From the IMG/VR virus record IMGVR_UViG_3300020473_001965, positions 1-64,000 of that record: a DNA stretch of 64,000 bases; one strand, written 5' to 3'. The notes beneath the pieces were generated by a model, which saw nothing but the letters and a program-made list of their open reading frames with translations, was not told the DNA's origin and did no database searches. The translations under genes and the position numbers were made by a program. Shown in pieces: positions 1 to 64,000 of this stretch (the stretch's first letter is position 1; each line of letters opens with the position of its first letter).

Positions 1-375
1 TCGGGACGACGGTCTCGTTTCCGATTCCGCCAGAGAGACTTCTATCACCGACAGTTAGATTCTGGAGGATCTTAATGAAAACTCCTTCCCAAGACTTTTT
101 CTTGGTAGTTGCCCTTATCCCGTTTCCACGATGAACCTACAAATCCGTGGATACTCTCAGCAGCATTCCCTCAGTGGTATGAGGACTCATGCATCGAATT
201 GCTGGACGATTCTCAGAGGTACCACCCTCCTTAACTCATCCCCTCTCTTAGTTGGGCGGCATAGTGAAAGAACACCACTTTCCCAAACGAGGTTTTCTCT
301 ACCGCGTGGCTTACACCATTGCGCTTAGGGGTCGGTAATACCACCTAAGTTTATAGACCCGAGAACTGGGGTCTT
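1..375 (-). ncRNA. Candidate large structured non-coding RNA, truncated by the left window edge
   Basis: Minus strand is a run of hairpins (GACCC..GGGTC, CTTAGG..CCTAAG, GCGGTAG..TATGCCGC, CCACG..CGTGG, CCAAGA..TCTTGG, GGAG..CTCC) with no credible ORF; preceded by a promoter and a boxA-like CGTTCTTTAACA. Confidence 0.6.
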
Positions 376-382
376 TTTATAA

Positions 383-434
383 TGTTAAAGAACGTAATAG
401 AAAAGATTATACATAGATAATTTTTCTTGTACAC
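383..434 (-). promoter_or_regulatory. Promoter GTGTAC-N17-TATAAT followed by a boxA-like antiterminator (383-394)
   Basis: Same spacing as the repeated phage promoter family; CGTTCTTTAACA resembles rrn boxA. Confidence 0.6.
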
Positions 435-458
435 ATTTTTTTAATAAATTATGTGCTA

Positions 459-674
459 TTACTTCTTCTGAACAAACGCGTAGAGTTTTTCAGCCTCAAT
501 AATGATATCTTCAGACGTAAACGGATCTATTGGCTTGCGCGCATAGTGCCGATCATTATCTGCAAGAAAGTGCTCATTAGATTCAAGTCGGCTGACTCTC
601 TCACTGACGATACCCATCGCCATTCCCAGCAGTTCTGTTCGGAGCTGGTACCCGCTTTTGTTACTATCACTCAT
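459..674 (-). CDS. Small conserved-type phage hypothetical protein
   Basis: 71 aa ORF with AGGAG RBS; KSGYQLRTELL...EAEKLYAFV pattern. Confidence 0.7.
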   Translation of the reverse strand: MSDSNKSGYQLRTELLGMAMGIVSERVSRLESNEHFLADNDRHYARKPIDPFTSEDIIIEAEKLYAFVQKK

Positions 675-757
675 TTTTTCTCCTTTGTGTGTGTGTTATG
701 AGTATTGAGCATACGCTCTATTAATACTAAACAAAAGAAATGTCTTGTATAATAAGT

Positions 758-1543
758 TTATATTTTTAAACAAAGACACTGGATCGACCCACCAGATTTT
801 AGAAATTCTCCTACATCAACTGGTCTTGTTTTTATTCCATGGTTATTTTTTAGAACTTTTTCTACTTCTGAGTGTCTAGATGGTATCAATAGCGTCTCAT
901 TAACCAGCATAGAGTTACACATAAACAACCTGGCATCTGCTTCACTTATAGGAATTAAATTAATTACTTCGGACAGTTTTTCTATTTCTCCGGATTTGAA
1001 AGCATCAGGAAAATATATTGCATGAGTATCTGAAACCTTGCAAAAACACGTGTCTAGATGATAATATCTAGGGTCTACTAATTCTAAACTAATAAGTTGC
1101 AACCCTAAGGCGCCCGCAGTGATCTCTAGAGATAAAAGATCAGATCTATAACCATAACCACCAATTAGCGTGTTAGAGTGTATCAGAGAATCACCACAAC
1201 CTTCGAATGATAATCCTGGAACTATATCGACAACAGAGAACCCCTCGTTGATAAACCACTTTCTAAAATGGGTCGATTCTCCCTTTCTTTCATCATGTTT
1301 CATAGAAGAAATGACAAAAGTCTTTCCAGAAACGATGCCAGCATTGGCAGTAAAAACCATATCTGGTAAACCGGACTGCGGAGAAATTGTTTTTACAACA
1401 CCACCAGATTCCTGTATTGCTTTGACAAGACCCAACCACTGATCTTGTGACAATCTGTTGTCTACTGGATCTCCTGTCATCCATGGATTGATAGAATAAT
1501 CAATTTTAAAGTGATCCGGTGGGCATAAAAGAAAAGTATCCAT
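758..1543 (-). CDS. Amidinotransferase / dimethylarginine dimethylaminohydrolase family protein
   Basis: INPWM, LPDMVFTANAG, FEGxGD, YHLDTCF and C-terminal GGSIQC motifs. Confidence 0.88.
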   Translation of the reverse strand: MDTFLLCPPDHFKIDYSINPWMTGDPVDNRLSQDQWLGLVKAIQESGGVVKTISPQSGLPDMVFTANAGIVSGKTFVISSMKHDERKGESTHFRKWFINEGFSVVDIVPGLSFEGCGDSLIHSNTLIGGYGYRSDLLSLEITAGALGLQLISLELVDPRYYHLDTCFCKVSDTHAIYFPDAFKSGEIEKLSEVINLIPISEADARLFMCNSMLVNETLLIPSRHSEVEKVLKNNHGIKTRPVDVGEFLKSGGSIQCLCLKI

Positions 1544-1569
1544 ATTATTAAATATGGAAAATTATATTA

Positions 1570-2571
1570 TCATTCAATAGATTGAATAAGACCTGCGCTG
1601 ATCCAGTCTTCTAGACCGTCCTGCCAAACTAAGGAGCCGTCCGAAGACAATCCTGTTAGTGACATAATAGCAGCTGTTCCTAGCGTAACTATGACAGGTC
1701 TCAATTCTGAATCTGAAAATGTCTGAGTTGGATTTTCACAACTCATTTCACAAATAGAATTAGTAGGATTTTCAAAATCACAATGGTCTGAATCTACAAT
1801 CTTCACAATTTGATAATCGGTCATCATTCTAAACAGGTCTAATCCATTATTTTCACCATTGCATGTTGACGGTTCACCCATGATAAAAAACGCCGGAGAA
1901 GATACGTGGTCTGCATAAGCCCGGCCAATAAAATCATCTACACCAGGAACGTCCTCTGTGTCTGTTGTATCTAATCCTAAAACACCGATAGCATTGCTGT
2001 CTTCGGCCGCGGCAATAATTGCCGCCAGTCCACCCGCAGAATGCCCAGCATATACTACGTTTTCACTGCCATGTATCATAGCTAGCTCAATCATATTCTG
2101 GCCGTTCATTTCGTGATCAACACCAAAAAATACGTTGTAATGACATAATGTAGGAAGTAAAACTTCAACACCCCATGATGCTAGGTGTTCTGCCCAGCCT
2201 GTCATAACTCCAGAGCCCCGGGCGAAACCATGTCCTAGAACAACAACCGGTGGATCATCAACATCAGGTGTATGTATTTCATATTCCATGCTAGAACAGT
2301 TTGTTACAGTAGCTGTTCTTATTTCTTTTGTTGAATAATAACCGCCAGATTGAGAAAAATCGGTAACAGGCTGATCAGTATCTTCAGTAGATTCAGGGCT
2401 GGCCGAATCTTCACTTTCAACAACAGTTTCTTCTTCTTCGGGAATAGAAGTTTCTTCATTTTCTTCCGTAGTATCAGAAAATATATCACCTTGTACCTTT
2501 TCTGAATCGTGAGTTATTCCAACTTCGCAAGCTGTTATCACAGCAAGCAGCAATACAATACTGGGTTTCAT
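1570..2571 (-). CDS. Lipoprotein with alpha/beta-hydrolase domain (chlorophyllase/dienelactone-hydrolase-like)
   Basis: Lipobox-like ITAC, acidic linker, HGF, GHSAGG nucleophile elbow, DHCDF His. Confidence 0.8.
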   Translation of the reverse strand: MKPSIVLLLAVITACEVGITHDSEKVQGDIFSDTTEENEETSIPEEEETVVESEDSASPESTEDTDQPVTDFSQSGGYYSTKEIRTATVTNCSSMEYEIHTPDVDDPPVVVLGHGFARGSGVMTGWAEHLASWGVEVLLPTLCHYNVFFGVDHEMNGQNMIELAMIHGSENVVYAGHSAGGLAAIIAAAEDSNAIGVLGLDTTDTEDVPGVDDFIGRAYADHVSSPAFFIMGEPSTCNGENNGLDLFRMMTDYQIVKIVDSDHCDFENPTNSICEMSCENPTQTFSDSELRPVIVTLGTAAIMSLTGLSSDGSLVWQDGLEDWISAGLIQSIE

Positions 2572-2572
2572 T

Positions 2573-3088
2573 TCAAATATCTCCAACTGCTGATAAAACT
2601 ACAGGACAAGGGAAATTAAGCGCCATCTCAATCAATACACATCCTGCGCCCTGACAAGACTTAATAGTTACATCGAAATCCAGATCCATTTCTTCTTCTG
2701 AAACGATCGTACCCCGCATAACACTCTTGATCTTTAGCGTTGCGCTACCTCCCAACGCCGTATCTTCAATGTGCGTTTCATCGCAGACAAAAATACCACC
2801 ATTTCCGATCTCACAACTTGTGTCATCGGTGTTGAACTGTGAAAGACTTCCATCTTTTACTGTGAATTTAGAAGGTACCATTTCGGTAACGTCTTGATAC
2901 GCATTCACACCGCAATTATCGCTAACTGACCTTGGGTTAGAAACAGACCATTGCCCGTCTATGGGCACCAGCTCATTTTCGTATGTAGAAGAGTTAAGAA
3001 GATTTTCATAATCTCCTGTGTCACCCAGCGGATTCTTGGCTGGGGCGCAGGCAAATAGTGTCACTAAAAGAAATAAGGGATTTATCAT
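2573..3088 (-). CDS. Hypothetical lipoprotein
   Basis: Signal peptide ending LFAC, DTG motif, paired Cys. Confidence 0.7.
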   Translation of the reverse strand: MINPLFLLVTLFACAPAKNPLGDTGDYENLLNSSTYENELVPIDGQWSVSNPRSVSDNCGVNAYQDVTEMVPSKFTVKDGSLSQFNTDDTSCEIGNGGIFVCDETHIEDTALGGSATLKIKSVMRGTIVSEEEMDLDFDVTIKSCQGAGCVLIEMALNFPCPVVLSAVGDI

Positions 3089-4011
3089 TATTCTATAACC
3101 TCGCTAGCATCAAGTGCAGCCAAAACACCATCGATCGTCCAGAAAGCAGTGTATATTTCAGCATCAGCGACCCAAGACATGCCGCATTCAATCCACCATC
3201 TATTGTTCCATGACTTAGTACGGATGGTTTGATAAGAAAGTGTAACTGTGGTGTCTTGGCCAAATGAATTGTCTATCCAGTCACCAAAAAAGAAACCATT
3301 TAGAAGATCTTCTGCATCAGTATCGTAATAATAACGGAGGTCTTCGATGAAATCAGGAGTAATCTCTATCATCAGTTCTCCAAGAACAAAATAATCGTCC
3401 TTGTGGTCTTCAGTTGTCTCAATGGCAACCAAAGAGTAGGGAAGGTCTAGCGTAAGATGTGCAACCATCGCGATGACAACCGCTCTGGTACGTGAGGCTT
3501 CTTCGTGGTCTGCCAGATAATAATAGTGGTCCCACGCGTAAGAGGGTTCACCCCCAAGCAGCGCTTGCTCTAAATTCGCCAAATACCTTGATGCAAAGTC
3601 TACGACAATTCTTTTTGCCCAGTCCTGATCTTCGATCTCGCCACGTTCAATCGCTTGAATAATACGATTTGTTATATGACGATAAGTTGTTGGAAACATA
3701 CCCCACGGATCATTACAATACTCGAATAAGCTCGCAATCTCATCGATTTTTTCGTAAATGTCATAGATGTCTTCAGATTCAGTTGTTTTTGTAAGGCCTA
3801 CAATTCTATTGGCAGAAGAAGATGAAATTAGGTCGTTGTTGCACAGAGTATCATCATATAAAAGATCACCACCCGCCTCTTGATAGTTTGTTGGGTCTAC
3901 TTCTATTTCTCTATTTTCGATGTATTCGACACTACCTGAATCTCCTGATTCTGGAACGGCACAACCCACAATAATTGCGCTAAAACATAAATAAACAGCT
4001 CTTTTTAACAT
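3088..4011 (-). CDS. Lipoprotein, DUF5995-like
   Basis: IVGC lipobox; YRHIT, DFASRYL, AHLTLDLP resemble DUF5995. Confidence 0.65.
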   Translation of the reverse strand: MLKRAVYLCFSAIIVGCAVPESGDSGSVEYIENREIEVDPTNYQEAGGDLLYDDTLCNNDLISSSSANRIVGLTKTTESEDIYDIYEKIDEIASLFEYCNDPWGMFPTTYRHITNRIIQAIERGEIEDQDWAKRIVVDFASRYLANLEQALLGGEPSYAWDHYYYLADHEEASRTRAVVIAMVAHLTLDLPYSLVAIETTEDHKDDYFVLGELMIEITPDFIEDLRYYYDTDAEDLLNGFFFGDWIDNSFGQDTTVTLSYQTIRTKSWNNRWWIECGMSWVADAEIYTAFWTIDGVLAALDASEVIE

Positions 4012-4021
4012 ATTTTAATCC

Positions 4022-4051
4022 AAAAAAATAGGACACCTGTAACCCGTGCCC
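4022..4051 (-). terminator. Intrinsic terminator
   Basis: GGGCAC..GTGTCC stem followed by a U-run on the minus strand. Confidence 0.5.
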
Positions 4052-4066
4052 TCCTGCGGTTTTCGA

Positions 4067-4186
4067 CTACTCAGCAGCGGAATCGCCGGTATCAACAACT
4101 TCAGCAGTGTCGGCACCGGTGTCTTCATCTTTATCACCACATGCGCTCAAAAATCCGAGTGCAGCAATTGCAAGAAAAAATTTCAT
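4067..4186 (-). CDS. 39-aa acidic micro-lipoprotein MKFFLAIAALGFLSACGDKDEDTGADTAEVVDTGDSAAE (not in ORF track)
   Basis: Hand-translated; GGAGGTG RBS; LSAC lipobox. Confidence 0.75.
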   Translation of the reverse strand: MKFFLAIAALGFLSACGDKDEDTGADTAEVVDTGDSAAE

Positions 4187-4262
4187 TATTCACCTCCAAG
4201 GCGAAAATATACTCATAGGTAAATTATTGTATATAGCTAACGAATTTTTTATTCGCTTTTAT

Positions 4263-5183
4263 TTATAAACTACTCACTGTGCCTGATGACCAGTCTATTT
4301 CTGCGAATTCATTTACTGTGTTATCCCCTGTTATCACACGGGTGTCTGTCCATGTTAACATCCCATTGAGATAAATGTTAACAGTGACTTCATTGTCACC
4401 ATAGACATCTGAAGTACTGCCTTGATAGTCATGAACGATCACAGTATATGTTCCGTCTATTTGAGGATCCAAAATATTAATATTTTCTGGTCCAGTCCCT
4501 GAAATATCGTCTAGGTCAAGTGAAGGATCGTCACCTTCGTATCCTGACAGTCCCCAATCCATATCATGTAGCCATTCGATAGACGGAGTACAGTTAGAAT
4601 AATAACAATCTGTAGAAATATTGTTATAAGTTCCGCCTGGCGCTAGTAAGTGAAGATCCATGTCGTCGTTTGGAAACTCCCAAAACATCTCGATCCAAAG
4701 ATTTTCAGCCGGAGTTGAGCTCAGTGTTACTTCACAAGGATCAGAAATGAGACCCAAATCATTAGTAACTACTAACCTTCCTATGTAGTCTCCTGCAAGA
4801 TCGGGTGTAAATGGATATCGATTTGACGATCCAGCTGGCATCAAAGCTGTAGAGCCTTCTGGAATAGAGATTAACTCCCAATTATAGTCTATAATATCAC
4901 CGCCGCCTGGATCGTATGAACTGTTTCCAACCCATGTTGCTGACTCAAAAGGAGGAGATACCGGGTTGGGTGTAGCATCACATAGTGCTATCGGGATTTC
5001 TGGATCTGGGTCTGCATCACCCGTCTCTTCTCTATCGGGAGGAAGCTCTTCAGGTTTGTCACCAGTATCTATCGTTGGCGTAGCTGTGTCTACACCTTCC
5101 GTCATTCCCTCCCCAAGGTTTTTTAAATCATAGTCTGAACAACCCAACAGCAAAAATAAAAATAAAATCGTGTTATTTCTCAT
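4263..5183 (-). CDS. Lipoprotein with PKD/Ig-like and YfaP(DUF2135)-like domains
   Basis: LLGC lipobox; SSYDP..YNWEL..LVVTND (PKD-like); DMDLHL..LDLDD..GPENI (YfaP-like). Confidence 0.7.
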   Translation of the reverse strand: MRNNTILFLFLLLGCSDYDLKNLGEGMTEGVDTATPTIDTGDKPEELPPDREETGDADPDPEIPIALCDATPNPVSPPFESATWVGNSSYDPGGGDIIDYNWELISIPEGSTALMPAGSSNRYPFTPDLAGDYIGRLVVTNDLGLISDPCEVTLSSTPAENLWIEMFWEFPNDDMDLHLLAPGGTYNNISTDCYYSNCTPSIEWLHDMDWGLSGYEGDDPSLDLDDISGTGPENINILDPQIDGTYTVIVHDYQGSTSDVYGDNEVTVNIYLNGMLTWTDTRVITGDNTVNEFAEIDWSSGTVSSL

Positions 5184-5353
5184 GAGAATTACATATACAG
5201 CTTTCTGTCTTTCTACAGCATTTTATGACAGCCTCAGGCTCCTGCAAGGCTTCAGTGGACTGTGATTCTTTTTGGGTATTGTCATTTTTATGTGCTATTT
5301 CAAGGCTGGCAACAAGTAAAAATGTAAAAATAAATACCACTATGTCTCCAAAA

Positions 5354-5720
5354 TGGTGGACCCGGCGGGAGTCGAACCCGCGTCCGCAATAACTTCAAAG
5401 TCGAGTCATTCACAGGTTTGTCTAATTTATTCCCAAATTAGAAAGGTAGCTACAAAATTCCCTTTTCCTATGTAGCCTTGGAAAACCACCTGTTTCCAGG
5501 GTAACCATTCTGATTTTTTATTTTTGCAGGATCTCTACCTGTTATCTTAAGTTGGGTATCAAGGTCTTAAGAAACCCCGTCGAATTAAGCGGCTAAGCGC
5601 TGTTCGTAGTGATAATTGTTGTTGGCAATTAAAGTTTTGAAACCGCGTTTAAGGTCAGCTATTTCGTGCGACCACCTGCACTCTCATTCTCCACTACCCC
5701 GTCGAAGCCGTTTCGGGCCC
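5354..5720 (-). ncRNA. ssrA: tmRNA; tag (A)ANNNYHYEQRLAA at 5585-5626
   Basis: 5' GGGCCCG pairs with 3' CGGGUCC-ACCA with G3.U Ala determinant; T-loop GGUUCGACUCC; tag ORF ends LAA-stop. Confidence 0.95.
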
Positions 5721-5726
5721 AAATCT

Positions 5727-5918
5727 CTACTTTTTCTCAGCTGAGATCGTGGAACGAACTAAATTCGCAGCTCTTGTTTTGAGATCACGCAATCCACGTC
5801 GTGCACGAACTCCTGCAGATTTATTTCCACGGGCGTTTTTGTGAACATCTAGTTCAAGACTTTCAACGAGGACCTTGATCTCTTCCCACTGGTTAAGAAT
5901 GTTATCAGTTTCTGACAT
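5727..5918 (-). CDS. Histone H1-like (Hc1 family) small basic protein
   Basis: GNKSAGVRARRGL motif. Confidence 0.75.
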   Translation of the reverse strand: MSETDNILNQWEEIKVLVESLELDVHKNARGNKSAGVRARRGLRDLKTRAANLVRSTISAEKK

Positions 5919-5980
5919 TTTTTTACTCCTTTAACGTCTAAGTGACATTATTATATATGCACACACAAAAGATTTTATCA

Positions 5981-6226
5981 TTAATTATTGACAATCAGCG
6001 TGCTGCCTTTATTGATCTCTCCATCTGCCACGGCTTTGCAAGCATTAGAAAGATATTTCATATCCTTGATATTTTCAAGCTCCAAAGATAGTAGATAGAC
6101 TAGCTGAACAATTTGTTTTTGCGAGACGCCAAAATTTAAAATCTCTTGTACTATTTCTCGACATCTAGCGCGATCTCTGATGTCCATCTCATCATCTGTT
6201 TCACCGTAAGACGTTAAATCACTCAT
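5981..6226 (-). CDS. Hypothetical protein
   Basis: ORF in operon context, start at MSDLT after GAGG. Confidence 0.65.
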   Translation of the reverse strand: MSDLTSYGETDDEMDIRDRARCREIVQEILNFGVSQKQIVQLVYLLSLELENIKDMKYLSNACKAVADGEINKGSTLIVNN

Positions 6227-6695
6227 TTCTATCCTCAAATACTTCTTCTCTTGTAAAAGATTCAATTTTAACTTTTGTTGATCCCAACATATGAAGAACC
6301 TTACCTGTAACAGTACCTTTGAATTCCTCTTTTGTTAAAATAATGGGCGGGGCCTCTAAATTAGTCTCATAGTAAAACTGAACTTCTTCCCAAACAGGGA
6401 GGTCACATTCATATGTTTCCAAAATCTTTGAAAGATTTGCAGGAAGTGATAGCTTTATATCATTTTTAGTCATGACTGACATCGACGATTCGCGCCCTAC
6501 CACAATCTCAGACTTACAAAGATCATGAATTTTATGAACAACGCCACAATTGTTACAATGGCAGAATTTTTCAATCACTTTGTCTTCATCATCAACAACA
6601 GAAAAAACAACAAACTTATGAAAAAGTGGGTCCTTCATTTTTCTGTATTGAGGCAAAATACAGTGACATTGAATTAAATGTTTAAGTCCTCTCAT
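6219..6695 (-). CDS. Hypothetical protein, possible Zn-binding
   Basis: CHC and CNNC motifs; overlaps neighbours. Confidence 0.65.
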   Translation of the reverse strand: MRGLKHLIQCHCILPQYRKMKDPLFHKFVVFSVVDDEDKVIEKFCHCNNCGVVHKIHDLCKSEIVVGRESSMSVMTKNDIKLSLPANLSKILETYECDLPVWEEVQFYYETNLEAPPIILTKEEFKGTVTGKVLHMLGSTKVKIESFTREEVFEDRNE

Positions 6696-7183
6696 AATAA
6701 TCTTCTCATTTTTCTATTTATGGCTCTTCTTTCTTTTCTATTTACTCTCTCTAAAAAAGTAATTCCATCTAGGTGGTCTATTTCATGCTGAACACAAATA
6801 GCTTCTAAGTCTTTGAAGACTCTTGATTCTCGTTCTCCGTTGATGCTTAGATAACTAATTTGAACTGTACTGTACCTTTGAACAGCAACTTCCACACCGG
6901 GAAAGCTTAGGCATCCTTCTTTTTCATAAGACTCTCCTCGGCCTTCTCTGATTACTGGATTAATAAAGCATAAGGGCTCTTCTTGATCTTCTGAGCAGTC
7001 CATCACAAAGATCCTATTCAAATATCCTGCCTGATTTGCCGCTAAACCTACTCCCTTTGATTCGTACATCAAGTCTAACATTTTATCAATTTGAGCAATC
7101 ACCTTGTCGTCAATTTTTTCAACTTCTTTGCAAGGCGATGATAAGGACGGATCTGGGTATTTGAGTATTTTTTCACTTTTCAT
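6692..7183 (-). CDS. def: Peptide deformylase
   Basis: GVGLAANQ, EGCLS and HEIDH motifs. Confidence 0.95.
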   Translation of the reverse strand: MKSEKILKYPDPSLSSPCKEVEKIDDKVIAQIDKMLDLMYESKGVGLAANQAGYLNRIFVMDCSEDQEEPLCFINPVIREGRGESYEKEGCLSFPGVEVAVQRYSTVQISYLSINGERESRVFKDLEAICVQHEIDHLDGITFLERVNRKERRAINRKMRRLL

Positions 7184-7665
7184 TTTGAATGTTTGTCCGC
7201 CACAGCCGACGAAGCCCAAGAATCAGGTTTAGTTCTTATAGGGAACCCTGTGCTTTTAGCATAACCGGTGAGTTGTTCAGCGTATTTACCTGTTGCGCCT
7301 TTATCTGGAGAAGTGCTAATGTCTAGGTGTAGTTCTAAATTAGCCTCTGGGCACGTTTCTGATATCATCAAGGTGGTATTTACTGTTTTTGTCACTTCTT
7401 CTAGCATTCTTGTAACAAGCAGCCTAAAAGGGCCCACAGGCACTCTGTCTCTTTTAAGAAAATACCTTCCACCTTGTTGATTTTCTGCACCATGAAGACA
7501 AACCGCAGTTACAAAAACGCATATGTCTTTTGTCATAAAACTATCAGTACCTATAAAAATTCGCCCCTTGTCTTTTGTGTGTGCCCTTAATTCTACTATC
7601 AGGTCATCGATATCGATTGTATTTCCTTTTGGGTCAAACCAAAAATTACTTTTTAACAGGCTCAT
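7180..7665 (-). CDS. YkuK (DUF458) RNase H-like protein
   Basis: IFIGTDS, LHLDI and C-terminal AVADKHSK. Confidence 0.8.
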   Translation of the reverse strand: MSLLKSNFWFDPKGNTIDIDDLIVELRAHTKDKGRIFIGTDSFMTKDICVFVTAVCLHGAENQQGGRYFLKRDRVPVGPFRLLVTRMLEEVTKTVNTTLMISETCPEANLELHLDISTSPDKGATGKYAEQLTGYAKSTGFPIRTKPDSWASSAVADKHSK

Positions 7666-9022
7666 TTATTAAAGCTCCAGATGTATTTTTAATTAGAAGT
7701 GCACTGTTATGACAAACTCTCATACAATTAATAAAGCTACCAGCCGGAATCTTTTTTACTCTATTGAAAAACTTTTCTAATCCCTCTATTATAATAGGGT
7801 TTTCTTTTTTATCGTGTGCAGCAGCAAAGTCTTTTATTGAAAACATTCCAAAATCTCTAGCTATAGGGATTGTTCTAAAAGCAGCATCAATATTGATTTT
7901 AGTCTTTCTAATTTCACTATCAGACGTGTTTTTTGAAGGTGTAAAATGAATGCTTCTCCCACTCAGAGCCTTCATCCTGTATTGCATTGTCCTGTCAAAC
8001 AACTCTAAAGAGAAAGGGTCTAAGTTTTTTCTTTTTGCTTCAGCGTTCTTTTTAACTCTGTTTAAATGGTGGTGAATCTGTGCTGTTTTTGTATTGTTGA
8101 TAAAGATAATCTTACTAGGCTTTATTTCAACTCGATCAACCAGTTTAATTTCACTATAATCAATAGATGATATGAGATTCCCTTTCAAGTATGATACCGG
8201 GTCAGTGTCACAAACAACAGACATGTCAACAAAAGAGTTGATCGATTTTTCATCCTTTAATAGTTTTACAGGAAATATATTTAAAGCCTTTCTTTGCATG
8301 TTTACAAACAGTGTCTGTAAAACTTCATCTGCGTAACCTTGTGACACAATAACCATGGGATCTGTATTTTTAGATGCAAATTCTAATATGTGGTGTATCT
8401 CAGCTACGCTTTCAATGACACCATCAATAATTATCACTTTTGCAAAAGAATGATCCCAACTGTTACTCTTAATAAAAAATTCATTAAACGTCTCAACGTC
8501 AAAAGAAAACGCGTTTTTTATTTCAATAGTAGGATTTTCTATCTTTGAATCTTCAACAAAGAATTTACCAGACAAGCCTGTGGATACGAAAGCCTCTTCT
8601 AGTGCATGGCGTGTTATTTCACACCCAGACGCCTGGCTTACAAATTTTATAACTTCTTTTTTTCTCGTAGGAGAAACTATCTTTTCAATCATTTCAAATG
8701 ATGGGCATTTAATATCATCATTTGATGACTTAAGTAAGTTAATTGTGTACCATAATCCAAAATCAGAAAAAAAGGGTGCTTTATAAAAAAGCTCCAGGCT
8801 TTGTTGCGTCACAAAATCTATAATGGGTCGTGAAAGATTTTTCTCATATGTGAGACATTGAAACTTGTCTGATATGTTTGAAAGATAAAATATTTTATCG
8901 TCCGCATTCGAAAACAATGCGTTCCCTGTTTGAAATTGATTCAGCCTGGACCAAATTTCATCAATAGACTTTCTATATTCATCTTCATACAAGTCATTAG
9001 ACAGCACGTTTACAAAGCTCAT
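7646..9022 (-). CDS. Highly divergent GroEL/Cpn60-like protein
   Basis: Apical-domain-like IIDGVIESVAEIHHILE..PMVIVSQG..EVLQTLFVN..DMSVV; no GDGTT motif. Confidence 0.65.
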   Translation of the reverse strand: MSFVNVLSNDLYEDEYRKSIDEIWSRLNQFQTGNALFSNADDKIFYLSNISDKFQCLTYEKNLSRPIIDFVTQQSLELFYKAPFFSDFGLWYTINLLKSSNDDIKCPSFEMIEKIVSPTRKKEVIKFVSQASGCEITRHALEEAFVSTGLSGKFFVEDSKIENPTIEIKNAFSFDVETFNEFFIKSNSWDHSFAKVIIIDGVIESVAEIHHILEFASKNTDPMVIVSQGYADEVLQTLFVNMQRKALNIFPVKLLKDEKSINSFVDMSVVCDTDPVSYLKGNLISSIDYSEIKLVDRVEIKPSKIIFINNTKTAQIHHHLNRVKKNAEAKRKNLDPFSLELFDRTMQYRMKALSGRSIHFTPSKNTSDSEIRKTKINIDAAFRTIPIARDFGMFSIKDFAAAHDKKENPIIIEGLEKFFNRVKKIPAGSFINCMRVCHNSALLIKNTSGALINEPVKK

Positions 9023-9071
9023 AAGATACTATACCGCATTAAATGCCATGGTTAAAGTTATCGAAAAAAGC

Positions 9072-9353
9072 CTAATCGTCGTCTGATCTAGACTTGCCGA
9101 AACCTGAAAATGCTGACGCAAGTGAGTCAGTTGCATTTCTAAGTCGTTCTGCTTCACCCTGCTTGGCTTCGGCTATCTTTTCTTTCTCTGCGGCCGTTAC
9201 AGCAAATCTCATAATCGCTGAAGACACACCTAACGTAATTAAAGTTATGCCCAAAGTGCTCAAATCATATGCACCAGCAGCTGCCGTTCCACAAACAACT
9301 AAGACCTCAGGGAACTGAAATCTTATTCCATCATTTTTAATACCAAATCTCAT
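9072..9353 (-). CDS. Small membrane protein
   Basis: Two hydrophobic segments; AGGAG RBS. Confidence 0.6.
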   Translation of the reverse strand: MRFGIKNDGIRFQFPEVLVVCGTAAAGAYDLSTLGITLITLGVSSAIMRFAVTAAEKEKIAEAKQGEAERLRNATDSLASAFSGFGKSRSDDD

Positions 9354-9399
9354 CGTATACTCCTGTTTAAAAATACACGCTAGAGTCTAATTGTATAAA

Positions 9400-11331
9400 T
9401 CAAGAATCGCGCCAGAGGTTGTTGCTAGCATACGTTAGAATTTCTTCAGCTGACTCAGGTGTGTAACCGTATTCATCAATCATGGTCTGAACCATCTCAT
9501 TATACTTCTTCTGCTGATCATCATCCCTTGATTTGCTCTTTGTGACGACACGCGCAAGATCTTTAATAGAGGTCATGAGATATGATTCAATCGCTTCTTT
9601 TAGTGGCGCGTAACTTGTATAGTCGATTCGCTCTTTTCTTCTCATTTTAGCAAACATATACGCTGTAACGTCTGACCTAAAACCATCCCGAGCAGAACCT
9701 GTAATACCGATTGTCTCTTCTATTGCACGCATGAAGTTTTCATCAGGATCCATAGATTCTTTTGTAACTCGATTCTTCATGCTCTGCTTAGTTGTAAAAG
9801 CCTCAGCATTATCTAGATAAGTGTCAAATAGTGACTGTGCTTGCTCTTCGTAAGCAGTAACAAATGCTTTTGCAATTTCATTCTCAAGCATTTTTAAGTA
9901 CTCTTCTCTGATCACTTTTCTTAACAGTTCTAAGCAGTGTGCCCTGAATTCTGCATCGATTAACTGCTCGTTAACTTGTCTGATAAGTGAATTCATCACT
10001 GAGATGGGTGTGATCATTTCGTTTTCTGAATCACTCAAGGCATTGTCTACGGCTTTCATTATAAACCTTGTAGAAATACCATTCATTCCCTCGTCTCTTG
10101 ACTCATCTCTCAGATCTTTAATGTCTACCTTCTTGACCCTGCCCTTTTCAATTACGTCTTCGCCGTTATAGATCTTCATTTTCGTCATAGGATCGCACTT
10201 CTGGCTTGTGTGAAGCCTAGAAAGGACAGAGAACATTGAGGCAATTCTCAGTGTGTGAGGTGCAATGTGCGCATTAAAGTCAGATCTTGAAAGAATCTTT
10301 TCATAAATTTTAATTTCTTGATCAAGTTCTAAAACGTACGGAACGTTAATTTTTACTACGCGATCTAAGATAGCTTCGTTTGTATGTTCACTTTGAAATT
10401 TATTCCATTCAGCTTCGTTACAGTGAGCAACAATCACACCGTCGAAGTATATCATATCATGCTTCCCTGGAGATGGAACCCTCTTCTCCTGCGTCGCAGT
10501 GATTATTGTATGGAGAAACTCAATCTCATTTTTGAACACCTCAACTAGCTCTACAATCCCTCTGTTACCTACATTGAAAGCGCCATTAAGGGACAGTACT
10601 CGAGGATCATCTTCAGCATATTTGTCAAGCTTTGAAATGTCTTCTGACCCTATTAGAACAGAAACATCCTGACTGTTTGCATCCATGGGTGGGACTGAAG
10701 CTATTCCTCTTCTAGCCCTTTGAGAAAACGTTGTTTCTTTAACAACAAAATTTTCGTATTCGCGGCCGTACTCTTCAAACAGCAGGTGCCTGGCAACCGG
10801 TGATATGTCACCCTCTATTTTCACACCCAGCAATTCCTCAAACTGGCTTCGAAGCCCCCGGGGTATTAAGTGTAAAGGCTCACCCCTCTGAGGATCACCT
10901 TGTAAATAAAAGTATCTTTCACCATCTAATGCACGCTTAATATGTTCTGTAAGAGCCGACTTACCAGCACCAACTGGACCCATCAAGAGCAATACTTGTC
11001 GTGATTCCTCACCTCTTTTAGATGCAGAGTTTAGAAATCTCATAACCTTGGCAATAACTTTTTCCATCCCAAAAAATTCAGATTGAAAATAATCATATGT
11101 TTTCAATGATTCGCCACCAAATAGTTTGTGACATCTTTCATCATTCTCATTCATCGACTGGACGCCGTGCCCTTCTATTGCTTCTGTAAGACGCTTATGA
11201 GCTAATTTTGCGATAGACGGGTTTTTTCTTATAATCTCTAGATACTCAATAAAAGTACCTTCAAACTTATCATCAGTCTTCTTAGCTCTTTGCTCTTTGA
11301 TTATTTTTAAAAAATCTTTTGATGCAGCCAT
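9400..11331 (-). CDS. prkA: PrkA/YeaG AAA+ serine protein kinase
   Basis: EFFGME, Walker A GPVGAGKS, GNRGIVELVEVFK, NEAILDR, EGMNGISTRF. Confidence 0.93.
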   Translation of the reverse strand: MAASKDFLKIIKEQRAKKTDDKFEGTFIEYLEIIRKNPSIAKLAHKRLTEAIEGHGVQSMNENDERCHKLFGGESLKTYDYFQSEFFGMEKVIAKVMRFLNSASKRGEESRQVLLLMGPVGAGKSALTEHIKRALDGERYFYLQGDPQRGEPLHLIPRGLRSQFEELLGVKIEGDISPVARHLLFEEYGREYENFVVKETTFSQRARRGIASVPPMDANSQDVSVLIGSEDISKLDKYAEDDPRVLSLNGAFNVGNRGIVELVEVFKNEIEFLHTIITATQEKRVPSPGKHDMIYFDGVIVAHCNEAEWNKFQSEHTNEAILDRVVKINVPYVLELDQEIKIYEKILSRSDFNAHIAPHTLRIASMFSVLSRLHTSQKCDPMTKMKIYNGEDVIEKGRVKKVDIKDLRDESRDEGMNGISTRFIMKAVDNALSDSENEMITPISVMNSLIRQVNEQLIDAEFRAHCLELLRKVIREEYLKMLENEIAKAFVTAYEEQAQSLFDTYLDNAEAFTTKQSMKNRVTKESMDPDENFMRAIEETIGITGSARDGFRSDVTAYMFAKMRRKERIDYTSYAPLKEAIESYLMTSIKDLARVVTKSKSRDDDQQKKYNEMVQTMIDEYGYTPESAEEILTYASNNLWRDS

Positions 11332-11376
11332 TATTACCTCTCAATTTTATTATATTGGGTGCGTTTTAATTATAAA

Positions 11377-12684
11377 TTAAATTTCCCAAGGTTCCTCTTC
11401 AATTATCGTATTTAACTTTACGACATCTTCCCAAAGCTCTGATATGCTCTTAACTACGTTTTCTGCATATGAAAGCTCTAGATCTCTTCCGTCGTGATCA
11501 TGATAAAGGACAAGAACGTTTCCTGCCTCTATTTCCGAAACACCGATCACCGGGATACTGTTTACTCCCGTATTTCTTATCATGTCTTCTCTAATTGGTT
11601 CCCATCCATCTTCATCAGAAATTTCATCGATAGTGTATGCGTTTTTCTTGGGGGAGTAACTAAACAAATTCAAGTCTTCAAAATCTTGACGATTCATTAA
11701 TGCTCTAATTGCAGCTACGTCATGGAATACTTCTCGAACAAAAAAGCATTCATCTATTCCTCTTTCTTTTTCTAATCTTTGAAAGAGGTGGAAGCCGACA
11801 TGATATGGGTTAATACCACCCACATGCGGTCTTACTACTTGATTGTGTGTTTTTAGAAAAGGTATGTGAATGTCTTGAGGTACTTCGAGTTCGTGCATAA
11901 TCTTATAATGCCAGAAACTAGCCCAACCTTCATTCAGTATTTTTGTTTTGATTTGAGGAATAAAATATAGAGATTCTGTTCGAACGATATCAATCAAATC
12001 TCTTTCCCAATCAGAGAGATGTGTACCATGTTCTACAATAAACCCTAGTAAATCGACGTCATAAGAAAGCGGGATTTTTTCTATGTCTACATTCTTGTAT
12101 TCACCCTTTTCATCGAATCTTATTTTTTCTGTTAATTCATTTTTGATTGTATCGTGAGGAATTCTTTCCTGACCGTCTCTGTACGTTTGAAATCTAATGG
12201 TGTGAGCAGCATCTAAAATCTTTTCAACCTTTTCGATACCGATGCTGGGATCTTCGATATAACCCTGTATTCTATTTCTAGCATTTCTAAACCTAGAAAT
12301 AACAGTTTCGGGTCGAGTATCTTTAAATTGAGGATTATTTTTAAAGAAATCACTATGACCCACACAGTGTGCCATAATCAACACCTGCATAAATAGTGGG
12401 TTTTCTCTCATCAAGTATGCTATTGATGGGTTGGAATTGATAATCAACTCGTACGGTAGGCCTTCGAGACCCATGTTATACATTTGATGGGTTCTTTCAA
12501 ACGATTTGCCGTAAGACCAGTGACCGTAATGAGACGGTAGACCATGATAAGACATGTGCCCAATCATTTCGTAGTAGTCACATATCTCATAATTGATGGG
12601 AAACCAGTCTAGATTATAATCCCTTGACATGTCAATAATACGACTATCCCAGTTTTCTAAGTCTGATATTTTCCAATCACTCAT
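11377..12684 (-). CDS. spoVR: SpoVR/YcgB family protein
   Basis: HWSYGK, YELIINSNP, AHCVGHSDFFKNN, TKILNEGWASFWH, NPYHVG. Confidence 0.93.
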   Translation of the reverse strand: MSDWKISDLENWDSRIIDMSRDYNLDWFPINYEICDYYEMIGHMSYHGLPSHYGHWSYGKSFERTHQMYNMGLEGLPYELIINSNPSIAYLMRENPLFMQVLIMAHCVGHSDFFKNNPQFKDTRPETVISRFRNARNRIQGYIEDPSIGIEKVEKILDAAHTIRFQTYRDGQERIPHDTIKNELTEKIRFDEKGEYKNVDIEKIPLSYDVDLLGFIVEHGTHLSDWERDLIDIVRTESLYFIPQIKTKILNEGWASFWHYKIMHELEVPQDIHIPFLKTHNQVVRPHVGGINPYHVGFHLFQRLEKERGIDECFFVREVFHDVAAIRALMNRQDFEDLNLFSYSPKKNAYTIDEISDEDGWEPIREDMIRNTGVNSIPVIGVSEIEAGNVLVLYHDHDGRDLELSYAENVVKSISELWEDVVKLNTIIEEEPWEI

Positions 12685-13855
12685 CTATCTTTCCTCCAAA
12701 TATTCTTGAAAAAGCCGGCCAGATGTCATCTTTTGAAGTGAGCATAATATTTTTAAACTTTTTGTCGACCATGTGCTCATATTCTTTAGACATAAGGGAC
12801 TGCTCAAACCGACTCCACTTTGGCTCTTCTTCATGCGGCAAGATTTCAATAAAACAATATAGCTGTGCCAGGTTTTTGATCTTGAGTGACTCATTAATAG
12901 CCCTAGGGTTGTCTTCAGGCCAATTATCACCATCTGAGCAGTGGAATGCGTAAATATTCCATGAATCAGGATGATAGCGCTTAGATATTATTTCATTTGC
13001 AAGCTTGGGCGCGGATGAAATGTAAGTACCTCCGGAGGTCATGACTTTAAAAAAGTCATCTTCATTTACTTCTTTTGCTTTAGTTGTATGAGCGAGAAAG
13101 ACAATTTCTGTATTTTCATACCGATGGTTGATAAACTGATATAATAGGAAAAAGAATGATCTTGCTATAAACTTTTTCTTTTGTGTCATCGAGCCTGACA
13201 CGTCCATCATGAAGAATATTACAGCATTTGAATTTTCACGGGGTGTAGGTTTAATATAGTGATACTTTAAATCATTTTGATGAAATGGAAATCTTTCCTC
13301 TTCTTCTGGGTCATAGTCACCTGTTCTCTGCGCTGCTTTTTTTCTTCTAATTTTGTTCTTAAGTGTTTCTTTCTTTGAAAGTCTTGGCCTAATCCCTTCT
13401 GATCGATAGCCCTTTCTCCTGAGCTTTTCTCCCATGATGTTCTTCATCTGCTTCTTTTCAAGCTCAGGAAGGTTCAGGTCGTCAAACAGGTAAGCCGCTA
13501 ATTCTTCGAGAGATATTTCTACTTCGTAGATTTCTTCGCCCTCTTCATTGCCTGCCTTGTTACCTGGCTTTTTTTCTTTGCCCTTCTTTTGAATGGATTG
13601 CCCACGAGTGATGTCTGCACCAGGTGCGCTACCTACTTTTCTATTTTTAGAATTTTCACCATATATGAATCTATACTCTTTGATACCTCTGACTGGTATC
13701 TTGATCTTCTTCTTGCCATCTTTTCCAATAATAGACTCATCTGAAACGATATCATGAATACCTTCCTTGATGGCTCTTTCTATCTTTTTCTTGTGTCTAG
13801 ATCTGTCACTAGCTGAACGATCTGAGTGTGTTTTATGATGTTTAAAAATGGACAT
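12677..13855 (-). CDS. yeaH: YeaH/YhbH (DUF444) VWA-containing protein
   Basis: DRSRH, MMDVSGSM MIDAS, SGGT, WNIYAFHCSDGDNW. Confidence 0.92.
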   Translation of the reverse strand: MSIFKHHKTHSDRSASDRSRHKKKIERAIKEGIHDIVSDESIIGKDGKKKIKIPVRGIKEYRFIYGENSKNRKVGSAPGADITRGQSIQKKGKEKKPGNKAGNEEGEEIYEVEISLEELAAYLFDDLNLPELEKKQMKNIMGEKLRRKGYRSEGIRPRLSKKETLKNKIRRKKAAQRTGDYDPEEEERFPFHQNDLKYHYIKPTPRENSNAVIFFMMDVSGSMTQKKKFIARSFFFLLYQFINHRYENTEIVFLAHTTKAKEVNEDDFFKVMTSGGTYISSAPKLANEIISKRYHPDSWNIYAFHCSDGDNWPEDNPRAINESLKIKNLAQLYCFIEILPHEEEPKWSRFEQSLMSKEYEHMVDKKFKNIMLTSKDDIWPAFSRIFGGKIDE

Positions 13856-13864
13856 AATAAAATT

Positions 13865-14452
13865 CTATTCCAATATTGAGTTTTGTATCAGCTCATGAAT
13901 ATAGGCTTCACTGTAACCCCTTAGTGTAGATTTTATCACCATATTCTTGTCAATAAACATAAATGTGGGCCATGACTCCACTGGTGGGCCCGAAATACCA
14001 TTTGGATCCAGCATTTCTCGATCACCACCCAGGACGAAATGGTCGTCCAATCCGTACGTGTCAGACCATAATTGTAAGTCTGCTAAATCTACGGGCTGAC
14101 CTGACAGATCATCAATTAAAATTGTGATAAATTCTAGGTCTTCTTCTGCATATTGGTCAGATATTGATTGTATAGATCCAGCAGTAACTCGACAATAACC
14201 GCACCACATTGTACTAAAGTCTAGAACAATAGGTTTTCCAATGTGATCATAGAGTTCAAAATCTTCTCCATGTTGGTCTGTTAGCTGCAAATTACACATG
14301 TGTTCTTCCTGGGTGTAACCGCAGTCGTCCCAAGTAACAAGGCTTTCAGGTTCAGATGGTGAAGAATCTTTTGAGTTGGATCCGCATGATTCGCCGCAGC
14401 CAACAAGAAAAATTGAAAAGAAAAGTGCTTTTAAGCTGAGATTTGATAACAT
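13865..14452 (-). CDS. TlpA-like thioredoxin-fold lipoprotein
   Basis: LVGC lipobox; WCGYC; cis-Pro WPT. Confidence 0.85.
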   Translation of the reverse strand: MLSNLSLKALFFSIFLVGCGESCGSNSKDSSPSEPESLVTWDDCGYTQEEHMCNLQLTDQHGEDFELYDHIGKPIVLDFSTMWCGYCRVTAGSIQSISDQYAEEDLEFITILIDDLSGQPVDLADLQLWSDTYGLDDHFVLGGDREMLDPNGISGPPVESWPTFMFIDKNMVIKSTLRGYSEAYIHELIQNSILE

Positions 14453-14486
14453 AATACATCCCTCTTATAATATATAGGATGTTTTC

Positions 14487-14831
14487 CTAGACCTTGAACT
14501 TTCTCCAAGCAAATCTTTTTCTTTTCGCCAGGTAGTTTACATCTACATCATGGTCGTAAGCCTCTTGTTCAAACCTAATTCTATAGTAAGCTGTTTCCTT
14601 GTTTCTATATTTTATTAAACCGTGCAGCCAGTCCCACACATAGAGGACATAAAAACCCACGACTAAAAGTTCACTGTACTGTTTGATGTGTATCGACTCA
14701 TGGTTTATAGTTCTGTCATTCCCTTCATCTCTAATAAAGATAAAGGGCCAAAGAGTGATTGCATATGCATTAATAACCCAGCTCAAAGCCTTAGGCACCC
14801 AACTATTTTTTACTATAATGGGTATTTTCAT
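14487..14831 (-). CDS. HExxH-containing protein (DUF4157-like)
   Basis: AITLWPFI..HESIHIKQ..FEQEAY. Confidence 0.7.
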   Translation of the reverse strand: MKIPIIVKNSWVPKALSWVINAYAITLWPFIFIRDEGNDRTINHESIHIKQYSELLVVGFYVLYVWDWLHGLIKYRNKETAYYRIRFEQEAYDHDVDVNYLAKRKRFAWRKFKV

Positions 14832-15823
14832 GCTTGATCTCCTGAAATTTTTAAATGGGCCCACTCAATTGCAGGTTTTAAATGAGCGTGACATTTTGAG
14901 AGCATAGTGTCATAATCGACCCAATCCCAACCATGATGTTCATACTCTCCAGTCTCTGGGTTCTTTTTAATTTTCGGTGTTTGTGAAGTTTCAGCTATCC
15001 AACATCTTGTCTTTGGTGTATCAAAAGAATCTTCACCCCACCTAAAATCCAGAACGGTAATGTTTGCCTCCTCTTCCACTTCGCGAAGAGCTGTTTCAAA
15101 ATGGCTACCATGATCGTCTGTATCCATCCTGCCTTTCGGGATATCATACTTTCCATAAATTTTAAGACCTAAAAATAGGCCTTTTTCATTGATAACTATG
15201 ATCCCTGCACCTTGTGGGCTTTCAAAAAGGTATTGAAGTGACTCATTTACCCCCTCTTTAGCAATTTTTAAAATCATGTCTAAGTGACGTTGATCAATTC
15301 CGGGTGGCGTACCGCCATGAAAGTCCAAAAGTATATTGATTGCATTTTTATATTTATTCTTCTGTTTTTCAGAAGGTGAGGAAGAAATATTGTGAAGCAT
15401 ATCTGCTAGCTTCACTCTTAGTGCTGTACCAGAAAGGCTTGTCACGTACTGCGAATAGTCAACATTTTTATCATGTGTTAAAGAACGAACGACATCAATT
15501 ACTTCATTTTTGACCTGTTCGTTTTCGATACTTTGACCAATCCTATCTAAGACTTCTTCTTCAGACTTAAATACACCCCCTTTTTCATAATCTTCTAAAG
15601 CATCATGTAGTAGTGCAGCTAGCTGGCCTATTTTATCTGACGGATAGAATCTCCTCATTATGTTTCTAACAGCCTTTGGGTGCTCATAATAAGGTTCGCC
15701 AGATCTTCTACGTTGATCTCTGTGTACCTCTTCACCTGCTCGATAGGTATCTGCATAGGTATCAGAAGTAATAACCTCAGAAATGTATTCTCTAATTAAT
15801 CTTGACATGTTTTTGCTGACCAC
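14828..15823 (-). CDS. HD-domain (RelA/SpoT/Mesh1-type) hydrolase fused to a Nudix hydrolase
   Basis: HRDQRRRSGEPYYEHP, AALLHDALED, VKLADMLHN; Nudix box PKG..TALREVEEEAN. Confidence 0.88.
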   Translation of the reverse strand: MVSKNMSRLIREYISEVITSDTYADTYRAGEEVHRDQRRRSGEPYYEHPKAVRNIMRRFYPSDKIGQLAALLHDALEDYEKGGVFKSEEEVLDRIGQSIENEQVKNEVIDVVRSLTHDKNVDYSQYVTSLSGTALRVKLADMLHNISSSPSEKQKNKYKNAINILLDFHGGTPPGIDQRHLDMILKIAKEGVNESLQYLFESPQGAGIIVINEKGLFLGLKIYGKYDIPKGRMDTDDHGSHFETALREVEEEANITVLDFRWGEDSFDTPKTRCWIAETSQTPKIKKNPETGEYEHHGWDWVDYDTMLSKCHAHLKPAIEWAHLKISGDQA

Positions 15824-15858
15824 CAGGAATAAGTATTATCTGAAGAGGATTTTTTAAT

Positions 15859-17514
15859 ATGGCAACAAGAACAAGAAACTTTGGTGCAGGTGTTGTAAAA
15901 ATTAACGAAGGGCTAATAATTTCGGGTTCTGATCCACAAGTATACGTCAGTGGAAACATCAACATAGACTCGCTCACAGAACCTCGCATTCAATTTCAAA
16001 TAGGCGGTGAAGACAGAGCCAAGATTCTTGTCAATACGTCGAACAACCTGGTTTTCCACAATCAATTTGTCAATAAACACATTGTTTTTAAGGCGAATGA
16101 TCAAGGTGTCACCCGAGAGGGTTTTCGTATCGATGGGGCAGTACCTGAAGTTGTTGTCAATCAGGGTTCAGAATCAATGATTGATTTTCGTGTAGAATCA
16201 AACAACAATACACACATGCTTTTCGTGGATGGGGGAAATGAAAAAGTAGGTATTGGAACAGCTTCTCCCTCCACCACATTTCATGCATATGCTAATGTAT
16301 CCAATGCGTACGTAGCCACAATTGACAATGACCAAGCCTCAGCAGGACATGTTCTAAAGCTTCTAACAGACGGAAACGGATCTGGAACACGAATACTAGA
16401 AATGGAAGACGGCGACGGCGATGTTATTTTCCGGGCCCGCGCCGATGGTCGGTTTGGCTTTGGGCCCGACGGTGTCAGCAGTATGGGCGCCGGCACTTTC
16501 GTAGTGGGTATTGATAATTCTTCTCATACAGCTGACATAGCGATATCGAAAAGACTTCAGCATCTCGGAGACTCAAACACGTATCTAGACTTCCCTTCAG
16601 CCGATACCTTCAACCTTGTAGCAGGCGGCAATTCTTTCCTTAAATACGATAGTGGAAATATTCTACTAAACAATGCAAATGCAGATGTTGACACAAAGAT
16701 TATGGCTGATAATGGCGCTGTAGTGCTACATGTTGATGCTGGAACGAACAGGGTTGGTGTTGGTACGACTGGGCCCGATCGGGCGCTAGATGTGCTAGAT
16801 TCATCAAACCCGCAGATGAGATTGTCACACACAGACGGATCAAATTATGTTGATTTTCAAGCTAGTGCAGCTGGTGATCTAATTCTGACAGGATCGGCTT
16901 CAAACGCAACATACATCTTTACATCAGCTGGAAATGCAAAGATCAACGTACAATCAAATGCAGGGGACGGCGATGCCGAAGTAGGATTTAGTGTCGATGC
17001 AGGAGCAAATATTGCGTGGTCGTTAGGTGTTGACGATGGCGACTCAGATAAGTTTAAAATAGGTGGATCAACAATTGGAGCAAATACTCGCCTTACAATT
17101 GACTCTAACGGTCATGTAGGAGTAGGCACTACTAATCCAGCTAGCACGCTCTCAGTGGCAGGATCAATAGCAGTAAACGTTACATACTTTGGTCAAGCGA
17201 ATGATCCAGGAACAACGTACACAATGAATGCTACAGATTGTGTTGTTATCGCCAATACACGACCAACAGCACAGGGTGGTATCGATAGCGCAATAACGAT
17301 AACACTTCCAGATGCATCTGACTTCCCTGGACGCATTGTCACAATCAAGGATGGCGCAGGCTATAGTGATGTAAATGCTATCAATATTAACGCAGCATCA
17401 GGCGACAATCTAGACGGAAACCCATCAACTACTACTACGAATCTACCTACTCCAGCAAGCTTTAAGACACTAGTATCTGACGGTGTCAATAGCTGGTATG
17501 AGATAGGTAGCTAG
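15859..17514 (+). CDS. Tail-fibre-like virion structural protein
   Basis: Repeated (K/R/H)VG(I/V)GT beta units, Gly/Ser/Asn-rich, C-terminal ITLPDA..GRIVTIKD..SDGVNSW module. Confidence 0.7.
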   Translation: MATRTRNFGAGVVKINEGLIISGSDPQVYVSGNINIDSLTEPRIQFQIGGEDRAKILVNTSNNLVFHNQFVNKHIVFKANDQGVTREGFRIDGAVPEVVVNQGSESMIDFRVESNNNTHMLFVDGGNEKVGIGTASPSTTFHAYANVSNAYVATIDNDQASAGHVLKLLTDGNGSGTRILEMEDGDGDVIFRARADGRFGFGPDGVSSMGAGTFVVGIDNSSHTADIAISKRLQHLGDSNTYLDFPSADTFNLVAGGNSFLKYDSGNILLNNANADVDTKIMADNGAVVLHVDAGTNRVGVGTTGPDRALDVLDSSNPQMRLSHTDGSNYVDFQASAAGDLILTGSASNATYIFTSAGNAKINVQSNAGDGDAEVGFSVDAGANIAWSLGVDDGDSDKFKIGGSTIGANTRLTIDSNGHVGVGTTNPASTLSVAGSIAVNVTYFGQANDPGTTYTMNATDCVVIANTRPTAQGGIDSAITITLPDASDFPGRIVTIKDGAGYSDVNAININAASGDNLDGNPSTTTTNLPTPASFKTLVSDGVNSWYEIGS

Positions 17515-17885
17515 AATTCTTCATCGTGATTTGAAGAAAATGGGAACTTTACTACATTCTCTGGAAGTATAACATCGTCTTCTGCTTCTGATTTGTCGAT
17601 TGCTTCGAGCAATATACCGTTTTTAATCAATTCTTTTTTCGAACATGTTCCAGGTGCCAGTTCTATTCCAGAATTGTCATACAAGTAAATTATTTCTTTT
17701 CCAGGAGTACCGACATGAGCAATTCTTACAATTCCTGTGCCAGGCAATAACCATAGTTGTCCGGGTAATACAGGAAAAAGTTCATTTTTTTGATAACTCT
17801 TTATGACAACTGTCATACCTAAAATCAACCCTATAAAACTAGATCCTAGTATTAGCATTGACAAAGTGATGGGTTCTATATTCAT
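17511..17885 (-). CDS. Hypothetical membrane protein
   Basis: N-terminal TM helix. Confidence 0.6.
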   Translation of the reverse strand: MNIEPITLSMLILGSSFIGLILGMTVVIKSYQKNELFPVLPGQLWLLPGTGIVRIAHVGTPGKEIIYLYDNSGIELAPGTCSKKELIKNGILLEAIDKSEAEDDVILPENVVKFPFSSNHDEEF

Positions 17886-17895
17886 TTTAAAGTTA

Positions 17896-17971
17896 TGGAG
17901 CCACTGATAGGGTTCGAACCTACGACCTGCTGATTACAAATCAGCTGCTCTACCAACTGAGCTACAGTGGC
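17896..17971 (-). tRNA. tRNA-Thr(UGU)
   Basis: Complete cloverleaf, anticodon loop TTTGTAA, encoded CCA. Confidence 0.95.
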
Positions 17972-17976
17972 AATTA

Positions 17977-18438
17977 TTAAATTATTTTCAATACTTCCCA
18001 TGATGATTCGCGAGTGGGAGTTATTACTTCAAATCCGTCACCCGGGGCCAGTCCCAACATGGCTTTTCCGAAAGGTGAGACGTAACTTATCTCACCCTGC
18101 GAAGGGTCTGATTCATGAATACCTACAATAGTAATTGTTTTAATTTCATCTGTATCTAAATTTTGAACCTCTGCAGACCTACCAAAAGATACAACATCAC
18201 TAGACATGTCGGGTGCTGTAATAGAAGAAGTATCGATAATTTCTTTAAGATCATCTATAGACTTTTCAACTTTTGATCTTTCATTAATAGCAGTAGCATA
18301 TTTTGAGTCTTCTCTAAAGTCACCATCACCCATCGCATCAGCGACTTCTTTTTGAGCTGCCTTTAATTTCTTATTTAAGTTTTCAAACTTTTGTATAAGC
18401 TTTTTATAGCCACCACTTGTTATAAGGTGTCTATTCAT
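17977..18438 (-). CDS. greA: Transcription elongation factor GreA/GreB
   Basis: GDFREDSKY and ISYVSPFGKAMLG motifs. Confidence 0.88.
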   Translation of the reverse strand: MNRHLITSGGYKKLIQKFENLNKKLKAAQKEVADAMGDGDFREDSKYATAINERSKVEKSIDDLKEIIDTSSITAPDMSSDVVSFGRSAEVQNLDTDEIKTITIVGIHESDPSQGEISYVSPFGKAMLGLAPGDGFEVITPTRESSWEVLKII

Positions 18439-18796
18439 TTGTCTGTTCCCCCTCTTTTGCCTTGTAATAGAAAATAGTAAATCTACCATCCGAACATACT
18501 AGAGGTAGATTATCGTCAAATAGTTGATCAGCAAACATTGTAGGTATTACTAGAAATTCTGAATCGTTCCAAAAACTATCTGTTTCGCTGTAATCTTTTT
18601 TGCAAGAAACCAAAATACCTCCTGTTCCTACTTCCATATTGGGGGAAGAACAAAAGTCTTTGTCCATGTTTACTAGAAGGGCATCTAAGCACATACTAGA
18701 CGTGTGTATAAAATCTTTGCCTGCATATTCTATAATGTTTTGCTTAATGCAACCAGTCGCGAAAACTAACGATAGTGAAAATAAAATTGATCTCAT
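18431..18796 (-). CDS. Hypothetical lipoprotein
   Basis: ATGC lipobox. Confidence 0.6.
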   Translation of the reverse strand: MRSILFSLSLVFATGCIKQNIIEYAGKDFIHTSSMCLDALLVNMDKDFCSSPNMEVGTGGILVSCKKDYSETDSFWNDSEFLVIPTMFADQLFDDNLPLVCSDGRFTIFYYKAKEGEQTNE

Positions 18797-18824
18797 GCAT
18801 TATTATAGTATGTAAACTAGAAAT

Positions 18825-19250
18825 TTATAAGTCTTTTTGCCTCTCTACTAATTCGCTACTACTTTGGATTTTTTGACCACCTAAATTCCAAACAAGTTCT
18901 ATGCCTAATTGATCACAGAGGGCAACTTCAGGTGTGTTGTTGTTTTTTCTGTCCCCTCCGTTTCCGAAGTAGTCAATGTCCATGGTATTTTTAAGATCAG
19001 CAATGGATTCACAAACAGAGTCGTCGTCATCCTTACCTTGGATTACAGCAACGACCCCCTTGAATGCAGATAAAATTTCAGCTCTTTCAGACCATGGCAT
19101 AAAAATATACCCCTTTTTTCTTTGAAGCCAATCATCTGAATTTGCGATAATTACTACGTCCCCAACATCAGCGGCCGATTGAATCATTCTTACATGTCCT
19201 ACGTGAACCGGGTCGAACCCTCCACTTAATGCGATCTTTTTATTTTTCAT
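18825..19250 (-). CDS. Cytidylyltransferase-like (HxGH) nucleotidyltransferase
   Basis: GGFDPVHVGH, NGGDR, KIQSSS. Confidence 0.88.
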   Translation of the reverse strand: MKNKKIALSGGFDPVHVGHVRMIQSAADVGDVVIIANSDDWLQRKKGYIFMPWSERAEILSAFKGVVAVIQGKDDDDSVCESIADLKNTMDIDYFGNGGDRKNNNTPEVALCDQLGIELVWNLGGQKIQSSSELVERQKDL

Positions 19251-19295
19251 AAGTCACCACGAATAATAGTTACTATATGATGCAAGGAATCTATT

Positions 19296-20096
19296 GTGTA
19301 TGATTTTTCAAAAATCAAGAAATTTTTTGTAAGTTTGACAAAGAAAACATTAAGAATTTGTGTACTGGTTTCCTTAGGTATTTTTGTAGTGTACCCTACG
19401 GGAATTAGCACCAAAAGTGAAATATATCAAAAGAGGTCAAATATACCTGAGACAAACAATCCTTTCCCTTTTGATTCGTTCGCATTCATATCAGTTGAGT
19501 CTGAATTATTTTCTGGCAATGAATCAGTTGGAGGAATGACGTCTAGCGCATCAGGTATTGTCGTCATGACAAATGATCAAGTCCACACTTACATTTTAAC
19601 AGCTGGTCATGTGTGTGACCCAGCTTATGAGACAAAGGGTGTGTATCCCATCAACATGTCAGCAAAATCAGACGTGTCAGTCTATGACTATTTTGGCAAT
19701 CTTCATGAAACTGAAGTATTAGGTGTAGACTATAATCACGATCTTTGTCTACTGCGATCCCCAGATATCTGGACACCAGGCGTTACGTTGTCTAAGTATC
19801 AATCAAAAATAGGTGAAAAAGTATACGCCATCTCTGCTCCACACTCAATATTTTCTCCTGGAAATGCGTTGCTGTTTGACGGATATTTTACAGGTTTTGA
19901 CCCTGGAAATAATGCCTTCTATACAATTCCAACAAAACCAGGAAGTTCTGGTGCGGGAGTCTTGAATGACAGCGGAGAGTTAATAGGAATAATTCACAGC
20001 GCTCCGGGTTCATTTGAAAATCTTGCAATAGCCTCGTCGATCAAAAATGTAAAGTACTTCTTATTTGAATACGTCAACCCAGTAGTGACTTTCTAG
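19296..20096 (+). CDS. Trypsin-like serine protease, membrane-anchored
   Basis: LTAGHVC, DLCLL, PGSSG catalytic triad. Confidence 0.85.
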   Translation: MYDFSKIKKFFVSLTKKTLRICVLVSLGIFVVYPTGISTKSEIYQKRSNIPETNNPFPFDSFAFISVESELFSGNESVGGMTSSASGIVVMTNDQVHTYILTAGHVCDPAYETKGVYPINMSAKSDVSVYDYFGNLHETEVLGVDYNHDLCLLRSPDIWTPGVTLSKYQSKIGEKVYAISAPHSIFSPGNALLFDGYFTGFDPGNNAFYTIPTKPGSSGAGVLNDSGELIGIIHSAPGSFENLAIASSIKNVKYFLFEYVNPVVTF

Positions 20097-20340
20097 ACCT
20101 TTTAGGTTTTTCAAAGCTGCATTTTTCTAAAAGGGCAATTCGCTGTCCACGCTCAATGGTCATGATTTGAACGCACGGGCCCCATTTTTCATCTATAAAA
20201 AAACCAGTAATTTTACCGGACAGTACAGTGCCGCCATAAGCTTCGAACCATATCTCATCAAGGAGCTTAAAACCCTCCATTTCTTCGATAGCGTCTTTCT
20301 TCACTACCTCTTTAACTGTTTTCTTCTTTTTACGTGCCAT
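20074..20340 (-). CDS. Basic hypothetical protein
   Basis: ORF coupled to the dnaJ stop. Confidence 0.6.
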
Positions 20341-21361
20341 GATCTTTTAACTTTTTGATTAATTCAGTACATGAATCCGATAAATTAGTAGGTACTGCAA
20401 TCCCCACCTTGACATATAGGTTTCCCGGGGCAGTTTTCATTCCCGGCATTCCCTTTCCACGAATCTCAAATACTTTTTCACCTTTAGTTCCCTTTTTTAT
20501 CTTTATAGTTTCTTTACCCCACAAAGAATCAACGTTGATCTCTCCCCCAAGTACAAATGTTGAAAATGGTGCAGTTGTCTTTGAGTAAAGATCCTTTCCT
20601 TCTCTTTCAAATGATTTGTGCTGAGCTATTCTTATAACAACGTATGCATCCCCCGGCACTCGAGAAAGATTAACATGGTCTCCCTTCCCTGATATTCTGA
20701 GCCTATTTCCTTCCATCACACCAGGCGGAATATTGACATTAACGATATCAGTTTTTCTTTTGAACGCAGAGCCATTACATGATGAACATGGGTTAGTGAT
20801 TACCTGACCTAATCCATGACATGCCGGGCAAGTCTGATTAAAAACCATGAAGCCTTGTTGTACTCCAACACGACCAGATCCGTTACACTGTCGACAATCT
20901 TCCGGTTTTGAACCTGCTGGATGTCCTCTACCGTCACAGGTATCACATGCGATTGATCGCTGTATTTTTACCTTTCTCATCCCGCCAAAAGCTGCTTCTT
21001 CTAGAAGAATGGTTTTCTCTGCTAAAACATCGCCATTTCTAAAATCTTGACGGGTTTCTTGTGCACGGCGCCTCGCATCTCCAAACCCTCTGCCAAAAAA
21101 ATCACCAAAATGAGAAAAAATATCTTCAAAACCGTGAAATTCATGAGCACTGCCGCCACCACTGTCGTAGTGAGCCCTCTTTTTAGGATCAGACAGTACT
21201 GAATAGGCTTCTGATACTTCTTTAAATTTTGTTTCTGCCGTACTATCCCCGGGATTTTTGTCAGGATGGTACTTTAGAGCGAGTTTCCTATAAGCTTTCT
21301 TGATAGTGGTTTGATCAGCATCTTTTCCAACACCTAATATGTCATATAAATCATTTTTCAT
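20330..21361 (-). CDS. dnaJ: DnaJ chaperone
   Basis: J-domain HPD, G/F linker, four CxxCxGxG-type repeats. Confidence 0.95.
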
Positions 21362-21788
21362 CGACTTTAAATTTTTGGATCACGAAGTCTCTGACCATTG
21401 ATTTTCTAGATGCTTTCTGATATCTATCAGGATCGCTACCAGGAGGGCCAAACCACAAATTAAGCTCATATTGAGACACCCTCATGTCTTTCTCTAAACT
21501 ACTTCTTAGTTTTCTATGAATCTTTCTAAATTTTCTCTTTATTTTCCTGCATTCATCATAGGAAAGGTTGGAAAAATTTTGATTCAATTCAAAAGTATTA
21601 AGGGTTGGAATAATCCCAAGATTAAGATATTCCAACCCTACTAAAATACTTTTAGCATTTCTATCACTCATTAGCCTGTTCATCTCCCTTAAAACTGTTC
21701 CTGAACTATCCAAAACAGAAAGAATTGCTAACTTTAATAGAACCTCACCTAACATTTCTCCCGAAGGGTGGTTACTAAGACCAGTCAT
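21351..21788 (-). CDS. Hypothetical protein
   Basis: ORF overlapping the dnaJ start. Confidence 0.55.
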
Positions 21789-21847
21789 CTTTTCACCTTA
21801 CTTACTAGTCGTTATCAATTACGTTTGTAATCGATAATGAATTATAT

Positions 21848-22099
21848 CTACAGTGTGGTTTTCTGTATAAGAGGGATTTTATTATTTTTTATTTCTCTAA
21901 TCACAAAAGGTTTCATTGTTTTAATAACATCAGGCTTTGTGAAATTAACAGAGTTAGGTGCTTCTAAATCCTCGCACCTGTCTTGCGTCCCGTATTCCAC
22001 ATGAGCGATTTGAGAAGGTGCTTCACTACCTGCGGAAAAAGATGAGTAAGATGTAAGTAAGCCTATCAGACAAGCAGTAATAATAATATAGCGCTGCAT
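21848..22099 (-). CDS. Hypothetical secreted protein
   Basis: Signal-peptide-like N-terminus. Confidence 0.5.
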   Translation of the reverse strand: MQRYIIITACLIGLLTSYSSFSAGSEAPSQIAHVEYGTQDRCEDLEAPNSVNFTKPDVIKTMKPFVIREIKNNKIPLIQKTTL

Positions 22100-22133
22100 T
22101 TTGCTATTCCTATTTTTTACGTCTTAAGTATTA

Positions 22134-23627
22134 CTATTGAGGAATAATTTCTACATCTTGGGAAAACTTTTTTCTCTGGTAAATCTGAGCTTGATTTTTC
22201 ATCCAAAAATTTGCCTCTTCCCCATTTTGAAATTCTTTTTCAAAAACTTCTTCCCATTCATCAGTCGCTTTATTGTATTCTTCTATGACAACGTAAGTAA
22301 TTCCGGAACCTATGTGAACATGGGAAGACACACGAAACCCTTCTTGCTCCATCACATCCATGGGATCCATGTTCGGCGTGTGATACGACCTCCCGGGCTC
22401 TTCTTTAATGATGCCCTCGTCCAACCAAGCGTCCCTCTTTTTCATGATATCAGTAAGTTCCCTATTCCACGGCCCATCAGTTCCAGACATTGTGCACTTC
22501 GTCAAGACCTCTTCGGCTGTGAACTCTTCGACAACCTCTGGCTGAAACATGTCATAGTAGACGTCTTTCGGTATACCGTCGGGTTTTGTTATCTTTGTCT
22601 GGTCATCTAAAACCATATCACCCATCTCAACCCACGCATGGACAATCGGTTTGGGTGGCTTCTCCCACTTGTCTGTTACCTTTCCGTGAACGACCTTAAA
22701 CTTGCTCAAATCATTAAGATCGGGATGTTTTACTCCGTCGCCTTCAGGGTCATCTGGCCTTGTATAGTGTTGTTCAAACCACATCTCAGCTTTTTGAACT
22801 GTAAAGGGGAAACATTGACCTATAGCAATTACATTTTCTCGAAGAAGTGCTCTTACCATTTCTCGAGTTGCATTTTCTTTAAGATGTTTTTTCAATAGAG
22901 TTAAAAGCTCTTCATCTTTCACTGCATATGCTCTCGGCCCGCCCGCGGCAGCTTCAATAGCCTCGATAGCTTTGCGCTGCTCATCAGCTGTAAGCATTTT
23001 AATTACATCTTCAGGGTGTTGTGTTGCTCTTAGCCCCCCGAGATTAAATGCATTTTGACGCCTTTCCCATGCAGCCATTTCTTCATCAGAAAGCCATGAA
23101 GGTCGAGTTGCCTTTCTTGTTCTGCCTCGGCCAAAACTTGAATCGTCAATTTGATCCCAAAGCTCATCTCTGTCCATGCTCTTGCCCAAGAATTCAATTT
23201 CCTTTCCCGCTTCGTTCCACACTTCCTCAGGGATTAGAACTTCAGAGCCACTGTCATACCTATGAATGCCACCTGACTTTTCTATAACCCAGTGCGGTAC
23301 CTTATAAGCATACACATTTCCCGATCTTCCATGATTCATCGCGATATCAACTGGGTTAGGAGTTAAGAAAACACCAGACTTAACTGGGTTGTCAAGCCAA
23401 TGTCTTTCCCAAACATCAGTCCCAGGAACGGTTACCATATCGCCCGTTCTTTCTCCAGTATCCGGATCTACGGCGTCACGATCCCACATTCGAAGGTAAG
23501 ACATTTTAGTTTGAGGTCTCGCGGGCCGCTTATTAATATGGTATAAGACTCTTTTAGTTTTATCGTTACGACCGGTTCGTTCACTAAGAACTTGTCTAAT
23601 GTACTCGTGAAGGAGATTCACTTGCAA
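22134..23627 (-). CDS. Multidomain putative virion-internal protein (ART-like plus Cys-His-Asp domain)
   Basis: LLHEYIRQVLSE motif; LYH..GVFLT..EVLIP; internal REMVRALLRE; GQCF..HAWVE..D. Confidence 0.6.
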   Translation of the reverse strand: MQVNLLHEYIRQVLSERTGRNDKTKRVLYHINKRPARPQTKMSYLRMWDRDAVDPDTGERTGDMVTVPGTDVWERHWLDNPVKSGVFLTPNPVDIAMNHGRSGNVYAYKVPHWVIEKSGGIHRYDSGSEVLIPEEVWNEAGKEIEFLGKSMDRDELWDQIDDSSFGRGRTRKATRPSWLSDEEMAAWERRQNAFNLGGLRATQHPEDVIKMLTADEQRKAIEAIEAAAGGPRAYAVKDEELLTLLKKHLKENATREMVRALLRENVIAIGQCFPFTVQKAEMWFEQHYTRPDDPEGDGVKHPDLNDLSKFKVVHGKVTDKWEKPPKPIVHAWVEMGDMVLDDQTKITKPDGIPKDVYYDMFQPEVVEEFTAEEVLTKCTMSGTDGPWNRELTDIMKKRDAWLDEGIIKEEPGRSYHTPNMDPMDVMEQEGFRVSSHVHIGSGITYVVIEEYNKATDEWEEVFEKEFQNGEEANFWMKNQAQIYQRKKFSQDVEIIPQ

Positions 23628-24187
23628 TCTCCTGCCTTAACTAAGTCTTCAACACCATCAGCATCCCAGATACAACCAGATGCCACATCCCACCCGTAAT
23701 ACCACATAACATCTCTTTTCTTATGTAAGTAAGGGCAAATCTCTATACCTGAGTATGCTTCAGCCACTTTCGGCCAATCAATCAGGTCTTCTTCTCTATC
23801 GTCAGGAAATACGGGATGAGGAACACTATATTTTTTAACAAACTTGTCAAAGTAATACTCGTCTGTTATGTGAAGTATATTGTATCCTTTATCTTTAAGT
23901 ATGACGTTATAAGTCCCGTCATATTTGCTGTATCCGTCTGACAGTCCTGTTTCACAAAAAGCCTTCCAGTCCATTGCACTTCCGTCCTGGCACTCGTACC
24001 ATAAGCCGTTTGGTTTTCTATCTACCTTTTGAGTAAATCCTGATATTTGCGGTTTGTCATCTACCCGAGTGCCCGGGCGACTATGATGTATTCTAAGCTT
24101 GTCTTTAGCGTAGATTGGAAATCCTTCCAGGAGAATGCTTCTTACAAATTCACGGATTAGAGCCTTTTGTTTCTTCTGAATTGTCAC
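23618..24187 (-). CDS. Phage protein with LIREFVRSILLE motif and KPNGLW..WDVASGCIWD domain
   Basis: Motifs read directly. Confidence 0.65.
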   Translation of the reverse strand: MTIQKKQKALIREFVRSILLEGFPIYAKDKLRIHHSRPGTRVDDKPQISGFTQKVDRKPNGLWYECQDGSAMDWKAFCETGLSDGYSKYDGTYNVILKDKGYNILHITDEYYFDKFVKKYSVPHPVFPDDREEDLIDWPKVAEAYSGIEICPYLHKKRDVMWYYGWDVASGCIWDADGVEDLVKAGDCK

Positions 24188-24542
24188 TTCTTTTCCGTCT
24201 CCTGTCTAGTTTTTTCTTCAATCTTTTAAGATTTTTAATATCGTCTTCTTGAATTTCAAGGGTAATAGGCTTTTCCCACTCAATAAGACGGTTATTAATA
24301 ATATCTATTTTCCTTTCTGTAATATAATTCTTCCAGGCGATCCATAAAAGAAAAATAATAGCATAAAAGTCATAGATGTTAGCATCTAGTCTCGGACCGA
24401 TTCTGGCGTTGACGAAGACAAAAGGAACCAGCCAAGCCATCGCCCAGGCGACTATTCCTACCTTGATAGCAGATGCTACAGGTTTCGCTAGGGCTCTCAA
24501 AGCCCCGGCGACGGATTGGAGACGAGAAGACCAGGGACGCAT
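24150..24542 (-). CDS. Membrane protein
   Basis: Two TM segments and a basic tail. Confidence 0.6.
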   Translation of the reverse strand: MRPWSSRLQSVAGALRALAKPVASAIKVGIVAWAMAWLVPFVFVNARIGPRLDANIYDFYAIIFLLWIAWKNYITERKIDIINNRLIEWEKPITLEIQEDDIKNLKRLKKKLDRRRKRSDNSEETKGSNP

Positions 24543-24606
24543 GTCTATAAATATAAATGTTTCTAGGATTTTATCTGTAAGCTAGAAAATTAATTTATGG
24601 GTGGAT

Positions 24607-24641
24607 AAAAGGAAAAGGATCCCCAAAACAACAGGGATCCT
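24607..24641 (-). terminator. Intrinsic terminator
   Basis: GGATCCC stem plus U-runs on the minus strand. Confidence 0.55.
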
Positions 24642-24670
24642 CCAGGAGTCTTCTAGATATACTCTAGAGT

Positions 24671-25552
24671 CTATTCGACGTCAAACATGTCGGACAGGGA
24701 TAAAGTTGAATATTTTCCGGTCTTTCGAGCCTTCTTCACGGCCCTCTCTACGCTAGCGTTCGCGCGAGAAGCCATCGGAGCAGGTGCAGATTCTTGTTTA
24801 ACAACCTTCACGTTAAGTGGGCTCATGTCATGGGCAGCCTCTTGACCCTCTTTCTCTTGAGCGCGGTCCATTCTAGGAATTAAGTGCTTAAAAACCTTCT
24901 GGACTAGCTGTTCTGCCTGGACAAGATAGATCTGGACCCATTCAGGTAGATCGTCTTCATCGTGCAAGTGAGCACCCAGCAGACCTGAAAGATAATGGAT
25001 TAACATTAATTGATCACGAGCGTACTGGCCTTCGTGAGCATCGGACTTCTGGTCACCATAATCGAGCATCATCCCTTCCCCGGGGATAGACGATGTCGGC
25101 TTTGATCCACACCCACATGCCTCGAGGATCGCCCGAGATGTAACACCCTCACTAGTTGGAATCAATGATAGAACATCATCTACCATTCTTTGCGCTTCGT
25201 CTTCGGAAACACCCATGTTCAAAAGATATCTCATGAGTTGTGTAAGCTCTTGAGTAGTATCTGGGATATTGCTAAGGTCGCCTCGCTCTACACCTCTAGC
25301 ATCCGCAGGTTCTTGATCTTCGCGCCGTGCCGGATCTTTGTATGGTAGCTTATAAGCTTGCTTACGGGTCTTTCGCGCGAGCTGCCCTGTTTCAGCAACG
25401 ATAGAGCTGCTTTTTTCCGCTAGCGTTCGAGATTCGGGCTCTCTCGCGTCCTCATTGAGGTCGCTCGAATCGCCCTTGGACTGGTCAATTCCTGTTTCAT
25501 TAAAATCTCGCCAGCCATTCCAAAGATCATACGAAGAAATCTTCTTAGTCAT
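24671..25552 (-). CDS. Putative virion protein with C-terminal DxDxLPEWVQ domain
   Basis: Paralogous domain shared with 25545-26339. Confidence 0.65.
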   Translation of the reverse strand: MTKKISSYDLWNGWRDFNETGIDQSKGDSSDLNEDAREPESRTLAEKSSSIVAETGQLARKTRKQAYKLPYKDPARREDQEPADARGVERGDLSNIPDTTQELTQLMRYLLNMGVSEDEAQRMVDDVLSLIPTSEGVTSRAILEACGCGSKPTSSIPGEGMMLDYGDQKSDAHEGQYARDQLMLIHYLSGLLGAHLHDEDDLPEWVQIYLVQAEQLVQKVFKHLIPRMDRAQEKEGQEAAHDMSPLNVKVVKQESAPAPMASRANASVERAVKKARKTGKYSTLSLSDMFDVE

Positions 25553-26339
25553 TGTCTAGCTCCAGCTCACCATCTTCTGGTTTGACAATTTTATACTCAA
25601 GATGATGCTTCACCTTGCCGATCGCATCAGAGATGATTGCAATTTTAGATTGGCACCACTCGGGGATCTCATCTTCATCCTCTAGCATATTCCAGAGGTC
25701 AACACCGTATTCAGCTATCTTATAGAGTTGTTGGCGTGTCATACGAGACTTACCACCGTTGCCGAGCTTTCTTCCACCTTCGTCAGGTCCCATGCCGTCG
25801 CCGTCATGGTCAGGTTTAGCACCTTGGACTTTTGTAATAACACCGTGAGGAGGCTCCTCAGGAAGCATTTGAGGTAACTCCTCTCCGGGTTGCTCACTAT
25901 GTCCGCCACAAGCTTCAATCAGCTTAAGAAGCTCACTTCTATCCATTTTTCTTGTCATTTTCTTCCCCTCATTAGGTCGAAGTGCTCGATGAGCCATGTA
26001 TAGGTCATCCGAAGCCGCTTCGGGCCCGATTGACTCGAGAAATCCCACTAGAACTTGGTGGGAAGACATACCGCTTGGGTCTTCGTCGACAGCAATTGCT
26101 TCAAGCTTTTTATCGAATTCTCCAGTAGCATACACATCATTTCGCAGGAGGTCAAGAATGTGATCAGCAACTTGATTTGGAGTTTTCGCCCGTTGACCAA
26201 AGACTCTACCGAGCTCATATCGAAGACTATAGTAGCTTGTCTCTACATTAGGGTCAAGCATAATGTTCTCATTCATCTCCGCAGATATCTCTAAGATCAT
26301 TCTACGTAGCTGTTTTGCTTCGAAGTGGTCAGTAGGCAT
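25545..26339 (-). CDS. Putative virion protein with C-terminal DEDEIPEWCQSKI domain
   Basis: QLRRMILE N-motif; paralogue of the neighbour. Confidence 0.65.
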   Translation of the reverse strand: MPTDHFEAKQLRRMILEISAEMNENIMLDPNVETSYYSLRYELGRVFGQRAKTPNQVADHILDLLRNDVYATGEFDKKLEAIAVDEDPSGMSSHQVLVGFLESIGPEAASDDLYMAHRALRPNEGKKMTRKMDRSELLKLIEACGGHSEQPGEELPQMLPEEPPHGVITKVQGAKPDHDGDGMGPDEGGRKLGNGGKSRMTRQQLYKIAEYGVDLWNMLEDEDEIPEWCQSKIAIISDAIGKVKHHLEYKIVKPEDGELELDND

Positions 26340-26344
26340 TGATT

Positions 26345-26911
26345 CTAGTCCTCTAGAATACCAGCAAGCTTAGCGAGACGACGGTTATTGAATGATTCTT
26401 GAACGGGTTGACGTCCTTCCTCTTCTTCCGCAGCTTCGATGTGACCAGCCATCTCACTAGTAAGCGATTGTGTCTCTTCAAGTGCCTCTACTGTTGGACG
26501 ATTCGGTTCGGTACCGGTTTGAGTATAAACTTCTTCAGCTTCACCCATGCGACCCACATTAATGTTGTCATGCCATGTTTCGCCGGCCTCAGCTCCACCG
26601 CGGAGGGCAGCAAGGACTTGCTCAATGCTGGCTCTTCCAGATTGAACAGCATTTCTCAAAGTTTCCAGAGCAGCATCAAAGCTGTCATCAGCCGCCGCGC
26701 GACCTTCAGGAGATCCGTACTGGCCTACGCCCTCTTCGACTTCGTCGACTTCATCAAGCTCTTCATTTTCAAAATAAGATTCTTCAACTTCGTCGAGGTC
26801 TTCATCCTCTTCAGTTTCAGCATATTCTTCAGATTCGGTAAGCGTCTCTCCACGAACAGCCTTAAGCTCTTCGAGGATCATCGCTCTCAGGTCCTTATTG
26901 GTAATTTTCAT
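26345..26911 (-). CDS. Very acidic putative head-core/scaffold-like protein
   Basis: MKITNKDLRAMILEEL start, E/D-rich, RRLAKLAGIL end. Confidence 0.65.
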   Translation of the reverse strand: MKITNKDLRAMILEELKAVRGETLTESEEYAETEEDEDLDEVEESYFENEELDEVDEVEEGVGQYGSPEGRAAADDSFDAALETLRNAVQSGRASIEQVLAALRGGAEAGETWHDNINVGRMGEAEEVYTQTGTEPNRPTVEALEETQSLTSEMAGHIEAAEEEEGRQPVQESFNNRRLAKLAGILED

Positions 26912-27049
26912 TGTTTTGCTTCCTTATAATTTCGAGGCTAAGCCTCATTGTTAAATACCACAAGCTATATTTATCATCTCCGGGGAAACTATTCCCTCCA
27001 GATGCTCATTAACAGCTACTATTTGTGTGATTTTTATAAAAATTTGCGT

Positions 27050-27589
27050 TCAACGACCTTCGCCGCTGCCTCCTTGTGCGTTCAAACCACTACGATCATG
27101 CCAGTCGTAGCTCGTAGCATCGTCAATGATGGGTTCCCCACCAGCGCCGGCAGCCCACGTGTAACAGGTACGAGCGGAATGGCACTTAAAGTGGTGCATC
27201 CAACAGTACCCAAGCGTTTCCCAGCCTCTCCCCTCGTCCATGGCGTCTTTGATCTCGTCCCACGTCATAAGCTCACCAGGCATGCACTCAGACATGCGAG
27301 GCGATATGTCAAACGCGGCACAATTCGAGCACTTCGATTCCTGCGCGGCTTCCGGCGTCGTACTCCAGTGATCCGCTAATCTCTCCCAATAGTCTTTATC
27401 TGAGGGGTTAAGCGGACCATACTGGATGTGCTTAGCCTTGATAGCGCTATCTCGATTCTTCGTATTAAGCTTTAAGTTTTGTGTTGCTGGGGGACACGCG
27501 AAGTCTTTTGCACGCCGCTTTGTATCTTCGACTAAGCGATCCATCTCTTGTTTAATAATAGACCTGAGAAGGTTTGGGCTGAGCTTCAC
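27050..27589 (-). CDS. Cys-rich phage protein
   Basis: MKLSPNLLRSIIKQEM start; CPPATQ, CSNC, YCWMHHFKCHSARTC. Confidence 0.7.
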   Translation of the reverse strand: MKLSPNLLRSIIKQEMDRLVEDTKRRAKDFACPPATQNLKLNTKNRDSAIKAKHIQYGPLNPSDKDYWERLADHWSTTPEAAQESKCSNCAAFDISPRMSECMPGELMTWDEIKDAMDEGRGWETLGYCWMHHFKCHSARTCYTWAAGAGGEPIIDDATSYDWHDRSGLNAQGGSGEGR

Positions 27590-27603
27590 GTTTATCCCCG
27601 TGA

Positions 27604-28266
27604 TTATATCTTTTGGGTGATCGTGTTGTTCTTAAAGTCGCCAGGTCGCACCGTGTCTTCTTTCCCGGAAGCGAGGATCTCTTCTGCGCTAGCGTAGTAC
27701 CTTTCCCCGGTGAGTGATGCGTTCATAGCGCTTTGGAATGAGTCGTACGTGCCGATCGCCTTTGGGAGTACGAAGAGCTGATACTGATCATCGGGCGTGC
27801 CTGGGAATCCCTTTCCTAAGATAACGTTCTGCCCGGATCTGGCAACGCCTCCTAGACCCTTAGGAGAATTAACTAGCCAGATGATAGGCAATTCCTTCTC
27901 CACGCCGTCTACCTTAAGCGTCTTTCCCTCGCTTAGAATGTTACTAATCTCTTCCTTGATGATCTCTCTAATTCTACTCTCTGAAATAAGCATAGTGTTT
28001 CTTCCTTTTAGTTGCTTGTTTTCTTCCTTGACACCTTGGATGAACATCTTAAGGTCTTCTGGATCCATTGGTGGCCTCTCTGCACCTATTAACTCGAGTA
28101 TCTCTGTTCTTATTGCGTCGTAATCTTGACTTCGTTCAATATACGAACCAATTGCAGACTCAAATTCATCCGGGTCTTCGGCATCTAGTCTGTGGAGCTT
28201 CTCTGCCCCGATGTGTCTAACGATGTCTTGTGCACTCATCTGCATGAAGATGTTCCTCCGATACAA
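27604..28266 (-). CDS. Hypothetical protein with internal MLISESRIREIIKEE motif
   Basis: ORF track plus motif. Confidence 0.6.
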   Translation of the reverse strand: MYRRNIFMQMSAQDIVRHIGAEKLHRLDAEDPDEFESAIGSYIERSQDYDAIRTEILELIGAERPPMDPEDLKMFIQGVKEENKQLKGRNTMLISESRIREIIKEEISNILSEGKTLKVDGVEKELPIIWLVNSPKGLGGVARSGQNVILGKGFPGTPDDQYQLFVLPKAIGTYDSFQSAMNASLTGERYYASAEEILASGKEDTVRPGDFKNNTITQKI

Positions 28267-28407
28267 TTAAATATCTCTTTGGTCCCTAAAAATTAATAGG
28301 GAGACCCTATTTTCAAGGGCCTCCCCCACGGAGCGATAATCGAGGTTATTACTAATGGCCGTCCGTATATCTATAATACTGCACCATTAACGCCTGTGTT
28401 AAATAAC

Positions 28408-28434
28408 AAAAAGGGGGACGCCGAAGCGTCCCCC
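28408..28434 (-). terminator. Intrinsic terminator
   Basis: GGGGGACGC-UUCG-GCGUCCCCC hairpin followed by U-run. Confidence 0.85.
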
Positions 28435-28459
28435 GAGTACTAGACTTATCAATTGATGA

Positions 28460-28693
28460 TTAGCCTACTTGAACGTCACCATTGTAGCCGAACTCACTGT
28501 TAAGGAAGCCCTGAAGAGCCTGTGCCTCGCGAACCGTCATGGTGAGAGAGGTCTGGCTCGTGCTATAACCGGTATCCGTTGCTGGATTGGTCGTAATAGT
28601 GAGCGAGTTGCCCCCTGCCTTGTGAGCTGTTGCGTTGCGGGTGATGCCAAAGCTGAAGCGCTTGGTAGACTTAGTCTTAGTGTAATTACTCAT
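28460..28693 (-). CDS. Small hypothetical protein with own promoter and terminator
   Basis: AGGAG RBS; flanking signals. Confidence 0.7.
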   Translation of the reverse strand: MSNYTKTKSTKRFSFGITRNATAHKAGGNSLTITTNPATDTGYSTSQTSLTMTVREAQALQGFLNSEFGYNGDVQVG

Positions 28694-28780
28694 GTGTTCA
28701 TTTTCTCCTAAATTGTTGAACGTTGTGTCGGTATTTTCCGAACTCTGTAATACTACTGCAACGGGTCACCGTGTACAACT

Positions 28781-28910
28781 AAAAAGTTTTCGAAATTTTC
28801 TCCGGAAGAAATTTTTGAGTTTTACTTTTTTCCATTTTGAATAGCGCAGCTATTTTAGCTCTCTTCGTTGAAGGGGTAAAAAGTTTTCGGCAAGTTCTCC
28901 GGAAAAAAAT
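28781..28910. repeat. Imperfect direct repeat AAAAAGTTTTCG..TTCTCCGGAA(G/A)AAAT (x2)
   Basis: Copies at 28781 and 28878. Confidence 0.75.
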
Positions 28911-28920
28911 GCGTAGACTT

Positions 28921-29113
28921 AGGCCCATCCCAGGGGGTACCCCCCGACTGAATACGGGGGCTGGGGGGCCCCGCCCTCTGGGGCCGGGGGCCCTAGGCTC
29001 TAGATAGGGGGGCCTGGGGTAGGGCGCCCTAGGTCTGCACGGGTAGGGGCCCCCGGGGCTATGGTAGGGGCGCCCTTACTGTCACCGGTCATGTAGATGG
29101 GGCGCGCCCTAGG
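28921..29113. repeat. G-run and palindrome-rich block (GGGGGTACCCCC, TAGGGCGCCCTAGG variants); candidate genome terminus or packaging signal
   Basis: Non-coding, extremely GC-rich, repeated palindromes. Confidence 0.6.
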
Positions 29114-29387
29114 CCTGCATGAGCCGATTGTATGTCTCCCTAGGGATGAGCTTTCCCTCTACTGTGCCGTCGTAGTTCTTAAAGATAACGAAGTTAAAGC
29201 GATTCGACGGGACAAGCTTAACCAGCTCGCATGCCTGATGCTCATCCTCGGTTGTATAACTACCCATATCCCACAGGATGGTGAACCAGCCGTTGCCATG
29301 AACCTCTGTGACCTTCCCTTGATACTTCCTGCCACCGGCATATGTGATTCGGTCCTCTACCATGTCGCCTACTTTAAGCATTGTCAT
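29109..29387 (-). CDS. MKVGDLV-family KOW/SH3-like protein
   Basis: MLKVGDMV..GKV..ILWD. Confidence 0.7.
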   Translation of the reverse strand: MTMLKVGDMVEDRITYAGGRKYQGKVTEVHGNGWFTILWDMGSYTTEDEHQACELVKLVPSNRFNFVIFKNYDGTVEGKLIPRETYNRLMQA

Positions 29388-29406
29388 ACTCCTGCATTGC
29401 TTAGTG

Positions 29407-29443
29407 ACATTCTTATTATATCCCGCGCCGCGGCGTCTTACAT
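29407..29443 (-). promoter_or_regulatory. Repeated early promoter
   Basis: ATGTAA-N17-TATAAT; core identical to the 32151 copy. Confidence 0.75.
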
Positions 29444-29635
29444 TTAGCTCGTGACAACTGTTAGCCTTTTTTGCTCATGAACCGTTGTAGTGTCGCCTTC
29501 TAAGACTTCCCATGTACAGTACTCAGCATCGTAAGACAGTCGCTTGCGCCGTACGACGACCCCCACCCTGCCAGTGTCCAGCCTTCCTCCCCACCGAGAG
29601 ACCTTCCAGATCTTTACTAGATCACCGACTTTCAT
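29444..29635 (-). CDS. MKVGDLV-family cassette
   Basis: Starts in the ATGAAAGTCGGTGA overlap. Confidence 0.75.
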   Translation of the reverse strand: MKVGDLVKIWKVSRWGGRLDTGRVGVVVRRKRLSYDAEYCTWEVLEGDTTTVHEQKRLTVVTS

Positions 29636-29804
29636 TGATAACCTCTGCATTCACAAAATCAAGATCACTGCGGGTCCACGTATCAAATTCGCCATCAATA
29701 AGAAATTCAAACTTATAGCCATCTGCCCATGTACAAACACCAATCCAGCTGTGGCGATCCATTTCAGTGATATAATCTACTTTGACGCAATCACCGACTT
29801 TCAC
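29622..29804 (-). CDS. MKVGDLV-family cassette
   Basis: MKVGDCV...EVINESR. Confidence 0.75.
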   Translation of the reverse strand: MKVGDCVKVDYITEMDRHSWIGVCTWADGYKFEFLIDGEFDTWTRSDLDFVNAEVINESR

Positions 29805-29952
29805 TGATCACCTCTAAATCACGCAGAGAAAATTTCTCGCCACAATGCAGGATTACCCACGGGTGCCTTCGCGCCATGGGATTATCAGTAACAATCTCCA
29901 TAATTATTCCAGTTGTTCCATTTTTTAGTCTTACTAGATCACCGACTTGCAT
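29791..29952 (-). CDS. MKVGDLV-family cassette, 53 aa (not in ORF track)
   Basis: Hand-translated MQVGDLVRLK...LEVISESR. Confidence 0.75.
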   Translation of the reverse strand: MQVGDLVRLKNGTTGIIMEIVTDNPMARRHPWVILHCGEKFSLRDLEVISESR

Positions 29953-30118
29953 CGATCACCTCTTCAATTTGTGTATAGTGAAAAGCCTTCAACACACCGT
30001 CAACTTTGATAATAGGGTTCTTGAACGAATCCAGATCGACGACTAGTCCCAACTTGCCAGCTGAAGGACCGTTCCTTCGTGTCGAGTCGTGAAGCTTTAC
30101 TAGATCACCGACCTTCAT
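29939..30118 (-). CDS. MKVGDLV-family cassette, 59 aa (not in ORF track)
   Basis: Hand-translated MKVGDLVKLH...EEVIDASR. Confidence 0.75.
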   Translation of the reverse strand: MKVGDLVKLHDSTRRNGPSAGKLGLVVDLDSFKNPIIKVDGVLKAFHYTQIEEVIDASR

Positions 30119-30275
30119 TAATCACCTCAATCTGAGTCTCTGGCCAGACAACCATCGATCCATCACAGTCTAGAATATCCCACCAGCCTTCTGCAAACTC
30201 ACCATAACTGACTAGCACTCCGATTCGCTCTTTGTCGAAAGAGCCCATAAACTTTACAATGTCACCGACTTTCAT
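30105..30275 (-). CDS. MKVGDLV-family cassette, 56 aa (not in ORF track)
   Basis: Hand-translated MKVGDIVKF...IEVINEGR. Confidence 0.75.
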   Translation of the reverse strand: MKVGDIVKFMGSFDKERIGVLVSYGEFAEGWWDILDCDGSMVVWPETQIEVINEGR

Positions 30276-30465
30276 TGATGACCTCCATCAGAGATACCAT
30301 TGACTGGGTGAAGTCTCCGTTGTCCCAAAGGACGTCTGCACTCAGTTGCTTCCTCGTGCGACCACTGGTCCAGACCTGCATGACGACACCTGTCTGTCTC
30401 TCACCCGGTGTCACCGTCGATCCCCAAGTGCCTTTAAACTTTATCAGATCTCCAACCTTCAGCAC
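30262..30465 (-). CDS. MKVGDLV-family cassette
   Basis: MLKVGDLI...VLWDNG...EVINESR. Confidence 0.75.
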   Translation of the reverse strand: MLKVGDLIKFKGTWGSTVTPGERQTGVVMQVWTSGRTRKQLSADVLWDNGDFTQSMVSLMEVINESR

Positions 30466-30650
30466 ACCTTCTCCAACTCATCCTCGTCAAACTCAGCGAC
30501 CTGACCCAGAACCATGACTTTGGCTGCGGGAATGTAGAGCCGCTTTGCCAAAGCAATGACCACACCGATCTGGCCTTCTGCTTCCGGCCATGCAGAATGG
30601 ACACTGTTGTCATGAAGAATCCTGACCATGTCTCCTACAGCCAACTCCAC
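30459..30650 (-). CDS. MKVGDLV-family cassette
   Basis: ELAVGDMVRI..GVVI. Confidence 0.7.
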   Translation of the reverse strand: MELAVGDMVRILHDNSVHSAWPEAEGQIGVVIALAKRLYIPAAKVMVLGQVAEFDEDELEKVC

Positions 30651-30651
30651 T

Positions 30652-30765
30652 TCAGCACCCCACACAGTGCATGCACCATGGCATGTTGCAGGCTACCGCG
30701 ATGATGGCGGGAACGATTGCGATGATTGCGAGTGTTCTAGTGATGTCTTGAGCAGCTTGTGCCAT
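30652..30765 (-). CDS. 37-aa membrane peptide ending CMHCVGC (not in ORF track)
   Basis: MAQAAQDITRTLAIIAIVPAIIAVACNMPWCMHCVGC; GAGG RBS. Confidence 0.65.
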   Translation of the reverse strand: MAQAAQDITRTLAIIAIVPAIIAVACNMPWCMHCVGC

Positions 30766-30805
30766 TTTGAGTACCTCTTGGTGAGAGTGACGTAAGGCGT
30801 TTCCT

Positions 30806-30846
30806 CCTTACATTCTTATAATACCACGCTCACCCGAGTCTTACAC
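30806..30846 (-). promoter_or_regulatory. Repeated early promoter
   Basis: GTGTAA-N17-TATTAT with TG extension, ends GTAAGG. Confidence 0.8.
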
Positions 30847-31020
30847 TAACTCAAGCCACTCCGCCTTGACACACCACTGGCGTCCGTCTTCCCACATAAC
30901 GAGAATGTTGTCGTCTCTCATAAACTTCGGGAGGATCTTGACAACCAATCCGGAATGCGCGCGGTCTGGTTTGTGGCTGTACTTTACTAGAGAGCCTTCT
31001 TCGATTCTGGCTTTACCCAT
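30841..31020 (-). CDS. MKVGDLV-family cassette, 59 aa (not in ORF track)
   Basis: MGKARIEEGSLVKY..GLVV..VMWEDG..WLELV. Confidence 0.7.
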   Translation of the reverse strand: MGKARIEEGSLVKYSHKPDRAHSGLVVKILPKFMRDDNILVMWEDGRQWCVKAEWLELV

Positions 31021-31220
31021 ACTCCCTCCTTCATCCAGTAGTCGACGTCGCTACGAGAGACACCTTCAATTGAAGTCTCCAACGTCGTCCCCGGGATACC
31101 TGACCACAAGACCTCTACCCAATCACACGCTTCAGCGAACTCTTCGTCCGAGTCATAGGGCGTGATGTCCAGGATCACACCCGTCTCATCACCGCACTGC
31201 ACCAAGTCACCGACTTTCAC
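30987..31220 (-). CDS. MKVGDLV-family cassette
   Basis: MKVGDLV..GVIL..VLW. Confidence 0.75.
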   Translation of the reverse strand: MKVGDLVQCGDETGVILDITPYDSDEEFAEACDWVEVLWSGIPGTTLETSIEGVSRSDVDYWMKEGVWVKPESKKAL

Positions 31221-31410
31221 TGACTACCTCCAAAAACATTTCTTTCACTCTTCGCGTTGTCCCTGTCTCAGGCCACATGACGTGTACGATGTTGTACATA
31301 GAGTGCAGCCCTTGATCCTCATGCTTGACGACGATGCCGTGACCAGGTGGGTAGGCATGGATCCGACTCGAGTAGTTAACTATCTTTACTAGATCACCGA
31401 CTTTCATCAA
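31207..31410 (-). CDS. MKVGDLV-family cassette
   Basis: MKVGDLV...LEVVSESR. Confidence 0.75.
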   Translation of the reverse strand: MMKVGDLVKIVNYSSRIHAYPPGHGIVVKHEDQGLHSMYNIVHVMWPETGTTRRVKEMFLEVVSESR

Positions 31411-31624
31411 TCACCTCGAGCTCCACCACCGGGATGTTCAATTTGCAGTCGTCGTACATCACAACTGCATGCAGCTCCGGGTCTACCTCTCGCCAGTCAA
31501 TCATTGGACCCAGCTCATCTGTCCGCCAGACTTTCTTCTGAATCGTGTCGACAACAATTCCCGTACGGGTCGCGACCTGTTTTTCATCGATCTTCTTTAG
31601 TCTTACCAAATCACCTGTCTTCAT
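31394..31624 (-). CDS. MKVGDLV-family cassette
   Basis: MKTGDLV...LEVIDESR. Confidence 0.75.
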   Translation of the reverse strand: MKTGDLVRLKKIDEKQVATRTGIVVDTIQKKVWRTDELGPMIDWREVDPELHAVVMYDDCKLNIPVVELEVIDESR

Positions 31625-31802
31625 GTACTCTCTCCACTCTTTCTCGCATAATCCAGTTGCACCTGCCATCAGCCCACAGTACGACTGGGTCACGCCTCCC
31701 CGGCCGTGGGTCTGATCCTTGATTGTCTGACCAATCGATAACAACCCCTGTCATCCGACTCTCCGAAAAGAGGTTCTTCACTAAGTCACCAATCTTCAGC
31801 AT
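31611..31802 (-). CDS. MKVGDLV-family cassette
   Basis: MLKIGDLV..VLWADG..HEDR. Confidence 0.75.
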   Translation of the reverse strand: MLKIGDLVKNLFSESRMTGVVIDWSDNQGSDPRPGRRDPVVLWADGRCNWIMRERVERVHEDR

Positions 31803-31972
31803 GCCAATCTCAACTCGTCTTCCCATACACCAATCATATGCCCATCGTCCCAAAGGATCACGCAGAAACAGTACTCACCGTTAACTGTGTGCTCGGTTTC
31901 GACAACAATGCCAACCGGAAGTCCTTCGACCCCCGGTTCGCGTTTCATCTGTACGAGATCTCCTACGTTCAC
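31796..31972 (-). CDS. MKVGDLV-family cassette, 58 aa (not in ORF track)
   Basis: GTG start NVGDLVQM..GIVV..ILWDDG. Confidence 0.7.
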   Translation of the reverse strand: MNVGDLVQMKREPGVEGLPVGIVVETEHTVNGEYCFCVILWDDGHMIGVWEDELRLAC

Positions 31973-31983
31973 TCAGCTCTCCG

Positions 31984-32103
31984 TCAGTGTCCTGGGCAGT
32001 GCATGCAAAGATCGAGCACTTCAGCCAAAACGATGATTGTTGGGAACATAGCGACGATCACCGTTCCAGTGATCTGATCTTGATATTTCTTGAGTGTTTC
32101 CAT
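31984..32103 (-). CDS. 39-aa membrane peptide ending CMHCPGH (not in ORF track)
   Basis: METLKKYQDQITGTVIVAMFPTIIVLAEVLDLCMHCPGH; AAGGA RBS. Confidence 0.65.
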   Translation of the reverse strand: METLKKYQDQITGTVIVAMFPTIIVLAEVLDLCMHCPGH

Positions 32104-32150
32104 TGTCTCTTCCTTGGTGAGGAGGTTACGTTAGTAAGGTTGTTTTCCTT

Positions 32151-32191
32151 CCTTACATTCTTATTATATCCCGCGCCGCGGCGTCTTACAC
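32151..32191 (-). promoter_or_regulatory. Repeated early promoter
   Basis: 41-bp family copy. Confidence 0.8.
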
Positions 32192-32195
32192 TGGA

Positions 32196-32390
32196 TTACT
32201 CAGATTCCTTTACCACCTCGAGCCAGTCAGCCGGCTCCCAGTCTACGACCAGAGAGTCACACCACATCACACCGACTCGCCGCATGTTCCCACTAATCTT
32301 CTGGCGATCGTCAACAATTAGTCCAACCGATGGCGGCTCACCGCATGGGATCGATTCACCCGGCATTATGACGAGATCACCGGCTTTCAC
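32196..32390 (-). CDS. MKVGDLV-family cassette
   Basis: MKAGDLV..GLIV..VMW..WLEVV. Confidence 0.75.
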   Translation of the reverse strand: MKAGDLVIMPGESIPCGEPPSVGLIVDDRQKISGNMRRVGVMWCDSLVVDWEPADWLEVVKESE

Positions 32391-32690
32391 TTACGCCTCC
32401 CCCGACGCAGAGGACGACCCAGTCTCGGGTTGCGCTTCTTTACGAAGTTCCGATCGTGGTACCAAGCAGCACCGCAAGCCAGCAACACCGAGAACATCAG
32501 CATCATGAACGCTGAGAACTGAAAAAAGAATGATACTTCAGGACAATACATTATGCTGCTACCCTCCGAAACTTGAGGCGCACGTTCTTCGCTCCGCGAC
32601 TGCGCCAGATGTTGAACTGCCTGAAAGCCTCATCGCAGCTGTACGTGCCACTGTAGTGGCCACCGATAAACAACTCGTACTTGACCCGCA

Positions 32691-32858
32691 CTACTTCACC
32701 TCAGTGAGCGCGCTGGGAATGTGACGAGACAAATGATTTGACATGTCCCACTTGACGAGAATGATCGGGGTCTCATTGCCCCACTTCTTAGTCTTCGCCA
32801 ACACCCGACCAATTTGGCCGGGATAGCTGACATGCGTTACGCGAGCTCCAACCTTCAT
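32691..32858 (-). CDS. MKVGDLV-family cassette
   Basis: MKVGARV..GRV..VKWD. Confidence 0.7.
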   Translation of the reverse strand: MKVGARVTHVSYPGQIGRVLAKTKKWGNETPIILVKWDMSNHLSRHIPSALTEVK

Positions 32859-32950
32859 GAGATCACCTGTGCGATCGCCATGCAAACGCCGAGCTCTGAG
32901 ACGACGCCGAGGTATCCGAGAAGAATGTAGTTTCCGATTTGTTCAGTCAT
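32855..32950 (-). CDS. 31-aa hydrophobic peptide (not in ORF track)
   Basis: MTEQIGNYILLGYLGVVSELGVCMAIAQVIS; AAGGA RBS. Confidence 0.55.
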   Translation of the reverse strand: MTEQIGNYILLGYLGVVSELGVCMAIAQVIS

Positions 32951-32990
32951 GTTATTTCCTTGGTGAGGAGTTGATTTGTGGTAGGACCAT

Positions 32991-33031
32991 CCCTACATTT
33001 ATATAATACCACAACTTACCAAGTCTTACAT
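32991..33031 (-). promoter_or_regulatory. Repeated early promoter
   Basis: 41-bp family copy. Confidence 0.75.
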
Positions 33032-33107
33032 GAAAAAGCGAGGGATGATTCGTCTACCAACGTCGGAAGGCAGCATCCTCCGAATCTCGGCTCTCCCTCG
33101 GGAACCA

Positions 33108-33395
33108 TTACTGTTTATTATCTTCCTGTTTTCCCATTGGCGTATACCAGCTGGGCTTATTTTGCTCCATAATGATTGAAGCCTCCTTCATTATCTGCAG
33201 AATCTTGTCCGCTTGCTCCTCTGCTGTGCCGTTCACAAAACCTTCCAGCTCCTGCGGATGCGCTTCGAAGTAAAGCCGTCCGACCGTCATCTTCTCAGCT
33301 TCGGTCATCGACTCAACATTCCAGTACTTGTCTATGGCACACTTCTTCTTCCATGCGTAGTAAGCAGTGCACCCTCCAATAATCAGCTCTATCAT
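33108..33395 (-). CDS. Hypothetical protein
   Basis: ATGA-coupled to the upstream gene. Confidence 0.55.
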   Translation of the reverse strand: MIELIIGGCTAYYAWKKKCAIDKYWNVESMTEAEKMTVGRLYFEAHPQELEGFVNGTAEEQADKILQIMKEASIIMEQNKPSWYTPMGKQEDNKQ

Positions 33396-34153
33396 CGCCG
33401 GGACTGCCTTTTGCGCAGTCGCTTCGAGCTCACCGTCTGAGGCAATCCGTTGCACAAGATATCTTGCACGACTTCTGAGTATTGCGCTGTCACGTACGGG
33501 TCACTCGTTACAATAGCAGCATCATTATTCCATACCGCCAAGTCACCCTCAGAAAAACGAGGCTCAGTCAGGGTCTTAACAGCACCCTTGAACATGTTCT
33601 TGAGGCGGGACAACGCGCGGTTATCGAGAGTCCCGTGTGTGTCGTAGAACGCTTGAGCTGAACGATACTGCCTATAGTGACCCTGACGATGCTGCCAGTA
33701 CCAGTCACCGCGCTTCGTCCCATAGATGAGAAGTGCCTCTACGAGTCGTCGCTCATCATCGGTGAGCACGGGCAGACCATTGTCAGCCAACTCTTTGGCT
33801 TGTTCCAAGAGGCTAGTTAGAAAAGCCTCTTGCTTCGGGGAAAGTCGCCAGCCCTTCGACAACTTGTACTTGAAGTCACCGAGTGGTCCGGCCATGGCCT
33901 CCATCCCGGGCGTCACCATTGCTCGCTCAATCTCCGCAGTACGGTCAGCGTTATGAACGACAGGAGCACCCTGCTCGATCAGGCTGTCCAAGTACTTACG
34001 CTGGCCGGCCGAAAGACCCTTGTTGCGCTCGAGACGCGCGATCATGTCAGTCACGAATCGAGCCGACTTGTCATGCTCCATCCCAGCGTCAACCCAAAGC
34101 ACTAGCGTCTCCTTGGCCTCGCGCAACCGAACTTCCCGAGATTTCCTAGCCAT
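33392..34153 (-). CDS. Hypothetical early protein with C-terminal KOW-like segment
   Basis: GGAGG RBS; FSEGDLAVW..AIV. Confidence 0.7.
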   Translation of the reverse strand: MARKSREVRLREAKETLVLWVDAGMEHDKSARFVTDMIARLERNKGLSAGQRKYLDSLIEQGAPVVHNADRTAEIERAMVTPGMEAMAGPLGDFKYKLSKGWRLSPKQEAFLTSLLEQAKELADNGLPVLTDDERRLVEALLIYGTKRGDWYWQHRQGHYRQYRSAQAFYDTHGTLDNRALSRLKNMFKGAVKTLTEPRFSEGDLAVWNNDAAIVTSDPYVTAQYSEVVQDILCNGLPQTVSSKRLRKRQSRR

Positions 34154-34286
34154 TATCGACCTCCATCGATGAGAATAAAAAGTGTCATGACAACCGGTAG
34201 CGGCCACCAAAGTTTCAGAAGTTTCAAAGCGACCTGTCCCATCAGGATCCAGGTACCAGCATCAGCAAGATTCTCCACAGCGTTCT

Positions 34287-34327
34287 CCTTACTTTCTAAT
34301 AATATCACGCTATGGCTTATCTTACAC
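34287..34327 (-). promoter_or_regulatory. Repeated early promoter
   Basis: 41-bp family copy. Confidence 0.8.
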
Positions 34328-34542
34328 TAAGCTGTCATCATTTCTTTGGGTACTTTAGCTTTTGTCTCAATCTCATTGAGGAGCCGACTGAGAGACGTCA
34401 CCTCGTCGACTTCTTGTTCAAACGTAGCACCGTCAGCTAGTCGCTGCCTGCATGCTTGGTAAGCTTTATTTAGTTTCGTCCAACGCTCGAGTTCTGCGAG
34501 CCCGAGGTTCGTGTATACATACGACGCAGCAGATCCCATCAT
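34327..34542 (-). CDS. Hypothetical protein
   Basis: GGAG RBS. Confidence 0.55.
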   Translation of the reverse strand: MMGSAASYVYTNLGLAELERWTKLNKAYQACRQRLADGATFEQEVDEVTSLSRLLNEIETKAKVPKEMMTA

Positions 34543-34552
34543 TATCTCCGTT

Positions 34553-34840
34553 CTAAACTAGTTTGATGAGTTTTATCGAATTGAGCGCCTGCTCCAGGTA
34601 GATCCTTTGTTGTTTGAGTTGTGCTACCTGTGTGTCAATAGTGGCACCTGACTCATGCAGGCAACCGAGTGGTGCCAAGTCTGCTTCTGTTCCTTTGCGC
34701 TCGAGTTGATCGACTACAAGTGAGATCCGCGAGCGAATGTTTGTGAGATTTGTCTTGAGCGTAATCGCAGTCTTTTCAAGTGCAGCTCTAGCTTCACCCA
34801 TCTCCTGCGCCATTACAGCCAGCTTGTCATAATCTTCCAT
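34553..34840 (-). CDS. Hypothetical coiled-coil protein
   Basis: Directly after a promoter-like GTGTAC..TACAAT. Confidence 0.6.
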   Translation of the reverse strand: MEDYDKLAVMAQEMGEARAALEKTAITLKTNLTNIRSRISLVVDQLERKGTEADLAPLGCLHESGATIDTQVAQLKQQRIYLEQALNSIKLIKLV

Positions 34841-34890
34841 GCTTTATTGTATCGTGAACACACTATAGTGTACACCTGAAAGCAAACTTT

Positions 34891-35091
34891 TTATTGAGTC
34901 GCCGACTCCGCCTCATCTTCTTCGTTCCACATGATGAAACAACCGATCGTAGTGATGGGAATCCAGAAAACTGCAGGACCCCATGACACCCAAGAGTGAG
35001 CATCGACTCCAAACAGTTGCACGAACCATGCCCAACCGCACGGTGGAATCCAACAGGCGGTGACCCATTCAACAAAACGAGGTGGCAACAT
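34891..35091 (-). CDS. Trp-rich membrane protein
   Basis: AAGGAG RBS; hydrophobic. Confidence 0.55.
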   Translation of the reverse strand: MLPPRFVEWVTACWIPPCGWAWFVQLFGVDAHSWVSWGPAVFWIPITTIGCFIMWNEEDEAESATQ

Positions 35092-35196
35092 TACTGATCT
35101 CCTTGATAAACAGTTTTATGCTTTTGCTTTCTTGTATACTTCTTAGGGCTGTGAGCACCCGCTCCGGTTCTGAAGTGCGCTTGCACAGCGACCCAG

Positions 35197-35526
35197 TTAC
35201 GGGGCTTCGGAGTCTTTGGTGATTTCTTCTTCTTCTTTGCCATTGCAAGAGTCCTTTCCTAACTGTTCTATTGTACCATAGTCAGGCTCGCAATACACTA
35301 AAAGATCAGATAAAAGTTGGAGCTCTTTCTGATACATGTGACACTGTTGTGCGCGACGCAAGATATCATTGTTAGAGCCGTAGTAACCGTCTTCTCCTCG
35401 CGATTCTATGCGTCTCTGCAGATCGTGAGCCGCGTCGAGCAGCCCTTTAAGTGATCGATCGACTGCATCTAGAACCCACCTCTTGCGCTCTAGAATGTAC
35501 TCAGATTCTTTCTTCTTCTCGCCCAT
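35197..35526 (-). CDS. Hypothetical protein
   Basis: ORF track. Confidence 0.6.
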   Translation of the reverse strand: MGEKKKESEYILERKRWVLDAVDRSLKGLLDAAHDLQRRIESRGEDGYYGSNNDILRRAQQCHMYQKELQLLSDLLVYCEPDYGTIEQLGKDSCNGKEEEEITKDSEAP

Positions 35527-35539
35527 GTATCAACTCATG

Positions 35540-35818
35540 TCACTCCGCAGGAGTCATCTGTGTAGCACGTAGGCGGTCCAGATGTACTCTCTGGAGTTCA
35601 CCGTTACTAAGCACGTCGTACATTTCGTCTTCGTACCATTTCATCGGTCGGCCTTCGCCCCAGTACGACTCGACGACTCTTTCAATGACAAGACCATCAA
35701 CCCACAGCCACTCGTCGAAGCCTTCTAGTTGAGTAGTAGCAACCCAGACTTGTTCGCCCAATTCGAATCGCCAGCGGTTGTTCGCCGTAAACTTCTCTTC
35801 TGCGTTTTTGTCTCTCAT
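35540..35818 (-). CDS. KOW/SH3-like hypothetical protein
   Basis: FELGEQVWV..GLVI..YDVL. Confidence 0.6.
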   Translation of the reverse strand: MRDKNAEEKFTANNRWRFELGEQVWVATTQLEGFDEWLWVDGLVIERVVESYWGEGRPMKWYEDEMYDVLSNGELQRVHLDRLRATQMTPAE

Positions 35819-35834
35819 TTTACTGCTTTCTTTT

Positions 35835-35921
35835 TGGTAGGACAGGCGGGACTCGAACCCGCATGCTCATTCGAGCGAGAGATTTTAAGTCTCTTGTGTC
35901 TACCGATTCCACCACTGTCCC
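35835..35921 (-). tRNA. tRNA-Leu(UAA)
   Basis: Cloverleaf with long variable arm, loop CTTAAAA, CCA. Confidence 0.95.
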
Positions 35922-35927
35922 GAGTTT

Positions 35928-36005
35928 TGGTAGGCTCACCGGGACTCGAACCCGGAACCCGCAGTTTATGAGACTGCTGCTCTAACCTGATTGAGCTATG
36001 AGCCT
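35928..36005 (-). tRNA. tRNA with CAU anticodon, probably Ile2 (alternatively elongator Met)
   Basis: Cloverleaf, loop CTCATAA, AGGCTCA acceptor resembles Ile tRNAs, CCA. Confidence 0.9.
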
Positions 36006-36014
36006 GTAAGATGT

Positions 36015-36130
36015 GAGACACCTGTTTGTTAGTCGATAATAGTTGTATGCGCGTTAATAACCGACTGCTAGGCTGTGCCTCCCTGCGCCCGGGCGAGCGT
36101 TTGTGTCCCTGACCTAATGTCTCCGCCGCC
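36015..36130 (-). ncRNA. Candidate small structured RNA between tRNA-Lys and tRNA(CAU)
   Basis: GAGACA..TGTCTC closing stem, AGTCGGT..ATCGACT; upstream promoter-like ATGAAC..TACGAT. Confidence 0.4.
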
Positions 36131-36177
36131 ACTCTTTATCGTACCGCGCTCCCCGTCAATGTTCATGCCAAAAGTAA

Positions 36178-36253
36178 TGGTGGGCCGTCCGAGACTCGAA
36201 CTCGGAACCTGCGGATTAAAAGTCCGATGCTCTGCCGGTTGAGCTAACGGCCC
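36178..36253 (-). tRNA. tRNA-Lys(UUU)
   Basis: Cloverleaf, loop CTTTTAA, CCA. Confidence 0.95.
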
Positions 36254-36257
36254 GTAC

Positions 36258-36692
36258 GATAGAGTTCCCAGCTTCTCTATCTAGACACAGCCTGTAAAGT
36301 CAGTACTTCGACTACGCTTACGCAACCACGAGATAGCTTACTGCTCGTAAGTCTTACCCACTATCTCTCTGGCCTGTGTCCCCCACTATAAGAAAGAGCT
36401 TTGGTGAGTTGGCACGTATCCCAGTACCCGTTCGCTCACCCTTGTGTTTCGGAAGTGCTCTACCCTCCCGATCTTCGCCGCCCCTCCCTTGTGCACAGGG
36501 AATGGCATTGAAAATGTAAAGTGAAGAGGAGGTAGGAATCCGTTTAGTTCGGCCGAGACATGCGGTTGGTGCATCATGCCTCTCGGTGCCGCGGACCTCT
36601 TGTGACCACCAATACGTCACTCACCGTCAGCTTCTTTGTTCGACGACTGCCGATTCCTACCAGTTCCTCGGACCGCTAAATCCAAGGCCTCT
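36258..36692 (-). ncRNA. Candidate structured ncRNA(s) in the tRNA operon leader
   Basis: Long-range GGTAGGAATC/GATTCCTACC, CCGAGA/TCTCGG, GGTGAG/CTCACC, GACACAG/CTGTGTC and GAGATAG/CTATCTC helices; no credible ORF. Confidence 0.6.
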
Positions 36693-36696
36693 AAAT

Positions 36697-36731
36697 TGTC
36701 AAAGAGCGGAGAGGACCTAATCTTTCGATTC
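36697..36731 (-). promoter_or_regulatory. boxB-like GAAA hairpin plus boxA (CGCTCTTTGACA) antitermination site
   Basis: Resembles rrn leader arrangement; lies between promoter and RNA genes. Confidence 0.6.
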
Positions 36732-36767
36732 CAGACGGCTGAACCATCAGCGCGAGCAGTGTCCTTT

Positions 36768-36808
36768 CCTTACTTTCTTATTCTACCACGTTTGGGGGGT
36801 TTTTACAT
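36768..36808 (-). promoter_or_regulatory. Repeated early promoter
   Basis: ATGTAA-N17-TAGAAT, 41-bp family. Confidence 0.8.
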
Positions 36809-36813
36809 CAAAA

Positions 36814-36890
36814 TGGCACGCCCGATAGGATTCGAACCTATGACCCTCGGCTTAGAAGGCCGATGCTCTATCCAGCTGAGCTACGGGCGC
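36814..36890 (-). tRNA. tRNA-Arg(UCU)
   Basis: Cloverleaf, loop TTTCTAA-type with anticodon TCT, CCA. Confidence 0.95.
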
Positions 36891-36895
36891 TTAGT

Positions 36896-37114
36896 TCATG
36901 TCGTAAATTCGTCTTCGATCCAGTCGTCGTCGTCTTCGTCATCGGCAACGTCTTCGTCCCAAACCATCGGCTCTTCGTCAGCTGACTCGCCCAATCCGTT
37001 CTGTCTGTTCTTCTCATCAATGACACCAGTCAACAAAATGATCTGGCCTTCGTCGTCGTAGACTATATCCCAGTGAAGCTCGCGAGCCATTTCTTCAATA
37101 TCGCTGATCGTCAT
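36896..37114 (-). CDS. Acidic hypothetical protein
   Basis: ATGA coupling; D/E-rich tail. Confidence 0.6.
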   Translation of the reverse strand: MTISDIEEMARELHWDIVYDDEGQIILLTGVIDEKNRQNGLGESADEEPMVWDEDVADDEDDDDWIEDEFTT

Positions 37115-37326
37115 TCTGTCACCGACATCGGAGTATCTGTCTTCTTCACAGTCTTTATCAAGCCCTCAAGCAACCCAGCAACCTCACCTCTCTGAGCACG
37201 AAGCGTATAACTCCTCCCAAACCGAATGATAATGTCCTGAGTAGCCTTGCACTCCTCGACTGAGACTCTTTCTGTACCCGCGTCAGTAGCCACTGACATT
37301 TGCTTAAGCAGCTTGTTGTATGTCAT
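37111..37326 (-). CDS. Hypothetical protein
   Basis: GGAGG RBS after promoter 37335-37373. Confidence 0.6.
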   Translation of the reverse strand: MTYNKLLKQMSVATDAGTERVSVEECKATQDIIIRFGRSYTLRAQRGEVAGLLEGLIKTVKKTDTPMSVTE

Positions 37327-37334
37327 TTCCTGCC

Positions 37335-37373
37335 TCCACCTCTATTCTACCGTGCGTTTCTTCCGTTTTACAC
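37335..37373 (-). promoter_or_regulatory. Repeated early promoter (variant)
   Basis: GTGTAA-N17-TAGAAT. Confidence 0.65.
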
Positions 37374-37533
37374 GACATAAAACTTTTTTTGCTTTAACAG
37401 CGCACATCTTAACTTGCAGCTGCAAAGCTCCGAGGACCACAGCGCCTGCAACGATAGCCGTCATATAGAACGGTACCGTCCGCTGCTCCTTCCCTGTTTC
37501 TCTTCTTTCCCATGGTTCTGACATAGATTCATT

Positions 37534-37583
37534 GCCCCGAAAGGGCCGCCCGGCTCACCAAGGAAGAGGTGACCCACCGGGCG
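37534..37583 (-). other. 3'-UTR double hairpin whose loop and arm are antisense to the shared early-gene leader
   Basis: CGCCCGG..TCACC-TCTTCCTT-GGTGA..CCGGGCG; 37554-37568 is the exact reverse complement of 32107-32121. Confidence 0.7.
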
Positions 37584-37595
37584 ACAAGAGCGTCA

Positions 37596-38345
37596 TTAGC
37601 CGACGCTCACTCGGGCCACCTCCTGAAAACCTGTTGCGCGCAAGTTGAGGTAGAAGATGTGACCGGCACCGCCGAAGCGATTCTTCTCGGTCGTCAGAAC
37701 ACGACACCCGAAGAGGTCCTGGTCCTTGCGCTCCACGTCCAGCGCGAGCTTTGCATCTACCATGTGCTTGAGCTTGTTGCTACCAGCCATCTGGCCGCCC
37801 TTCGTCACCTGACCGATGATGATGGCATTGACCATGTGGGCCTTGCAGTAGTCTGTAATCATCTGAAGAGCGCGCTCAGCAGTCGCGGTCGTGATTCGAC
37901 CGGTGTTGAACTTACCGTCCTCCATGCACTGCAGCGAGTCCACGATCAGGACGAAGTCCTTACCCGGGTTTGCAGCACGAACCGCGTCGCAGTTCGCCAG
38001 TAGCTGGGGAACGTTTGTCTCCTGCCCTGCCACGAAACCGCTCCGCAGCTTCAGCCGCTCTGCAGTCATCCGTACTTGGTACAACGACTCCTCAGCTGTG
38101 TTGAACATTGCAACAGCTCCCTTGCGGGTCAAGCTGTTAGCCAGCGTGAGCATCATAGTCGTCTTACCCGAACCAGGGGTACCGGTGAAAAGATAGACAG
38201 CCGAAGGAGTAAGTCCCTCGCCGCCAAGAGCGTCGTCAAAGAATTTGACACCGGTTGGGATTCTCCGCCGCAGTGCGTCGGGCACCTCGATCTCGAGGAT
38301 GTTGGTTCCAACTTTGATTCCATTGTCGCGTACGTTGAGCTTCAT
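37596..38345 (-). CDS. RadA/Sms-like RecA-fold ATPase (core only)
   Basis: GTPGSGKTT, IVDSLQ, KHMVDA, KNRFG signature; no Zn-finger or Lon domain. Confidence 0.85.
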   Translation of the reverse strand: MKLNVRDNGIKVGTNILEIEVPDALRRRIPTGVKFFDDALGGEGLTPSAVYLFTGTPGSGKTTMMLTLANSLTRKGAVAMFNTAEESLYQVRMTAERLKLRSGFVAGQETNVPQLLANCDAVRAANPGKDFVLIVDSLQCMEDGKFNTGRITTATAERALQMITDYCKAHMVNAIIIGQVTKGGQMAGSNKLKHMVDAKLALDVERKDQDLFGCRVLTTEKNRFGGAGHIFYLNLRATGFQEVARVSVG

Positions 38346-38388
38346 TTTTGATTTCCTTGGTGAGGAGTTGTTAAGCGTAAGTGTTATT

Positions 38389-38429
38389 CCTTACTATCTA
38401 ATAATACCATGTGCAGCCGGGCTTTACAC
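38389..38429 (-). promoter_or_regulatory. Repeated early promoter
   Basis: 41-bp family copy. Confidence 0.8.
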
Positions 38430-38695
38430 TAATTATGCGCGTACCCTGAAGTAAGACTATAAACTGCTGCTGTTCGCTGCAACTTTTCGATGGCTTCAGC
38501 CTTGTCGACTTCTGCTGTGATCTTGACTTCCTGAGGGAGCTCTTCGAAGAGAGTGTTCCCATCGAGCTCTACAGTTGCGCGCTCGACCAGCTCCTGGACA
38601 GAGCTCGTGATCACAAGATTTGCGGCAAACAGCTCGGCTCGTACCTTCGACTGCTCAAAAGGAGTAAGCTTTTCGATCTCTGTAATCTCGCTCAT
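38429..38695 (-). CDS. Hypothetical protein
   Basis: Start at MSEITE. Confidence 0.55.
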   Translation of the reverse strand: MSEITEIEKLTPFEQSKVRAELFAANLVITSSVQELVERATVELDGNTLFEELPQEVKITAEVDKAEAIEKLQRTAAVYSLTSGYAHN

Positions 38696-38973
38696 CCGAA
38701 CACCGCGTTGAAAGCACCAATAAAGATCCATGAGTAGATAACCCACAGCAAACTGATGACAAGCATAAAGCCGCCAATGTAAGCACATGCCATCATCATG
38801 GCAGTGTCGATTCCCCAGTTAACCCAATCTTTCATTGTTTCTCTCCATCTCCGATCAAAAGGTTGGCAAAGAGCTTGAAGCCCTCACCACAAAAGTAAAT
38901 GAATATCCAAGAGGCGAAAGTCAGCGCCCACATAATAAGAAATACCTTGAAAACGAACTCCATTGCCGCCTCT

Positions 38974-39014
38974 CCTTACTTTCTTATTCTACCACAACTA
39001 CGGGTGCGTTACAC
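38974..39014 (-). promoter_or_regulatory. Repeated early promoter
   Basis: 41-bp family copy. Confidence 0.8.
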
Positions 39015-39324
39015 GAAGTTTCGCATCATCAAACTCAAGGACACGCCCTGCTTTCTCTTCGAAGTCACTTAGCTTGCTAATGCGTCTACTGAGAACATCA
39101 CAAAGCTGGATGCAATCGACTTCCCACTCACCCTCTTCCCCTGCGTCGTCCAGAGGTACCGCTACCTCCATTGTCCGTGCTTGCCCAGCGATAGCTCCCT
39201 CTCGGAAACGATCGAGTACTTCAAGTACAAGACCTGTCGTCTTCACGTCACCGCGATCTAGGAACGTAATAGTATCGCCCGCTTCAATGAACGGGCTCCT
39301 ACCAAAGTCTGGTTTGATCAGCAT
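38998..39324 (-). CDS. KOW/SH3-like hypothetical protein
   Basis: IEAGDTITF..GLVLEV. Confidence 0.6.
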   Translation of the reverse strand: MLIKPDFGRSPFIEAGDTITFLDRGDVKTTGLVLEVLDRFREGAIAGQARTMEVAVPLDDAGEEGEWEVDCIQLCDVLSRRISKLSDFEEKAGRVLEFDDAKLRVTHP

Positions 39325-39331
39325 GTCACCC

Positions 39332-39697
39332 CTACCAGTTGATTGGGTCGTTGCTAGGGCGACCCCAAACGTCTACTTTCTGCGTCTCCGAACGATTGGC
39401 TTTTTTCTGTGCCTCACGTGCTTCGACACCTGCATCGAACATGTCCTTCTCGCTTTGGGTGTCCAGCGCACCTTCAATGAAGAAACTGAAGGTGTCGTCC
39501 TTCGACCAGTCATTGTCGAACGCAAGACCGTAGCCGATAAGCTGGACAGTTTCAGGACAGCACTCCGCGGGTGCGTCAAACTCCTGCACTGAGTAGTTCA
39601 GGTCGCCATCAAAGCCTTCCTGCTCTACATAATCCATCAGGTCTTCGATTCCCTCGAAGTCGTCCATGCTACCAATGATAAAAGTATAGGTCTTCAT
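39332..39697 (-). CDS. Acidic hypothetical protein
   Basis: GGAGG RBS. Confidence 0.65.
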   Translation of the reverse strand: MKTYTFIIGSMDDFEGIEDLMDYVEQEGFDGDLNYSVQEFDAPAECCPETVQLIGYGLAFDNDWSKDDTFSFFIEGALDTQSEKDMFDAGVEAREAQKKANRSETQKVDVWGRPSNDPINW

Positions 39698-39698
39698 T

Positions 39699-39878
39699 CT
39701 ATTTGCCCTCCGCTTGCAAGCGCTTCTTGTATCCCTGTGCCTCGCTCCGGCTCAGACCGCTTACCACCGGCCGAATGAACGGGTCACAGATTGGGCTACG
39801 CATCCCCTTGACGTCTGAAGAGCGAAACACCGCCCAGCTGTAAGAGTCATCTCCCATAAACTTCTTGATTGTGTACAT
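39699..39878 (-). CDS. 59-aa hypothetical protein (not in ORF track)
   Basis: MYTIKKFMGDDSYSWAVF...; AAGGAGG RBS after promoter. Confidence 0.65.
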   Translation of the reverse strand: MYTIKKFMGDDSYSWAVFRSSDVKGMRSPICDPFIRPVVSGLSRSEAQGYKKRLQAEGK

Positions 39879-39890
39879 TGTGTACCTCCT

Positions 39891-39931
39891 TGGTTCTATC
39901 TAATAATACCACGCTGCGATGCGTTTTACAC
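39891..39931 (-). promoter_or_regulatory. Repeated early promoter
   Basis: 41-bp family copy. Confidence 0.75.
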
Positions 39932-40341
39932 TAAAGCACGGGCGTGTGATTGGGGTCGTCGGTCACCAGGTCTACAGCTGCCTTGTATCGGGCGTGGTCA
40001 TATCCTTGTGTGTCGATAAGCAGCCTATCTCCCATCTGATGGTCCGGACCGTCGAAGCACTTTACGATAAACTTCGTGGGGTCACCCGCCATCTTACGAG
40101 CGTGAAAGAGCATCGCGAGGTCTTCGAACTCAGGCAGCCAAAAGACCAGCTCGCGGAACTCTGAGTACGGCACAAGCAGCTCCACAGGGACCAGCTCCAC
40201 CTCCTTACCCGGCAGTCCGCATCTCCGCAGAACCTCCGTGATTGTCGGGTACTGCTCTTCATCTGCTTCGACACACAGACACATGTTCTCATCAAACATC
40301 GTGTGCTTCTTCCGATATCCCGCGTGTTCTACTACAAACAT
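39931..40341 (-). CDS. Hypothetical protein
   Basis: TAATG coupling; DTQGYDHARY motif. Confidence 0.6.
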   Translation of the reverse strand: MFVVEHAGYRKKHTMFDENMCLCVEADEEQYPTITEVLRRCGLPGKEVELVPVELLVPYSEFRELVFWLPEFEDLAMLFHARKMAGDPTKFIVKCFDGPDHQMGDRLLIDTQGYDHARYKAAVDLVTDDPNHTPVL

Positions 40342-40739
40342 TATTCTTCCTCGTCTTCCCATGGCATTCTAAGGTCTACGCCAGGCATAGAGATCACTTG
40401 ATTGCCTACTTGAATGGTAACTCGTTCTCCACCGCCGAGTGTCTCCAGGACAATCCCAAAGCTCCCAGTGGTCACTCCGCGGGCATTCCATGGTACCCGC
40501 TTGATCTCGACTAAGTCCCCTTCTTGATAAGGGAACGTCCGAACTTTTCGAGGCCCCTGCATGCGTGCGTATGCCTTCGCGCTCCGCCGCTGCGATCGCC
40601 GCTCTTTAGCTGCCGCCGGGTCGTAGCCCTCAGTCATCTCGAGCTTCCGCTCGGTGACCTCAATCTCACCCTCAGCCTCTAGAGCTTTTTTCTGTGCCTT
40701 GATGGTTCTGAGTAGATTGCGAGGAATCTTGGGTGCCAC
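40341..40739 (-). CDS. Basic protein with C-terminal KOW-like domain
   Basis: YQEGDLVEIK..GIVLE. Confidence 0.65.
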   Translation of the reverse strand: MAPKIPRNLLRTIKAQKKALEAEGEIEVTERKLEMTEGYDPAAAKERRSQRRSAKAYARMQGPRKVRTFPYQEGDLVEIKRVPWNARGVTTGSFGIVLETLGGGERVTIQVGNQVISMPGVDLRMPWEDEEE

Positions 40740-40748
40740 TGGGTACCT

Positions 40749-40789
40749 CCTTACTTTCTTATTCTACCATGCTCCCACGTATCTTACAC
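40749..40789 (-). promoter_or_regulatory. Repeated early promoter
   Basis: 41-bp family copy. Confidence 0.8.
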
Positions 40790-41365
40790 GGAACCCGTGT
40801 GTATCATTGAGCGAACGGCAGTCCAGAACTCGATCTCATTAGTATGGTGACTCAGCTGCCTTCTCGAGTCATTCACTGATGTCCTCGATCGTTCGTCTAG
40901 CTTCTGAAGACAGGGCTCGAGCATTTCGTTGCCCGGCCCATAGACAAGCTTTACCCTGACATCCCCCGGCCGGGTGAGACGATGAAGATTGGTCAGCCAC
41001 TGAAAGAGGTAGTACGACACAGTCCTCGCTTCTTCTATGTTTGCAGCCGGAATGTAACCAGCAGGGGTATACCCAATAGTCACCTCATAGACTCCGCTTC
41101 CGCCCTCTTCTGACCGCTGGGTCACTAGAGGTTCTAGGGTGGACCATATCCTCTTTGCAGCTGTCCTCAACTCCTCGCGATCATCATCCGGCAAAGACCA
41201 TTGACTCAGTAGTCCAGACCCTTCAGGCCGGTGCTGCCAGACTTCTGTAAACAGCCCAGTCTCCACGTCATAGGCGTTTCTCAAATTGCTATCCCAAGCT
41301 TCGTCGACTGTAGGGGCGTATGTGATGTCCTCAAGCATTGTCTTGAGCAAGGACACTAGACCCAC
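40784..41365 (-). CDS. Hypothetical protein, paralogue of 44186-44923
   Basis: GVYEVTIGY..YIPAANIEEA. Confidence 0.65.
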   Translation of the reverse strand: MGLVSLLKTMLEDITYAPTVDEAWDSNLRNAYDVETGLFTEVWQHRPEGSGLLSQWSLPDDDREELRTAAKRIWSTLEPLVTQRSEEGGSGVYEVTIGYTPAGYIPAANIEEARTVSYYLFQWLTNLHRLTRPGDVRVKLVYGPGNEMLEPCLQKLDERSRTSVNDSRRQLSHHTNEIEFWTAVRSMIHTGSV

Positions 41366-41562
41366 CTGTCTAGTCGAGTAGAGTGCTCGAGCTTAGTTTC
41401 CTCTTCCTCTTCAACCTCAACCGGTGTTGGCTCCAGGTATGGGTCTAGACTATCGCCCCTGATCCACATCCCAAACTGAGCACCCCACGTCGGATGAAGG
41501 CTGATAGCAATGAGGAAGCCCCAGACTCCGAATCCGATGATAGTGAATAGCGCTTCAACCAT
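41356..41562 (-). CDS. Small membrane protein
   Basis: N-terminal TM; TAATG coupling. Confidence 0.6.
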   Translation of the reverse strand: MVEALFTIIGFGVWGFLIAISLHPTWGAQFGMWIRGDSLDPYLEPTPVEVEEEEETKLEHSTRLDRWV

Positions 41563-42905
41563 TACGCCGCCTCCTTGCTTGCATTGCCCTTCAGCTCCAC
41601 GACTGTGTCACCGCGGTGTGCGTCGAAGTACAGCTTGCGTCCCGGGACGATCACCCATGCCCGACGCATGCGGGAGGGACCAGGGTCGGCAGCCTCCCCG
41701 TCGGTGCAGACGATGTAGCCATCGAAGCGGTGACGGTTCTCTTCAGCGTGCCGAGCAACTGCCCTGAAGCACGTGCCGCCGCAGCGGAAGCGGTTGAGCT
41801 TCGAGCGCGAGCCCTTCTTCCAGACGATCTCATTGTCGGTGTCAACCGTGCTGTCGAATGGGTAGAAGGTGAACGTTACCTTGCGTGCCAGCTGCTCCAG
41901 CTCTGCGTAGAGCAGTGCCAGCGACTCATCATCAACCGAGCCACTCTGATCGACGTAGACTGCCACGTTGGCGCTGTGACCAATCTTGCGGCCGCTGTGG
42001 ATGTAGGGGTACTTGCGGTTGAGACGCTTCATGGTGCGGCTCTTGTTAGCGCGCTGACTCATGCCAACGAAGTTACGAAGGACTGCGCGCCAGTCAACCT
42101 CATTCGAGCACATCCGACGGAGCTCGCTCCGCATCTCAGCGGGCACCGAGCCCCACTGGCCCTTGCTGTCACACTTCTTGACTGCGTTCTTGAGGGCTTG
42201 CTTGACCTTGCCCTTGACGAGCTCCTTCTCAGCGTCGGTAGCACCCTCGCCCCACTCACCGTGGTCGTCCATGGTACCGGGAACGCCGTCTCCCTCTCCG
42301 GGCTGGCCGCCTTGGCCGTCGCCACCAGTGAGATCGTCCTTCATCTGCTCGTCATCCATCAGCTGGCCGAAGTACCACTCCGCGCTCATGTTCGGCGGGA
42401 AGCTTTCAATCTTTGCCGAGATGCGATCGAAGCGTGCCTTGGCCTGCTCATCGAGCTTGGCGTACGCATCCGGATCGATGTGGATGGCCTGGCCAGGAAT
42501 GAGACCACCCTTGGGAAGCTCCTCCACTGGGATGATCGAGTTGATCGCGAGGTCGGTCGCGTAGTTGTGAACGATGTGCGGGGTCTTCTTGCGGCTAGTC
42601 GTGTGCTCGAAGACCAGGTGGTACACCTCGTGCTTGAGAAGTCCCTTTACTTCTTTGTTGCTCAGCGAGGCGAGGAAGCGGCGGTTCCACCACATCTTGA
42701 TATCACCGTCCTTGGCGAGCACGCCGGCGGTCGGGATCGAGTCCGTCTCCACCTTGGTGACGTCACGAAGCATGGCCGAGAAAAAGGGCTCATCCCACAT
42801 CAACGCTGTGAGGTGGTTGCCAAGGTCGAAAGCAGCGAGCTCCGCGTCGGTCAGCTCTGCGCCTGGTGCCACTGGGATGTCGGTCGAGGTAGTGTTGTCA
42901 GCCAT
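41562..42905 (-). CDS. DUF2201-type metallopeptidase-VWA protein
   Basis: HEVYH, NYATDLAIN, DQSGS MIDAS, GGT, TDG. Confidence 0.88.
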   Translation of the reverse strand: MADNTTSTDIPVAPGAELTDAELAAFDLGNHLTALMWDEPFFSAMLRDVTKVETDSIPTAGVLAKDGDIKMWWNRRFLASLSNKEVKGLLKHEVYHLVFEHTTSRKKTPHIVHNYATDLAINSIIPVEELPKGGLIPGQAIHIDPDAYAKLDEQAKARFDRISAKIESFPPNMSAEWYFGQLMDDEQMKDDLTGGDGQGGQPGEGDGVPGTMDDHGEWGEGATDAEKELVKGKVKQALKNAVKKCDSKGQWGSVPAEMRSELRRMCSNEVDWRAVLRNFVGMSQRANKSRTMKRLNRKYPYIHSGRKIGHSANVAVYVDQSGSVDDESLALLYAELEQLARKVTFTFYPFDSTVDTDNEIVWKKGSRSKLNRFRCGGTCFRAVARHAEENRHRFDGYIVCTDGEAADPGPSRMRRAWVIVPGRKLYFDAHRGDTVVELKGNASKEAA

Positions 42906-42914
42906 TTGTTATCT

Positions 42915-42955
42915 CCTTACTATCTAATAATATCACGCTGCGCCGAATCTTACAC
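42915..42955 (-). promoter_or_regulatory. Repeated early promoter
   Basis: 41-bp family copy. Confidence 0.85.
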
Positions 42956-43016
42956 CAAAGCGCGCCAGCTCCACCACAGAGCTGACGCTTTGGCACACCC
43001 TCTAGCGAGGACTGAA

Positions 43017-44045
43017 TCATGAACGGCTAGCCTGAACGGCCTCGACGACCTTCTTACCGATGAGCTTGTGAAGCTTCTGGATGTTCTTCAGGTTGGAAGT
43101 ACCAGACACCTGGTTCCAGAGGTGAACGAGCATCTCGGAGCTAGGAAGAGCGTTGGCGAACGCGGCCACGTTGGCAGCCTGGCTGGCCTTCCACTCGTTG
43201 TCCTTGCAGTGAGCTGCGAGCTTGCCGATCAGGCCGTTGACCTTGGAGGCCTCGAAGCCCTTGATCTGCTCCGCCACTGCCTCGAAGTTGTCGAGCACGT
43301 CCTCAGCGGACACCTCGTTCTCCCAGTTCTTGGCGAACTCCACCAGCGAGATGGCAGCTTCAACACCGACCATACCCAGAGCGACCGGGTACCACACGTC
43401 GGAAGGCTGCTCCACCTCACCCATGTGCTTGAGGCTCAAGTCAAGGCGTTCCCACGAAGCGGGGTTCGGGGCGACCTTGCCAGGCTCCGTCGCTGCGGTA
43501 GGACGAAGGTGCTCCTCGTGCTGACGAATGAAGTCGACGATGACAGGGGCCAGACGACCCTCAGCCCAGTCGAGGAAGTCAGCGTGAGTCGGCTCCAACT
43601 CAATGCTCCAGAAACGACGGAGAAGAGCAGGGTCCATCTCGTTGACCTCGTACTCGGCACCAACGTTGACCGCCGCGAAGACGCGGGTGTCAGGGTGCAG
43701 CTTGTGACCGTTGAGCTCCCGGTCCAGGACGATCTGGAACGCAGCCTGAATGACCTCGGGGGTCGCACGGTTGAGCTCGTCCATGAAGAGGACGACTGGC
43801 TCACGGCAAGCTTGAGCGTACCAGTCTGGCGGGCAGAAGCGAGTGGTACCATCGACCAGCTCGGGGAGACCAACCATGTCACCTTCGCTCATTTGCGACA
43901 GGCGGCGGTCGATCACCGGCAGCTCCAACCCGGCTGCGATATCCTTGACGAGGTACGACTTACCGATACCGGTAGGACCTTGAATGAGGACCGCAATCTC
44001 TGCGGGGAGGCGAGGGGCGATGTTGTTGAAAGTCTTGATGTCCAT
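43017..44045 (-). CDS. MoxR-type AAA+ ATPase
   Basis: GPTGIGKS, LFMDELNRA, MDPALLRRF, PNPASWE. Confidence 0.9.
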   Translation of the reverse strand: MDIKTFNNIAPRLPAEIAVLIQGPTGIGKSYLVKDIAAGLELPVIDRRLSQMSEGDMVGLPELVDGTTRFCPPDWYAQACREPVVLFMDELNRATPEVIQAAFQIVLDRELNGHKLHPDTRVFAAVNVGAEYEVNEMDPALLRRFWSIELEPTHADFLDWAEGRLAPVIVDFIRQHEEHLRPTAATEPGKVAPNPASWERLDLSLKHMGEVEQPSDVWYPVALGMVGVEAAISLVEFAKNWENEVSAEDVLDNFEAVAEQIKGFEASKVNGLIGKLAAHCKDNEWKASQAANVAAFANALPSSEMLVHLWNQVSGTSNLKNIQKLHKLIGKKVVEAVQASRS

Positions 44046-44082
44046 GCTAGTTTCCTTGGTTAGAGGGGGTGTGTTTTTGTTT

Positions 44083-44123
44083 CCTTACTATCTAATAATA
44101 TCACGTCGCGACGGGTCTTACAC
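44083..44123 (-). promoter_or_regulatory. Repeated early promoter
   Basis: 41-bp family copy. Confidence 0.85.
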
Positions 44124-44185
44124 CGTTTTCACCGCTTATTAGTAAGTATTCTGTTCAACGGTGAAACTCTGCGGTGGAGCTGCCG

Positions 44186-44923
44186 CTAGGCAGCGTCCTC
44201 TTCGTCGTTCTCGAGAATGCCCATCGTCATCGCGAGGGCGAGGCACGCCTCTTCCTTCTCACGCCGGAGGTTCGCGAGCTTCGACTCATGACGCTCGATC
44301 TCGTCTTGGATTCGCTGGTCGTAGCGATCGGCGCCGCTGTTGCTCTGAAGTCGCTCAGCATTCGCGATCGTCGGGTAGGTCTCCCAGCTGATGCGCATGC
44401 GATCCGGGTCTAGACCCAGCGGGCCGACGAGCATCGCGCTCGCGAGCTGCTCTGCTTCTGCGACGTTCTTTGCCGGAATGTACGCGATGGTACGGTACCC
44501 GCAGCTGATCTCGTAGAGACCGATGACAGTGTCTTCATGACGATGCTGATAGTTGCGCATGTACCTCACGCGGTTGTACACGCGGTCGTCGAGGCGGTTC
44601 TCGCGGCGGACCTTAGCCTTGTACGAGCTCTTCTTGCCTTTGCGGCGCTCCAGCTCATCCGCGTGCCAATCCACCGCATCACTCGAGTTCACGAAGCCAA
44701 GGGCGTGGATCTGATCGAACGTGTAGCCCCAAAGCTGACAGTCGTCATTCTCGTTGACGTACTTGTCGCGGTACTTGTTGTACCGGTCGCACCAGACTTC
44801 TTTTCGGACCACGCGCGGCGGTCCGTGCGGGCTCCTGCCCAGCGTGCCCTTCGGCTTCGCCTGCAACAGGTCGTCAATGATGGCGAATCGGGTCGCGCTC
44901 GGGGTCGGTACGAATGGCTTCAT
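44186..44923 (-). CDS. Hypothetical early protein
   Basis: AAGGAG RBS; GLYEISCGY..YIPAKNVAEA. Confidence 0.7.
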   Translation of the reverse strand: MKPFVPTPSATRFAIIDDLLQAKPKGTLGRSPHGPPRVVRKEVWCDRYNKYRDKYVNENDDCQLWGYTFDQIHALGFVNSSDAVDWHADELERRKGKKSSYKAKVRRENRLDDRVYNRVRYMRNYQHRHEDTVIGLYEISCGYRTIAYIPAKNVAEAEQLASAMLVGPLGLDPDRMRISWETYPTIANAERLQSNSGADRYDQRIQDEIERHESKLANLRREKEEACLALAMTMGILENDEEDAA

Positions 44924-44945
44924 ATGTCTGTTCTCCTTAGTGATT

Positions 44946-44986
44946 CCTTACTATCTAATAATACCATGCGCCGGCGGGCTTTACAC
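44946..44986 (-). promoter_or_regulatory. Repeated early promoter
   Basis: 41-bp family copy. Confidence 0.85.
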
Positions 44987-45002
44987 CAAACGCCGCTCCG
45001 CT

Positions 45003-45242
45003 TCAGCGGTGGCAACCGTCGTCACGCCAGACGATCGTCCCACGCTTCGTGTTCATGTAGTCACTGATCACCAGCAGCTCACCATCGGGGTGCGGGTGCG
45101 CGGCGACCACGCAGTAGTCGTACGCGTCCAGGACATATGTCTCGAAGGCATGCAGAGTCCTCGCCTTGTGGGCCAGTACCCGAAGCTCCGCCGCTGGGAT
45201 TCTCTGTCTCTTGCTGCTCATCACGTTCTCCTTTGTGCGCAT
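45003..45242 (-). CDS. Hypothetical protein
   Basis: AAGGAG RBS before MSSKR. Confidence 0.55.
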   Translation of the reverse strand: MRTKENVMSSKRQRIPAAELRVLAHKARTLHAFETYVLDAYDYCVVAAHPHPDGELLVISDYMNTKRGTIVWRDDGCHR

Positions 45243-45245
45243 TCT

Positions 45246-45698
45246 TTACGCTCCGTATCCGTACTCTTCTGCCTTCGCCTCGTAGATCTCCCACTGCTCC
45301 AGCTCATATCCACCATTTGGGCGCAAGCCCAATGCGACTTCCTCACGGTCCTGCCGCTCCTGCTCAGCCAGCCACGCCGCCTCGGCCTCCCACTGCTCCT
45401 TCGCAGTCTCCGCCATGCGCACGTTCGCAGCCCAGACCTCTTCGAGGGTCATGTCCTCGTGGGGCATGCGCTTGCAACCCCACACGTCCTTGTGCCACTC
45501 ACAGTACGCATCGCGAGCCGAGCTCAGCTCCAACTCATAGACATTGGCGTACTCTTCCGCCAGGTCTTCCGACATGTTGGTCCAGAAGTCCCAGCCCTCC
45601 GCCACTGCCTGCGCATCGCGCGCGGCGTTCTGCGCCCGGATGTAACCCAGGACGTCAGTGTTTCCGAGGAGGCCAAGTTCGCGGGTGGTGAGGGTCAT
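45246..45698 (-). CDS. Acidic, Trp-rich hypothetical protein; first gene of the early island
   Basis: GGAG RBS after promoter 45739. Confidence 0.7.
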   Translation of the reverse strand: MTLTTRELGLLGNTDVLGYIRAQNAARDAQAVAEGWDFWTNMSEDLAEEYANVYELELSSARDAYCEWHKDVWGCKRMPHEDMTLEEVWAANVRMAETAKEQWEAEAAWLAEQERQDREEVALGLRPNGGYELEQWEIYEAKAEEYGYGA

Positions 45699-45738
45699 GC
45701 TAAGCTCCGATTCTGCGCCGGCCGAGTTGCCGCCGATT

Positions 45739-45779
45739 CCTTACTATCTAATAATATCACGCGGGCTCGAGTCTTACAC
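45739..45779 (-). promoter_or_regulatory. Repeated early promoter
   Basis: 41-bp family copy. Confidence 0.85.
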
Positions 45780-45941
45780 AAAAACGCGCGTTACTCCGAT
45801 ATCAATATCCGGGCAACATCCGATATCACCTCCCGCCGGGAACACGGGAAGACGCTGAGCACGCGCGCTGCGACCCTGCGTAAATATTTTGCGCCCCTCA
45901 CCCGGTGCCGCGCGGTGGTGGAGCTCAGACCAGGAGACGTT

Positions 45942-45961
45942 GAAAGTGATAATCATTATCA
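45942..45961. promoter_or_regulatory. Fur-box-like operator
   Basis: GAAAGTGATAATCATTATC is 17/19 to GATAATGATAATCATTATC; perfect TGATAAT-C-ATTATCA. Confidence 0.7.
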
Positions 45962-45969
45962 AAAACTAA

Positions 45970-45987
45970 TGAATGAACATTCATTCA
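45970..45987. promoter_or_regulatory. Perfect inverted repeat TGAATGAA-CA-TTCATTCA (TetR-type operator-like)
   Basis: Seen directly. Confidence 0.55.
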
Positions 45988-46060
45988 CTCACACGTCCGC
46001 GCGGCCCGGGCCACCCATGAACGCACATTCACTCCGGGCCGCGCTAAATGTTGATTCGAC

Positions 46061-46297
46061 TCAGCTCTGCTGATGCTTACGCAAAGGCTCTCGAATCCAG
46101 TCAGTAGCTTCCTTACCGATCGGGAGCCGGCCGAGCACGGGTTCGTGTGTACCCTTAGAGCATGCCAACACCCAGCCGTCGTCGACTAATCCCTTCGCGT
46201 GCTCCCACATAACGTCTGAGTCGTGTGGGCCGATGACGCAACGATACTTCAATTCAACGCTACCTCGCTCAACAAATATTACTGTCCAAATCAACAC
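46061..46297 (-). CDS. Hypothetical protein
   Basis: GAGGTG RBS, GTG start. Confidence 0.5.
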   Translation of the reverse strand: MLIWTVIFVERGSVELKYRCVIGPHDSDVMWEHAKGLVDDGWVLACSKGTHEPVLGRLPIGKEATDWIREPLRKHQQS

Positions 46298-46784
46298 TCA
46301 CCTCAATAAAATTAATTTTTGCCCACCCTGAACCCGTGCCACTTTATCGGTCGAAACCGGTGCACACCACGCCACTACTTCGCTCGGGGGATGAGCTTCA
46401 GTGCACGCCAAACGTCGATGCCCGAGGGTCACCGCGAAACCTCCTACTCTTTATCTTACCGCAGGGAGCGACAGTGTACACTTTGCGAGTCTTTTTTTAT
46501 TTTTACAACAAAAACGTGTACAATATGTGAGCCCGGGCTAAGTACGCTAGTCCCCCGATTCCCGTCAGTTTTCGACCTGTCAATGCGTACGCTGACCCGA
46601 GTACTCGCGGAGGGGGCGTGTCGAGGGCTGCTCTACGGGCTACCATGCGTGGCCATTTAGCCACGTGCCATTGATCATGGGGAGTACCCAAGTCCGCTTT
46701 TTTAGAGTGTACGAAAAGCCCGGGCAAAAGTACCTCTGGTCGACGAAGAGAGAGATAGCCCTCGTTACCCAATGCTAGTGCGCG

Positions 46785-46995
46785 AGTAACGGGTCGTCGA
46801 CGAGTAACTTGCGGGCATTAGTTACTTGCGGGCCCGAGGAAAAGTTACTTGCGGGCAGGGCGCAAGCGCGAGCAAAGCTGGGCACAAGTTACTCGTCGTC
46901 TGAGGAAAAGTTCGAGGAAAAGTAACTTGTCGAAGGGTCGCGTGTCGTTCCCTCTCTATACGAGTATGAGTACGAGGACGAGTTACTTGTCGTCC
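46785..46995 (+). repeat. Cluster of AGTWACTTG repeats; three carry the extended CGAGGANNAGTWACTT motif
   Basis: Copies at 46803, 46820, 46843, 46887, 46921, 46981. Confidence 0.8.
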
Positions 46996-47015
46996 CCCAC
47001 TCTCTTCCTTTCTCT

Positions 47016-47756
47016 CTATAGCGTTTCTTGTTTTTTGCCGCCGTGATTGGGCCGGAGTCGGGCTGTTAGCTTGACGTCTCGGCTGATCACTGTCTTGCCT
47101 CGGGTGTTGGGCATGGTCGTTAGCTTGAACTCCTCCCACACGTCTTCTCGATAGAGGATGATCGGGTCCTGCCCCTTGAGTCCTGTTCCGTTCCAGTTGG
47201 GTGACTTCATGACCCACTCATCAACGGCCGTCTTGACTCCTTGCTTCTCGCTTTCTTCTCTCTTTGTCGCCTTGTCGTTGCCCTTGTACTCATCCCGATC
47301 CGAGTAGTACAGATCAGTCTCAGCCCACTGCCCGTGATAGTCGTCACAGACTATGATCGACATGGGATGGATCACGGCTTGAATCAGCTCGAGCTCCTTC
47401 ATCACCGTCTTGTAGTTGTGGTCTCCATCGACTAACACAAGGTCGAACTTTGACTTTCTATTTTGATTAAGCTCAAGCCACTCGAGACTGTTAATGTGTT
47501 GAAGGATGACGTCCCTTCCCCTTCTCTCATCGAGCCCAAGCAAGTCAACATGCGCGTACTGTGATAGTTGTTCGATCACTAGCTCACACGGAATGATGTC
47601 GATTCCCACGTAAGTAAAGCCCTTGAACAGGCTCAAGTTATGAATCAGGGGCAATGCAGTCTGCCCTCGATGAACTCCTATTTCTAGTACCTTGGGTTCC
47701 TGATATCCTGCGAGATACCCTTCACATATTGTTTTAACAAAGCCTAAGTATGACAT
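47016..47756 (-). CDS. Class I SAM-dependent methyltransferase (Methyltransf_24-like)
   Basis: VLEIGVHRG, DLVLVDGDH, IVCDDY. Confidence 0.85.
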   Translation of the reverse strand: MSYLGFVKTICEGYLAGYQEPKVLEIGVHRGQTALPLIHNLSLFKGFTYVGIDIIPCELVIEQLSQYAHVDLLGLDERRGRDVILQHINSLEWLELNQNRKSKFDLVLVDGDHNYKTVMKELELIQAVIHPMSIIVCDDYHGQWAETDLYYSDRDEYKGNDKATKREESEKQGVKTAVDEWVMKSPNWNGTGLKGQDPIILYREDVWEEFKLTTMPNTRGKTVISRDVKLTARLRPNHGGKKQETL

Positions 47757-47819
47757 GACTAGATTATACAGAGTCTGTGTTTTCTTGTATTGATTCTAAC
47801 GAGAGAATATTTACTTTAT

Positions 47820-48569
47820 ATGAGCACGTGGGAAGAGCTAAGCGAGAAACACAGTCCGATCGTCTGGCTTCCCACACGTGAGACTTGGCACACATGTCGC
47901 TGTCGATACTATGTACACATTCCCAAGACAGGAGGCAAGATGTTTCGATCACATGGCACGCCTGACTTCGGTAGTCGGGGTTTCGAGTTCAGCCGCAAGC
48001 ACGTGTGGGACCCGCGAGTAACTTATCCAAAACAGGGCGCAAGTTACTTTTCAACTGTTCGCAACCCATACGATTGGCTCATTAGCATGTGGTTCTACAA
48101 TTGGGGTGAAAAGGTAGGTGCAGGCCCTCAGGACATGTACCTGTCTCTTGAACACTTCCTTTATGACTTTAACTCCCCTAAGCTGACGGGCAAGAACCAG
48201 TGGGACACGAGAGAGCTTGGCGCGACCAAGCATATCATGTGGCCTCTAAGATACTTTCAACTTGCGCAAACATTCGATCCTTTCGATTCGCCCGGAAGGA
48301 AGGAAAGCTTTGCTTCTTTCTACATCAGGCTTGAACGAATTGATAGTTTTTTTAGAGATGCATGGTCATGGACATCTAAGTCTAAGCCGCCAAAGACTAA
48401 CACATCGAAGCACAACGATTATCGTACATATTACACACCTGACCTCGTTGATCACATAGCCAACTGGAGGGGTCAAGAGCTTTCACTGATGGGTTACGAT
48501 TTTGATGGGCCCAAAGGTCCTGAAGTTACGTTTTCGATAAGAGGTTCTTACTATTATCAGCCTGAATGA
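47820..48569 (+). CDS. Sulfotransferase family 2 protein
   Basis: HIPKTGG, VRNPYDWLISMW, NTS, MGYDF. Confidence 0.85.
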   Translation: MSTWEELSEKHSPIVWLPTRETWHTCRCRYYVHIPKTGGKMFRSHGTPDFGSRGFEFSRKHVWDPRVTYPKQGASYFSTVRNPYDWLISMWFYNWGEKVGAGPQDMYLSLEHFLYDFNSPKLTGKNQWDTRELGATKHIMWPLRYFQLAQTFDPFDSPGRKESFASFYIRLERIDSFFRDAWSWTSKSKPPKTNTSKHNDYRTYYTPDLVDHIANWRGQELSLMGYDFDGPKGPEVTFSIRGSYYYQPE

Positions 48570-49348
48570 TCTGGAATGATAAAGGGGCATGTGACTTTTA
48601 TCGCCCGATAATCGTCCATGGGCCCATCAAAATCATAACCAAGCATGTGAAGCTCTTGTCTTCGAAACTCGGATATCACACTTATCATCTCGACATCGTA
48701 AAAGTCCCGATAGTCACGCCTCTTTCTTACTTTTGACCGATTAAGCCATAAGACTTCCTCTGTCTCTTGATCACCTCGGAGATAACGTATCACTTCATCT
48801 AAGTGTTCGAATCGAATGTAAAAGTCAGCAAAGCTGTGGGAAAGCAATCTCTTTTTTTTGAAAGACTGGAACGTCTGCCATGTCTGGAGATATCGAAGAG
48901 GCCATCGGGCGTTGTCCCAACCCCTCGCTGACTTCCTATTCCAGTACGTCATTTGAGTCGGACCGGGTTGATGCATGTCCATGATGAAGTCTTTGAAACT
49001 CGGGTATGAGCCGCGGATTCCAGCTTGACCCCATGGCCCGTGAAACCACATGCTCAACAGTAAGTCGTATGGGTTTCTGATACATGAGAAGATTATGTGC
49101 CCTTCCGGGCGTGCTTTGCACCAGTCATGATTTGTCTTGCTAACATATGATCGCTTACCTGTAACATGATTAAAGATAGACTCGAGTTCTTTAGATATCG
49201 TGTGCCCTGCCGTCTTGTGTATGTGCACGAACATGTTTTTCTTCGGCCCGCACAACAGAGCGTAAACTTCTGCCATCGGTACTTCTAAGGGAAAACCTCC
49301 TGTTGTGGATGCTCCACTATCTCTGACTAACTCATAAAATGTGCTCAT
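48557..49348 (-). CDS. Sulfotransferase family 2 protein
   Basis: HIHKTAG, IRNPYDLLLSMW, IRFE, LGYDF. Confidence 0.85.
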   Translation of the reverse strand: MSTFYELVRDSGASTTGGFPLEVPMAEVYALLCGPKKNMFVHIHKTAGHTISKELESIFNHVTGKRSYVSKTNHDWCKARPEGHIIFSCIRNPYDLLLSMWFHGPWGQAGIRGSYPSFKDFIMDMHQPGPTQMTYWNRKSARGWDNARWPLRYLQTWQTFQSFKKKRLLSHSFADFYIRFEHLDEVIRYLRGDQETEEVLWLNRSKVRKRRDYRDFYDVEMISVISEFRRQELHMLGYDFDGPMDDYRAIKVTCPFIIPDHSG

Positions 49349-49354
49349 GTTTAG

Positions 49355-49591
49355 TTACTCGTCGCCATCGTCACCGATAGCTTCAACTGGGCATGACTCT
49401 AGAGCCTCATAGCACTGGTCTAGTTCCTCGTCGTTCTCGGGTTGCTTGTACACGATATCATGATCCTCGTCATCACTTATGCGAAAGTTATTGGGCGCGC
49501 AATCAGAACAGACGGAGCAGATGATGCACTCCCGATCGACGTAGAATTTTCCGGGGACGTTGTCTTCCCACTTATCGTTTTTATCTGCCAT
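49355..49591 (-). CDS. Single-cluster ferredoxin
   Basis: CIICSVCSDCAP...CPVEAI. Confidence 0.9.
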   Translation of the reverse strand: MADKNDKWEDNVPGKFYVDRECIICSVCSDCAPNNFRISDDEDHDIVYKQPENDEELDQCYEALESCPVEAIGDDGDE

Positions 49592-49617
49592 GTAGATATC
49601 TATCGAGCCTTCGAGGA

Positions 49618-50370
49618 TTAGTAACTTGTGAGAAGTTTCGGTGCATGTGATGCATCGAACTCAAATGGAACATCTATGACAAATGTTTCATATTCGTCGA
49701 CCGGCCCTTCGATATCGTAGCCCAACATGTCCAGCTCTTGTCGGCGCCACTGTTCGATGTGATCAATCAAATCAGTTGTGTAATAAGACCTGTAATCTTT
49801 GTGGGCAGAAGCATTCTTTTTTTTCAGATTGTCGACACCCAACCACGTACCGAGCTTCTCCAGGCGAACATAGAAGTCAGCAATGCTATAAAACTTACCT
49901 GTCTGCCTGAAAGGCTCGAATGTTTGAGCCATCTGAAGATGCCTTAGCTGCCAGCTAATGTAGTCACCCATGTCTGCGGGCCCATCCCAAAACTCATTCT
50001 TGACTATCTCGTCTGAATTGAATCGAAAGAGAAAGTCCTCCAAGTTTTTAAAGACATCTCGAACACCCGGATACTTTTGATTCCCGGGCCAGCTATAGTG
50101 CCACATACTTATGAGCCAAGAATAGGGATTCCGAACTGTTGCGAAGTAGGGACCGTCATTCGGATTATACATTGGACTAGTCGAGTGCATGGTTGTTCGC
50201 GGTCGTAGTACACTCTTTAATGTGTTCCCGCCTGTCTTGGGAATGTGCACATAAACGTGATGATCGATATCGTTTGGAGGTCTGTTCACCGGTGATCGAT
50301 TGGGTACCCAGCTGGGTTGATACTCAAGCTTTTCTGCCAGCTCTAAGAATGTGCTATGCTTGCTTGACAT
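49618..50370 (-). CDS. Sulfotransferase family 2 protein
   Basis: HIPKTGG, VRNPYSWLISMW, NAS, LGYD. Confidence 0.85.
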   Translation of the reverse strand: MSSKHSTFLELAEKLEYQPSWVPNRSPVNRPPNDIDHHVYVHIPKTGGNTLKSVLRPRTTMHSTSPMYNPNDGPYFATVRNPYSWLISMWHYSWPGNQKYPGVRDVFKNLEDFLFRFNSDEIVKNEFWDGPADMGDYISWQLRHLQMAQTFEPFRQTGKFYSIADFYVRLEKLGTWLGVDNLKKKNASAHKDYRSYYTTDLIDHIEQWRRQELDMLGYDIEGPVDEYETFVIDVPFEFDASHAPKLLTSY

Positions 50371-50749
50371 CTAGGCTCTTGTCCAATCGGGCAATCTCAT
50401 CCAAGCTTTCGAGGATTAGTAACTTAACGTCATTGTTAATCTGTACGCTTTTCATCTTATGCCGCGCGGCTTCAGTCCAATATCCCTTCACTTCGATGTA
50501 GAGATCGTGATCTGGGAGATAGAAGTCAGGGATATAGTTCCGGACTCTGCGTGACCTCGTGATGTACTTTAACTTAAGATTTGGGTTGCGTATCCACTTG
50601 ATTCCCAATTCATCCAGCCTCTTCGCACAAGCCACCTCCCACGTGCTATCCATCGAGACAGTTGTCCCTTCAACTGTGACATAGTCCGATCGCTTACTCC
50701 AAAGCTTGAATCTTCTCCTGCGACCTCTGTTTCGTTTTCTTCGCGTCAT
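50354..50749 (-). CDS. PD-(D/E)XK endonuclease
   Basis: STWE..YIPDFYL..IEVKG. Confidence 0.8.
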   Translation of the reverse strand: MTRRKRNRGRRRRFKLWSKRSDYVTVEGTTVSMDSTWEVACAKRLDELGIKWIRNPNLKLKYITRSRRVRNYIPDFYLPDHDLYIEVKGYWTEAARHKMKSVQINNDVKLLILESLDEIARLDKSLDVKQA

Positions 50750-50857
50750 GCGTATAAATAGGCTCCCAAATGTTGAACCAGTGCGTGGACGCCCGAGGAC
50801 AAGTAACTTGTCGGAGGGTCGACACGTCACAACTACACTGTGAGTCCGGCGCCGGCG

Positions 50858-51586
50858 CTAGCGTATATTTGAAACACTGCAATTAGTTATGTTATATGAC
50901 TCTGTACGAAAAGATTCTGAGAAAGTATAGTAGAAATAATTGGTGTCTTTTGTTACACCCATCCACTCACATAGTGCGTCAATAAAATCTGGGCGCTGAT
51001 GGTTTCCCTTCTTTATTTTCTTTGCTGTATTCTTCCTAAAATCTACTCTTTCTCGAGTGTTGTCTTTTGAGTGGTCAACAGGGAGCATATAATAGTCTGC
51101 TTCCCAAAAGTCTAGTCCTGCAACGATAACGTTGTCATAGAAAAAAGATGCATAGCATATTGCACGCAATCCTGTATCCGGATTCTCGTTCCAGAGATAA
51201 TCAAAACTCTTATTCTGGTCCGGGAGAATAGACTTGTCTATGTTGTAATACGCGTGGTTCGCCCTTATATCTTTTATATTATATCTTCTTATCGGTTTGT
51301 TCGTAGGGTAGGGGGTACGTTCTCCGAAGCGAAACTGTCGGTCACCAAGACTTGTCAAGAAGTTTGTTGTTTTCCCTGAGCGCTTTCCTCTTTCTATTAT
51401 AGATGTAGGGAACTGACCCTCCCAATCATTTACAACAATCAAGTCTGTTTCTGGGTGCTTCTCCGCTAAAGCAATTCCATCTTGGGCGCTAGCGCCTCTA
51501 CATAAAATTATGACTGAGTTTTCACAAACAACCGGAGTTGTACCGAATGCATAAGATCTAGCTAGCTCTCGAAAAGTCGACGACAT
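50858..51586 (-). CDS. Sialyltransferase/MAF(DUF115)-like protein
   Basis: ILCRGAS, VVN, TGLRAI, VAGLDF pattern. Confidence 0.55.
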   Translation of the reverse strand: MSSTFRELARSYAFGTTPVVCENSVIILCRGASAQDGIALAEKHPETDLIVVNDWEGQFPTSIIERGKRSGKTTNFLTSLGDRQFRFGERTPYPTNKPIRRYNIKDIRANHAYYNIDKSILPDQNKSFDYLWNENPDTGLRAICYASFFYDNVIVAGLDFWEADYYMLPVDHSKDNTRERVDFRKNTAKKIKKGNHQRPDFIDALCEWMGVTKDTNYFYYTFSESFRTESYNITNCSVSNIR

Positions 51587-51587
51587 G

Positions 51588-52340
51588 TTACTTGCGCTTG
51601 CCTAATATAAAACCCCATGGACGGAACTGAGATAGTGTGTTGCCGTCGATCTCTTCGATATCTCGTGTGTCTCCTACACCCCAGTCACATACTTTCAAAT
51701 CTTTGTCGTGAAGTATCCAGACAAGTAACTTGCCGGGGTCGCCCGCCATTGACTGAGCCAGATCATTTACACAGTCAGCTAATGAGTCATATGCATAGTG
51801 GCGCTCGTGACGATATCCATTTGATCTGCGATTCCAGTTGCCTACGTGATAAATCTTAGATGTGCCGTTGTGGGGTTCTGCCCAAACACACACCATGTGT
51901 CCAGGAAAAGATGGCTTCCATCCCCACTTGAGCTCACTATCTTTGACGGCAATTACTGATAGTAGCATGGGAGAGTGCTGTTCGCCTATTGAGTTTGCGA
52001 GGTATCGAGCGTAGTCGTCGCAGTCCATTGGGCCGTCTGTATCATAGTCTTCTCCGCACTCCATTGCACGAATTCTATTTTCAATCACGCCCGGTGGGAG
52101 GCAGACATCGCCTAGCTCTCGCTTGCCGTCGGGAACGTATGGAAGTTTGAGCACCCGTTCTAAAGGAATGTGTATGTCTTCATCATCGTAAATCTCAGGT
52201 TGATATCTTCTTGTCGCTCTATCTACGTAGATAAAAGCGTATAGATTTGCCCATATTAGATAAATTTGTGTTGCAGGACCGAACCTCATTAGAGTTCTGG
52301 CACCCCACTCATATATTCTTCTCATAATGTCTTTTAACAT
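51588..52340 (-). CDS. Transglutaminase-like Cys protease-fold protein
   Basis: DCDDYA..GHMVC. Confidence 0.55.
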   Translation of the reverse strand: MLKDIMRRIYEWGARTLMRFGPATQIYLIWANLYAFIYVDRATRRYQPEIYDDEDIHIPLERVLKLPYVPDGKRELGDVCLPPGVIENRIRAMECGEDYDTDGPMDCDDYARYLANSIGEQHSPMLLSVIAVKDSELKWGWKPSFPGHMVCVWAEPHNGTSKIYHVGNWNRRSNGYRHERHYAYDSLADCVNDLAQSMAGDPGKLLVWILHDKDLKVCDWGVGDTRDIEEIDGNTLSQFRPWGFILGKRK

Positions 52341-52403
52341 ATCACCCTCCGTTATAGATAATTATCTTTCAAGGGAAGATACTTAGTATAAAGAGGTCGC
52401 ATT

Positions 52404-52955
52404 ATGTCAGAAATGAAACTCATTATGGAAGGCTGGCGTCAACACCTGCAAGAAGGTGAGAACAGACAACGTATTTTAAACTACCTGGCAGAAAACAACA
52501 TTGTTCTTACAGAAGAGCAGATCGAAGAAGCAATGCCAAAGTGGCTGAAGAAGCTTGGCGCCGGGGCTGCTCTTACGGCCACTCTTGCAGGTGTGCCGTC
52601 AGCTGCGTCAGCAGCACCCGGTGGTGCTCAAGGCGCTGATACTCAGACGGTGCAAGTTGATGCAGAAGATGCTAGTGAATCAGACGATTTCAACGCTGCG
52701 CTAGGACTTCTTAAGGCATACATCGACTCAAAGGATTCGACTAAAGAAAAGATGGACCTAGAGTTTAAGCTGATGAATGTGCAGAAAGCTCTTGACAAAG
52801 CTGCTGATGGTGATTCTTCAATGCTAAATTCACTAGGCAAAGGTGAGGCTTCGTTTTTAGATTCCGTCATGGGAAAAATCAATAAGTACAAGGCACAAGA
52901 TCTAAAGTTATATAACAGCTACAAAGATGCCGGCTCCAAAATCAACATAAGGTAA
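52404..52955 (+). CDS. Putative virion protein with MSEMKLIMEGWR motif
   Basis: Shared N-terminus with the next gene; internal hydrophobic stretch. Confidence 0.7.
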   Translation: MSEMKLIMEGWRQHLQEGENRQRILNYLAENNIVLTEEQIEEAMPKWLKKLGAGAALTATLAGVPSAASAAPGGAQGADTQTVQVDAEDASESDDFNAALGLLKAYIDSKDSTKEKMDLEFKLMNVQKALDKAADGDSSMLNSLGKGEASFLDSVMGKINKYKAQDLKLYNSYKDAGSKINIR

Positions 52956-52960
52956 CAGCC

Positions 52961-53602
52961 ATGTCAGAAATGAAGCTCATCATGGAGGGATGGAGAACAT
53001 TCCTCAACGAAGTTAAAGGTAGCAGCCTCAAAAACGACGAAGGTGCCGATATCGGTCGTCTTCTCAGCGGAGTGGTTGAGACACCTTTTCTAGGCCATGG
53101 CCCTCGAACCGTTGTTGCAGTCGACGTCCAGGGACACGGACCAATCGCATTCTATAGAAGCACAGGGACAGGAACACCTGAACTTGATACCGGCGACATG
53201 TGGTTGCCATGCGGCGGTGCATCGTATTCATCCGGGTCGAAGCCAGGGACGAATCCAGGCGATCCATGGTTGGTCAAGTGGAAAGGAGGTAAGGTCCCAC
53301 CAGAAGGTCACGTCTTTAGAGCAGTAGGCGTTGCTTTGGCTAAACTGATTCCTGAGAGTGAGCATGGTCGAAGTCTTTGGCAGTGGGGTTCATCAATGGG
53401 ATATCCGAGCATGGAGCAATTAAAGAAGACAGTTGGAACTACAGTGTTCGGACCCATGCTGTTCAACAGGTGGCTAAACAAACACAAAGCATTACGACCT
53501 GACTGGTCACCTCAACCCCTAGCAGGTTCTAATCAAGACACGTACGTAGGACCGTTCAGCCAGACAATTGAGATGATCAGACAAAAAGTTTCACAATTGT
53601 GA
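52961..53602 (+). CDS. Putative virion protein with MSEMKLIMEGWR motif
   Basis: Shared N-terminus; FYRSTG..WLP. Confidence 0.7.
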   Translation: MSEMKLIMEGWRTFLNEVKGSSLKNDEGADIGRLLSGVVETPFLGHGPRTVVAVDVQGHGPIAFYRSTGTGTPELDTGDMWLPCGGASYSSGSKPGTNPGDPWLVKWKGGKVPPEGHVFRAVGVALAKLIPESEHGRSLWQWGSSMGYPSMEQLKKTVGTTVFGPMLFNRWLNKHKALRPDWSPQPLAGSNQDTYVGPFSQTIEMIRQKVSQL

Positions 53603-53668
53603 AATAAATCCGAATAAAAGCAGCCCTTCAAGCTTATAATACATGTAGCCTTTACTACGGGAGATAAA

Positions 53669-53995
53669 ATGACATTAGTACTGTTAAGCGCGCTTGGGCT
53701 GCTAAGCGCAGGTTGCACAGCTCACGCTCACCCTCAACATCATCATGTAAAACGACCAGCTGGGCCTACGATTCAAGTAACGCTAGGTTGGACATGGGTT
53801 GATGCTCGTTGGCATCACGGGCGTCACATCAAAGGATACTGGCGTCATCCTCACTACGGCAAATCATATCGCGAGTTTGCACATGGTCCGCCAGTAGCAA
53901 GGCCTCACCAGAACGCTGTTTGGGTGCCTGGTCACTGGAAGGGTCGTGGACACAGACGTCACTGGGTTAGAGGTCACTGGAAAGTCAGAAACTAG
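53669..53995 (+). CDS. WXXGXW-repeat His-rich lipoprotein
   Basis: SAGC lipobox; WVPGHW, WVRGHW. Confidence 0.7.
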   Translation: MTLVLLSALGLLSAGCTAHAHPQHHHVKRPAGPTIQVTLGWTWVDARWHHGRHIKGYWRHPHYGKSYREFAHGPPVARPHQNAVWVPGHWKGRGHRRHWVRGHWKVRN

Positions 53996-54252
53996 TCTTC
54001 TTGATCAACAACGAGGTAGACTCTTCCATTAGGACCTCTTTTAACCATCCCTCCCCAGTTGCAAAATGTGTTGTTTCGAAAGTCTTCTCGGGAATTCCAT
54101 GTTCCGGAAGCTACTACCGATCGACTGCAGTGTGCGTAGCCCGTCTTTCCTGCGCAAGTCCAGCGCAAGTCTGAAGAGCACTTGGGACAAATTAGCTTTT
54201 CGGTCATGTACTTACTAGGCATATCTCTATTATAAGTATACACCTGCTGCAA
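53992..54252 (-). CDS. Zn-ribbon hypothetical protein
   Basis: CPKC..C..C. Confidence 0.5.
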   Translation of the reverse strand: MQQVYTYNRDMPSKYMTEKLICPKCSSDLRWTCAGKTGYAHCSRSVVASGTWNSREDFRNNTFCNWGGMVKRGPNGRVYLVVDQED

Positions 54253-54259
54253 ATACTTT

Positions 54260-54559
54260 CTACTTCACCTCTTGCAAGATGATGCCTTGATAAAAGCCGC
54301 CTCGTTCTTCTTCTTTTCTTTCAGCAGCTCCGAGCGCGACTTCCCATTCCAGCCTGTTTAAGTGACAAAAAGCTTTGATTACTTCAATCATATCAGCGGC
54401 TTCTTCATAACATGGATTGTCCATAAACTCCTGGGTTTCTTCTTCCATTTTTGCTTTTAGAAACACCATGTGCTCGTCAGGCCCATGAACAGTTCGAGTC
54501 AGACACCACTTGCCATCTGACTCGATTATTTCTGGTATACAATCTCTAACTAGTTTCAT
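54260..54559 (-). CDS. PRA-PH/MazG-like NTP pyrophosphohydrolase
   Basis: KLVRDCIPEII, EETQEF, EEAADMIEV, ERGGF. Confidence 0.85.
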   Translation of the reverse strand: MKLVRDCIPEIIESDGKWCLTRTVHGPDEHMVFLKAKMEEETQEFMDNPCYEEAADMIEVIKAFCHLNRLEWEVALGAAERKEEERGGFYQGIILQEVK

Positions 54560-54682
54560 TCGTCTTCCATTTCATCAAGTAACTTTTGAACGGTTTTGTT
54601 AATCTTCTTGACCCTTCCATACTCCAAAAAGAAAAAAGTCCCCCAGCCGACGATAGCCATGACTAGCGCCGCCCAAAAGATA

Positions 54683-54868
54683 CTATTCATCTTCAACCCA
54701 GTACATTGGGTCATTCATTCTTTCTACAGTCTGCTCAATGCTCGCCTTGTTGCGACCAGCTGCGTAGCAAACAGACTCATCAGTCCTGCAAAACTCTTGC
54801 TTTAGAAAGATTCCCCAGCGATCTGGGCCTACTTCTCTTACTTCCCATTGCATATTCTTCTTAGGCAT
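54683..54868 (-). CDS. Hypothetical protein
   Basis: Coupled ORF. Confidence 0.55.
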   Translation of the reverse strand: MPKKNMQWEVREVGPDRWGIFLKQEFCRTDESVCYAAGRNKASIEQTVERMNDPMYWVEDE

Positions 54869-55226
54869 TTGTCAACTCCAGATTTTCAAAACCTTCGTCT
54901 CTTGAAAGATTGTGTGCAATTGCCCTGTGCCCAGGAGCACGAGGATTCATATCGTTGATTAGATGACGATCACCCATACAAATACCCATAATAAGCCGAT
55001 CCCATGGAACAGAGTTTAATCTGAGTTCATTCTCAGTATGCTCTCGCATCGACTCAGGACGTGCTGTTGTCAAGATAATCATGTGACCGGATTCAGACCA
55101 GTGATTCATCTTTGCCAAGACACCTGGCAAGACTTCTACAGGTGATGTCTTAAACGTTTCAAACTTACGGTACTTAAAAATCGTACCGTCGATATCACAA
55201 AATATCGTCTTCGCAAATCTATTCAT
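54861..55226 (-). CDS. HAD-superfamily phosphatase
   Basis: CDIDGT, LTTAR, IND. Confidence 0.8.
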   Translation of the reverse strand: MNRFAKTIFCDIDGTIFKYRKFETFKTSPVEVLPGVLAKMNHWSESGHMIILTTARPESMREHTENELRLNSVPWDRLIMGICMGDRHLINDMNPRAPGHRAIAHNLSRDEGFENLELTNA

Positions 55227-55272
55227 TTGTACTCCTTAAATCTATTGTAACACAGATATTAGAGATTTACAT

Positions 55273-55887
55273 TTAAAAGGCAGATTGATAGTCTTGCCAA
55301 TCTACATTTGTTGTGTTGGGCCCAGAGCCCGCTAGCTCGGGATACATGATATGACCCTTCTTGCGGGAATGCAACCAGCCTATGGCATGGCCAAGCTCGT
55401 GTTCAACAATGTACTTTTTTTTGCTCACGTACGTATTTTGAAAAAAGACTTCTGACTTAACCAGATATGTCGGGTCCGCGGTCAGTGCGTACCTTTTTGT
55501 AGTTGCTAGGTGAGATCTGCTAACAGAAGCAGAAAGCTCTTCTTGAGTAGGCAAGCGAAATGTGATTGCTCCCCACTCTGAAGTACAAAGCGTTGCCGTT
55601 GACTTGAATGTTACTTTGCCAAAAGAATAACCCAATGCTCTCCAAAAGTCTAGGCCTTGTTTCAATCTTTGTTCGGTTATGGGTGCACCGGGACACACAG
55701 TTACATCAGGAGGTTCATCAAACCGGCCAGCAAGAACTATCTTTCGTTTGTACTTGTCGTTGTCAGAGACATCAACAGTTGATACAGTCGGTATCTTGAA
55801 CATGTCATTGTTATGCTCTCTTGGCTTCTCTTCACTGTAGCACCCTAATCCTGCAAATATCAAGAAGACGGCGACATTACGCGCCAT
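55273..55887 (-). CDS. Matrixin-like zinc metalloprotease lipoprotein
   Basis: HELGHAIGWLH plus Met-turn HIMYP; GLGC lipobox. Confidence 0.8.
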   Translation of the reverse strand: MARNVAVFLIFAGLGCYSEEKPREHNNDMFKIPTVSTVDVSDNDKYKRKIVLAGRFDEPPDVTVCPGAPITEQRLKQGLDFWRALGYSFGKVTFKSTATLCTSEWGAITFRLPTQEELSASVSRSHLATTKRYALTADPTYLVKSEVFFQNTYVSKKKYIVEHELGHAIGWLHSRKKGHIMYPELAGSGPNTTNVDWQDYQSAF

Positions 55888-56164
55888 CAGACTCACGCTT
55901 AAAGTAAAGAACCAAAGTGTTGCCAGCTGCATCTTGAATTTCAAAACTGTCTTCTGGATTCTTATGTTTCTCACACAAAATATACGGTCCGTCTTCAAGA
56001 TCTTTCTGTTTACTTTTCTTGACCTGTCCTGTCTTCCAGTCTCTCACAATAAACTTTATGATCTTAGTATATTTTCCATCCGACTCTTTTCTGAAAGACG
56101 TTACTCTCTCTTCATGATTGTCCGGGCCTGCCATGTCGATACTTTTTCTAGATTTTAAACTCAC
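55877..56164 (-). CDS. Hypothetical protein
   Basis: ORF track. Confidence 0.5.
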   Translation of the reverse strand: MSLKSRKSIDMAGPDNHEERVTSFRKESDGKYTKIIKFIVRDWKTGQVKKSKQKDLEDGPYILCEKHKNPEDSFEIQDAAGNTLVLYFKRESDGA

Positions 56165-56315
56165 GTAATAATTTTCTCAGTTTTAATTAGTTTGTTAAAG
56201 AAAAAGAGCAACAAATAACCACACACCTGCGAGAAGTGCGAATGCTTTGTAGCCGCTTTTTTTATTATCTAAGGGTTGCAAACCACGAAGGAGTGCATCC
56301 CAAAATGTGGGTGGT

Positions 56316-56672
56316 TCATACATCAGAGCCAGCCCTCTCAACAGGTATGGGTCGATGAAGCTCATCAACTGCAACAAAGACTACTCTCTCAAAGTTTGCT
56401 ATTAGAGTACCCGATGTGTCCCGAACTGTCGCAGTAAAAGTCATGCTTGTTCTTCTTGTCTCTACGTGTCGAACTACGACTTCAACGATATCACCTAACC
56501 GAACCGTTGACTGAAAGTCTATTTCTTTTATGTGTCTTGTTGCTACCACAGATTTGCTAAGCAGCCTTGCTTCGATCCCACATACTTCATCTACCCACTT
56601 CATTAATATGCCGCCGTGAAGTGTCCCATGGGCATTTAAGTGTGGCTGCGTTACTAAGAATCTATAGATCAT
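56316..56672 (-). CDS. Hotdog-fold acyl-CoA thioesterase
   Basis: NAHGTLHGG..WVDE, FVAVD..P. Confidence 0.85.
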   Translation of the reverse strand: MIYRFLVTQPHLNAHGTLHGGILMKWVDEVCGIEARLLSKSVVATRHIKEIDFQSTVRLGDIVEVVVRHVETRRTSMTFTATVRDTSGTLIANFERVVFVAVDELHRPIPVERAGSDV

Positions 56673-56872
56673 GGCTTCTCTATGTATCTTCTATCTACGT
56701 TCCTATCCCAAAATAACTCAAACCCATAGTTTAGAAATGTAAGCAGTACATGCAAACTGATTGAAACGACTGTTGCTTCTTTCACGTCTCCAATTACAGC
56801 CCACATGAATGCTGTCGTTGTCACAACAGAGACAAGTCTCCAGGACAACACCTTGATAATTCTACTTTTCAT
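56669..56872 (-). CDS. DUF2061 membrane protein
   Basis: SRIIKVLSWR..ELFW. Confidence 0.75.
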   Translation of the reverse strand: MKSRIIKVLSWRLVSVVTTTAFMWAVIGDVKEATVVSISLHVLLTFLNYGFELFWDRNVDRRYIEKP

Positions 56873-57095
56873 CTGGCTTTGGCATCTCACAAGAGATAAC
56901 TGGGATTTCTTGTGCTTTGTCTTTTACAACATAGATTTTTTGGCCCACTTTAATTTCGCAGGGAATAGCGGAATTCTGCAAGATCCCTACCGAAGGACCA
57001 CCATTGGTTGCTGGATTTAGATTGAACTCCACAGTTGATAAAACAGCGTCATGAGATATCACTGTGCCTATCAATACAAAAGAACTAAGCGTCAC
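56862..57095 (-). CDS. Hypothetical protein
   Basis: GTGA coupling to thyX. Confidence 0.55.
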   Translation of the reverse strand: MTLSSFVLIGTVISHDAVLSTVEFNLNPATNGGPSVGILQNSAIPCEIKVGQKIYVVKDKAQEIPVISCEMPKPDEK

Positions 57096-57814
57096 TTGTC
57101 ACCTTCCCTTCCTTTAATGCGGCGATATGCGCCTATTGTTTCTGGAAACAGATCTGTCGCTATTTCTAGACAGGCTTCTGCAACTTTCTGTATTTCCCAC
57201 TGTGCACCGTCATGAGTCCGAAGATCTACGAACTTCAAGAGATTGTTGAGATCAACTGTCCCATAGTACTCCGTGTACATATTTTGTGGGAGTATTCCTC
57301 TTGCTTGCTCTCGACAGACGCCGGCAGCAATTAAGTCATTGAACATTCTGAGTGAATGTTCATGATGCCTCTTAATTAATGACGCTGCCTGGAGTTTTCC
57401 GCCGTCTTCGTAATTGTAGATAACAGGATTTTCTAATTCGTCTGCATTACTGGCTTGACGATTAGACTTATGCTGTGTCCTAAATGATTCAGGTTCATAA
57501 AAGCCAATACCTACATCGGTATAGCGCCGAGAAATCTCGTTATAAGACCACGTTCTATGACGATGGTGCTGAGAACGTACGAACAAAGGAACGTTAAACC
57601 GATAAGTGATAATACAGTGCTCCAAAGTCGAAGTGTGCTTGTGCCGTATGAGATAGTTAATGAGCTTCTTGTCTCTTTCATCTAGACTCTCCTTTTCTAC
57701 TCCGAAGGAAACACGAGCGCTATTGACAACAGTCAAGTCAGTACCCATGTGATCTACGTAATCTACACTACCAATGTCATCACTGTAAATCTTAATCGAC
57801 TTCTTGTAGTTCAT
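57092..57814 (-). CDS. thyX: Flavin-dependent thymidylate synthase
   Basis: ARVSF, HTSTLEH, RHRTWSYNEISRRY, AQWEI. Confidence 0.95.
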   Translation of the reverse strand: MNYKKSIKIYSDDIGSVDYVDHMGTDLTVVNSARVSFGVEKESLDERDKKLINYLIRHKHTSTLEHCIITYRFNVPLFVRSQHHRHRTWSYNEISRRYTDVGIGFYEPESFRTQHKSNRQASNADELENPVIYNYEDGGKLQAASLIKRHHEHSLRMFNDLIAAGVCREQARGILPQNMYTEYYGTVDLNNLLKFVDLRTHDGAQWEIQKVAEACLEIATDLFPETIGAYRRIKGREGDK

Positions 57815-58001
57815 TCTTTTCCTCTTTTTGTTTGTTCCATGCTTTATCAGCCTTGCGACCTACTAGACCGTAACCGATGGCTAATGGTACTGATCCTGCT
57901 AAAAAGGTTACATGATGATACCAGCGCCAGGATGCTGGATCATCTGGGTAGTTGAACAAATCAAACCACCTATAAGACCACTTTACCAGAAACTCTCCCA
58001 T
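57792..58001 (-). CDS. Small membrane protein
   Basis: One TM. Confidence 0.5.
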   Translation of the reverse strand: MGEFLVKWSYRWFDLFNYPDDPASWRWYHHVTFLAGSVPLAIGYGLVGRKADKAWNKQKEEKNELQEVD

Positions 58002-58009
58002 AATAGATT

Positions 58010-58219
58010 CTAATCTGGGTTATTGAATTGTTCAATATCTTTCTTTCCCGCCTTCTGAACATTTTCTGCACGAATCCGTAGTACCTCGCCTTCGTGTAAA
58101 ATAGTGGCGATCTTCTCCCAGGTGTGATATTCAACAAGCAACCCTATGTTCCAAGCTTCATATCTTGAGAAGAAAGATTTGGGCTTGACTTTAAATCTTA
58201 CTAAATCACCAGCCTTCAT
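58010..58219 (-). CDS. MKVGDLV-family cassette
   Basis: MKAGDLV..GLLV. Confidence 0.75.
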   Translation of the reverse strand: MKAGDLVRFKVKPKSFFSRYEAWNIGLLVEYHTWEKIATILHEGEVLRIRAENVQKAGKKDIEQFNNPD

Positions 58220-58220
58220 T

Positions 58221-58424
58221 CTACTTGCTCCATGACACTCCGATTCGGCCGTCTTTGTCAAGTACTTCAAGAAGCGGGCCAGATTTTTGCCAACGTTCCC
58301 AAGCATCGTCAACGTCATATTCTAGCATATGATCATCAGCCCTATCACAGTACTCTTTAAACGTTAAGACTCTAATTACAAGCAACTCTCCATCGTCAAT
58401 CAAGTCCCCGGGTTTTAGATCCAC
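58221..58424 (-). CDS. MKVGDLV-related protein
   Basis: LKPGDLI. Confidence 0.6.
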   Translation of the reverse strand: MDLKPGDLIDDGELLVIRVLTFKEYCDRADDHMLEYDVDDAWERWQKSGPLLEVLDKDGRIGVSWSK

Positions 58425-58666
58425 CTAACACCTCACAGCGATGCCTAACAACGCAATTATGACTAAGCATGCTCCAAAAGCTTTTCCAATCAAAACCCAG
58501 TCTTCTTTATCGAGATATTTACCCATCACCCCTTTCTCTTCTTTCACGAATTTCTTTTTGTAAATCTATCAAATCATACGGTCCAGTGCGTTTTTTCCTC
58601 ACTAGGTAAAAGAACATCACAAACGCAAACGAAACTGTAAATGCAGCTGCTACAGCAAGAAGCGAC

Positions 58667-58852
58667 TCAAGCACTGATCACCTCCAACCTTCGTGACTTA
58701 TCGGTCTGTATAGACCCGTCTTGCCACATCACCTTAACATCTTTCCGACCAGCATACACACCCACCTCAATAATCATTCCAACCCAGTCATATCCGGTTG
58801 GTGCCCATTTCTGGGTTTTGAAATCGAACTTTACCAAATCACCGACTTTCAT
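58667..58852 (-). CDS. MKVGDLV-family cassette
   Basis: MKVGDLV..VMWQDG..LEVISA. Confidence 0.75.
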   Translation of the reverse strand: MKVGDLVKFDFKTQKWAPTGYDWVGMIIEVGVYAGRKDVKVMWQDGSIQTDKSRRLEVISA

Positions 58853-59048
58853 TGACTACCTCGAGAGATTCTGGGTATTCTTCTTCAGCTGGATATCTAT
58901 CGTTCCAGCACACTACAGCATATCTTTCTTGTGGGTCTCCAAAATTGTCAACATCAGTATGAAAATCAATTATGACACCCACCCATTGCTTTTCATGTGT
59001 GCTTACCCACGCGTCTTCTTTTGGTCTAACTAAATCCCCAACTCTCAT
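58839..59048 (-). CDS. MKVGDLV-family cassette
   Basis: MRVGDLV...LEVVNESR. Confidence 0.75.
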   Translation of the reverse strand: MRVGDLVRPKEDAWVSTHEKQWVGVIIDFHTDVDNFGDPQERYAVVCWNDRYPAEEEYPESLEVVNESR

Positions 59049-59179
59049 GATCGGACCTTCATCACATCATCATGATCAAATAGCTCGCCAGTATGAATTT
59101 TTACTCTGTCAAGGTCGAACCAAACAACAATGCCTAAAGAATTATCTCGTACAACCTTGATCAAATCACCTACTTTCAT
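59045..59179 (-). CDS. MKVGDLV-family cassette, 44 aa (not in ORF track)
   Basis: MKVGDLIKVVRDNSLGIVV... Confidence 0.7.
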   Translation of the reverse strand: MKVGDLIKVVRDNSLGIVVWFDLDRVKIHTGELFDHDDVMKVRS

Positions 59180-59489
59180 CACATCCTCCGCATCCGTGGT
59201 CGATTTCTTTGTCGATTCCTTTAAGCTTAACCCACCCGCTCCAGATTATTGGGACTGCAAGCCAGTGTATACATAGCAACCAAGAGGCTGGTGCACCGGC
59301 GTAAAAGGCGGGATGAACATTATTTCCGAGAAATATAAAAAGCAAAGGGAAAAGCACATCTTCAATAATCTCCCATCCGATAATAATTATCACCAACGCG
59401 AGTCCGTGTTGCTTCATCGTACGTTTGATTGTGCCCCACCGAAAATGATCCAGCTTGTGGCCTAATCTATCTTTGATCCATTTTAACAT
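59166..59489 (-). CDS. Membrane protein embedded in the cassette array
   Basis: WEIIEDVLFP..LCIHW; ends DESR in the junction. Confidence 0.7.
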   Translation of the reverse strand: MLKWIKDRLGHKLDHFRWGTIKRTMKQHGLALVIIIIGWEIIEDVLFPLLFIFLGNNVHPAFYAGAPASWLLCIHWLAVPIIWSGWVKLKGIDKEIDHGCGGCDESR

Positions 59490-59667
59490 CTTCGCTTACC
59501 TTTCTCACATATCCAGCCGGCCACCACTTTACCACACCGCAACAAAGCACATTGATAAAGTGCATGGTCCCTGTACTTTCTTCGGGTTTTGCCTTTTCAA
59601 TCAGCACGCCGAGAATAAGATCTTCTTGGCCTTTCACGCCAACTTCCACTAAATCACCGACTTTCAC
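59467..59667 (-). CDS. MKVGDLV-family cassette
   Basis: MKVGDLV..GVLI. Confidence 0.75.
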   Translation of the reverse strand: MKVGDLVEVGVKGQEDLILGVLIEKAKPEESTGTMHFINVLCCGVVKWWPAGYVRKVSEDVKMDQR

Positions 59668-59812
59668 TGATCAGCTCCAACCACCCTTCGGCAATATACC
59701 TTACCTCACACGTCGTTTGGTCAAGAACACCTACCAACGCTGTATTGTCCACTTTTGCTACCAAATAACATTTGCCAAACCGCTTGTGCTTTACCAAGTC
59801 ACCGACTTTCAT
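59654..59812 (-). CDS. MKVGDLV-family cassette, 52 aa (not in ORF track)
   Basis: MKVGDLVKHK...LELISESR. Confidence 0.75.
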   Translation of the reverse strand: MKVGDLVKHKRFGKCYLVAKVDNTALVGVLDQTTCEVRYIAEGWLELISESR

Positions 59813-59979
59813 TTAATCACCATAAGGTAGCGAGTTGCGACTTCTTCGAGTATCTTAGTTTGACCGTGTGCAGTCCACAATATGCGGGCGGCCTTCCAAT
59901 CAAATGGGCGAATGCTGAGTATTACACCAGACCCTTGTAGCGTACCGAATTTATGTTTTACTAAATCACCGACTTTCAC
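59809..59979 (-). CDS. MKVGDLV-family cassette, 56 aa (not in ORF track)
   Basis: GTG KVGDLVKHK..GVIL..ILW. Confidence 0.75.
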   Translation of the reverse strand: MKVGDLVKHKFGTLQGSGVILSIRPFDWKAARILWTAHGQTKILEEVATRYLMVIK

Positions 59980-60069
59980 TGATCACTAGCGTTCCAGCAA
60001 TTGCACGACGAACAGCATCGGCCGCCGGCAAAAATGTCTGCCATAAATCTAAAAAACTTCTTAATCATA

Positions 60070-60480
60070 TTACCTGTCTTCATCATCTTCTCCTCTAGCA
60101 TAAATATCTCGTCCTTCTTCATATGCCTTTAGAACTGAGACAAGATTGAGAATATCTGAGCATGCGTCAATCCCGATGGTCTGCATCTCCATCAGGGCTT
60201 TTAGCTCCATCGACTCAAGATCTACAGCGACCTCACCGCTGCCGTAATCGACGACCATTTTCTTGATAATCGGCCCCACATGAATTCTATGCTCTGTTGT
60301 GGGCTTATGATTTGTGAATCCTTTTTCATACGCAAACAATTCTACAGCTTCCTTAGCCTCTCTTAGACCGCACTTCGTCTCACTTCGAACTGCTTTGATT
60401 GCAGCGATTTTTTTTGGGCTTGAATCATCGAGCCACTCGATTAGTGAATTATATGTCGACCTTCTAATTCTTAGAATCAT
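60070..60480 (-). CDS. Protein with ribosomal protein bL12 (L7/L12) C-terminal-like domain
   Basis: KIAAIKAVRSETKCGLREAKEAVE. Confidence 0.75.
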   Translation of the reverse strand: MILRIRRSTYNSLIEWLDDSSPKKIAAIKAVRSETKCGLREAKEAVELFAYEKGFTNHKPTTEHRIHVGPIIKKMVVDYGSGEVAVDLESMELKALMEMQTIGIDACSDILNLVSVLKAYEEGRDIYARGEDDEDR

Positions 60481-60808
60481 TTGTCACCTCCAATAGTGCC
60501 TCAGCAAGTATCGCTGACTGTGTCACGTTCATATCAAAAGGCGGAGTTTCTCCAGATTCGACGCCGCCATGTTTGACAATCAAAGCTTTCAATATTCCAA
60601 CTGGAACCCAACCGTATACTGTGCCGGTGGGGTCGTCAGGTGCCTCTGCGTATCCGATAATCATGGGCTCAACAGCTGATGGGAAACCCACCTCCACCTC
60701 AGTGTACGGGCCCTGATTGTCTCTGGGGTTAGAATAACTGGTATCACTAGCTTGAACACTCATGTTAAACCCAGATTTACAAAACAAACGCTTATACATC
60801 TTTCTCAT
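60464..60808 (-). CDS. Phage hypothetical protein
   Basis: MSVQAS..VEVGFP..VYGWVP..HGG. Confidence 0.7.
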   Translation of the reverse strand: MRKMYKRLFCKSGFNMSVQASDTSYSNPRDNQGPYTEVEVGFPSAVEPMIIGYAEAPDDPTGTVYGWVPVGILKALIVKHGGVESGETPPFDMNVTQSAILAEALLEVTNDSKN

Positions 60809-60986
60809 TTAGCTTCTTGGCTCTCCATTCCTTAAATTTTTCAGTTGACATTCCACCGATGACGTCTTCTAATTGTGCATCGTGCAACTCTGTTTCGTCA
60901 GGGAAGATTGATGCAGATTCGACCGTGTGTGTTCTAAGTTTCTTCTTTAACCAATCCCTTAAGTTGACAATATTATTGACTTTCAC
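60792..60986 (-). CDS. Small protein with double-glycine leader-like motif
   Basis: ELHDAQLEDVIGG. Confidence 0.55.
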   Translation of the reverse strand: MKVNNIVNLRDWLKKKLRTHTVESASIFPDETELHDAQLEDVIGGMSTEKFKEWRAKKLNEKDV

Positions 60987-61170
60987 TTACAACATCCCAA
61001 TACTCTTTCAGGTCACTCTTGATCCTGCCGTCTGGCAGCATTACTTTAATCGCATTTCCCGAAACTTCATATACTAGAAAGGGCTCTTCTGTGTATGGAA
61101 CTCCATGCTTGCTAGTCTTTTTCATCCAGAACGCAATGTACTTCATTTGCACTAAGTCACCAGCTTTCAC
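60973..61170 (-). CDS. MKVGDLV-family cassette
   Basis: MKAGDLV...DVVSESQ. Confidence 0.75.
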   Translation of the reverse strand: MKAGDLVQMKYIAFWMKKTSKHGVPYTEEPFLVYEVSGNAIKVMLPDGRIKSDLKEYWDVVSESQ

Positions 61171-61370
61171 TTAGATTCTCCAGTGTGGGCCGTGCCTCTC
61201 GTTTGAAATTCAATTAAGATGGGTTCACCCTTTTGGTCTACCATCTTTTGGAAATTAAAGTCGGCGGCGCCCAAGAAGACTGATGATCCATCGTGGAAAG
61301 TCACGCATACATGATGCACGTCTGGCTTTGCCTTCTTTATTCCATCAAACATTTTAACGTGAACAGTCAA
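61167..61370 (-). CDS. Hypothetical protein
   Basis: Coupled ORF. Confidence 0.5.
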   Translation of the reverse strand: MTVHVKMFDGIKKAKPDVHHVCVTFHDGSSVFLGAADFNFQKMVDQKGEPILIEFQTRGTAHTGESK

Positions 61371-61383
61371 CTTAAATTCCTTT

Positions 61384-61608
61384 CTACAGTTGTTCCTCTA
61401 GTCTCTCAAGAATCCACAAGTCGGGATCACCTGTTCTGGCTTTTGCGATACCATAAGGCATTTCCCCTGAGTTGCAAAAGTATTCGTACAGCTTATCGTA
61501 AGCTGTCGTTCCATAGAAGTCTAAATCTCCTGCAATAAAGTCTGGCATCAGAGTGCTTTCATCGATAGTCAACCCAGCTCCAGCATAAATCTCATTTAAC
61601 ATCTTCAC
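61384..61608 (-). CDS. Phage hypothetical protein
   Basis: GEMPYGIAKARTGDPDLWI. Confidence 0.7.
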   Translation of the reverse strand: MKMLNEIYAGAGLTIDESTLMPDFIAGDLDFYGTTAYDKLYEYFCNSGEMPYGIAKARTGDPDLWILERLEEQL

Positions 61609-61613
61609 TCCTC

Positions 61614-61805
61614 CTAGTATACCACTTTAAGTTTAAGGTAGCCAAAAGACTGATCTGACATCTCAGCACTCATAGCTTCCAAATCTTCGACATGAGAATC
61701 ATATTCAGCTGAGTTCTCATCCGTTGTCTTCATGATCTTAATGACTTCATTAAAGTAAGCGCGAGCTGACTCGCGGAGTTGTTCAAGATTGGCTTCTTCA
61801 TTCAT
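61614..61805 (-). CDS. Hypothetical protein
   Basis: AGGAGG RBS after promoter 61820-61860. Confidence 0.6.
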   Translation of the reverse strand: MNEEANLEQLRESARAYFNEVIKIMKTTDENSAEYDSHVEDLEAMSAEMSDQSFGYLKLKVVY

Positions 61806-61819
61806 AGCTTTTACCTCCT

Positions 61820-61860
61820 GGCTATGATTATATTATACTATAAGCCGCTTGATCTTACAC
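61820..61860 (-). promoter_or_regulatory. Promoter of the GTGTAA family
   Basis: GTGTAA-N17-TATAAT. Confidence 0.65.
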
Positions 61861-62300
61861 TAAACTGGATACTCAAAATTAGCTGTTACTATGTTTGTTG
61901 CTATCTCAGTTGCGCCATTGCGAAGATGAAATCTTCTAGCCATATCTGTCAGAGGAGACAGTGTTACGACCCTTTGGATTCCCCAGTCAGACTCCTTTAC
62001 ATACTTTAGAAGTGCATTGATTATGGCTTTCCCTGCGCCGCGGCGCAAACTCCACACTGTATATGGGATACAAATGCGGCCGTCGCTGAGTGTATATGAA
62101 CTCAGCGTCATAATATCAACTGGTATGGCATGTGTTCTTGCAACACAGCAGAAAGCGACGTAGTCTCCGGAAAGATCTCTTAGACCAAAGACTTCTCGAC
62201 CCGGGTACGTTTTAAAAGCTACTCCTAGCTCTGGTCTTACTGGATCACTATCACGCCATAGCTTGGGTGTATTGCTTACATTCTCAAGCACGTATTCCAT
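61860..62300 (-). CDS. GNAT-like phage protein
   Basis: DPVRP, YTVWS..RGAGK, VTLSP..FHLRNGA. Confidence 0.65.
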   Translation of the reverse strand: MEYVLENVSNTPKLWRDSDPVRPELGVAFKTYPGREVFGLRDLSGDYVAFCCVARTHAIPVDIMTLSSYTLSDGRICIPYTVWSLRRGAGKAIINALLKYVKESDWGIQRVVTLSPLTDMARRFHLRNGATEIATNIVTANFEYPV

Positions 62301-62301
62301 A

Positions 62302-62502
62302 TCAAAACTCGCTTAACTTCAGTGGTTCAAGTCTATCTAGCTGTGTCCACGAAACTCCTGAATGCCATAACACCTTGGCCACTCGGACCATCACTGATGA
62401 GTCGTCAGGGTGATGCATTTTAAAATCGAGCAGAACTCCGGCATTCCGGCCTCGTATGTCGACGTCATTTCTTTTTATTCGTACCAAGTCACCTATTTTC
62501 AT
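62302..62502 (-). CDS. MKVGDLV-family cassette
   Basis: MKIGDLV..VLWHSG. Confidence 0.75.
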   Translation of the reverse strand: MKIGDLVRIKRNDVDIRGRNAGVLLDFKMHHPDDSSVMVRVAKVLWHSGVSWTQLDRLEPLKLSEF

Positions 62503-62701
62503 CTACAACTACTCTCCCAGGATTATCAATAGCATCTCTCATAGTCAGGCCGAAGTGCTCAGCAACAGCTAAAACTATTCTTTTCATTTGAGACGACTTT
62601 CCAGTGATAACAATAAAAGGCACGTCGAAGTCATTACAGCACCTTGATATAATATCGGAAACATCTTTGTGTCTCACCCCATGAAGATCAACTGTTTTCA
62701 T
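62489..62701 (-). CDS. Stand-alone Smr-domain-like protein
   Basis: VDLHG..VITG..NPG. Confidence 0.75.
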   Translation of the reverse strand: MKTVDLHGVRHKDVSDIISRCCNDFDVPFIVITGKSSQMKRIVLAVAEHFGLTMRDAIDNPGRVVVDENR

Positions 62702-62873
62702 CGATCACCACCCGGAGTCTAATTGACTGATCATGTGTGTAATGCCATTCGCCAGGGATTCCCTCCCAATCGACTACAACATAGTCCTTTGTTATCTTTA
62801 TAACTCTTCCCGATGCCACGTTGTGCTTCCACATAGGAGACATCTCAACTCTATCACCTACCTTGAAATTCAT
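62688..62873 (-). CDS. MKVGDLV-family cassette
   Basis: MNFKVGDRV..GRV..VDWE. Confidence 0.7.
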   Translation of the reverse strand: MNFKVGDRVEMSPMWKHNVASGRVIKITKDYVVVDWEGIPGEWHYTHDQSIRLRVVIDENS

Positions 62874-63441
62874 CACTCTGCTCTGTTGTTCTGGACCACC
62901 ATGGCGGAAGATCTCCCGATCTCCACTTAGCAAATCTTACCTTGTCCTTTAAATAATATTCTCTATAGCAGTCAACAGGATCATCACTTACCTTGTAATC
63001 TTCTAACATACAAATTGAGAACGGTGATAATCCTTTCGACTGTAATCGAGGCGGATGATTATTGTGTAGCCAACGATGCACCCTAGAAGACTTGTGGGTT
63101 TTGCCATATCGCTTTTCATACTCTTCACAAAGTGCTAATCCCAGCTTAGAGTGCCAGACATAATTGTCTAAGCTCTCTCTAGTCCAAACACTGCATGGGT
63201 GATTGATGTGTGTCATCTTCCACTCGGGCTGAAAAACGGTGGGAACTTCTTGATAAAGAAAAGCTTTTGCTTCTTTCTGCGTTCTAAAATCTTTTATATC
63301 CTTCTTAAGGTAGTCAAGCCAGCCCAACCAGTGCGCTGTACACAGCATCTGGCCTGACTCCAGAATCATCTTCAAGACGTGCTTGTCACAGTGGTAACTA
63401 GCTGCAATTTCTGGGTCGTTGTCAAGAATAAAGATGTTCAT
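62854..63441 (-). CDS. Pyrimidine-dimer glycosylase (DenV-like) family protein
   Basis: MNIFILD..HCDKHVLKMILESGQML, HINHPC, YREYY..PPWW. Confidence 0.8.
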   Translation of the reverse strand: MNIFILDNDPEIAASYHCDKHVLKMILESGQMLCTAHWLGWLDYLKKDIKDFRTQKEAKAFLYQEVPTVFQPEWKMTHINHPCSVWTRESLDNYVWHSKLGLALCEEYEKRYGKTHKSSRVHRWLHNNHPPRLQSKGLSPFSICMLEDYKVSDDPVDCYREYYLKDKVRFAKWRSGDLPPWWSRTTEQSDEFQGR

Positions 63442-63644
63442 ATTGTTTCTTTTCTCTCTGTCACTATTCTTAGTGTGCTGCAATCAACCCACTGAATTTT
63501 GCCATCCCAAAGCAGTATTTCAGCAGATCGGGTAGTGGCGCCAGTTCGAGACAACCTCAAAACGACGCCAAGATCAACATCAAACTTTTCTCGCACATCA
63601 TCTTTAGCTGAGTACCATTTGACGAGATCACCCTTTCTGATCAT
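63438..63644 (-). CDS. MKVGDLV-family cassette
   Basis: MIRKGDLVKW..GVVL..LWDG. Confidence 0.7.
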   Translation of the reverse strand: MIRKGDLVKWYSAKDDVREKFDVDLGVVLRLSRTGATTRSAEILLWDGKIQWVDCSTLRIVTERKETI

Positions 63645-63653
63645 TGGAGTACC

Positions 63654-63872
63654 TTACTTTAGTTTTAGAGTTGCAACTTCAGTGTCTAGCTCGATTGAAA
63701 AGTTTCCAAAGTTATACGAGGTTTCAAGCAACGCTGCAGCCGTAGTTTCAAGATCGAGCGTGATTGAATAATTGCCTCGCTTAAAATCATATTGTTGCAA
63801 CGAAGTGTCTAGGCCAAACTCATAGTAATCATAGGTTACTGCCTCTGAAATATCGTCTGGGACGAACGTCAT
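63654..63872 (-). CDS. Hypothetical protein
   Basis: ORF track; internal SI(T/E)LD(L/T)E repeat. Confidence 0.5.
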   Translation of the reverse strand: MTFVPDDISEAVTYDYYEFGLDTSLQQYDFKRGNYSITLDLETTAAALLETSYNFGNFSIELDTEVATLKLK

Positions 63873-64000
63873 TTGAGAAACAACTTCATCCCATACTTCA
63901 TCTTCGTCAAAGTTGTCATCTTCTGGGCTTGTTAGATTGAGGTGCTTTGTTGCTTCGCTGAAGTCGTATTCATTACCTTCATCATCAATAAAGTAACCTT

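What the first reader, a model, noticed from the sequence alone, without database searches (positions are those of the whole stretch)
46785..51745. Polar 16-bp motif CGAGGANNAGTWACTT clustered at the island edge and trailing into coding DNA
Six exact copies, all in the same orientation, at 46835, 46913, 46973, 49612, 50410 and 50794; the 50410 copy lies inside the nuclease ORF. Core-only AGTWACTT copies occur at 46803, 46820, 48017, 48042 and 51724. The 46913 and 50794 copies extend to about 29 similar bases. I did not notice the full motif elsewhere in the window. Density decaying from a focus suggests iterons, parS-like loading sites, or directional terminase or translocase signals.
Basis: partly seen in the sequence, partly recalled or inferred. 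Interest (0 to 1): 0.73.

Follow-up and report, generated by a model that had tools for sequence, protein, structure and literature searches.

The report
Polar boundary repeat in jumbo phage
A short one-directional DNA repeat marks every gene boundary in one strain-variable stretch of an uncultured marine T4-like giant phage and piles up in the adjoining non-coding spacer; it most likely binds a protein and doubles as a point where gene cassettes are swapped, but that function is inferred, not shown.

Summary
The window is the first 64 kb of a 235,672-bp marine T4-like jumbo myovirus record. The 16-mer occurs six times, all on the + strand, and nowhere else in the genome. It is the core of a roughly 20-bp asymmetric repeat that reads SRCA-AGTWACT-YKTCSTCR in the gene direction. 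About 14 copies exist, all between 46,795 and 51,735. A position-weight-matrix (PWM) scan finds nothing comparable in the other 230 kb.

- **Orientation:** 12 of 14 copies follow the strand of the local gene.
- **Placement:** one copy sits at each of five successive gene boundaries. Six or seven more form an array in the non-coding spacer, 300-540 bp upstream of a conserved sigma70-like promoter.
- **Conservation:** one diverged relative (proteins 27-88% identical) has the same motif in the same place.
- **Strain variation:** natural strains differ by a 1-kb ferredoxin + sulfotransferase cassette. That difference begins 2 nt past the copy at 49612.

Best reading (about 0.35): a lineage-specific protein-binding boundary or operator element that also acts as a recombination linker, working like the promoter-terminator cassettes (PeSLs) of T4-type phages without their composition. 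A T4 oriE-like iteron origin remains a live rival. I found no support for parS, terminase or translocase signals.

The parts
46780..46992 (-). Dense array of the repeat in non-coding DNA. Copies lie at 46973, 46913, 46879 (inverted), 46835, 46812 and 46795, with a half-copy near 46780. Start-to-start spacings are 60, 34, 44, 23, 17 and 15 nt.
   Evidence: It is the only repeat-bearing non-coding gap in the genome.
46540..46779 (-). Rest of the spacer. It holds degenerate GTACT-type half-copies, a conserved hairpin (CGTGGC/GCCACG, 46648-46667) and a conserved TTGACAGGT block (46575-46583).
   Evidence: Read; aligned with the relative L114; coordinates.
46453..46514 (-). A/T-rich tract (46491-46514) followed by a conserved sigma70-like promoter, GTGTACA-N16-TAAGAT (46453-46481). 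An AGGAGG ribosome-binding site and a GTG start (46430-46445) follow and open the GC-rich gene block.
   Evidence: The same architecture is seen in L114 (GTGTACA-N16-TAGAAT) and L279 (GTGTACA-N16-TATGAT). This is inferred from sequence only.
46061..46297 (-). 78-aa ORFan, the first conserved gene after the spacer. It and the 245-aa ORF at 44186-44923 are found only in the two phages that carry the motif.
   Evidence: No family or fold assignment.
47016..47756 (-). SAM-dependent methyltransferase (Methyltransf_24). Its stop codon lies 24 nt before the first array copy.
48012..48056 (+). Two copies (48012, 48037) inside the + strand sulfotransferase-like gene 47820-48569, both in + orientation.
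   Evidence: Conserved in strain L384.
49349..49368 (+). Inverted copy at the ferredoxin/sulfotransferase-B boundary. The core supplies the ferredoxin stop codon.
49612..49631 (-). Copy that overlaps the stop codon of sulfotransferase C (49618-50370) and ends 20 nt before the ferredoxin start codon. Strain variants diverge 2 nt past its 3' end.
48578..49609 (-). Strain-variable cassette (ferredoxin 49355-49591 plus most of sulfotransferase B, 48557-49348). Other strains have 17 nt here, carrying most of a 9-bp-stem hairpin.
   Evidence: joint 48577/49610 in run X4; L381, L382, L384, L385; Fer4_13; phrog_3347.
50410..50429 (-). Copy inside the 3' end of the endonuclease gene (50354-50749), ending 39 nt before the sulfotransferase C start codon. 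It shares about 33 similar nt with the 49612 copy.
50794..50813 (-). Copy in the 108-nt gap between the 242-aa ORF and the endonuclease gene. It is a paralogue of array copy 46913 (28 nt, 93% identical).
51578..51597 (-). Copy with one core mismatch. It contains the stop codon of the 250-aa ORF and the start codon of the 242-aa ORF.
51716..51735 (-). Copy with the extended 5' flank, inside the coding sequence of the 250-aa ORF (51588-52340).

Best explanation
The 16-mer is the core of a lineage-specific asymmetric repeat of about 20 bp. The repeat belongs to one hyperplastic (strain-variable) accessory-gene stretch of a marine T4-like jumbo phage.

**Proposed mechanism**
1. Each copy is a binding site for a sequence-specific DNA-binding protein. 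The core AAGTWACTT is palindromic, which suggests a dimer. The 3' extension YKTCSTCR makes the site directional.
2. Single copies at gene boundaries, and the array between the variable stretch and the next operon's promoter, act on transcription in an orientation-dependent way. This would be operator- or 'stoperator'-like insulation or shut-off.
3. Because the same 20-35 nt recur at every boundary, they also serve as portable homology. Cassettes are gained, lost and swapped at them, as PeSLs allow in T4-type phages.

**Shown:** the distribution, the orientation, the boundary placement, conservation in a diverged relative, paralogy of the flanks, and one strain-level breakpoint at a copy.

**Inferred:** protein binding, any effect on transcription, and the identity of the binding protein.
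For: - **Restricted distribution.** The repeat is unique to 46.8-51.7 kb of 235 kb.
- **Boundary placement.** All five successive co-directional gene boundaries carry a copy, and the array follows the last gene.
- **Orientation.** 12 of 14 copies follow the gene strand, including both copies in the + strand gene.
- **Conservation.** The relative G001/L114 has proteins 27-88% identical. It carries 12-14 copies, all in the syntenic place and none in the rest of its 35 kb. Five of the six window array cores align to cores in the relative: 35 of 42 core columns are identical, against 46% in non-core columns.
- **Regulatory context.** A more distant cousin (L279) has a different short repeat, TGTGACA-N4-TGTCA, in the same spacer upstream of the same conserved promoter. 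So this spacer carries short repeats that differ between lineages, as regulatory sites would.
- **Recombination.** Strains diverge immediately after TCCTCGAA of the 49612 copy. Several independent assemblies break there.
- **Variable stretch.** Contig depth is 1.3-2 times lower over 47-52 kb than to the left of the array.
- **Copy-paste spread.** Copies fall into subfamilies that share flanks beyond the motif.
Against: - No DNA-binding protein was identified. Neighbouring ORFs have no HTH or RHH match. The only co-occurring ORFans (78 aa and 245 aa) have no assignable fold.
- The strong array copies lie 300-540 bp upstream of the promoter, which is far for a classical operator.
- Only one of the two strain-level indels has an end at a copy. 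I estimate the chance of such a coincidence at roughly 4%.
- Only two phages carry the motif, and MAFFT tends to anchor an alignment on the repeats, so the core-conservation figure may be inflated.
- No transcript data could be obtained.
- Several copies lie inside coding sequence, where codon constraint could help preserve them.
Confidence: 0.35

Rival explanations
1. T4 oriE-like replication origin. The array would be a set of iterons bound by a phage initiator next to a promoter whose transcript primes replication. The dispersed copies would be by-products of recombination.
For: - The phage is T4-like (gp23-type capsid protein).
- T4 oriE has a cluster of direct 12-nt repeats, conserved in syntenic regions of relatives, and depends on an early-type promoter (PMC3016281).
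- Here there is one array per genome, with same-direction repeats, an adjacent A/T-rich tract and a sigma70-like promoter.
- A small lineage-specific gene lies directly downstream.
- The array lies beside one of the few stretches of the genome with + strand genes.
Against: - Spacing is irregular (15-60 nt), not evenly phased.
- The A/T-rich tract is only 24 nt long.
- There is no GC-skew inflection.
- No recognisable initiator is present, and the replication genes lie 40-120 kb away.
- This reading does not explain copies at every gene boundary in gene orientation.
- Even in T4 the repeats have no proven link to origin activity.
Confidence: 0.2
2. A short interspersed repeat with no function of its own. 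It would be a REP- or MITE-like selfish element, or scars of repeated insertions into a repeat-rich spacer, and would matter only as recombination homology.
For: - Subfamilies share 25-35 nt of flank, which indicates copy-paste rather than independent selection.
- Copies occur inside three coding sequences.
- A breakpoint lies at a copy.
- One strain has a core mutation that merely lengthens the upstream ORF by 10 aa.
Against: - The motif family and its location persist between phages whose proteins are only 27-88% identical, while the sequence between copies has decayed to about 46% identity.
- No Y1/RAYT transposase, integrase, resolvase or HNH_3 endonuclease was found.
- There is a strong orientation bias.
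Confidence: 0.2
3. A promoter class for a phage-specific RNA polymerase or sigma factor: mobile promoters that drive each accessory gene.
For: - The copies lie 0-60 nt upstream of start codons and are co-oriented with the genes.
- The phage encodes a sigma70-family factor with regions 1.2, 2 and 3.
- At the ferredoxin copy, GTTACT-N17-TAGATA precedes the ATG by 5 nt (sequence).
Against: - No -10-like element lies at a fixed distance across the copies.
- The motif is absent from the other 230 kb, where a phage sigma would need promoters.
- In the array, seven copies within 210 bp would fire into one another.
- In the strains that lack the cassette, the 49612 copy faces the end of a convergent gene.
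Confidence: 0.1
4. A packaging (pac/terminase), partition (parS) or translocase-orienting signal.
For: A clustered, polar, repeated site in non-coding DNA resembles cosB/pac repeat sets and the arrays of direct repeats in type Ib/II plasmid partition centromeres. This rests on my own knowledge.
Against: - No ParB was found.
- The terminase gene lies at 210.7-212.4 kb.
- T4-type phages package by headful without a strong pac site (general knowledge).
- The motif is not genome-wide, so it cannot orient a translocase.
- No read termini could be examined, because only contigs were available.
Confidence: 0.05
5. Recognition sites for a strand-specific nicking system, as in phages T5, phiKMV and tf.
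For: In those phages the sites occur on one strand only. The tf consensus TACT/RTGMC and the phiKMV consensus CGAC-N5-CCTA/CTCCGG share short words with this motif (PMC3517423).
Against: - Known nick sites are spread along the genome, not stacked 15-60 nt apart.
- The resemblance does not align in register.
- No nick data are available.
Confidence: 0.03

Closest known systems
PeSLs (promoter-early stem-loop cassettes) of T4-type phages (PMC2839356, PMC4122927)
   Same: - The host is a T4-like phage.
- It is a short conserved element repeated at intergenic sites of a hyperplastic region.
- The sequence is lineage-specific.
- Insertions and deletions between close strains end at the element, so it works as portable homology for cassette shuffling.
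   Different: - A PeSL is a strong sigma70 promoter plus a terminator stem-loop. Here no consistent -35/-10 pair or hairpin accompanies the copies.
- PeSLs occur in many hyperplastic regions of a genome. This motif occurs in only one.
- No PeSL array filling a spacer has been described.
Stoperators of mycobacteriophage L5 (gp71 repressor sites). This comparison is from my own knowledge and was not checked in a paper here.
   Same: - The site is asymmetric and short.
- It lies in short intergenic gaps or overlaps start and stop codons.
- It is oriented with the direction of transcription.
   Different: - L5 sites are spread over the whole genome of a temperate phage and have a known repressor.
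- Here the sites are local, the phage looks lytic, there is an array, and no binding protein is known.
Iterons of T4 oriE (PMC3016281) and of iteron plasmids
   Same: It is a cluster of same-direction short repeats in a T4-type genome. The cluster is conserved in position in a relative, lies beside an early-type promoter and precedes small lineage-specific genes.
   Different: - Spacing is irregular.
- Extra copies lie at gene boundaries in gene orientation.
- No initiator gene is evident.
- There is no compositional switch.
Integron attC cassette arrays
   Same: The genes are co-oriented, each is followed by a copy of an imperfect palindromic site, and a cassette indel starts right at a site.
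   Different: - No integrase is present.
- The motif does not fit the attC core and inverse-core sequences.
- The sites are about 20 nt long, not 57-141 nt.

Membership tests
PeSL (T4-type mobile regulatory cassette) | Contains a sigma70-like early promoter (-35, N17, -10) | tested here: not met
   The consensus scan found no promoter at any copy. Aligned copies show no -10 element at a fixed distance.
PeSL (T4-type mobile regulatory cassette) | Contains a terminator stem-loop | tested here: not met
   Only 2 of about 12 copies (46847-46867 and 50809-50824) have an upstream hairpin. The minimum-energy folds show no common structure.
PeSL (T4-type mobile regulatory cassette) | Intergenic location within a hyperplastic region | tested here: met
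   Copies lie at five successive gene boundaries. The stretch varies between strains and has lower contig depth.
PeSL (T4-type mobile regulatory cassette) | Indel end-points between close genomes lie at the element | tested here: inconclusive
   One replacement (1,032 nt against 17 nt) starts 2 nt after the 49612 copy. A second deletion, in L386, does not end at a copy.
PeSL (T4-type mobile regulatory cassette) | Mini-circles formed by recombination between flanking elements | not testable with these tools
   This needs inverse PCR or raw long reads.
Iteron-type replication origin (T4 oriE, plasmids, lambda) | Three or more direct repeats, same orientation, regular helical spacing | tested here: inconclusive
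   Six of the seven array copies share one orientation. Spacings are 15, 17, 23, 34, 44 and 60 nt.
Iteron-type replication origin (T4 oriE, plasmids, lambda) | Adjacent A/T-rich unwinding element | tested here: inconclusive
   The only A/T-rich tract is 24 nt long, at 46491-46514.
Iteron-type replication origin (T4 oriE, plasmids, lambda) | Cognate initiator gene nearby | tested here: not met
   No Rep-like family is found in the flanking ORFs. The 78-aa ORFan is uncharacterised.
Iteron-type replication origin (T4 oriE, plasmids, lambda) | Compositional skew switch or origin activity | tested here: not met
   Cumulative GC skew is monotonic over the whole 235 kb. Origin activity itself cannot be tested here.
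parS / partition centromere | ParB or another centromere-binding protein and a partition ATPase are encoded | tested here: not met
   No ParB_N match in the genome, which is about 87% complete. No search for a partition ATPase was run.
pac / cos terminase recognition site | Genome termini or packaging series start at the site | not testable with these tools
   Only Logan contigs were available, so no read ends could be seen. TerL lies at 210.7-212.4 kb.
Translocase- or recombinase-orienting polar signals (KOPS, Chi) | Genome-wide, strand-biased distribution | tested here: not met
   All copies lie within 5 kb of 235 kb.
Stoperator-type dispersed operators | Asymmetric site at gene junctions, oriented with transcription | tested here: met
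   12 of 14 copies follow the gene strand, and five of five junctions are occupied.
Stoperator-type dispersed operators | Cognate repressor that binds the site | not testable with these tools
   No candidate with a DNA-binding domain was found. The complex-prediction job was not folded and gives no evidence.
Integron cassette array | Tyrosine recombinase IntI and attC core / inverse-core sites | tested here: not met
   No Phage_integrase or Resolvase match. By inspection, the motif does not fit GTTRRRY / RYYYAAC.
Localised nick sites (T5, phiKMV, tf) | Single-strand breaks at a one-strand consensus dispersed along the genome | not testable with these tools
   No virion DNA data are available. 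The clustered distribution is unlike that of tf, which has 14 sites on the top strand of its 46-kb genome.

The most novel reading that the evidence does not exclude
The array is a gene-capture platform. It would be a landing pad of directional recombination sites from which a T4-like jumbo phage grows its accessory-gene island one cassette at a time. Each insertion would leave a site copy at the new boundary. The result would be integron-like in outcome, but with no known recombinase: either an unrecognised enzyme or the phage's own recombination machinery acting on 20-35-nt homologies.
Probability: 0.12. Interest if true: 0.8.

Novelty: new variant of a known kind. Interest (0 to 1): 0.5.

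Why it matters
Hyperplastic regions are where large phages keep their auxiliary metabolic genes, and how those genes are gained and controlled is poorly known outside T4 and its enterobacterial relatives. This locus pairs a conserved, directional boundary motif with a strain-level cassette polymorphism that starts exactly at a copy, in a phage present in many ocean metagenomes. If the motif binds a regulator, it defines a compact regulon plus insulator in an uncultured jumbo phage. If it is mainly a recombination linker, it extends the PeSL idea to an element of quite different composition. If it marks an origin, it would give the long-unexplained T4 oriE repeats a testable counterpart.

Tried and rejected
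- **Collection scans for the motif.** A scan of IMG/VR for the 17-mer gave 98 single, scattered matches, apart from the relative's contig. A metagenome scan with two conserved spacer blocks gave 61 chance hits and no array.
- **Relatives found through proteins.** Sulfotransferase C and the 78-aa ORF gave nothing. The endonuclease and the MoxR ATPase gave about 85 loci, and only one contig (G001) carries the motif.
- **Decayed gene in the spacer.** tblastn of the neighbouring proteins against the spacer gave nothing significant.
- **Known RNA or tRNA.** None in 44-56 kb. The copies share no common RNA fold.
- **Standard promoters and terminators.** Counts match those in shuffled sequence.
- **Mobilising enzymes.** No integrase, resolvase, Y1 transposase or HNH_3 endonuclease. 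One small GIY-YIG gene lies far away at 83.5 kb.
- **MotA-type activator.** No match, but the control genomes did not match either, so this says nothing.
- **Binding test.** The complex-prediction job with the 78-aa protein and motif DNA was not folded and gives no evidence.
- **Larger contig.** The genome search could not reach the 296-kb ENA contig.
- **Phage GenBank search.** A near-identity search of the region found nothing.


Full report
**What the window is.** The window is bases 1-64,000 of a 235,672-bp IMG/VR virus record rated about 87% complete. A 296,665-bp ENA contig carries the same locus, so the genome is probably larger. The phage encodes:

- a gp23-type major capsid protein, portal, large terminase and two tail-sheath paralogues;
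- a DnaB-like helicase, a DNA polymerase, ribonucleotide reductase and GroEL;
- a sigma70-family factor.

Its capsid protein is closest to those of uncultured jumbo phages, Microcystis phage Mel-JY01 and Flavobacterium phage immuto, at 35-46% identity. It is therefore a distant T4-like jumbo myovirus. By a simple ORF call, 261 of 311 genes are on the minus strand. Many marine metagenomes from several studies hold the region.

**Checking the observation.** All six exact copies are real. All are on the + strand, and none is expected by chance. They are the only copies in the whole genome. The 28-nt similarity between the 46913 and 50794 copies is 93%.

I built a 20-column position weight matrix (PWM) from the six copies and scanned the genome. 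Every hit above 13 bits lies between 46,795 and 51,735. The new sites are 46795, 46812, 46879 (inverted), 51578 and 51716. Weaker sites lie at 48012, 48037 and 54570. Hits of 8-13 bits elsewhere are as frequent as in shuffled sequence. A copy at 49349 was found by its core. The 8-mer cores outside 46.8-54.6 kb share no flanks and sit inside unrelated coding sequence.

**Anatomy.** In the direction of the genes (minus strand) the consensus from 24 copies in two phages is SRCA-AGTWACT-YKTCSTCR. The core AAGTWACTT is palindromic, and the 3' extension makes the site directional. Twelve of 14 copies point the way the local gene is transcribed. This includes the two copies inside the only + strand gene of the stretch; two copies are inverted.

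The genes, in order of transcription, are:

| Gene | Coordinates | Evidence |
|---|---|---|
| 250-aa ORF | 51588-52340 | no family |
| 242-aa ORF | 50858-51586 | no family |
| DUF790 / endonuclease-I-like nuclease | 50354-50749 | |
| sulfotransferase-like C | 49618-50370 | |
| 4Fe-4S ferredoxin | 49355-49591 | |
| sulfotransferase-like B | 48557-49348 | |
| sulfotransferase-like A (convergent, + strand) | 47820-48569 | |
| Methyltransf_24 methyltransferase | 47016-47756 | |

The three sulfotransferase-like genes are paralogues, 33-41% identical. Each of the five boundaries from the 250-aa ORF to sulfotransferase B carries a copy: 51578, 50794, 50410, 49612 and 49349. Three of these contain the stop codon of the upstream gene.

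Past the methyltransferase stop codon, six or seven copies fill 46780-46992. GTACT-type half-copies continue to about 46540. No other non-coding gap in the genome has such repeats.

**What follows the array.** The rest of the spacer holds, in order:

- a conserved hairpin (46648-46667);
- an A/T-rich tract (46491-46514);
- a sigma70-like promoter, GTGTACA-N16-TAAGAT (46453-46481);
- an AGGAGG ribosome-binding site with a GTG start.

This opens a long minus-strand block that is richer in G+C (48-60% against about 41% for the genome). The block encodes a 78-aa ORFan, a MoxR-type AAA ATPase, a DUF2201 metallopeptidase/VWA protein, a KaiC/RecA-like ATPase and four tRNAs. The promoter is my reading of the sequence. 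It recurs with the same geometry in two relatives.

**Relatives.**

- **G001.** One IMG/VR contig (G001, also fetched as L114, L277 and L377-378; 35 kb) is syntenic with 19-62 kb of the genome, with proteins 27-88% identical. Its order is nuclease, two motif copies, one sulfotransferase-like gene, then a 400-bp spacer with about ten same-direction copies, the same hairpin and promoter, and the MoxR block. All of its copies lie within 1.2 kb and none in the other 34 kb.
- **Core conservation.** In a pairwise alignment, five of the window's six array cores fall on cores of the relative. Of 42 core columns, 35 are identical, against 46% identity and many gaps in the other array columns. The aligner will tend to anchor on the repeats, so this shows conservation of the family more safely than conservation of each position.
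- **More distant cousins.** These share the nuclease (55-77% identical) and MoxR (44-58%) in the same order but lack the motif. One cousin (L279/L280) has a different short repeat, TGTGACA-N4-TGTCA, in three or four units in the same spacer upstream of the same promoter.
- **Co-occurring genes.** The 78-aa and 245-aa ORFs are found only in the two motif-bearing phages among about 60 related loci. Neither has a family or a telling fold. Because the two phages are each other's closest relatives, this co-occurrence is weak evidence.

**Strain variation.** Logan contigs of four runs were laid on 46200-52100. A strain 95-99% identical (run X4) skips 48578-49609 and has 17 other letters there. Contigs carrying variants of sulfotransferase C show three forms:

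1. **Window form.** The motif copy is followed by ferredoxin and sulfotransferase B.
2. **Short form.** The same copy ends in TCCTCGAA and is followed at once by a 9-bp-stem hairpin and the end of the convergent sulfotransferase A (L381, L382, L384, L385).
3. **Second deletion (L386).** This form has the short-form junction and lacks sulfotransferase A as well. A T-to-C change in the core removes the stop codon and lengthens the ORF by 10 aa.

The first difference begins exactly at the 3' edge of the copy. Four assemblies end within 8-19 nt of that point, as expected where an assembly graph forks. These reflect one polymorphism, not four events. The second deletion does not end at a copy.

Contig depth to the left of the array is 1.3-2 times that over 47-52 kb in three runs. 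So the accessory-gene stretch, not the GC-rich block, is the variable part.

The 49612 copy and the 50410 copy inside the nuclease gene share about 33 similar nucleotides. The 46913, 50794 and 51716 copies share a 5' flank, GACCCTYCGRC. Several others share GCCCGC. The copies therefore spread by duplication of 25-35-nt pieces and were not each selected independently.

**What it is not.**

- **Assembly artefact:** independent assemblies span it.
- **Known RNA, tRNA or decayed gene:** none found.
- **Standard promoter or intrinsic terminator:** not supported.
- **Genome-wide polar signal:** no; all copies lie within 5 kb.
- **Bidirectional origin or terminus:** cumulative GC skew falls steadily across the genome with no switch.
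- **Mobile element with its own enzyme:** no integrase, resolvase, Y1 transposase, HNH_3 endonuclease or ParB was found.

**Most likely mechanism.** I take the repeat to be a protein-binding boundary element. Four features point to a site read by a protein in relation to transcription:

- a palindromic core with a directional extension;
- one copy per gene boundary, oriented with transcription;
- a high-density array between the variable stretch and the next operon's promoter;
- persistence across deep divergence, while a cousin carries a different repeat in the same spacer.

This would resemble dispersed operators or the stoperators of mycobacteriophage L5 (my own knowledge). The better-supported second role is that of a recombination linker. 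The same 20-35 nt at each boundary give T4-type recombination a place to exchange cassettes without breaking genes, as shown for PeSLs (PMC2839356, PMC4122927). The element works like a PeSL but is not one, because the defining promoter and stem-loop are missing.

**Rivals.** The main rival is a T4 oriE-like origin. T4 oriE also has a cluster of direct repeats, conserved in relatives and of unproven role, beside an early-type promoter (PMC3016281). That reading fits the array but not the boundary copies. A functionless interspersed repeat, a phage-sigma promoter class, packaging or partition signals, and strand-specific nick sites (PMC3517423) are less likely, for the reasons given under each.

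**Limits.**

- Only two phages carry the motif.
- No transcript or read-end data could be obtained, because the runs are held as contigs.
- No binding protein is identified.
- The one complex prediction was not folded and gives no evidence.

Confidence in the best explanation is therefore modest, about 0.35.

Noticed in passing
window 25000-47000: A block of minus-strand genes at 48-60% G+C in a genome of about 41%. It holds MoxR, DUF2201/VWA, a KaiC-like ATPase and four tRNAs. The G+C rises and falls gradually and peaks at 42-46 kb. The corresponding loci of relatives are also G+C-rich (L277 0.52, L279 0.50, L286 0.64).
   Followed up: partly
window 5354-5720 (-), 17896-17971, 35835-36890: A phage-borne tmRNA gene (tag ANNNYHYEQRLAA) and five tRNA genes (Thr, Leu, Met, Lys, Arg).
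   Followed up: no
window 9400-11331 (-): A PrkA/YeaG-like serine kinase (phrog_22605). Its homologues are in Thermus phages, Ralstonia phage RsoM2USA and huge uncultured phages, at about 30-33% identity.
   Followed up: partly
window 47754-47770 (-) and 47785-47822 (+): The divergent methyltransferase and sulfotransferase A genes each have a -10-like hexamer (TATAAT, TATTTA) 6 nt before the ATG and no ribosome-binding site. Ferredoxin has TAGATA 5 nt before its ATG. Leaderless mRNAs may be common in this stretch.
   Followed up: no
window 47016-50370: An accessory-gene island: three sulfotransferase-like paralogues (33-41% identical), a 4Fe-4S ferredoxin and a CmcI-like methyltransferase. Further on lie a HAD phosphatase, an M10-like peptidase, a 4HBT thioesterase and ThyX (54.8-57.8 kb).
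   Followed up: partly
L384:1874-1910; L386:3500-3540: Strains that lack the ferredoxin cassette have a perfect 9-bp-stem hairpin (TCAGGAATT / AATTCCTGA) between the convergent sulfotransferase genes. It looks like a bidirectional terminator and is absent from the window's form.
   Followed up: partly
L279:4180-5510: A cousin phage has about seven tandem paralogous small genes, each starting with the peptide M-K-V-G-D-L-V and with overlapping stop and start codons. They lie where the window has its accessory genes.
   Followed up: no
window about 45900-46010: Three independent assemblies (L389, L391, L392) end 200-250 nt upstream of the 150-aa ORF. An inverted repeat (TGAATGAATGTTCATTCATT) lies close by. 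This may be another point of strain variation.
   Followed up: no
G000 100985-101746 (-) (L009:985-1746): A phage-encoded sigma70-family factor with regions 1.2, 2 and 3 but no detected region 4.
   Followed up: partly
L379 (ENA contig of 296,665 bp): A longer contig carries the same locus, identical over the array. The 235-kb IMG/VR record is therefore probably missing about 60 kb.
   Followed up: no
window 50747-50759 (+): TATAAATA, the T4 late-promoter word, lies on the + strand just upstream of the nuclease start, pointing away from that gene. It may be chance.
   Followed up: no

What the first reader, a model, noticed from the sequence alone, without database searches (positions are those of the whole stretch)
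58010..63644. Second cassette field in which unrelated passenger genes use the same junction
About 12 more MKVGDLV-type genes are interleaved with unrelated ORFs whose ends are written by junction-like overlaps: membrane protein ..DESR (59166), bL12-like ..DEDR (60070), Smr-like ..DENR (62489), and starts MKVNNIV (60986) and MKTVDL (62701). Inference: the junction is a general plug-in site that captures arbitrary cargo in frame with coupled translation. The family occurs on both sides of the putative terminus.
Basis: partly seen in the sequence, partly recalled or inferred. Interest (0 to 1): 0.62.

Follow-up and report, generated by a model that had tools for sequence, protein, structure and literature searches.

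The report
Overlapping-start gene cassettes in marine phage
A giant T4-like marine phage packs tiny SH3-like genes and unrelated small genes so tightly that each gene's stop lies inside the next gene's start signal, and natural strains differ by whole start-to-start units, so this shared start signal also acts as a recombination joint.

Summary
Window 58010-63644 (minus strand) holds 12 paralogues of a 44-69 aa family (start M-K-V-G-D-L-V) interleaved with 13 unrelated small genes, nearly all overlapping or abutting. The 'junction' is the family's translation-initiation region: a Shine-Dalgarno sequence, ATG or GTG, then AAA GTC GGT GAY. It carries TGA in both other frames. An upstream ORF therefore ends at A-TGA (4-nt overlap) or at GG-TGA (14-nt overlap, tail D/N-E-S/N-R). 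The DESR and DENR tails are thus the next gene's first codons read out of frame, not a signature of the cargo. Across 33 related loci, 16 of 80 non-family upstream genes use the 14-nt form and 30 use the 4-nt form. The family is a predicted SH3/KOW-like barrel with no Pfam family. The plug-in idea is partly supported. Natural strains 97-99% identical carry three alleles between the bL12-like gene and 59667: the window form, a 167-nt one-unit loss, and a block replacement. Each differs by whole start-to-start units, with breakpoints at the junctions. More distant phages share single units in other neighbourhoods. There is no integrase, hairpin or promoter-terminator at the junction. The closest analogue is PeSL-mediated shuffling in T4-type phages. 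Translational coupling is inferred, not shown.

The parts
58010..63644 (-). Second small-gene array: 12 SH3-like family genes plus 13 unrelated small genes, all overlapping or abutting except for gaps of 54, 11 and 13 nt at 61806-61859, 61603-61613 and 61371-61383
29444..32390 (-). First array of the same family (about 12 members, mostly 14-nt overlaps)
58833..58852 (-). Junction core (start of family gene 58852; the upstream family gene ends ..LEVVNESR with a 14-nt overlap). Equivalent cores lie at 58200, 59029, 59160, 59648, 59793, 59960, 61151 and 62483
   Evidence: direct-repeat families D1 and D2, 24-26 nt, 7-8 copies
59681..60084 (-). Polymorphic block with three natural alleles. A (window): Cys-rich mini-gene, then units 59979 and 59812. 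B: lacks 167 nt, one unit. C: replaced by two other family units. The boundaries are the start of the gene after bL12 and the SD-plus-core region of unit 59667
59809..59979 (-). Family unit 59979 (56 aa), present or absent between strains. An 85% nt copy sits among unrelated neighbours in L186 and a 77% copy lies upstream of bL12 in L185
59976..60086 (-). 36-aa Cys-rich mini-gene whose first 12 nt equal the start of family gene 31624. It is absent in allele C
60070..60480 (-). bL12 C-terminal-domain-like passenger (136 aa). Its tail is EDDEDR here and EEDINESR in allele C
59166..59489 (-). Membrane-protein passenger (107 aa), tail ..GGCDESR. Positions 59433-59141 are about 13-14% divergent from the variant strain, against 1-2% in the flanks
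62489..62701 (-). 70-aa passenger with a DLHG motif (Smr-like lead only), with 14-nt overlaps at both ends
62854..63441 (-). Pyr_excise-like passenger (195 aa). It runs 13 codons past the family's usual ..PPWW end into the next gene's GGTGA (20-nt overlap)
61860..62300 (-). GNAT-like passenger (146 aa). It has three different tails in three genomic contexts
60792..60986 (-). 64-aa passenger. Its first 9 nt equal the family core; a double-glycine leader-like motif lies inside
57092..57814 (-). thyX, the conserved anchor next to the array. The variant strain has a different gene downstream of it

Best explanation
This is a hyperplastic small-gene array of an uncultured marine T4-like (Far-T4-type) jumbo myovirus. 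SHOWN: The repeated 'junction' is the translation-initiation region of a tandemly expanded family of 44-80 aa proteins with a predicted SH3/KOW-like five-strand barrel. It consists of an SD-like GGAGGTGAT, 2-3 nt, ATG or GTG, then AAA GTC GGT GAY. When the upstream gene is a family member, the SD is written in the codons of that gene's last strand, L-E-V-I. The residue after it is N, S or D because AAT-GA, AGT-GA and GAT-GA supply the next start codon. The first 14 nt of the downstream gene contain TGA in both other frames. An upstream ORF without its own stop therefore ends at A-TGA (4-nt overlap) or GG-TGA (14-nt overlap, tail E-S/N-R). Passenger tails are therefore written by whatever gene follows, and they change with context. 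This also holds for non-family downstream genes: the bL12-like gene's own start region gives tails LEVTNDSKN and EVVSDSTY to two different upstream genes. SHOWN: The 24-35 nt junction is a dispersed direct repeat. Natural strains 97-99% identical differ by whole start-to-start units. The one-unit loss has its crossover inside the 13-nt shared core, and the block replacement is bounded by the start of the gene after bL12 and the SD-plus-core of unit 59667. INFERRED: Homologous or microhomology recombination between junctions, by the phage's general recombination machinery, deletes, duplicates and swaps promoter-less units. Each unit arrives next to a ready SD and start and is translated by coupling or re-initiation. 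Non-family cargo enters when its start lands at or next to a junction. No dedicated recombinase is involved. The family's own function is unknown. A guess is nucleic-acid or ribosome/RNA-polymerase binding during host takeover.
For: Anatomy. Of 192 family starts in 33 loci, 89 of 112 with a family gene upstream have a 14-nt overlap. An SD-like motif is present in 95 of 102 of the 14-nt class. The Gly codon is GGT in 102 of 102 when it supplies the stop, but only 31 of 49 and 11 of 21 otherwise. Fold: AlphaFold2 pLDDT 95.5; Foldseek TM 0.8-0.86 to Spt5, MutS2 KOW and OapB; weak profile hits to eL21, uL24 and NusG. Real genes: synonymous versus non-synonymous codon differences between strains are 18:3 for the family and 42:20 for passengers; orthologues at 47-79% identity are intact. 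Context-dependent tails. Recombination at junctions: allele B in 3 assemblies; allele C in 5 samples. Unit-limited nucleotide similarity in L185 and L186. Shuffled order of bL12, GNAT and family units in L146, L147, L149 and L185. The exact 22-nt SD-plus-core sequence occurs in 20 stretches of 19 IMG/VR contigs. Depth spikes of 130-200x at junction bins come from other metagenome contigs. T4-type capsid gene gp23 is present.
Against: Only one hotspot with three alleles was found among near-identical strains; field 1 contigs were all 100% identical. Other strain differences are not at family junctions: the swap downstream of thyX and the membrane-gene patch. Breakpoints at gene starts are also what selection on random illegitimate recombination would leave. 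There is no expression or ribosome data; no RNA run holds the region. The host, and so its use of SD sequences, is unknown. The family-like first codons of some passengers (the SET gene in L146, the exonuclease in L147, 60986, 62701) were not shown to exceed chance.
Confidence: 0.7

Rival explanations
1. Passive compaction only. The overlaps and tails are by-products of tight packing. Gene-order differences arise from random illegitimate recombination, filtered by selection so that only joints at gene boundaries survive. The junction is not a preferred recombination substrate.
For: Overlaps of 4-56 nt are common between non-family genes of this genome (gene calls). Only 16 of 80 non-family upstream genes use the 14-nt form. 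A gene swap occurs at a non-family ATGA/GTGA boundary. The membrane-gene divergent patch does not end at the cores.
Against: The 167-nt indel has its crossover inside the 13-nt shared core with imperfect homology around it, the signature of repeat-mediated unequal exchange. The right boundary of allele C lies in a junction core and its left boundary lies directly at a family-like start. The same cores recur with 22-35 nt identity within and between genomes.
Confidence: 0.22
2. A dedicated site-specific cassette system, integron-like: the junction is a recombination site recognised by a phage or host recombinase that inserts cargo.
For: Cassette-like start-to-start units and diverse cargo in relatives: SET, GIY-YIG, GNAT, bL12-like and exonuclease genes.
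Against: No integrase or recombinase domain appears among the called genes around the array. There are no inverted repeats in the field. Junction folding is no better than shuffles, z -1.3 to +1.2. Passenger starts and ends vary in position.
Confidence: 0.04
3. The units are domains of a multi-SH3 polyprotein made by programmed frameshifting or read-through at the junction, not separate genes.
For: In-frame fused versions exist in other metagenome contigs: a 120-aa ORF of two units and a 165-aa ORF of a passenger plus a unit.
Against: Every unit keeps its own ATG or GTG (183 of 192) and most have an SD-like motif. Adjacent units use different relative frames: 14-nt, 4-nt, 1-nt and 0. Unrelated genes are interleaved. 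No slippery site or stimulatory structure was found.
Confidence: 0.04

Closest known systems
PeSL (promoter-early stem-loop) cassettes that mediate modular shuffling in hyperplastic regions of T4-type phages (PMC2839356, PMC4122927)
   Same: T4-type genome, and a region of small non-essential ORFs. A short conserved expression signal is repeated between the genes. Insertions, deletions and replacements between close relatives are bounded by that signal.
   Different: Here the repeat is a translational signal (SD, start and first codons) embedded in overlapping coding sequence. It is not a sigma-70 promoter plus terminator hairpin. Promoter and terminator scans are at chance and there is no stem-loop. 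Mini-circles were not examined.
Translational coupling through overlapping stop and start codons (ATGA, TAATG) in bacterial and phage operons (general knowledge)
   Same: The upstream stop lies within or next to the downstream start, and the SD lies inside the upstream coding sequence.
   Different: A 14-nt overlap is the dominant class. It is fixed by a conserved protein N-terminus whose Gly-Asp codons provide the stop. The whole module is repeated dozens of times and shared between genomes.
Integron gene cassettes
   Same: Promoter-less units with variable cargo, arranged head to tail.
   Different: No integrase, no attC hairpins, no fixed insertion point. Most units are paralogues of one family.
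SH3-like / KOW / Tudor small beta-barrels (Spt5 and NusG KOW, uL24, eL21, MutS2 KOW, OapB)
   Same: Predicted five-strand barrel of 45-60 residues, TM 0.8-0.86.
   Different: No significant Pfam membership. These are stand-alone viral mini-proteins of unknown partner. One 90%-cluster member is named 'YkvS' by a source.

Membership tests
PeSL regulatory cassettes of T4-type phages | Sigma-70-like promoter followed by a stem-loop terminator at the cassette boundary | tested here: not met
   Promoter-like sites 22 against 14.7 +/- 3.5 expected, and terminator-like sites 5 against 5.7. Junction folds are no better than shuffles. No inverted repeats.
PeSL regulatory cassettes of T4-type phages | Indels and replacements between close relatives are bounded by the repeated motif, in a hyperplastic region of a T4-type genome | tested here: met
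   gp23 PF07068 at 1e-65. Alleles A, B and C have breakpoints at the junctions.
PeSL regulatory cassettes of T4-type phages | Excised mini-circles formed by exchange between neighbouring motifs | not testable with these tools
   Only Logan contigs were available, no raw reads.
Integron gene cassettes | Tyrosine-recombinase integrase (IntI) with attI next to the array | tested here: not met
   No integrase or recombinase Pfam family among the called genes within about 10 kb on either side.
Integron gene cassettes | attC sites: imperfect inverted repeats that fold as hairpins at each cassette end | tested here: not met
   0 inverted-repeat pairs in 57900-63700. Fold z-scores -1.3 to +1.2.
Translationally coupled overlapping genes | The upstream stop overlaps or abuts the downstream start, with an SD inside the upstream ORF | tested here: met
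   Of the 172 canonical M-K-x-G-D family starts, 151 have overlaps of 14, 4 or 1 nt. An SD-like motif is present in 95 of 102 (14-nt class), 31 of 49 and 13 of 21.
Translationally coupled overlapping genes | Downstream translation depends on upstream translation | not testable with these tools
   No RNA or ribosome data are available; no RNA run holds the region.
SH3-like / KOW beta-barrel | Five-strand small barrel fold | tested here: met
   AlphaFold2 pLDDT 95.5 with five strands. Foldseek TM 0.77-0.86 to KOW, Tudor and PWWP domains, all with E >= 0.03.
SH3-like / KOW beta-barrel | Sequence membership of a curated family (for example Pfam KOW) | tested here: not met
   No Pfam family reaches its cut-off in any of 27 members. 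PHROG 12538 (unknown function) at 3.8e-6. Atlas neighbours are unnamed viral clusters.
Ribosomal protein bL12 (PF00542) | C-terminal domain | tested here: inconclusive
   27.8 bits against a cut-off of 25.9, but only residues 17-47 match profile positions 5-35 of 67. 39 homologues carry the same Pfam mark.
Smr domain (PF01713) | Match to the Smr profile | tested here: not met
   No Pfam hit at E <= 0.1 and no PHROG hit. A DLHG motif at residues 5-8, and an Atlas cluster in which 16% of members carry Smr (score 0.88), are leads only.

The most novel reading that the evidence does not exclude
In a widespread group of marine Far-T4-like phages, a 25-35 nt translation-initiation module works as portable homology for start-to-start cassette exchange within and between genomes. 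The module comprises the SD, the start codon and a stop supplied by the next gene's Gly-Asp codons. In effect it is an 'integron without an integrase': it lets promoter-less cargo be acquired and expressed at once by translational coupling, and the SH3-like family serves as its scaffold.
Probability: 0.35. Interest if true: 0.72.

Novelty: new variant of a known kind. Interest (0 to 1): 0.55.

Why it matters
How phages gain, lose and immediately express the many small accessory genes of their hyperplastic regions is still poorly understood. The one documented mechanism in T4-type phages uses transcriptional cassettes (PeSLs). This array points to a translational counterpart. A dual-coding start/stop module makes every unit self-sufficient for initiation and supplies the previous gene's stop. 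It also provides the homology for unit exchange. If that holds, it gives a testable rule for reading these arrays in metagenomes: C-terminal tails are context-written and should not be used for homology or function calls. It would also give a compact design for stacking coupled genes. In addition, the work defines a large unnamed family of viral SH3-like mini-proteins (220 members in 37 loci fetched here) that sit beside a bL12-like protein. That pairing hints at interference with host translation or transcription.

Tried and rejected
- blastn of 57000-64000 against cultured-phage records found no match. tblastn of a family member against the same records found none.
- The exact allele-C joint was searched in IMG/VR with no match. 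It was later recovered through the protein cluster of the bL12-like gene.
- Read laying returned only Logan contigs. The many junction-to-junction 'joints' have sides of 21-29 nt, are best explained by other phages' cores matching two places, and were not counted as recombinants. Only the 1735-nt contig joint 60085/59813 was used, and it was then confirmed as locus L180.
- A second-round HMM gave wrong start inference and was used only to classify upstream ORFs.
- The integron-like reading was rejected: no hairpins, no inverted repeats, no integrase.
- The PeSL-type promoter/terminator reading was rejected: scans at chance.
- The 'LEVTNDSKN' tail of the 114-aa gene first looked like a remnant of a family 3' end. 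Comparison with L149 shows it is written by the bL12-like gene's own SD and start region.
- The field 1 population comparison gave only 100% identical contigs and so no information.
- The claim that passenger 5' ends are chimeric with the family start was not tested statistically and is left as suggestive.
- The big representative-protein search and the complex prediction were not used, because no claim here rests on them.
Full report
SOURCE. The window is the first 64 kb of an IMG/VR virus record of 235,672 bp, estimated 87% complete. The record is JGI 3300020473 Ga0211625_10000014. The same sequence lies in a 296,665-bp ENA contig and in several other marine-metagenome assemblies. The genome has a T4-type major capsid gene (PF07068, 1e-65) and no psbA in the record. 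Its capsid protein is only 32-46% identical to those of uncultured huge phages, Microcystis phage Mel-JY01, Flavobacterium phage immuto and Rhodothermus RM378. It is therefore a deep-branching, Far-T4-like marine jumbo myovirus with an unknown host. Of 163 ORFs of 150 aa or more in the record, 136 lie on the minus strand. Cumulative GC skew falls monotonically across the window. I see no terminus between the two fields.

THE OBSERVATION. On the minus strand of 58010-63644 I count 25 tightly packed genes.
- Twelve are members of one family, by a profile built from alignment A1. Their starts are at 63644, 62873, 62502, 61170, 59979, 59812, 59667, 59179, 59048, 58852, 58424 and 58219.
- The 20-nt start motif occurs 19 times in the window against 0.07 expected.
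- At up to 2 mismatches it occurs only in the two fields of the whole record.
- The protein-motif scan and the HMM add three outlying members at 74592, 83534 and 85752.

WHAT THE JUNCTION IS. Read in the downstream frame, the core is ATG (or GTG) AAA GTC GGT GAY, coding M-K-V-G-D.
- Shifted by two bases, the same letters read xAT GAA AGT CGG TGA, coding D/N/S-E-S-R-stop.
- Shifted by one base, the start itself gives A-TGA.
- The first 14 nt of a family gene thus hold a stop codon in both alternative frames.
- Upstream of the start sits GGAGGTGAT, an extended Shine-Dalgarno sequence. That this is complementary to the 16S rRNA 3' end is general knowledge; the host is unknown.
- When the upstream gene is a family member, this SD is written in the codons L-E-V-I of its last beta-strand. 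The next residue is N, S or D because AAT-GA, AGT-GA and GAT-GA create the start codon.
- The DESR and DENR tails of the membrane protein and the 'Smr-like' protein are therefore the next gene's M-K-V-G-D codons read out of frame.

HOW GENERAL IT IS. I fetched related loci through thyX, the Pyr_excise-like gene, the bL12-like gene, exact-protein look-ups and an exact 22-nt SD-plus-core pattern. That pattern occurs in 20 stretches of 19 IMG/VR contigs.
- The profile finds 220 family genes in 37 loci.
- 192 family starts have an upstream ORF of at least 30 codons. With a family gene upstream (n=112), 89 have the 14-nt overlap and 13 the 4-nt overlap.
- With a non-family gene upstream (n=80), 30 have the 4-nt overlap, 16 the 14-nt, 6 the 1-nt and 5 abut exactly. 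The rest scatter.
- The three relative frames hold 43, 29 and 8 of those 80 cases. Passengers arrive in any frame and stop at the first stop they meet. Only one in five uses the DESR-type end.
- The Gly codon is GGT in 102 of 102 cases where it supplies the stop, but in only 31 of 49 and 11 of 21 cases where it does not. This shows the dual-coding constraint.
- Even thyX ends ..REVLDENR with a 14-nt overlap in locus L032.

TAILS ARE WRITTEN BY CONTEXT.
- Homologues of the Pyr_excise-like protein end at ..PPWW plus 0-2 residues. The window copy runs 13 codons further, into the next gene.
- The GNAT-like gene ends ..NFEYPV here. In L149 it ends ..NFEYPIHPEVDSEPR, reading into a family start. In L072 it has a long Cys-rich tail.
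- The bL12-like protein ends ..EDDEDR in the window and ..EEDINESR in a strain 97-98% identical.
- A 93%-identical copy of unit 59979 ends ..LEVINESR. The window copy ends ..LMVIK because one extra base in the spacer shifts it to the ATGA overlap.
- The effect is not limited to the family. The bL12-like gene's own SD and start give the tails LEVTNDSKN and EVVSDSTY to two different upstream genes.

WHAT THE FAMILY IS.
- AlphaFold2 on A1 gives a five-strand barrel at pLDDT 95.5.
- Foldseek finds Spt5 KOW, MutS2 KOW, OapB, Agenet and PWWP domains at TM 0.7-0.86, though every E-value is 0.03 or higher.
- A profile search of PDB sequences gives weak eL21, uL24 and NusG hits.
- No Pfam family reaches its cut-off. 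PHROG 12538, of unknown function, matches at 3.8e-6.
- Atlas neighbours are unnamed viral clusters. The string MKVGDLV occurs in no paper of the library.
- These are real genes. Between strains 97-99% identical, codon differences are 18 synonymous to 3 non-synonymous in family genes and 42 to 20 in passengers. Orthologues at 47-79% identity are intact.

TEST OF THE PLUG-IN IDEA: NEAR-IDENTICAL STRAINS. Between the bL12-like gene and unit 59667 there are three natural alleles.
- Allele A is the window itself. It is seen in at least four independent assemblies. Its order is bL12, Cys-rich mini-gene, unit 59979, unit 59812.
- Allele B (L131, L132, L140; three samples and assemblers) lacks exactly 167 nt, the start-to-start distance from 59979 to 59812. 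Left of the core it carries the 59979 junction, including its GTG start. Right of the core it carries the 59812 sequence. The crossover therefore lies inside the 13-nt identical core. Exact identity of only 13 nt is too short to be a k-mer assembly collapse.
- Allele C (L180-L184, five samples, also seen as a contig joint) replaces 60084-59681 with two other family units. One is 70% identical in nucleotides to 59812 and the other is new. Flank identity of 97-99% ends directly after GAAGAT, before the first start. It resumes in the SD-plus-core of unit 59667. The Cys-rich mini-gene is absent from this allele. Its first 12 nt equal the start of family gene 31624.

TEST OF THE PLUG-IN IDEA: MORE DISTANT RELATIVES.
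- In L186 and in a 292-kb contig (L185), nucleotide similarity to this genome is confined to single units. The matches are 59983-59791 at 85%, 59978-59793 at 77% and 58861-58672 at 88%, all with unrelated neighbours.
- In L185 the 59979-like unit lies upstream of bL12, not downstream.
- L149 has the order family unit, bL12, GNAT. L147 joins an orthologue of a field 1 unit directly to a 5'-3' exonuclease whose first 10 nt equal the core; the upstream tail becomes ..DESRLT.
- L146 carries a SET-domain gene whose first 15 nt differ from its neighbours' family start (ATGAAAATCGGTGAT) at two positions. L076 carries a GIY-YIG gene ending ..YEGR.

LIMITS.
- Not every difference between strains is at a family junction. 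Downstream of thyX the variant strain has a different, secreted-looking gene joined at an ATGA overlap.
- The membrane-protein gene carries a divergent patch of about 13-14% (59433-59141) whose ends do not coincide with the cores.
- Overlaps are common throughout this genome.
- The junction has no hairpin (z -1.3 to +1.2) and no inverted repeat.
- Promoter and terminator matches are at chance. No recombinase gene lies nearby.
- No RNA run holds the region, so coupled translation is an inference from SD placement and the overlaps.

VERDICT.
- The shared tails are a mechanical consequence of dual coding and are not evidence of capture.
- The junction is nevertheless a demonstrated breakpoint for loss, gain and replacement of units in nature. 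It is also the edge of unit-sized similarity between genomes.
- The best reading is a translational analogue of PeSL-mediated modular shuffling in T4-type phages (PMC2839356, PMC4122927). It is driven by general homologous or microhomology recombination between dispersed 24-35 nt direct repeats, with cargo expressed through the ready-made SD and start.
- I rate it a new variant of a known kind, of moderate interest.

Noticed in passing
window 5354-5720 (-): A phage-encoded tmRNA gene (Rfam RF00023, 111.7 bits; ARAGORN tag peptide ANNNYHYEQRLAA). There are also five tRNA genes (Thr, Leu, Met, Lys, Arg) at 17.9 kb and 35.8-36.9 kb.
   Followed up: partly
window 9400-11331 (-): A 643-aa PrkA/YeaG-type 'serine kinase' homologue (PHROG 22605, 8.5e-131). 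It is 30-33% identical to genes of Thermus phages and huge uncultured phages.
   Followed up: partly
window 40000-46000: A GC-rich island (GC up to 0.60, against 0.36-0.45 elsewhere). It holds a DUF2201 metallopeptidase / VWA-like gene (41562-42905, -) and an unassigned 439-aa ORF on the plus strand. It may be foreign or a distinct module.
   Followed up: partly
window 60792-60986 (-); L076:2428-2619: Small passengers with a double-glycine leader-like motif (..QLEDVIGG.. and ..ELELVQGG..). This is reminiscent of bacteriocin- or prochlorosin-type precursor peptides.
   Followed up: no
window 59141-59433 (-): The membrane-protein gene is about 13-14% divergent from the variant strain over about 290 nt, while the flanks differ by 1-2%. 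This looks like an imported allele patch.
   Followed up: yes
window 57092-57104; L132, L133, L134: The variant strain has a 237-aa ThyX followed by a different gene (signal-peptide-like start MKTGRTLITAG..) in place of the window's 77-aa gene. The two are joined at the stop/start overlap.
   Followed up: yes
proteins P0086, P0126, P0057: Other metagenome contigs carry in-frame fused ORFs: two family units (120 aa), and a 107-aa passenger plus a unit (165 aa). Small junction changes can therefore make or break two-domain proteins, or else mislead gene callers.
   Followed up: partly
window 60070-60480 (-): The bL12 C-terminal-domain-like protein is conserved (45-79% identity) in 38 further protein clusters from marine metagenomes, usually inside such arrays. 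It could be a mimic that binds translation GTPases.
   Followed up: partly
window bins 58762-58949 and 59514-59701: Summed contig depth rises to 130-200x at junction bins, against about 5x elsewhere. Contig ends run on into unlike sequence. Many other phages in the same samples therefore share the junction core.
   Followed up: partly
L032:10001-10708: In another thyX-bearing phage contig, ThyX itself ends ..REVLDENR with a 14-nt overlap on a family gene.
   Followed up: partly
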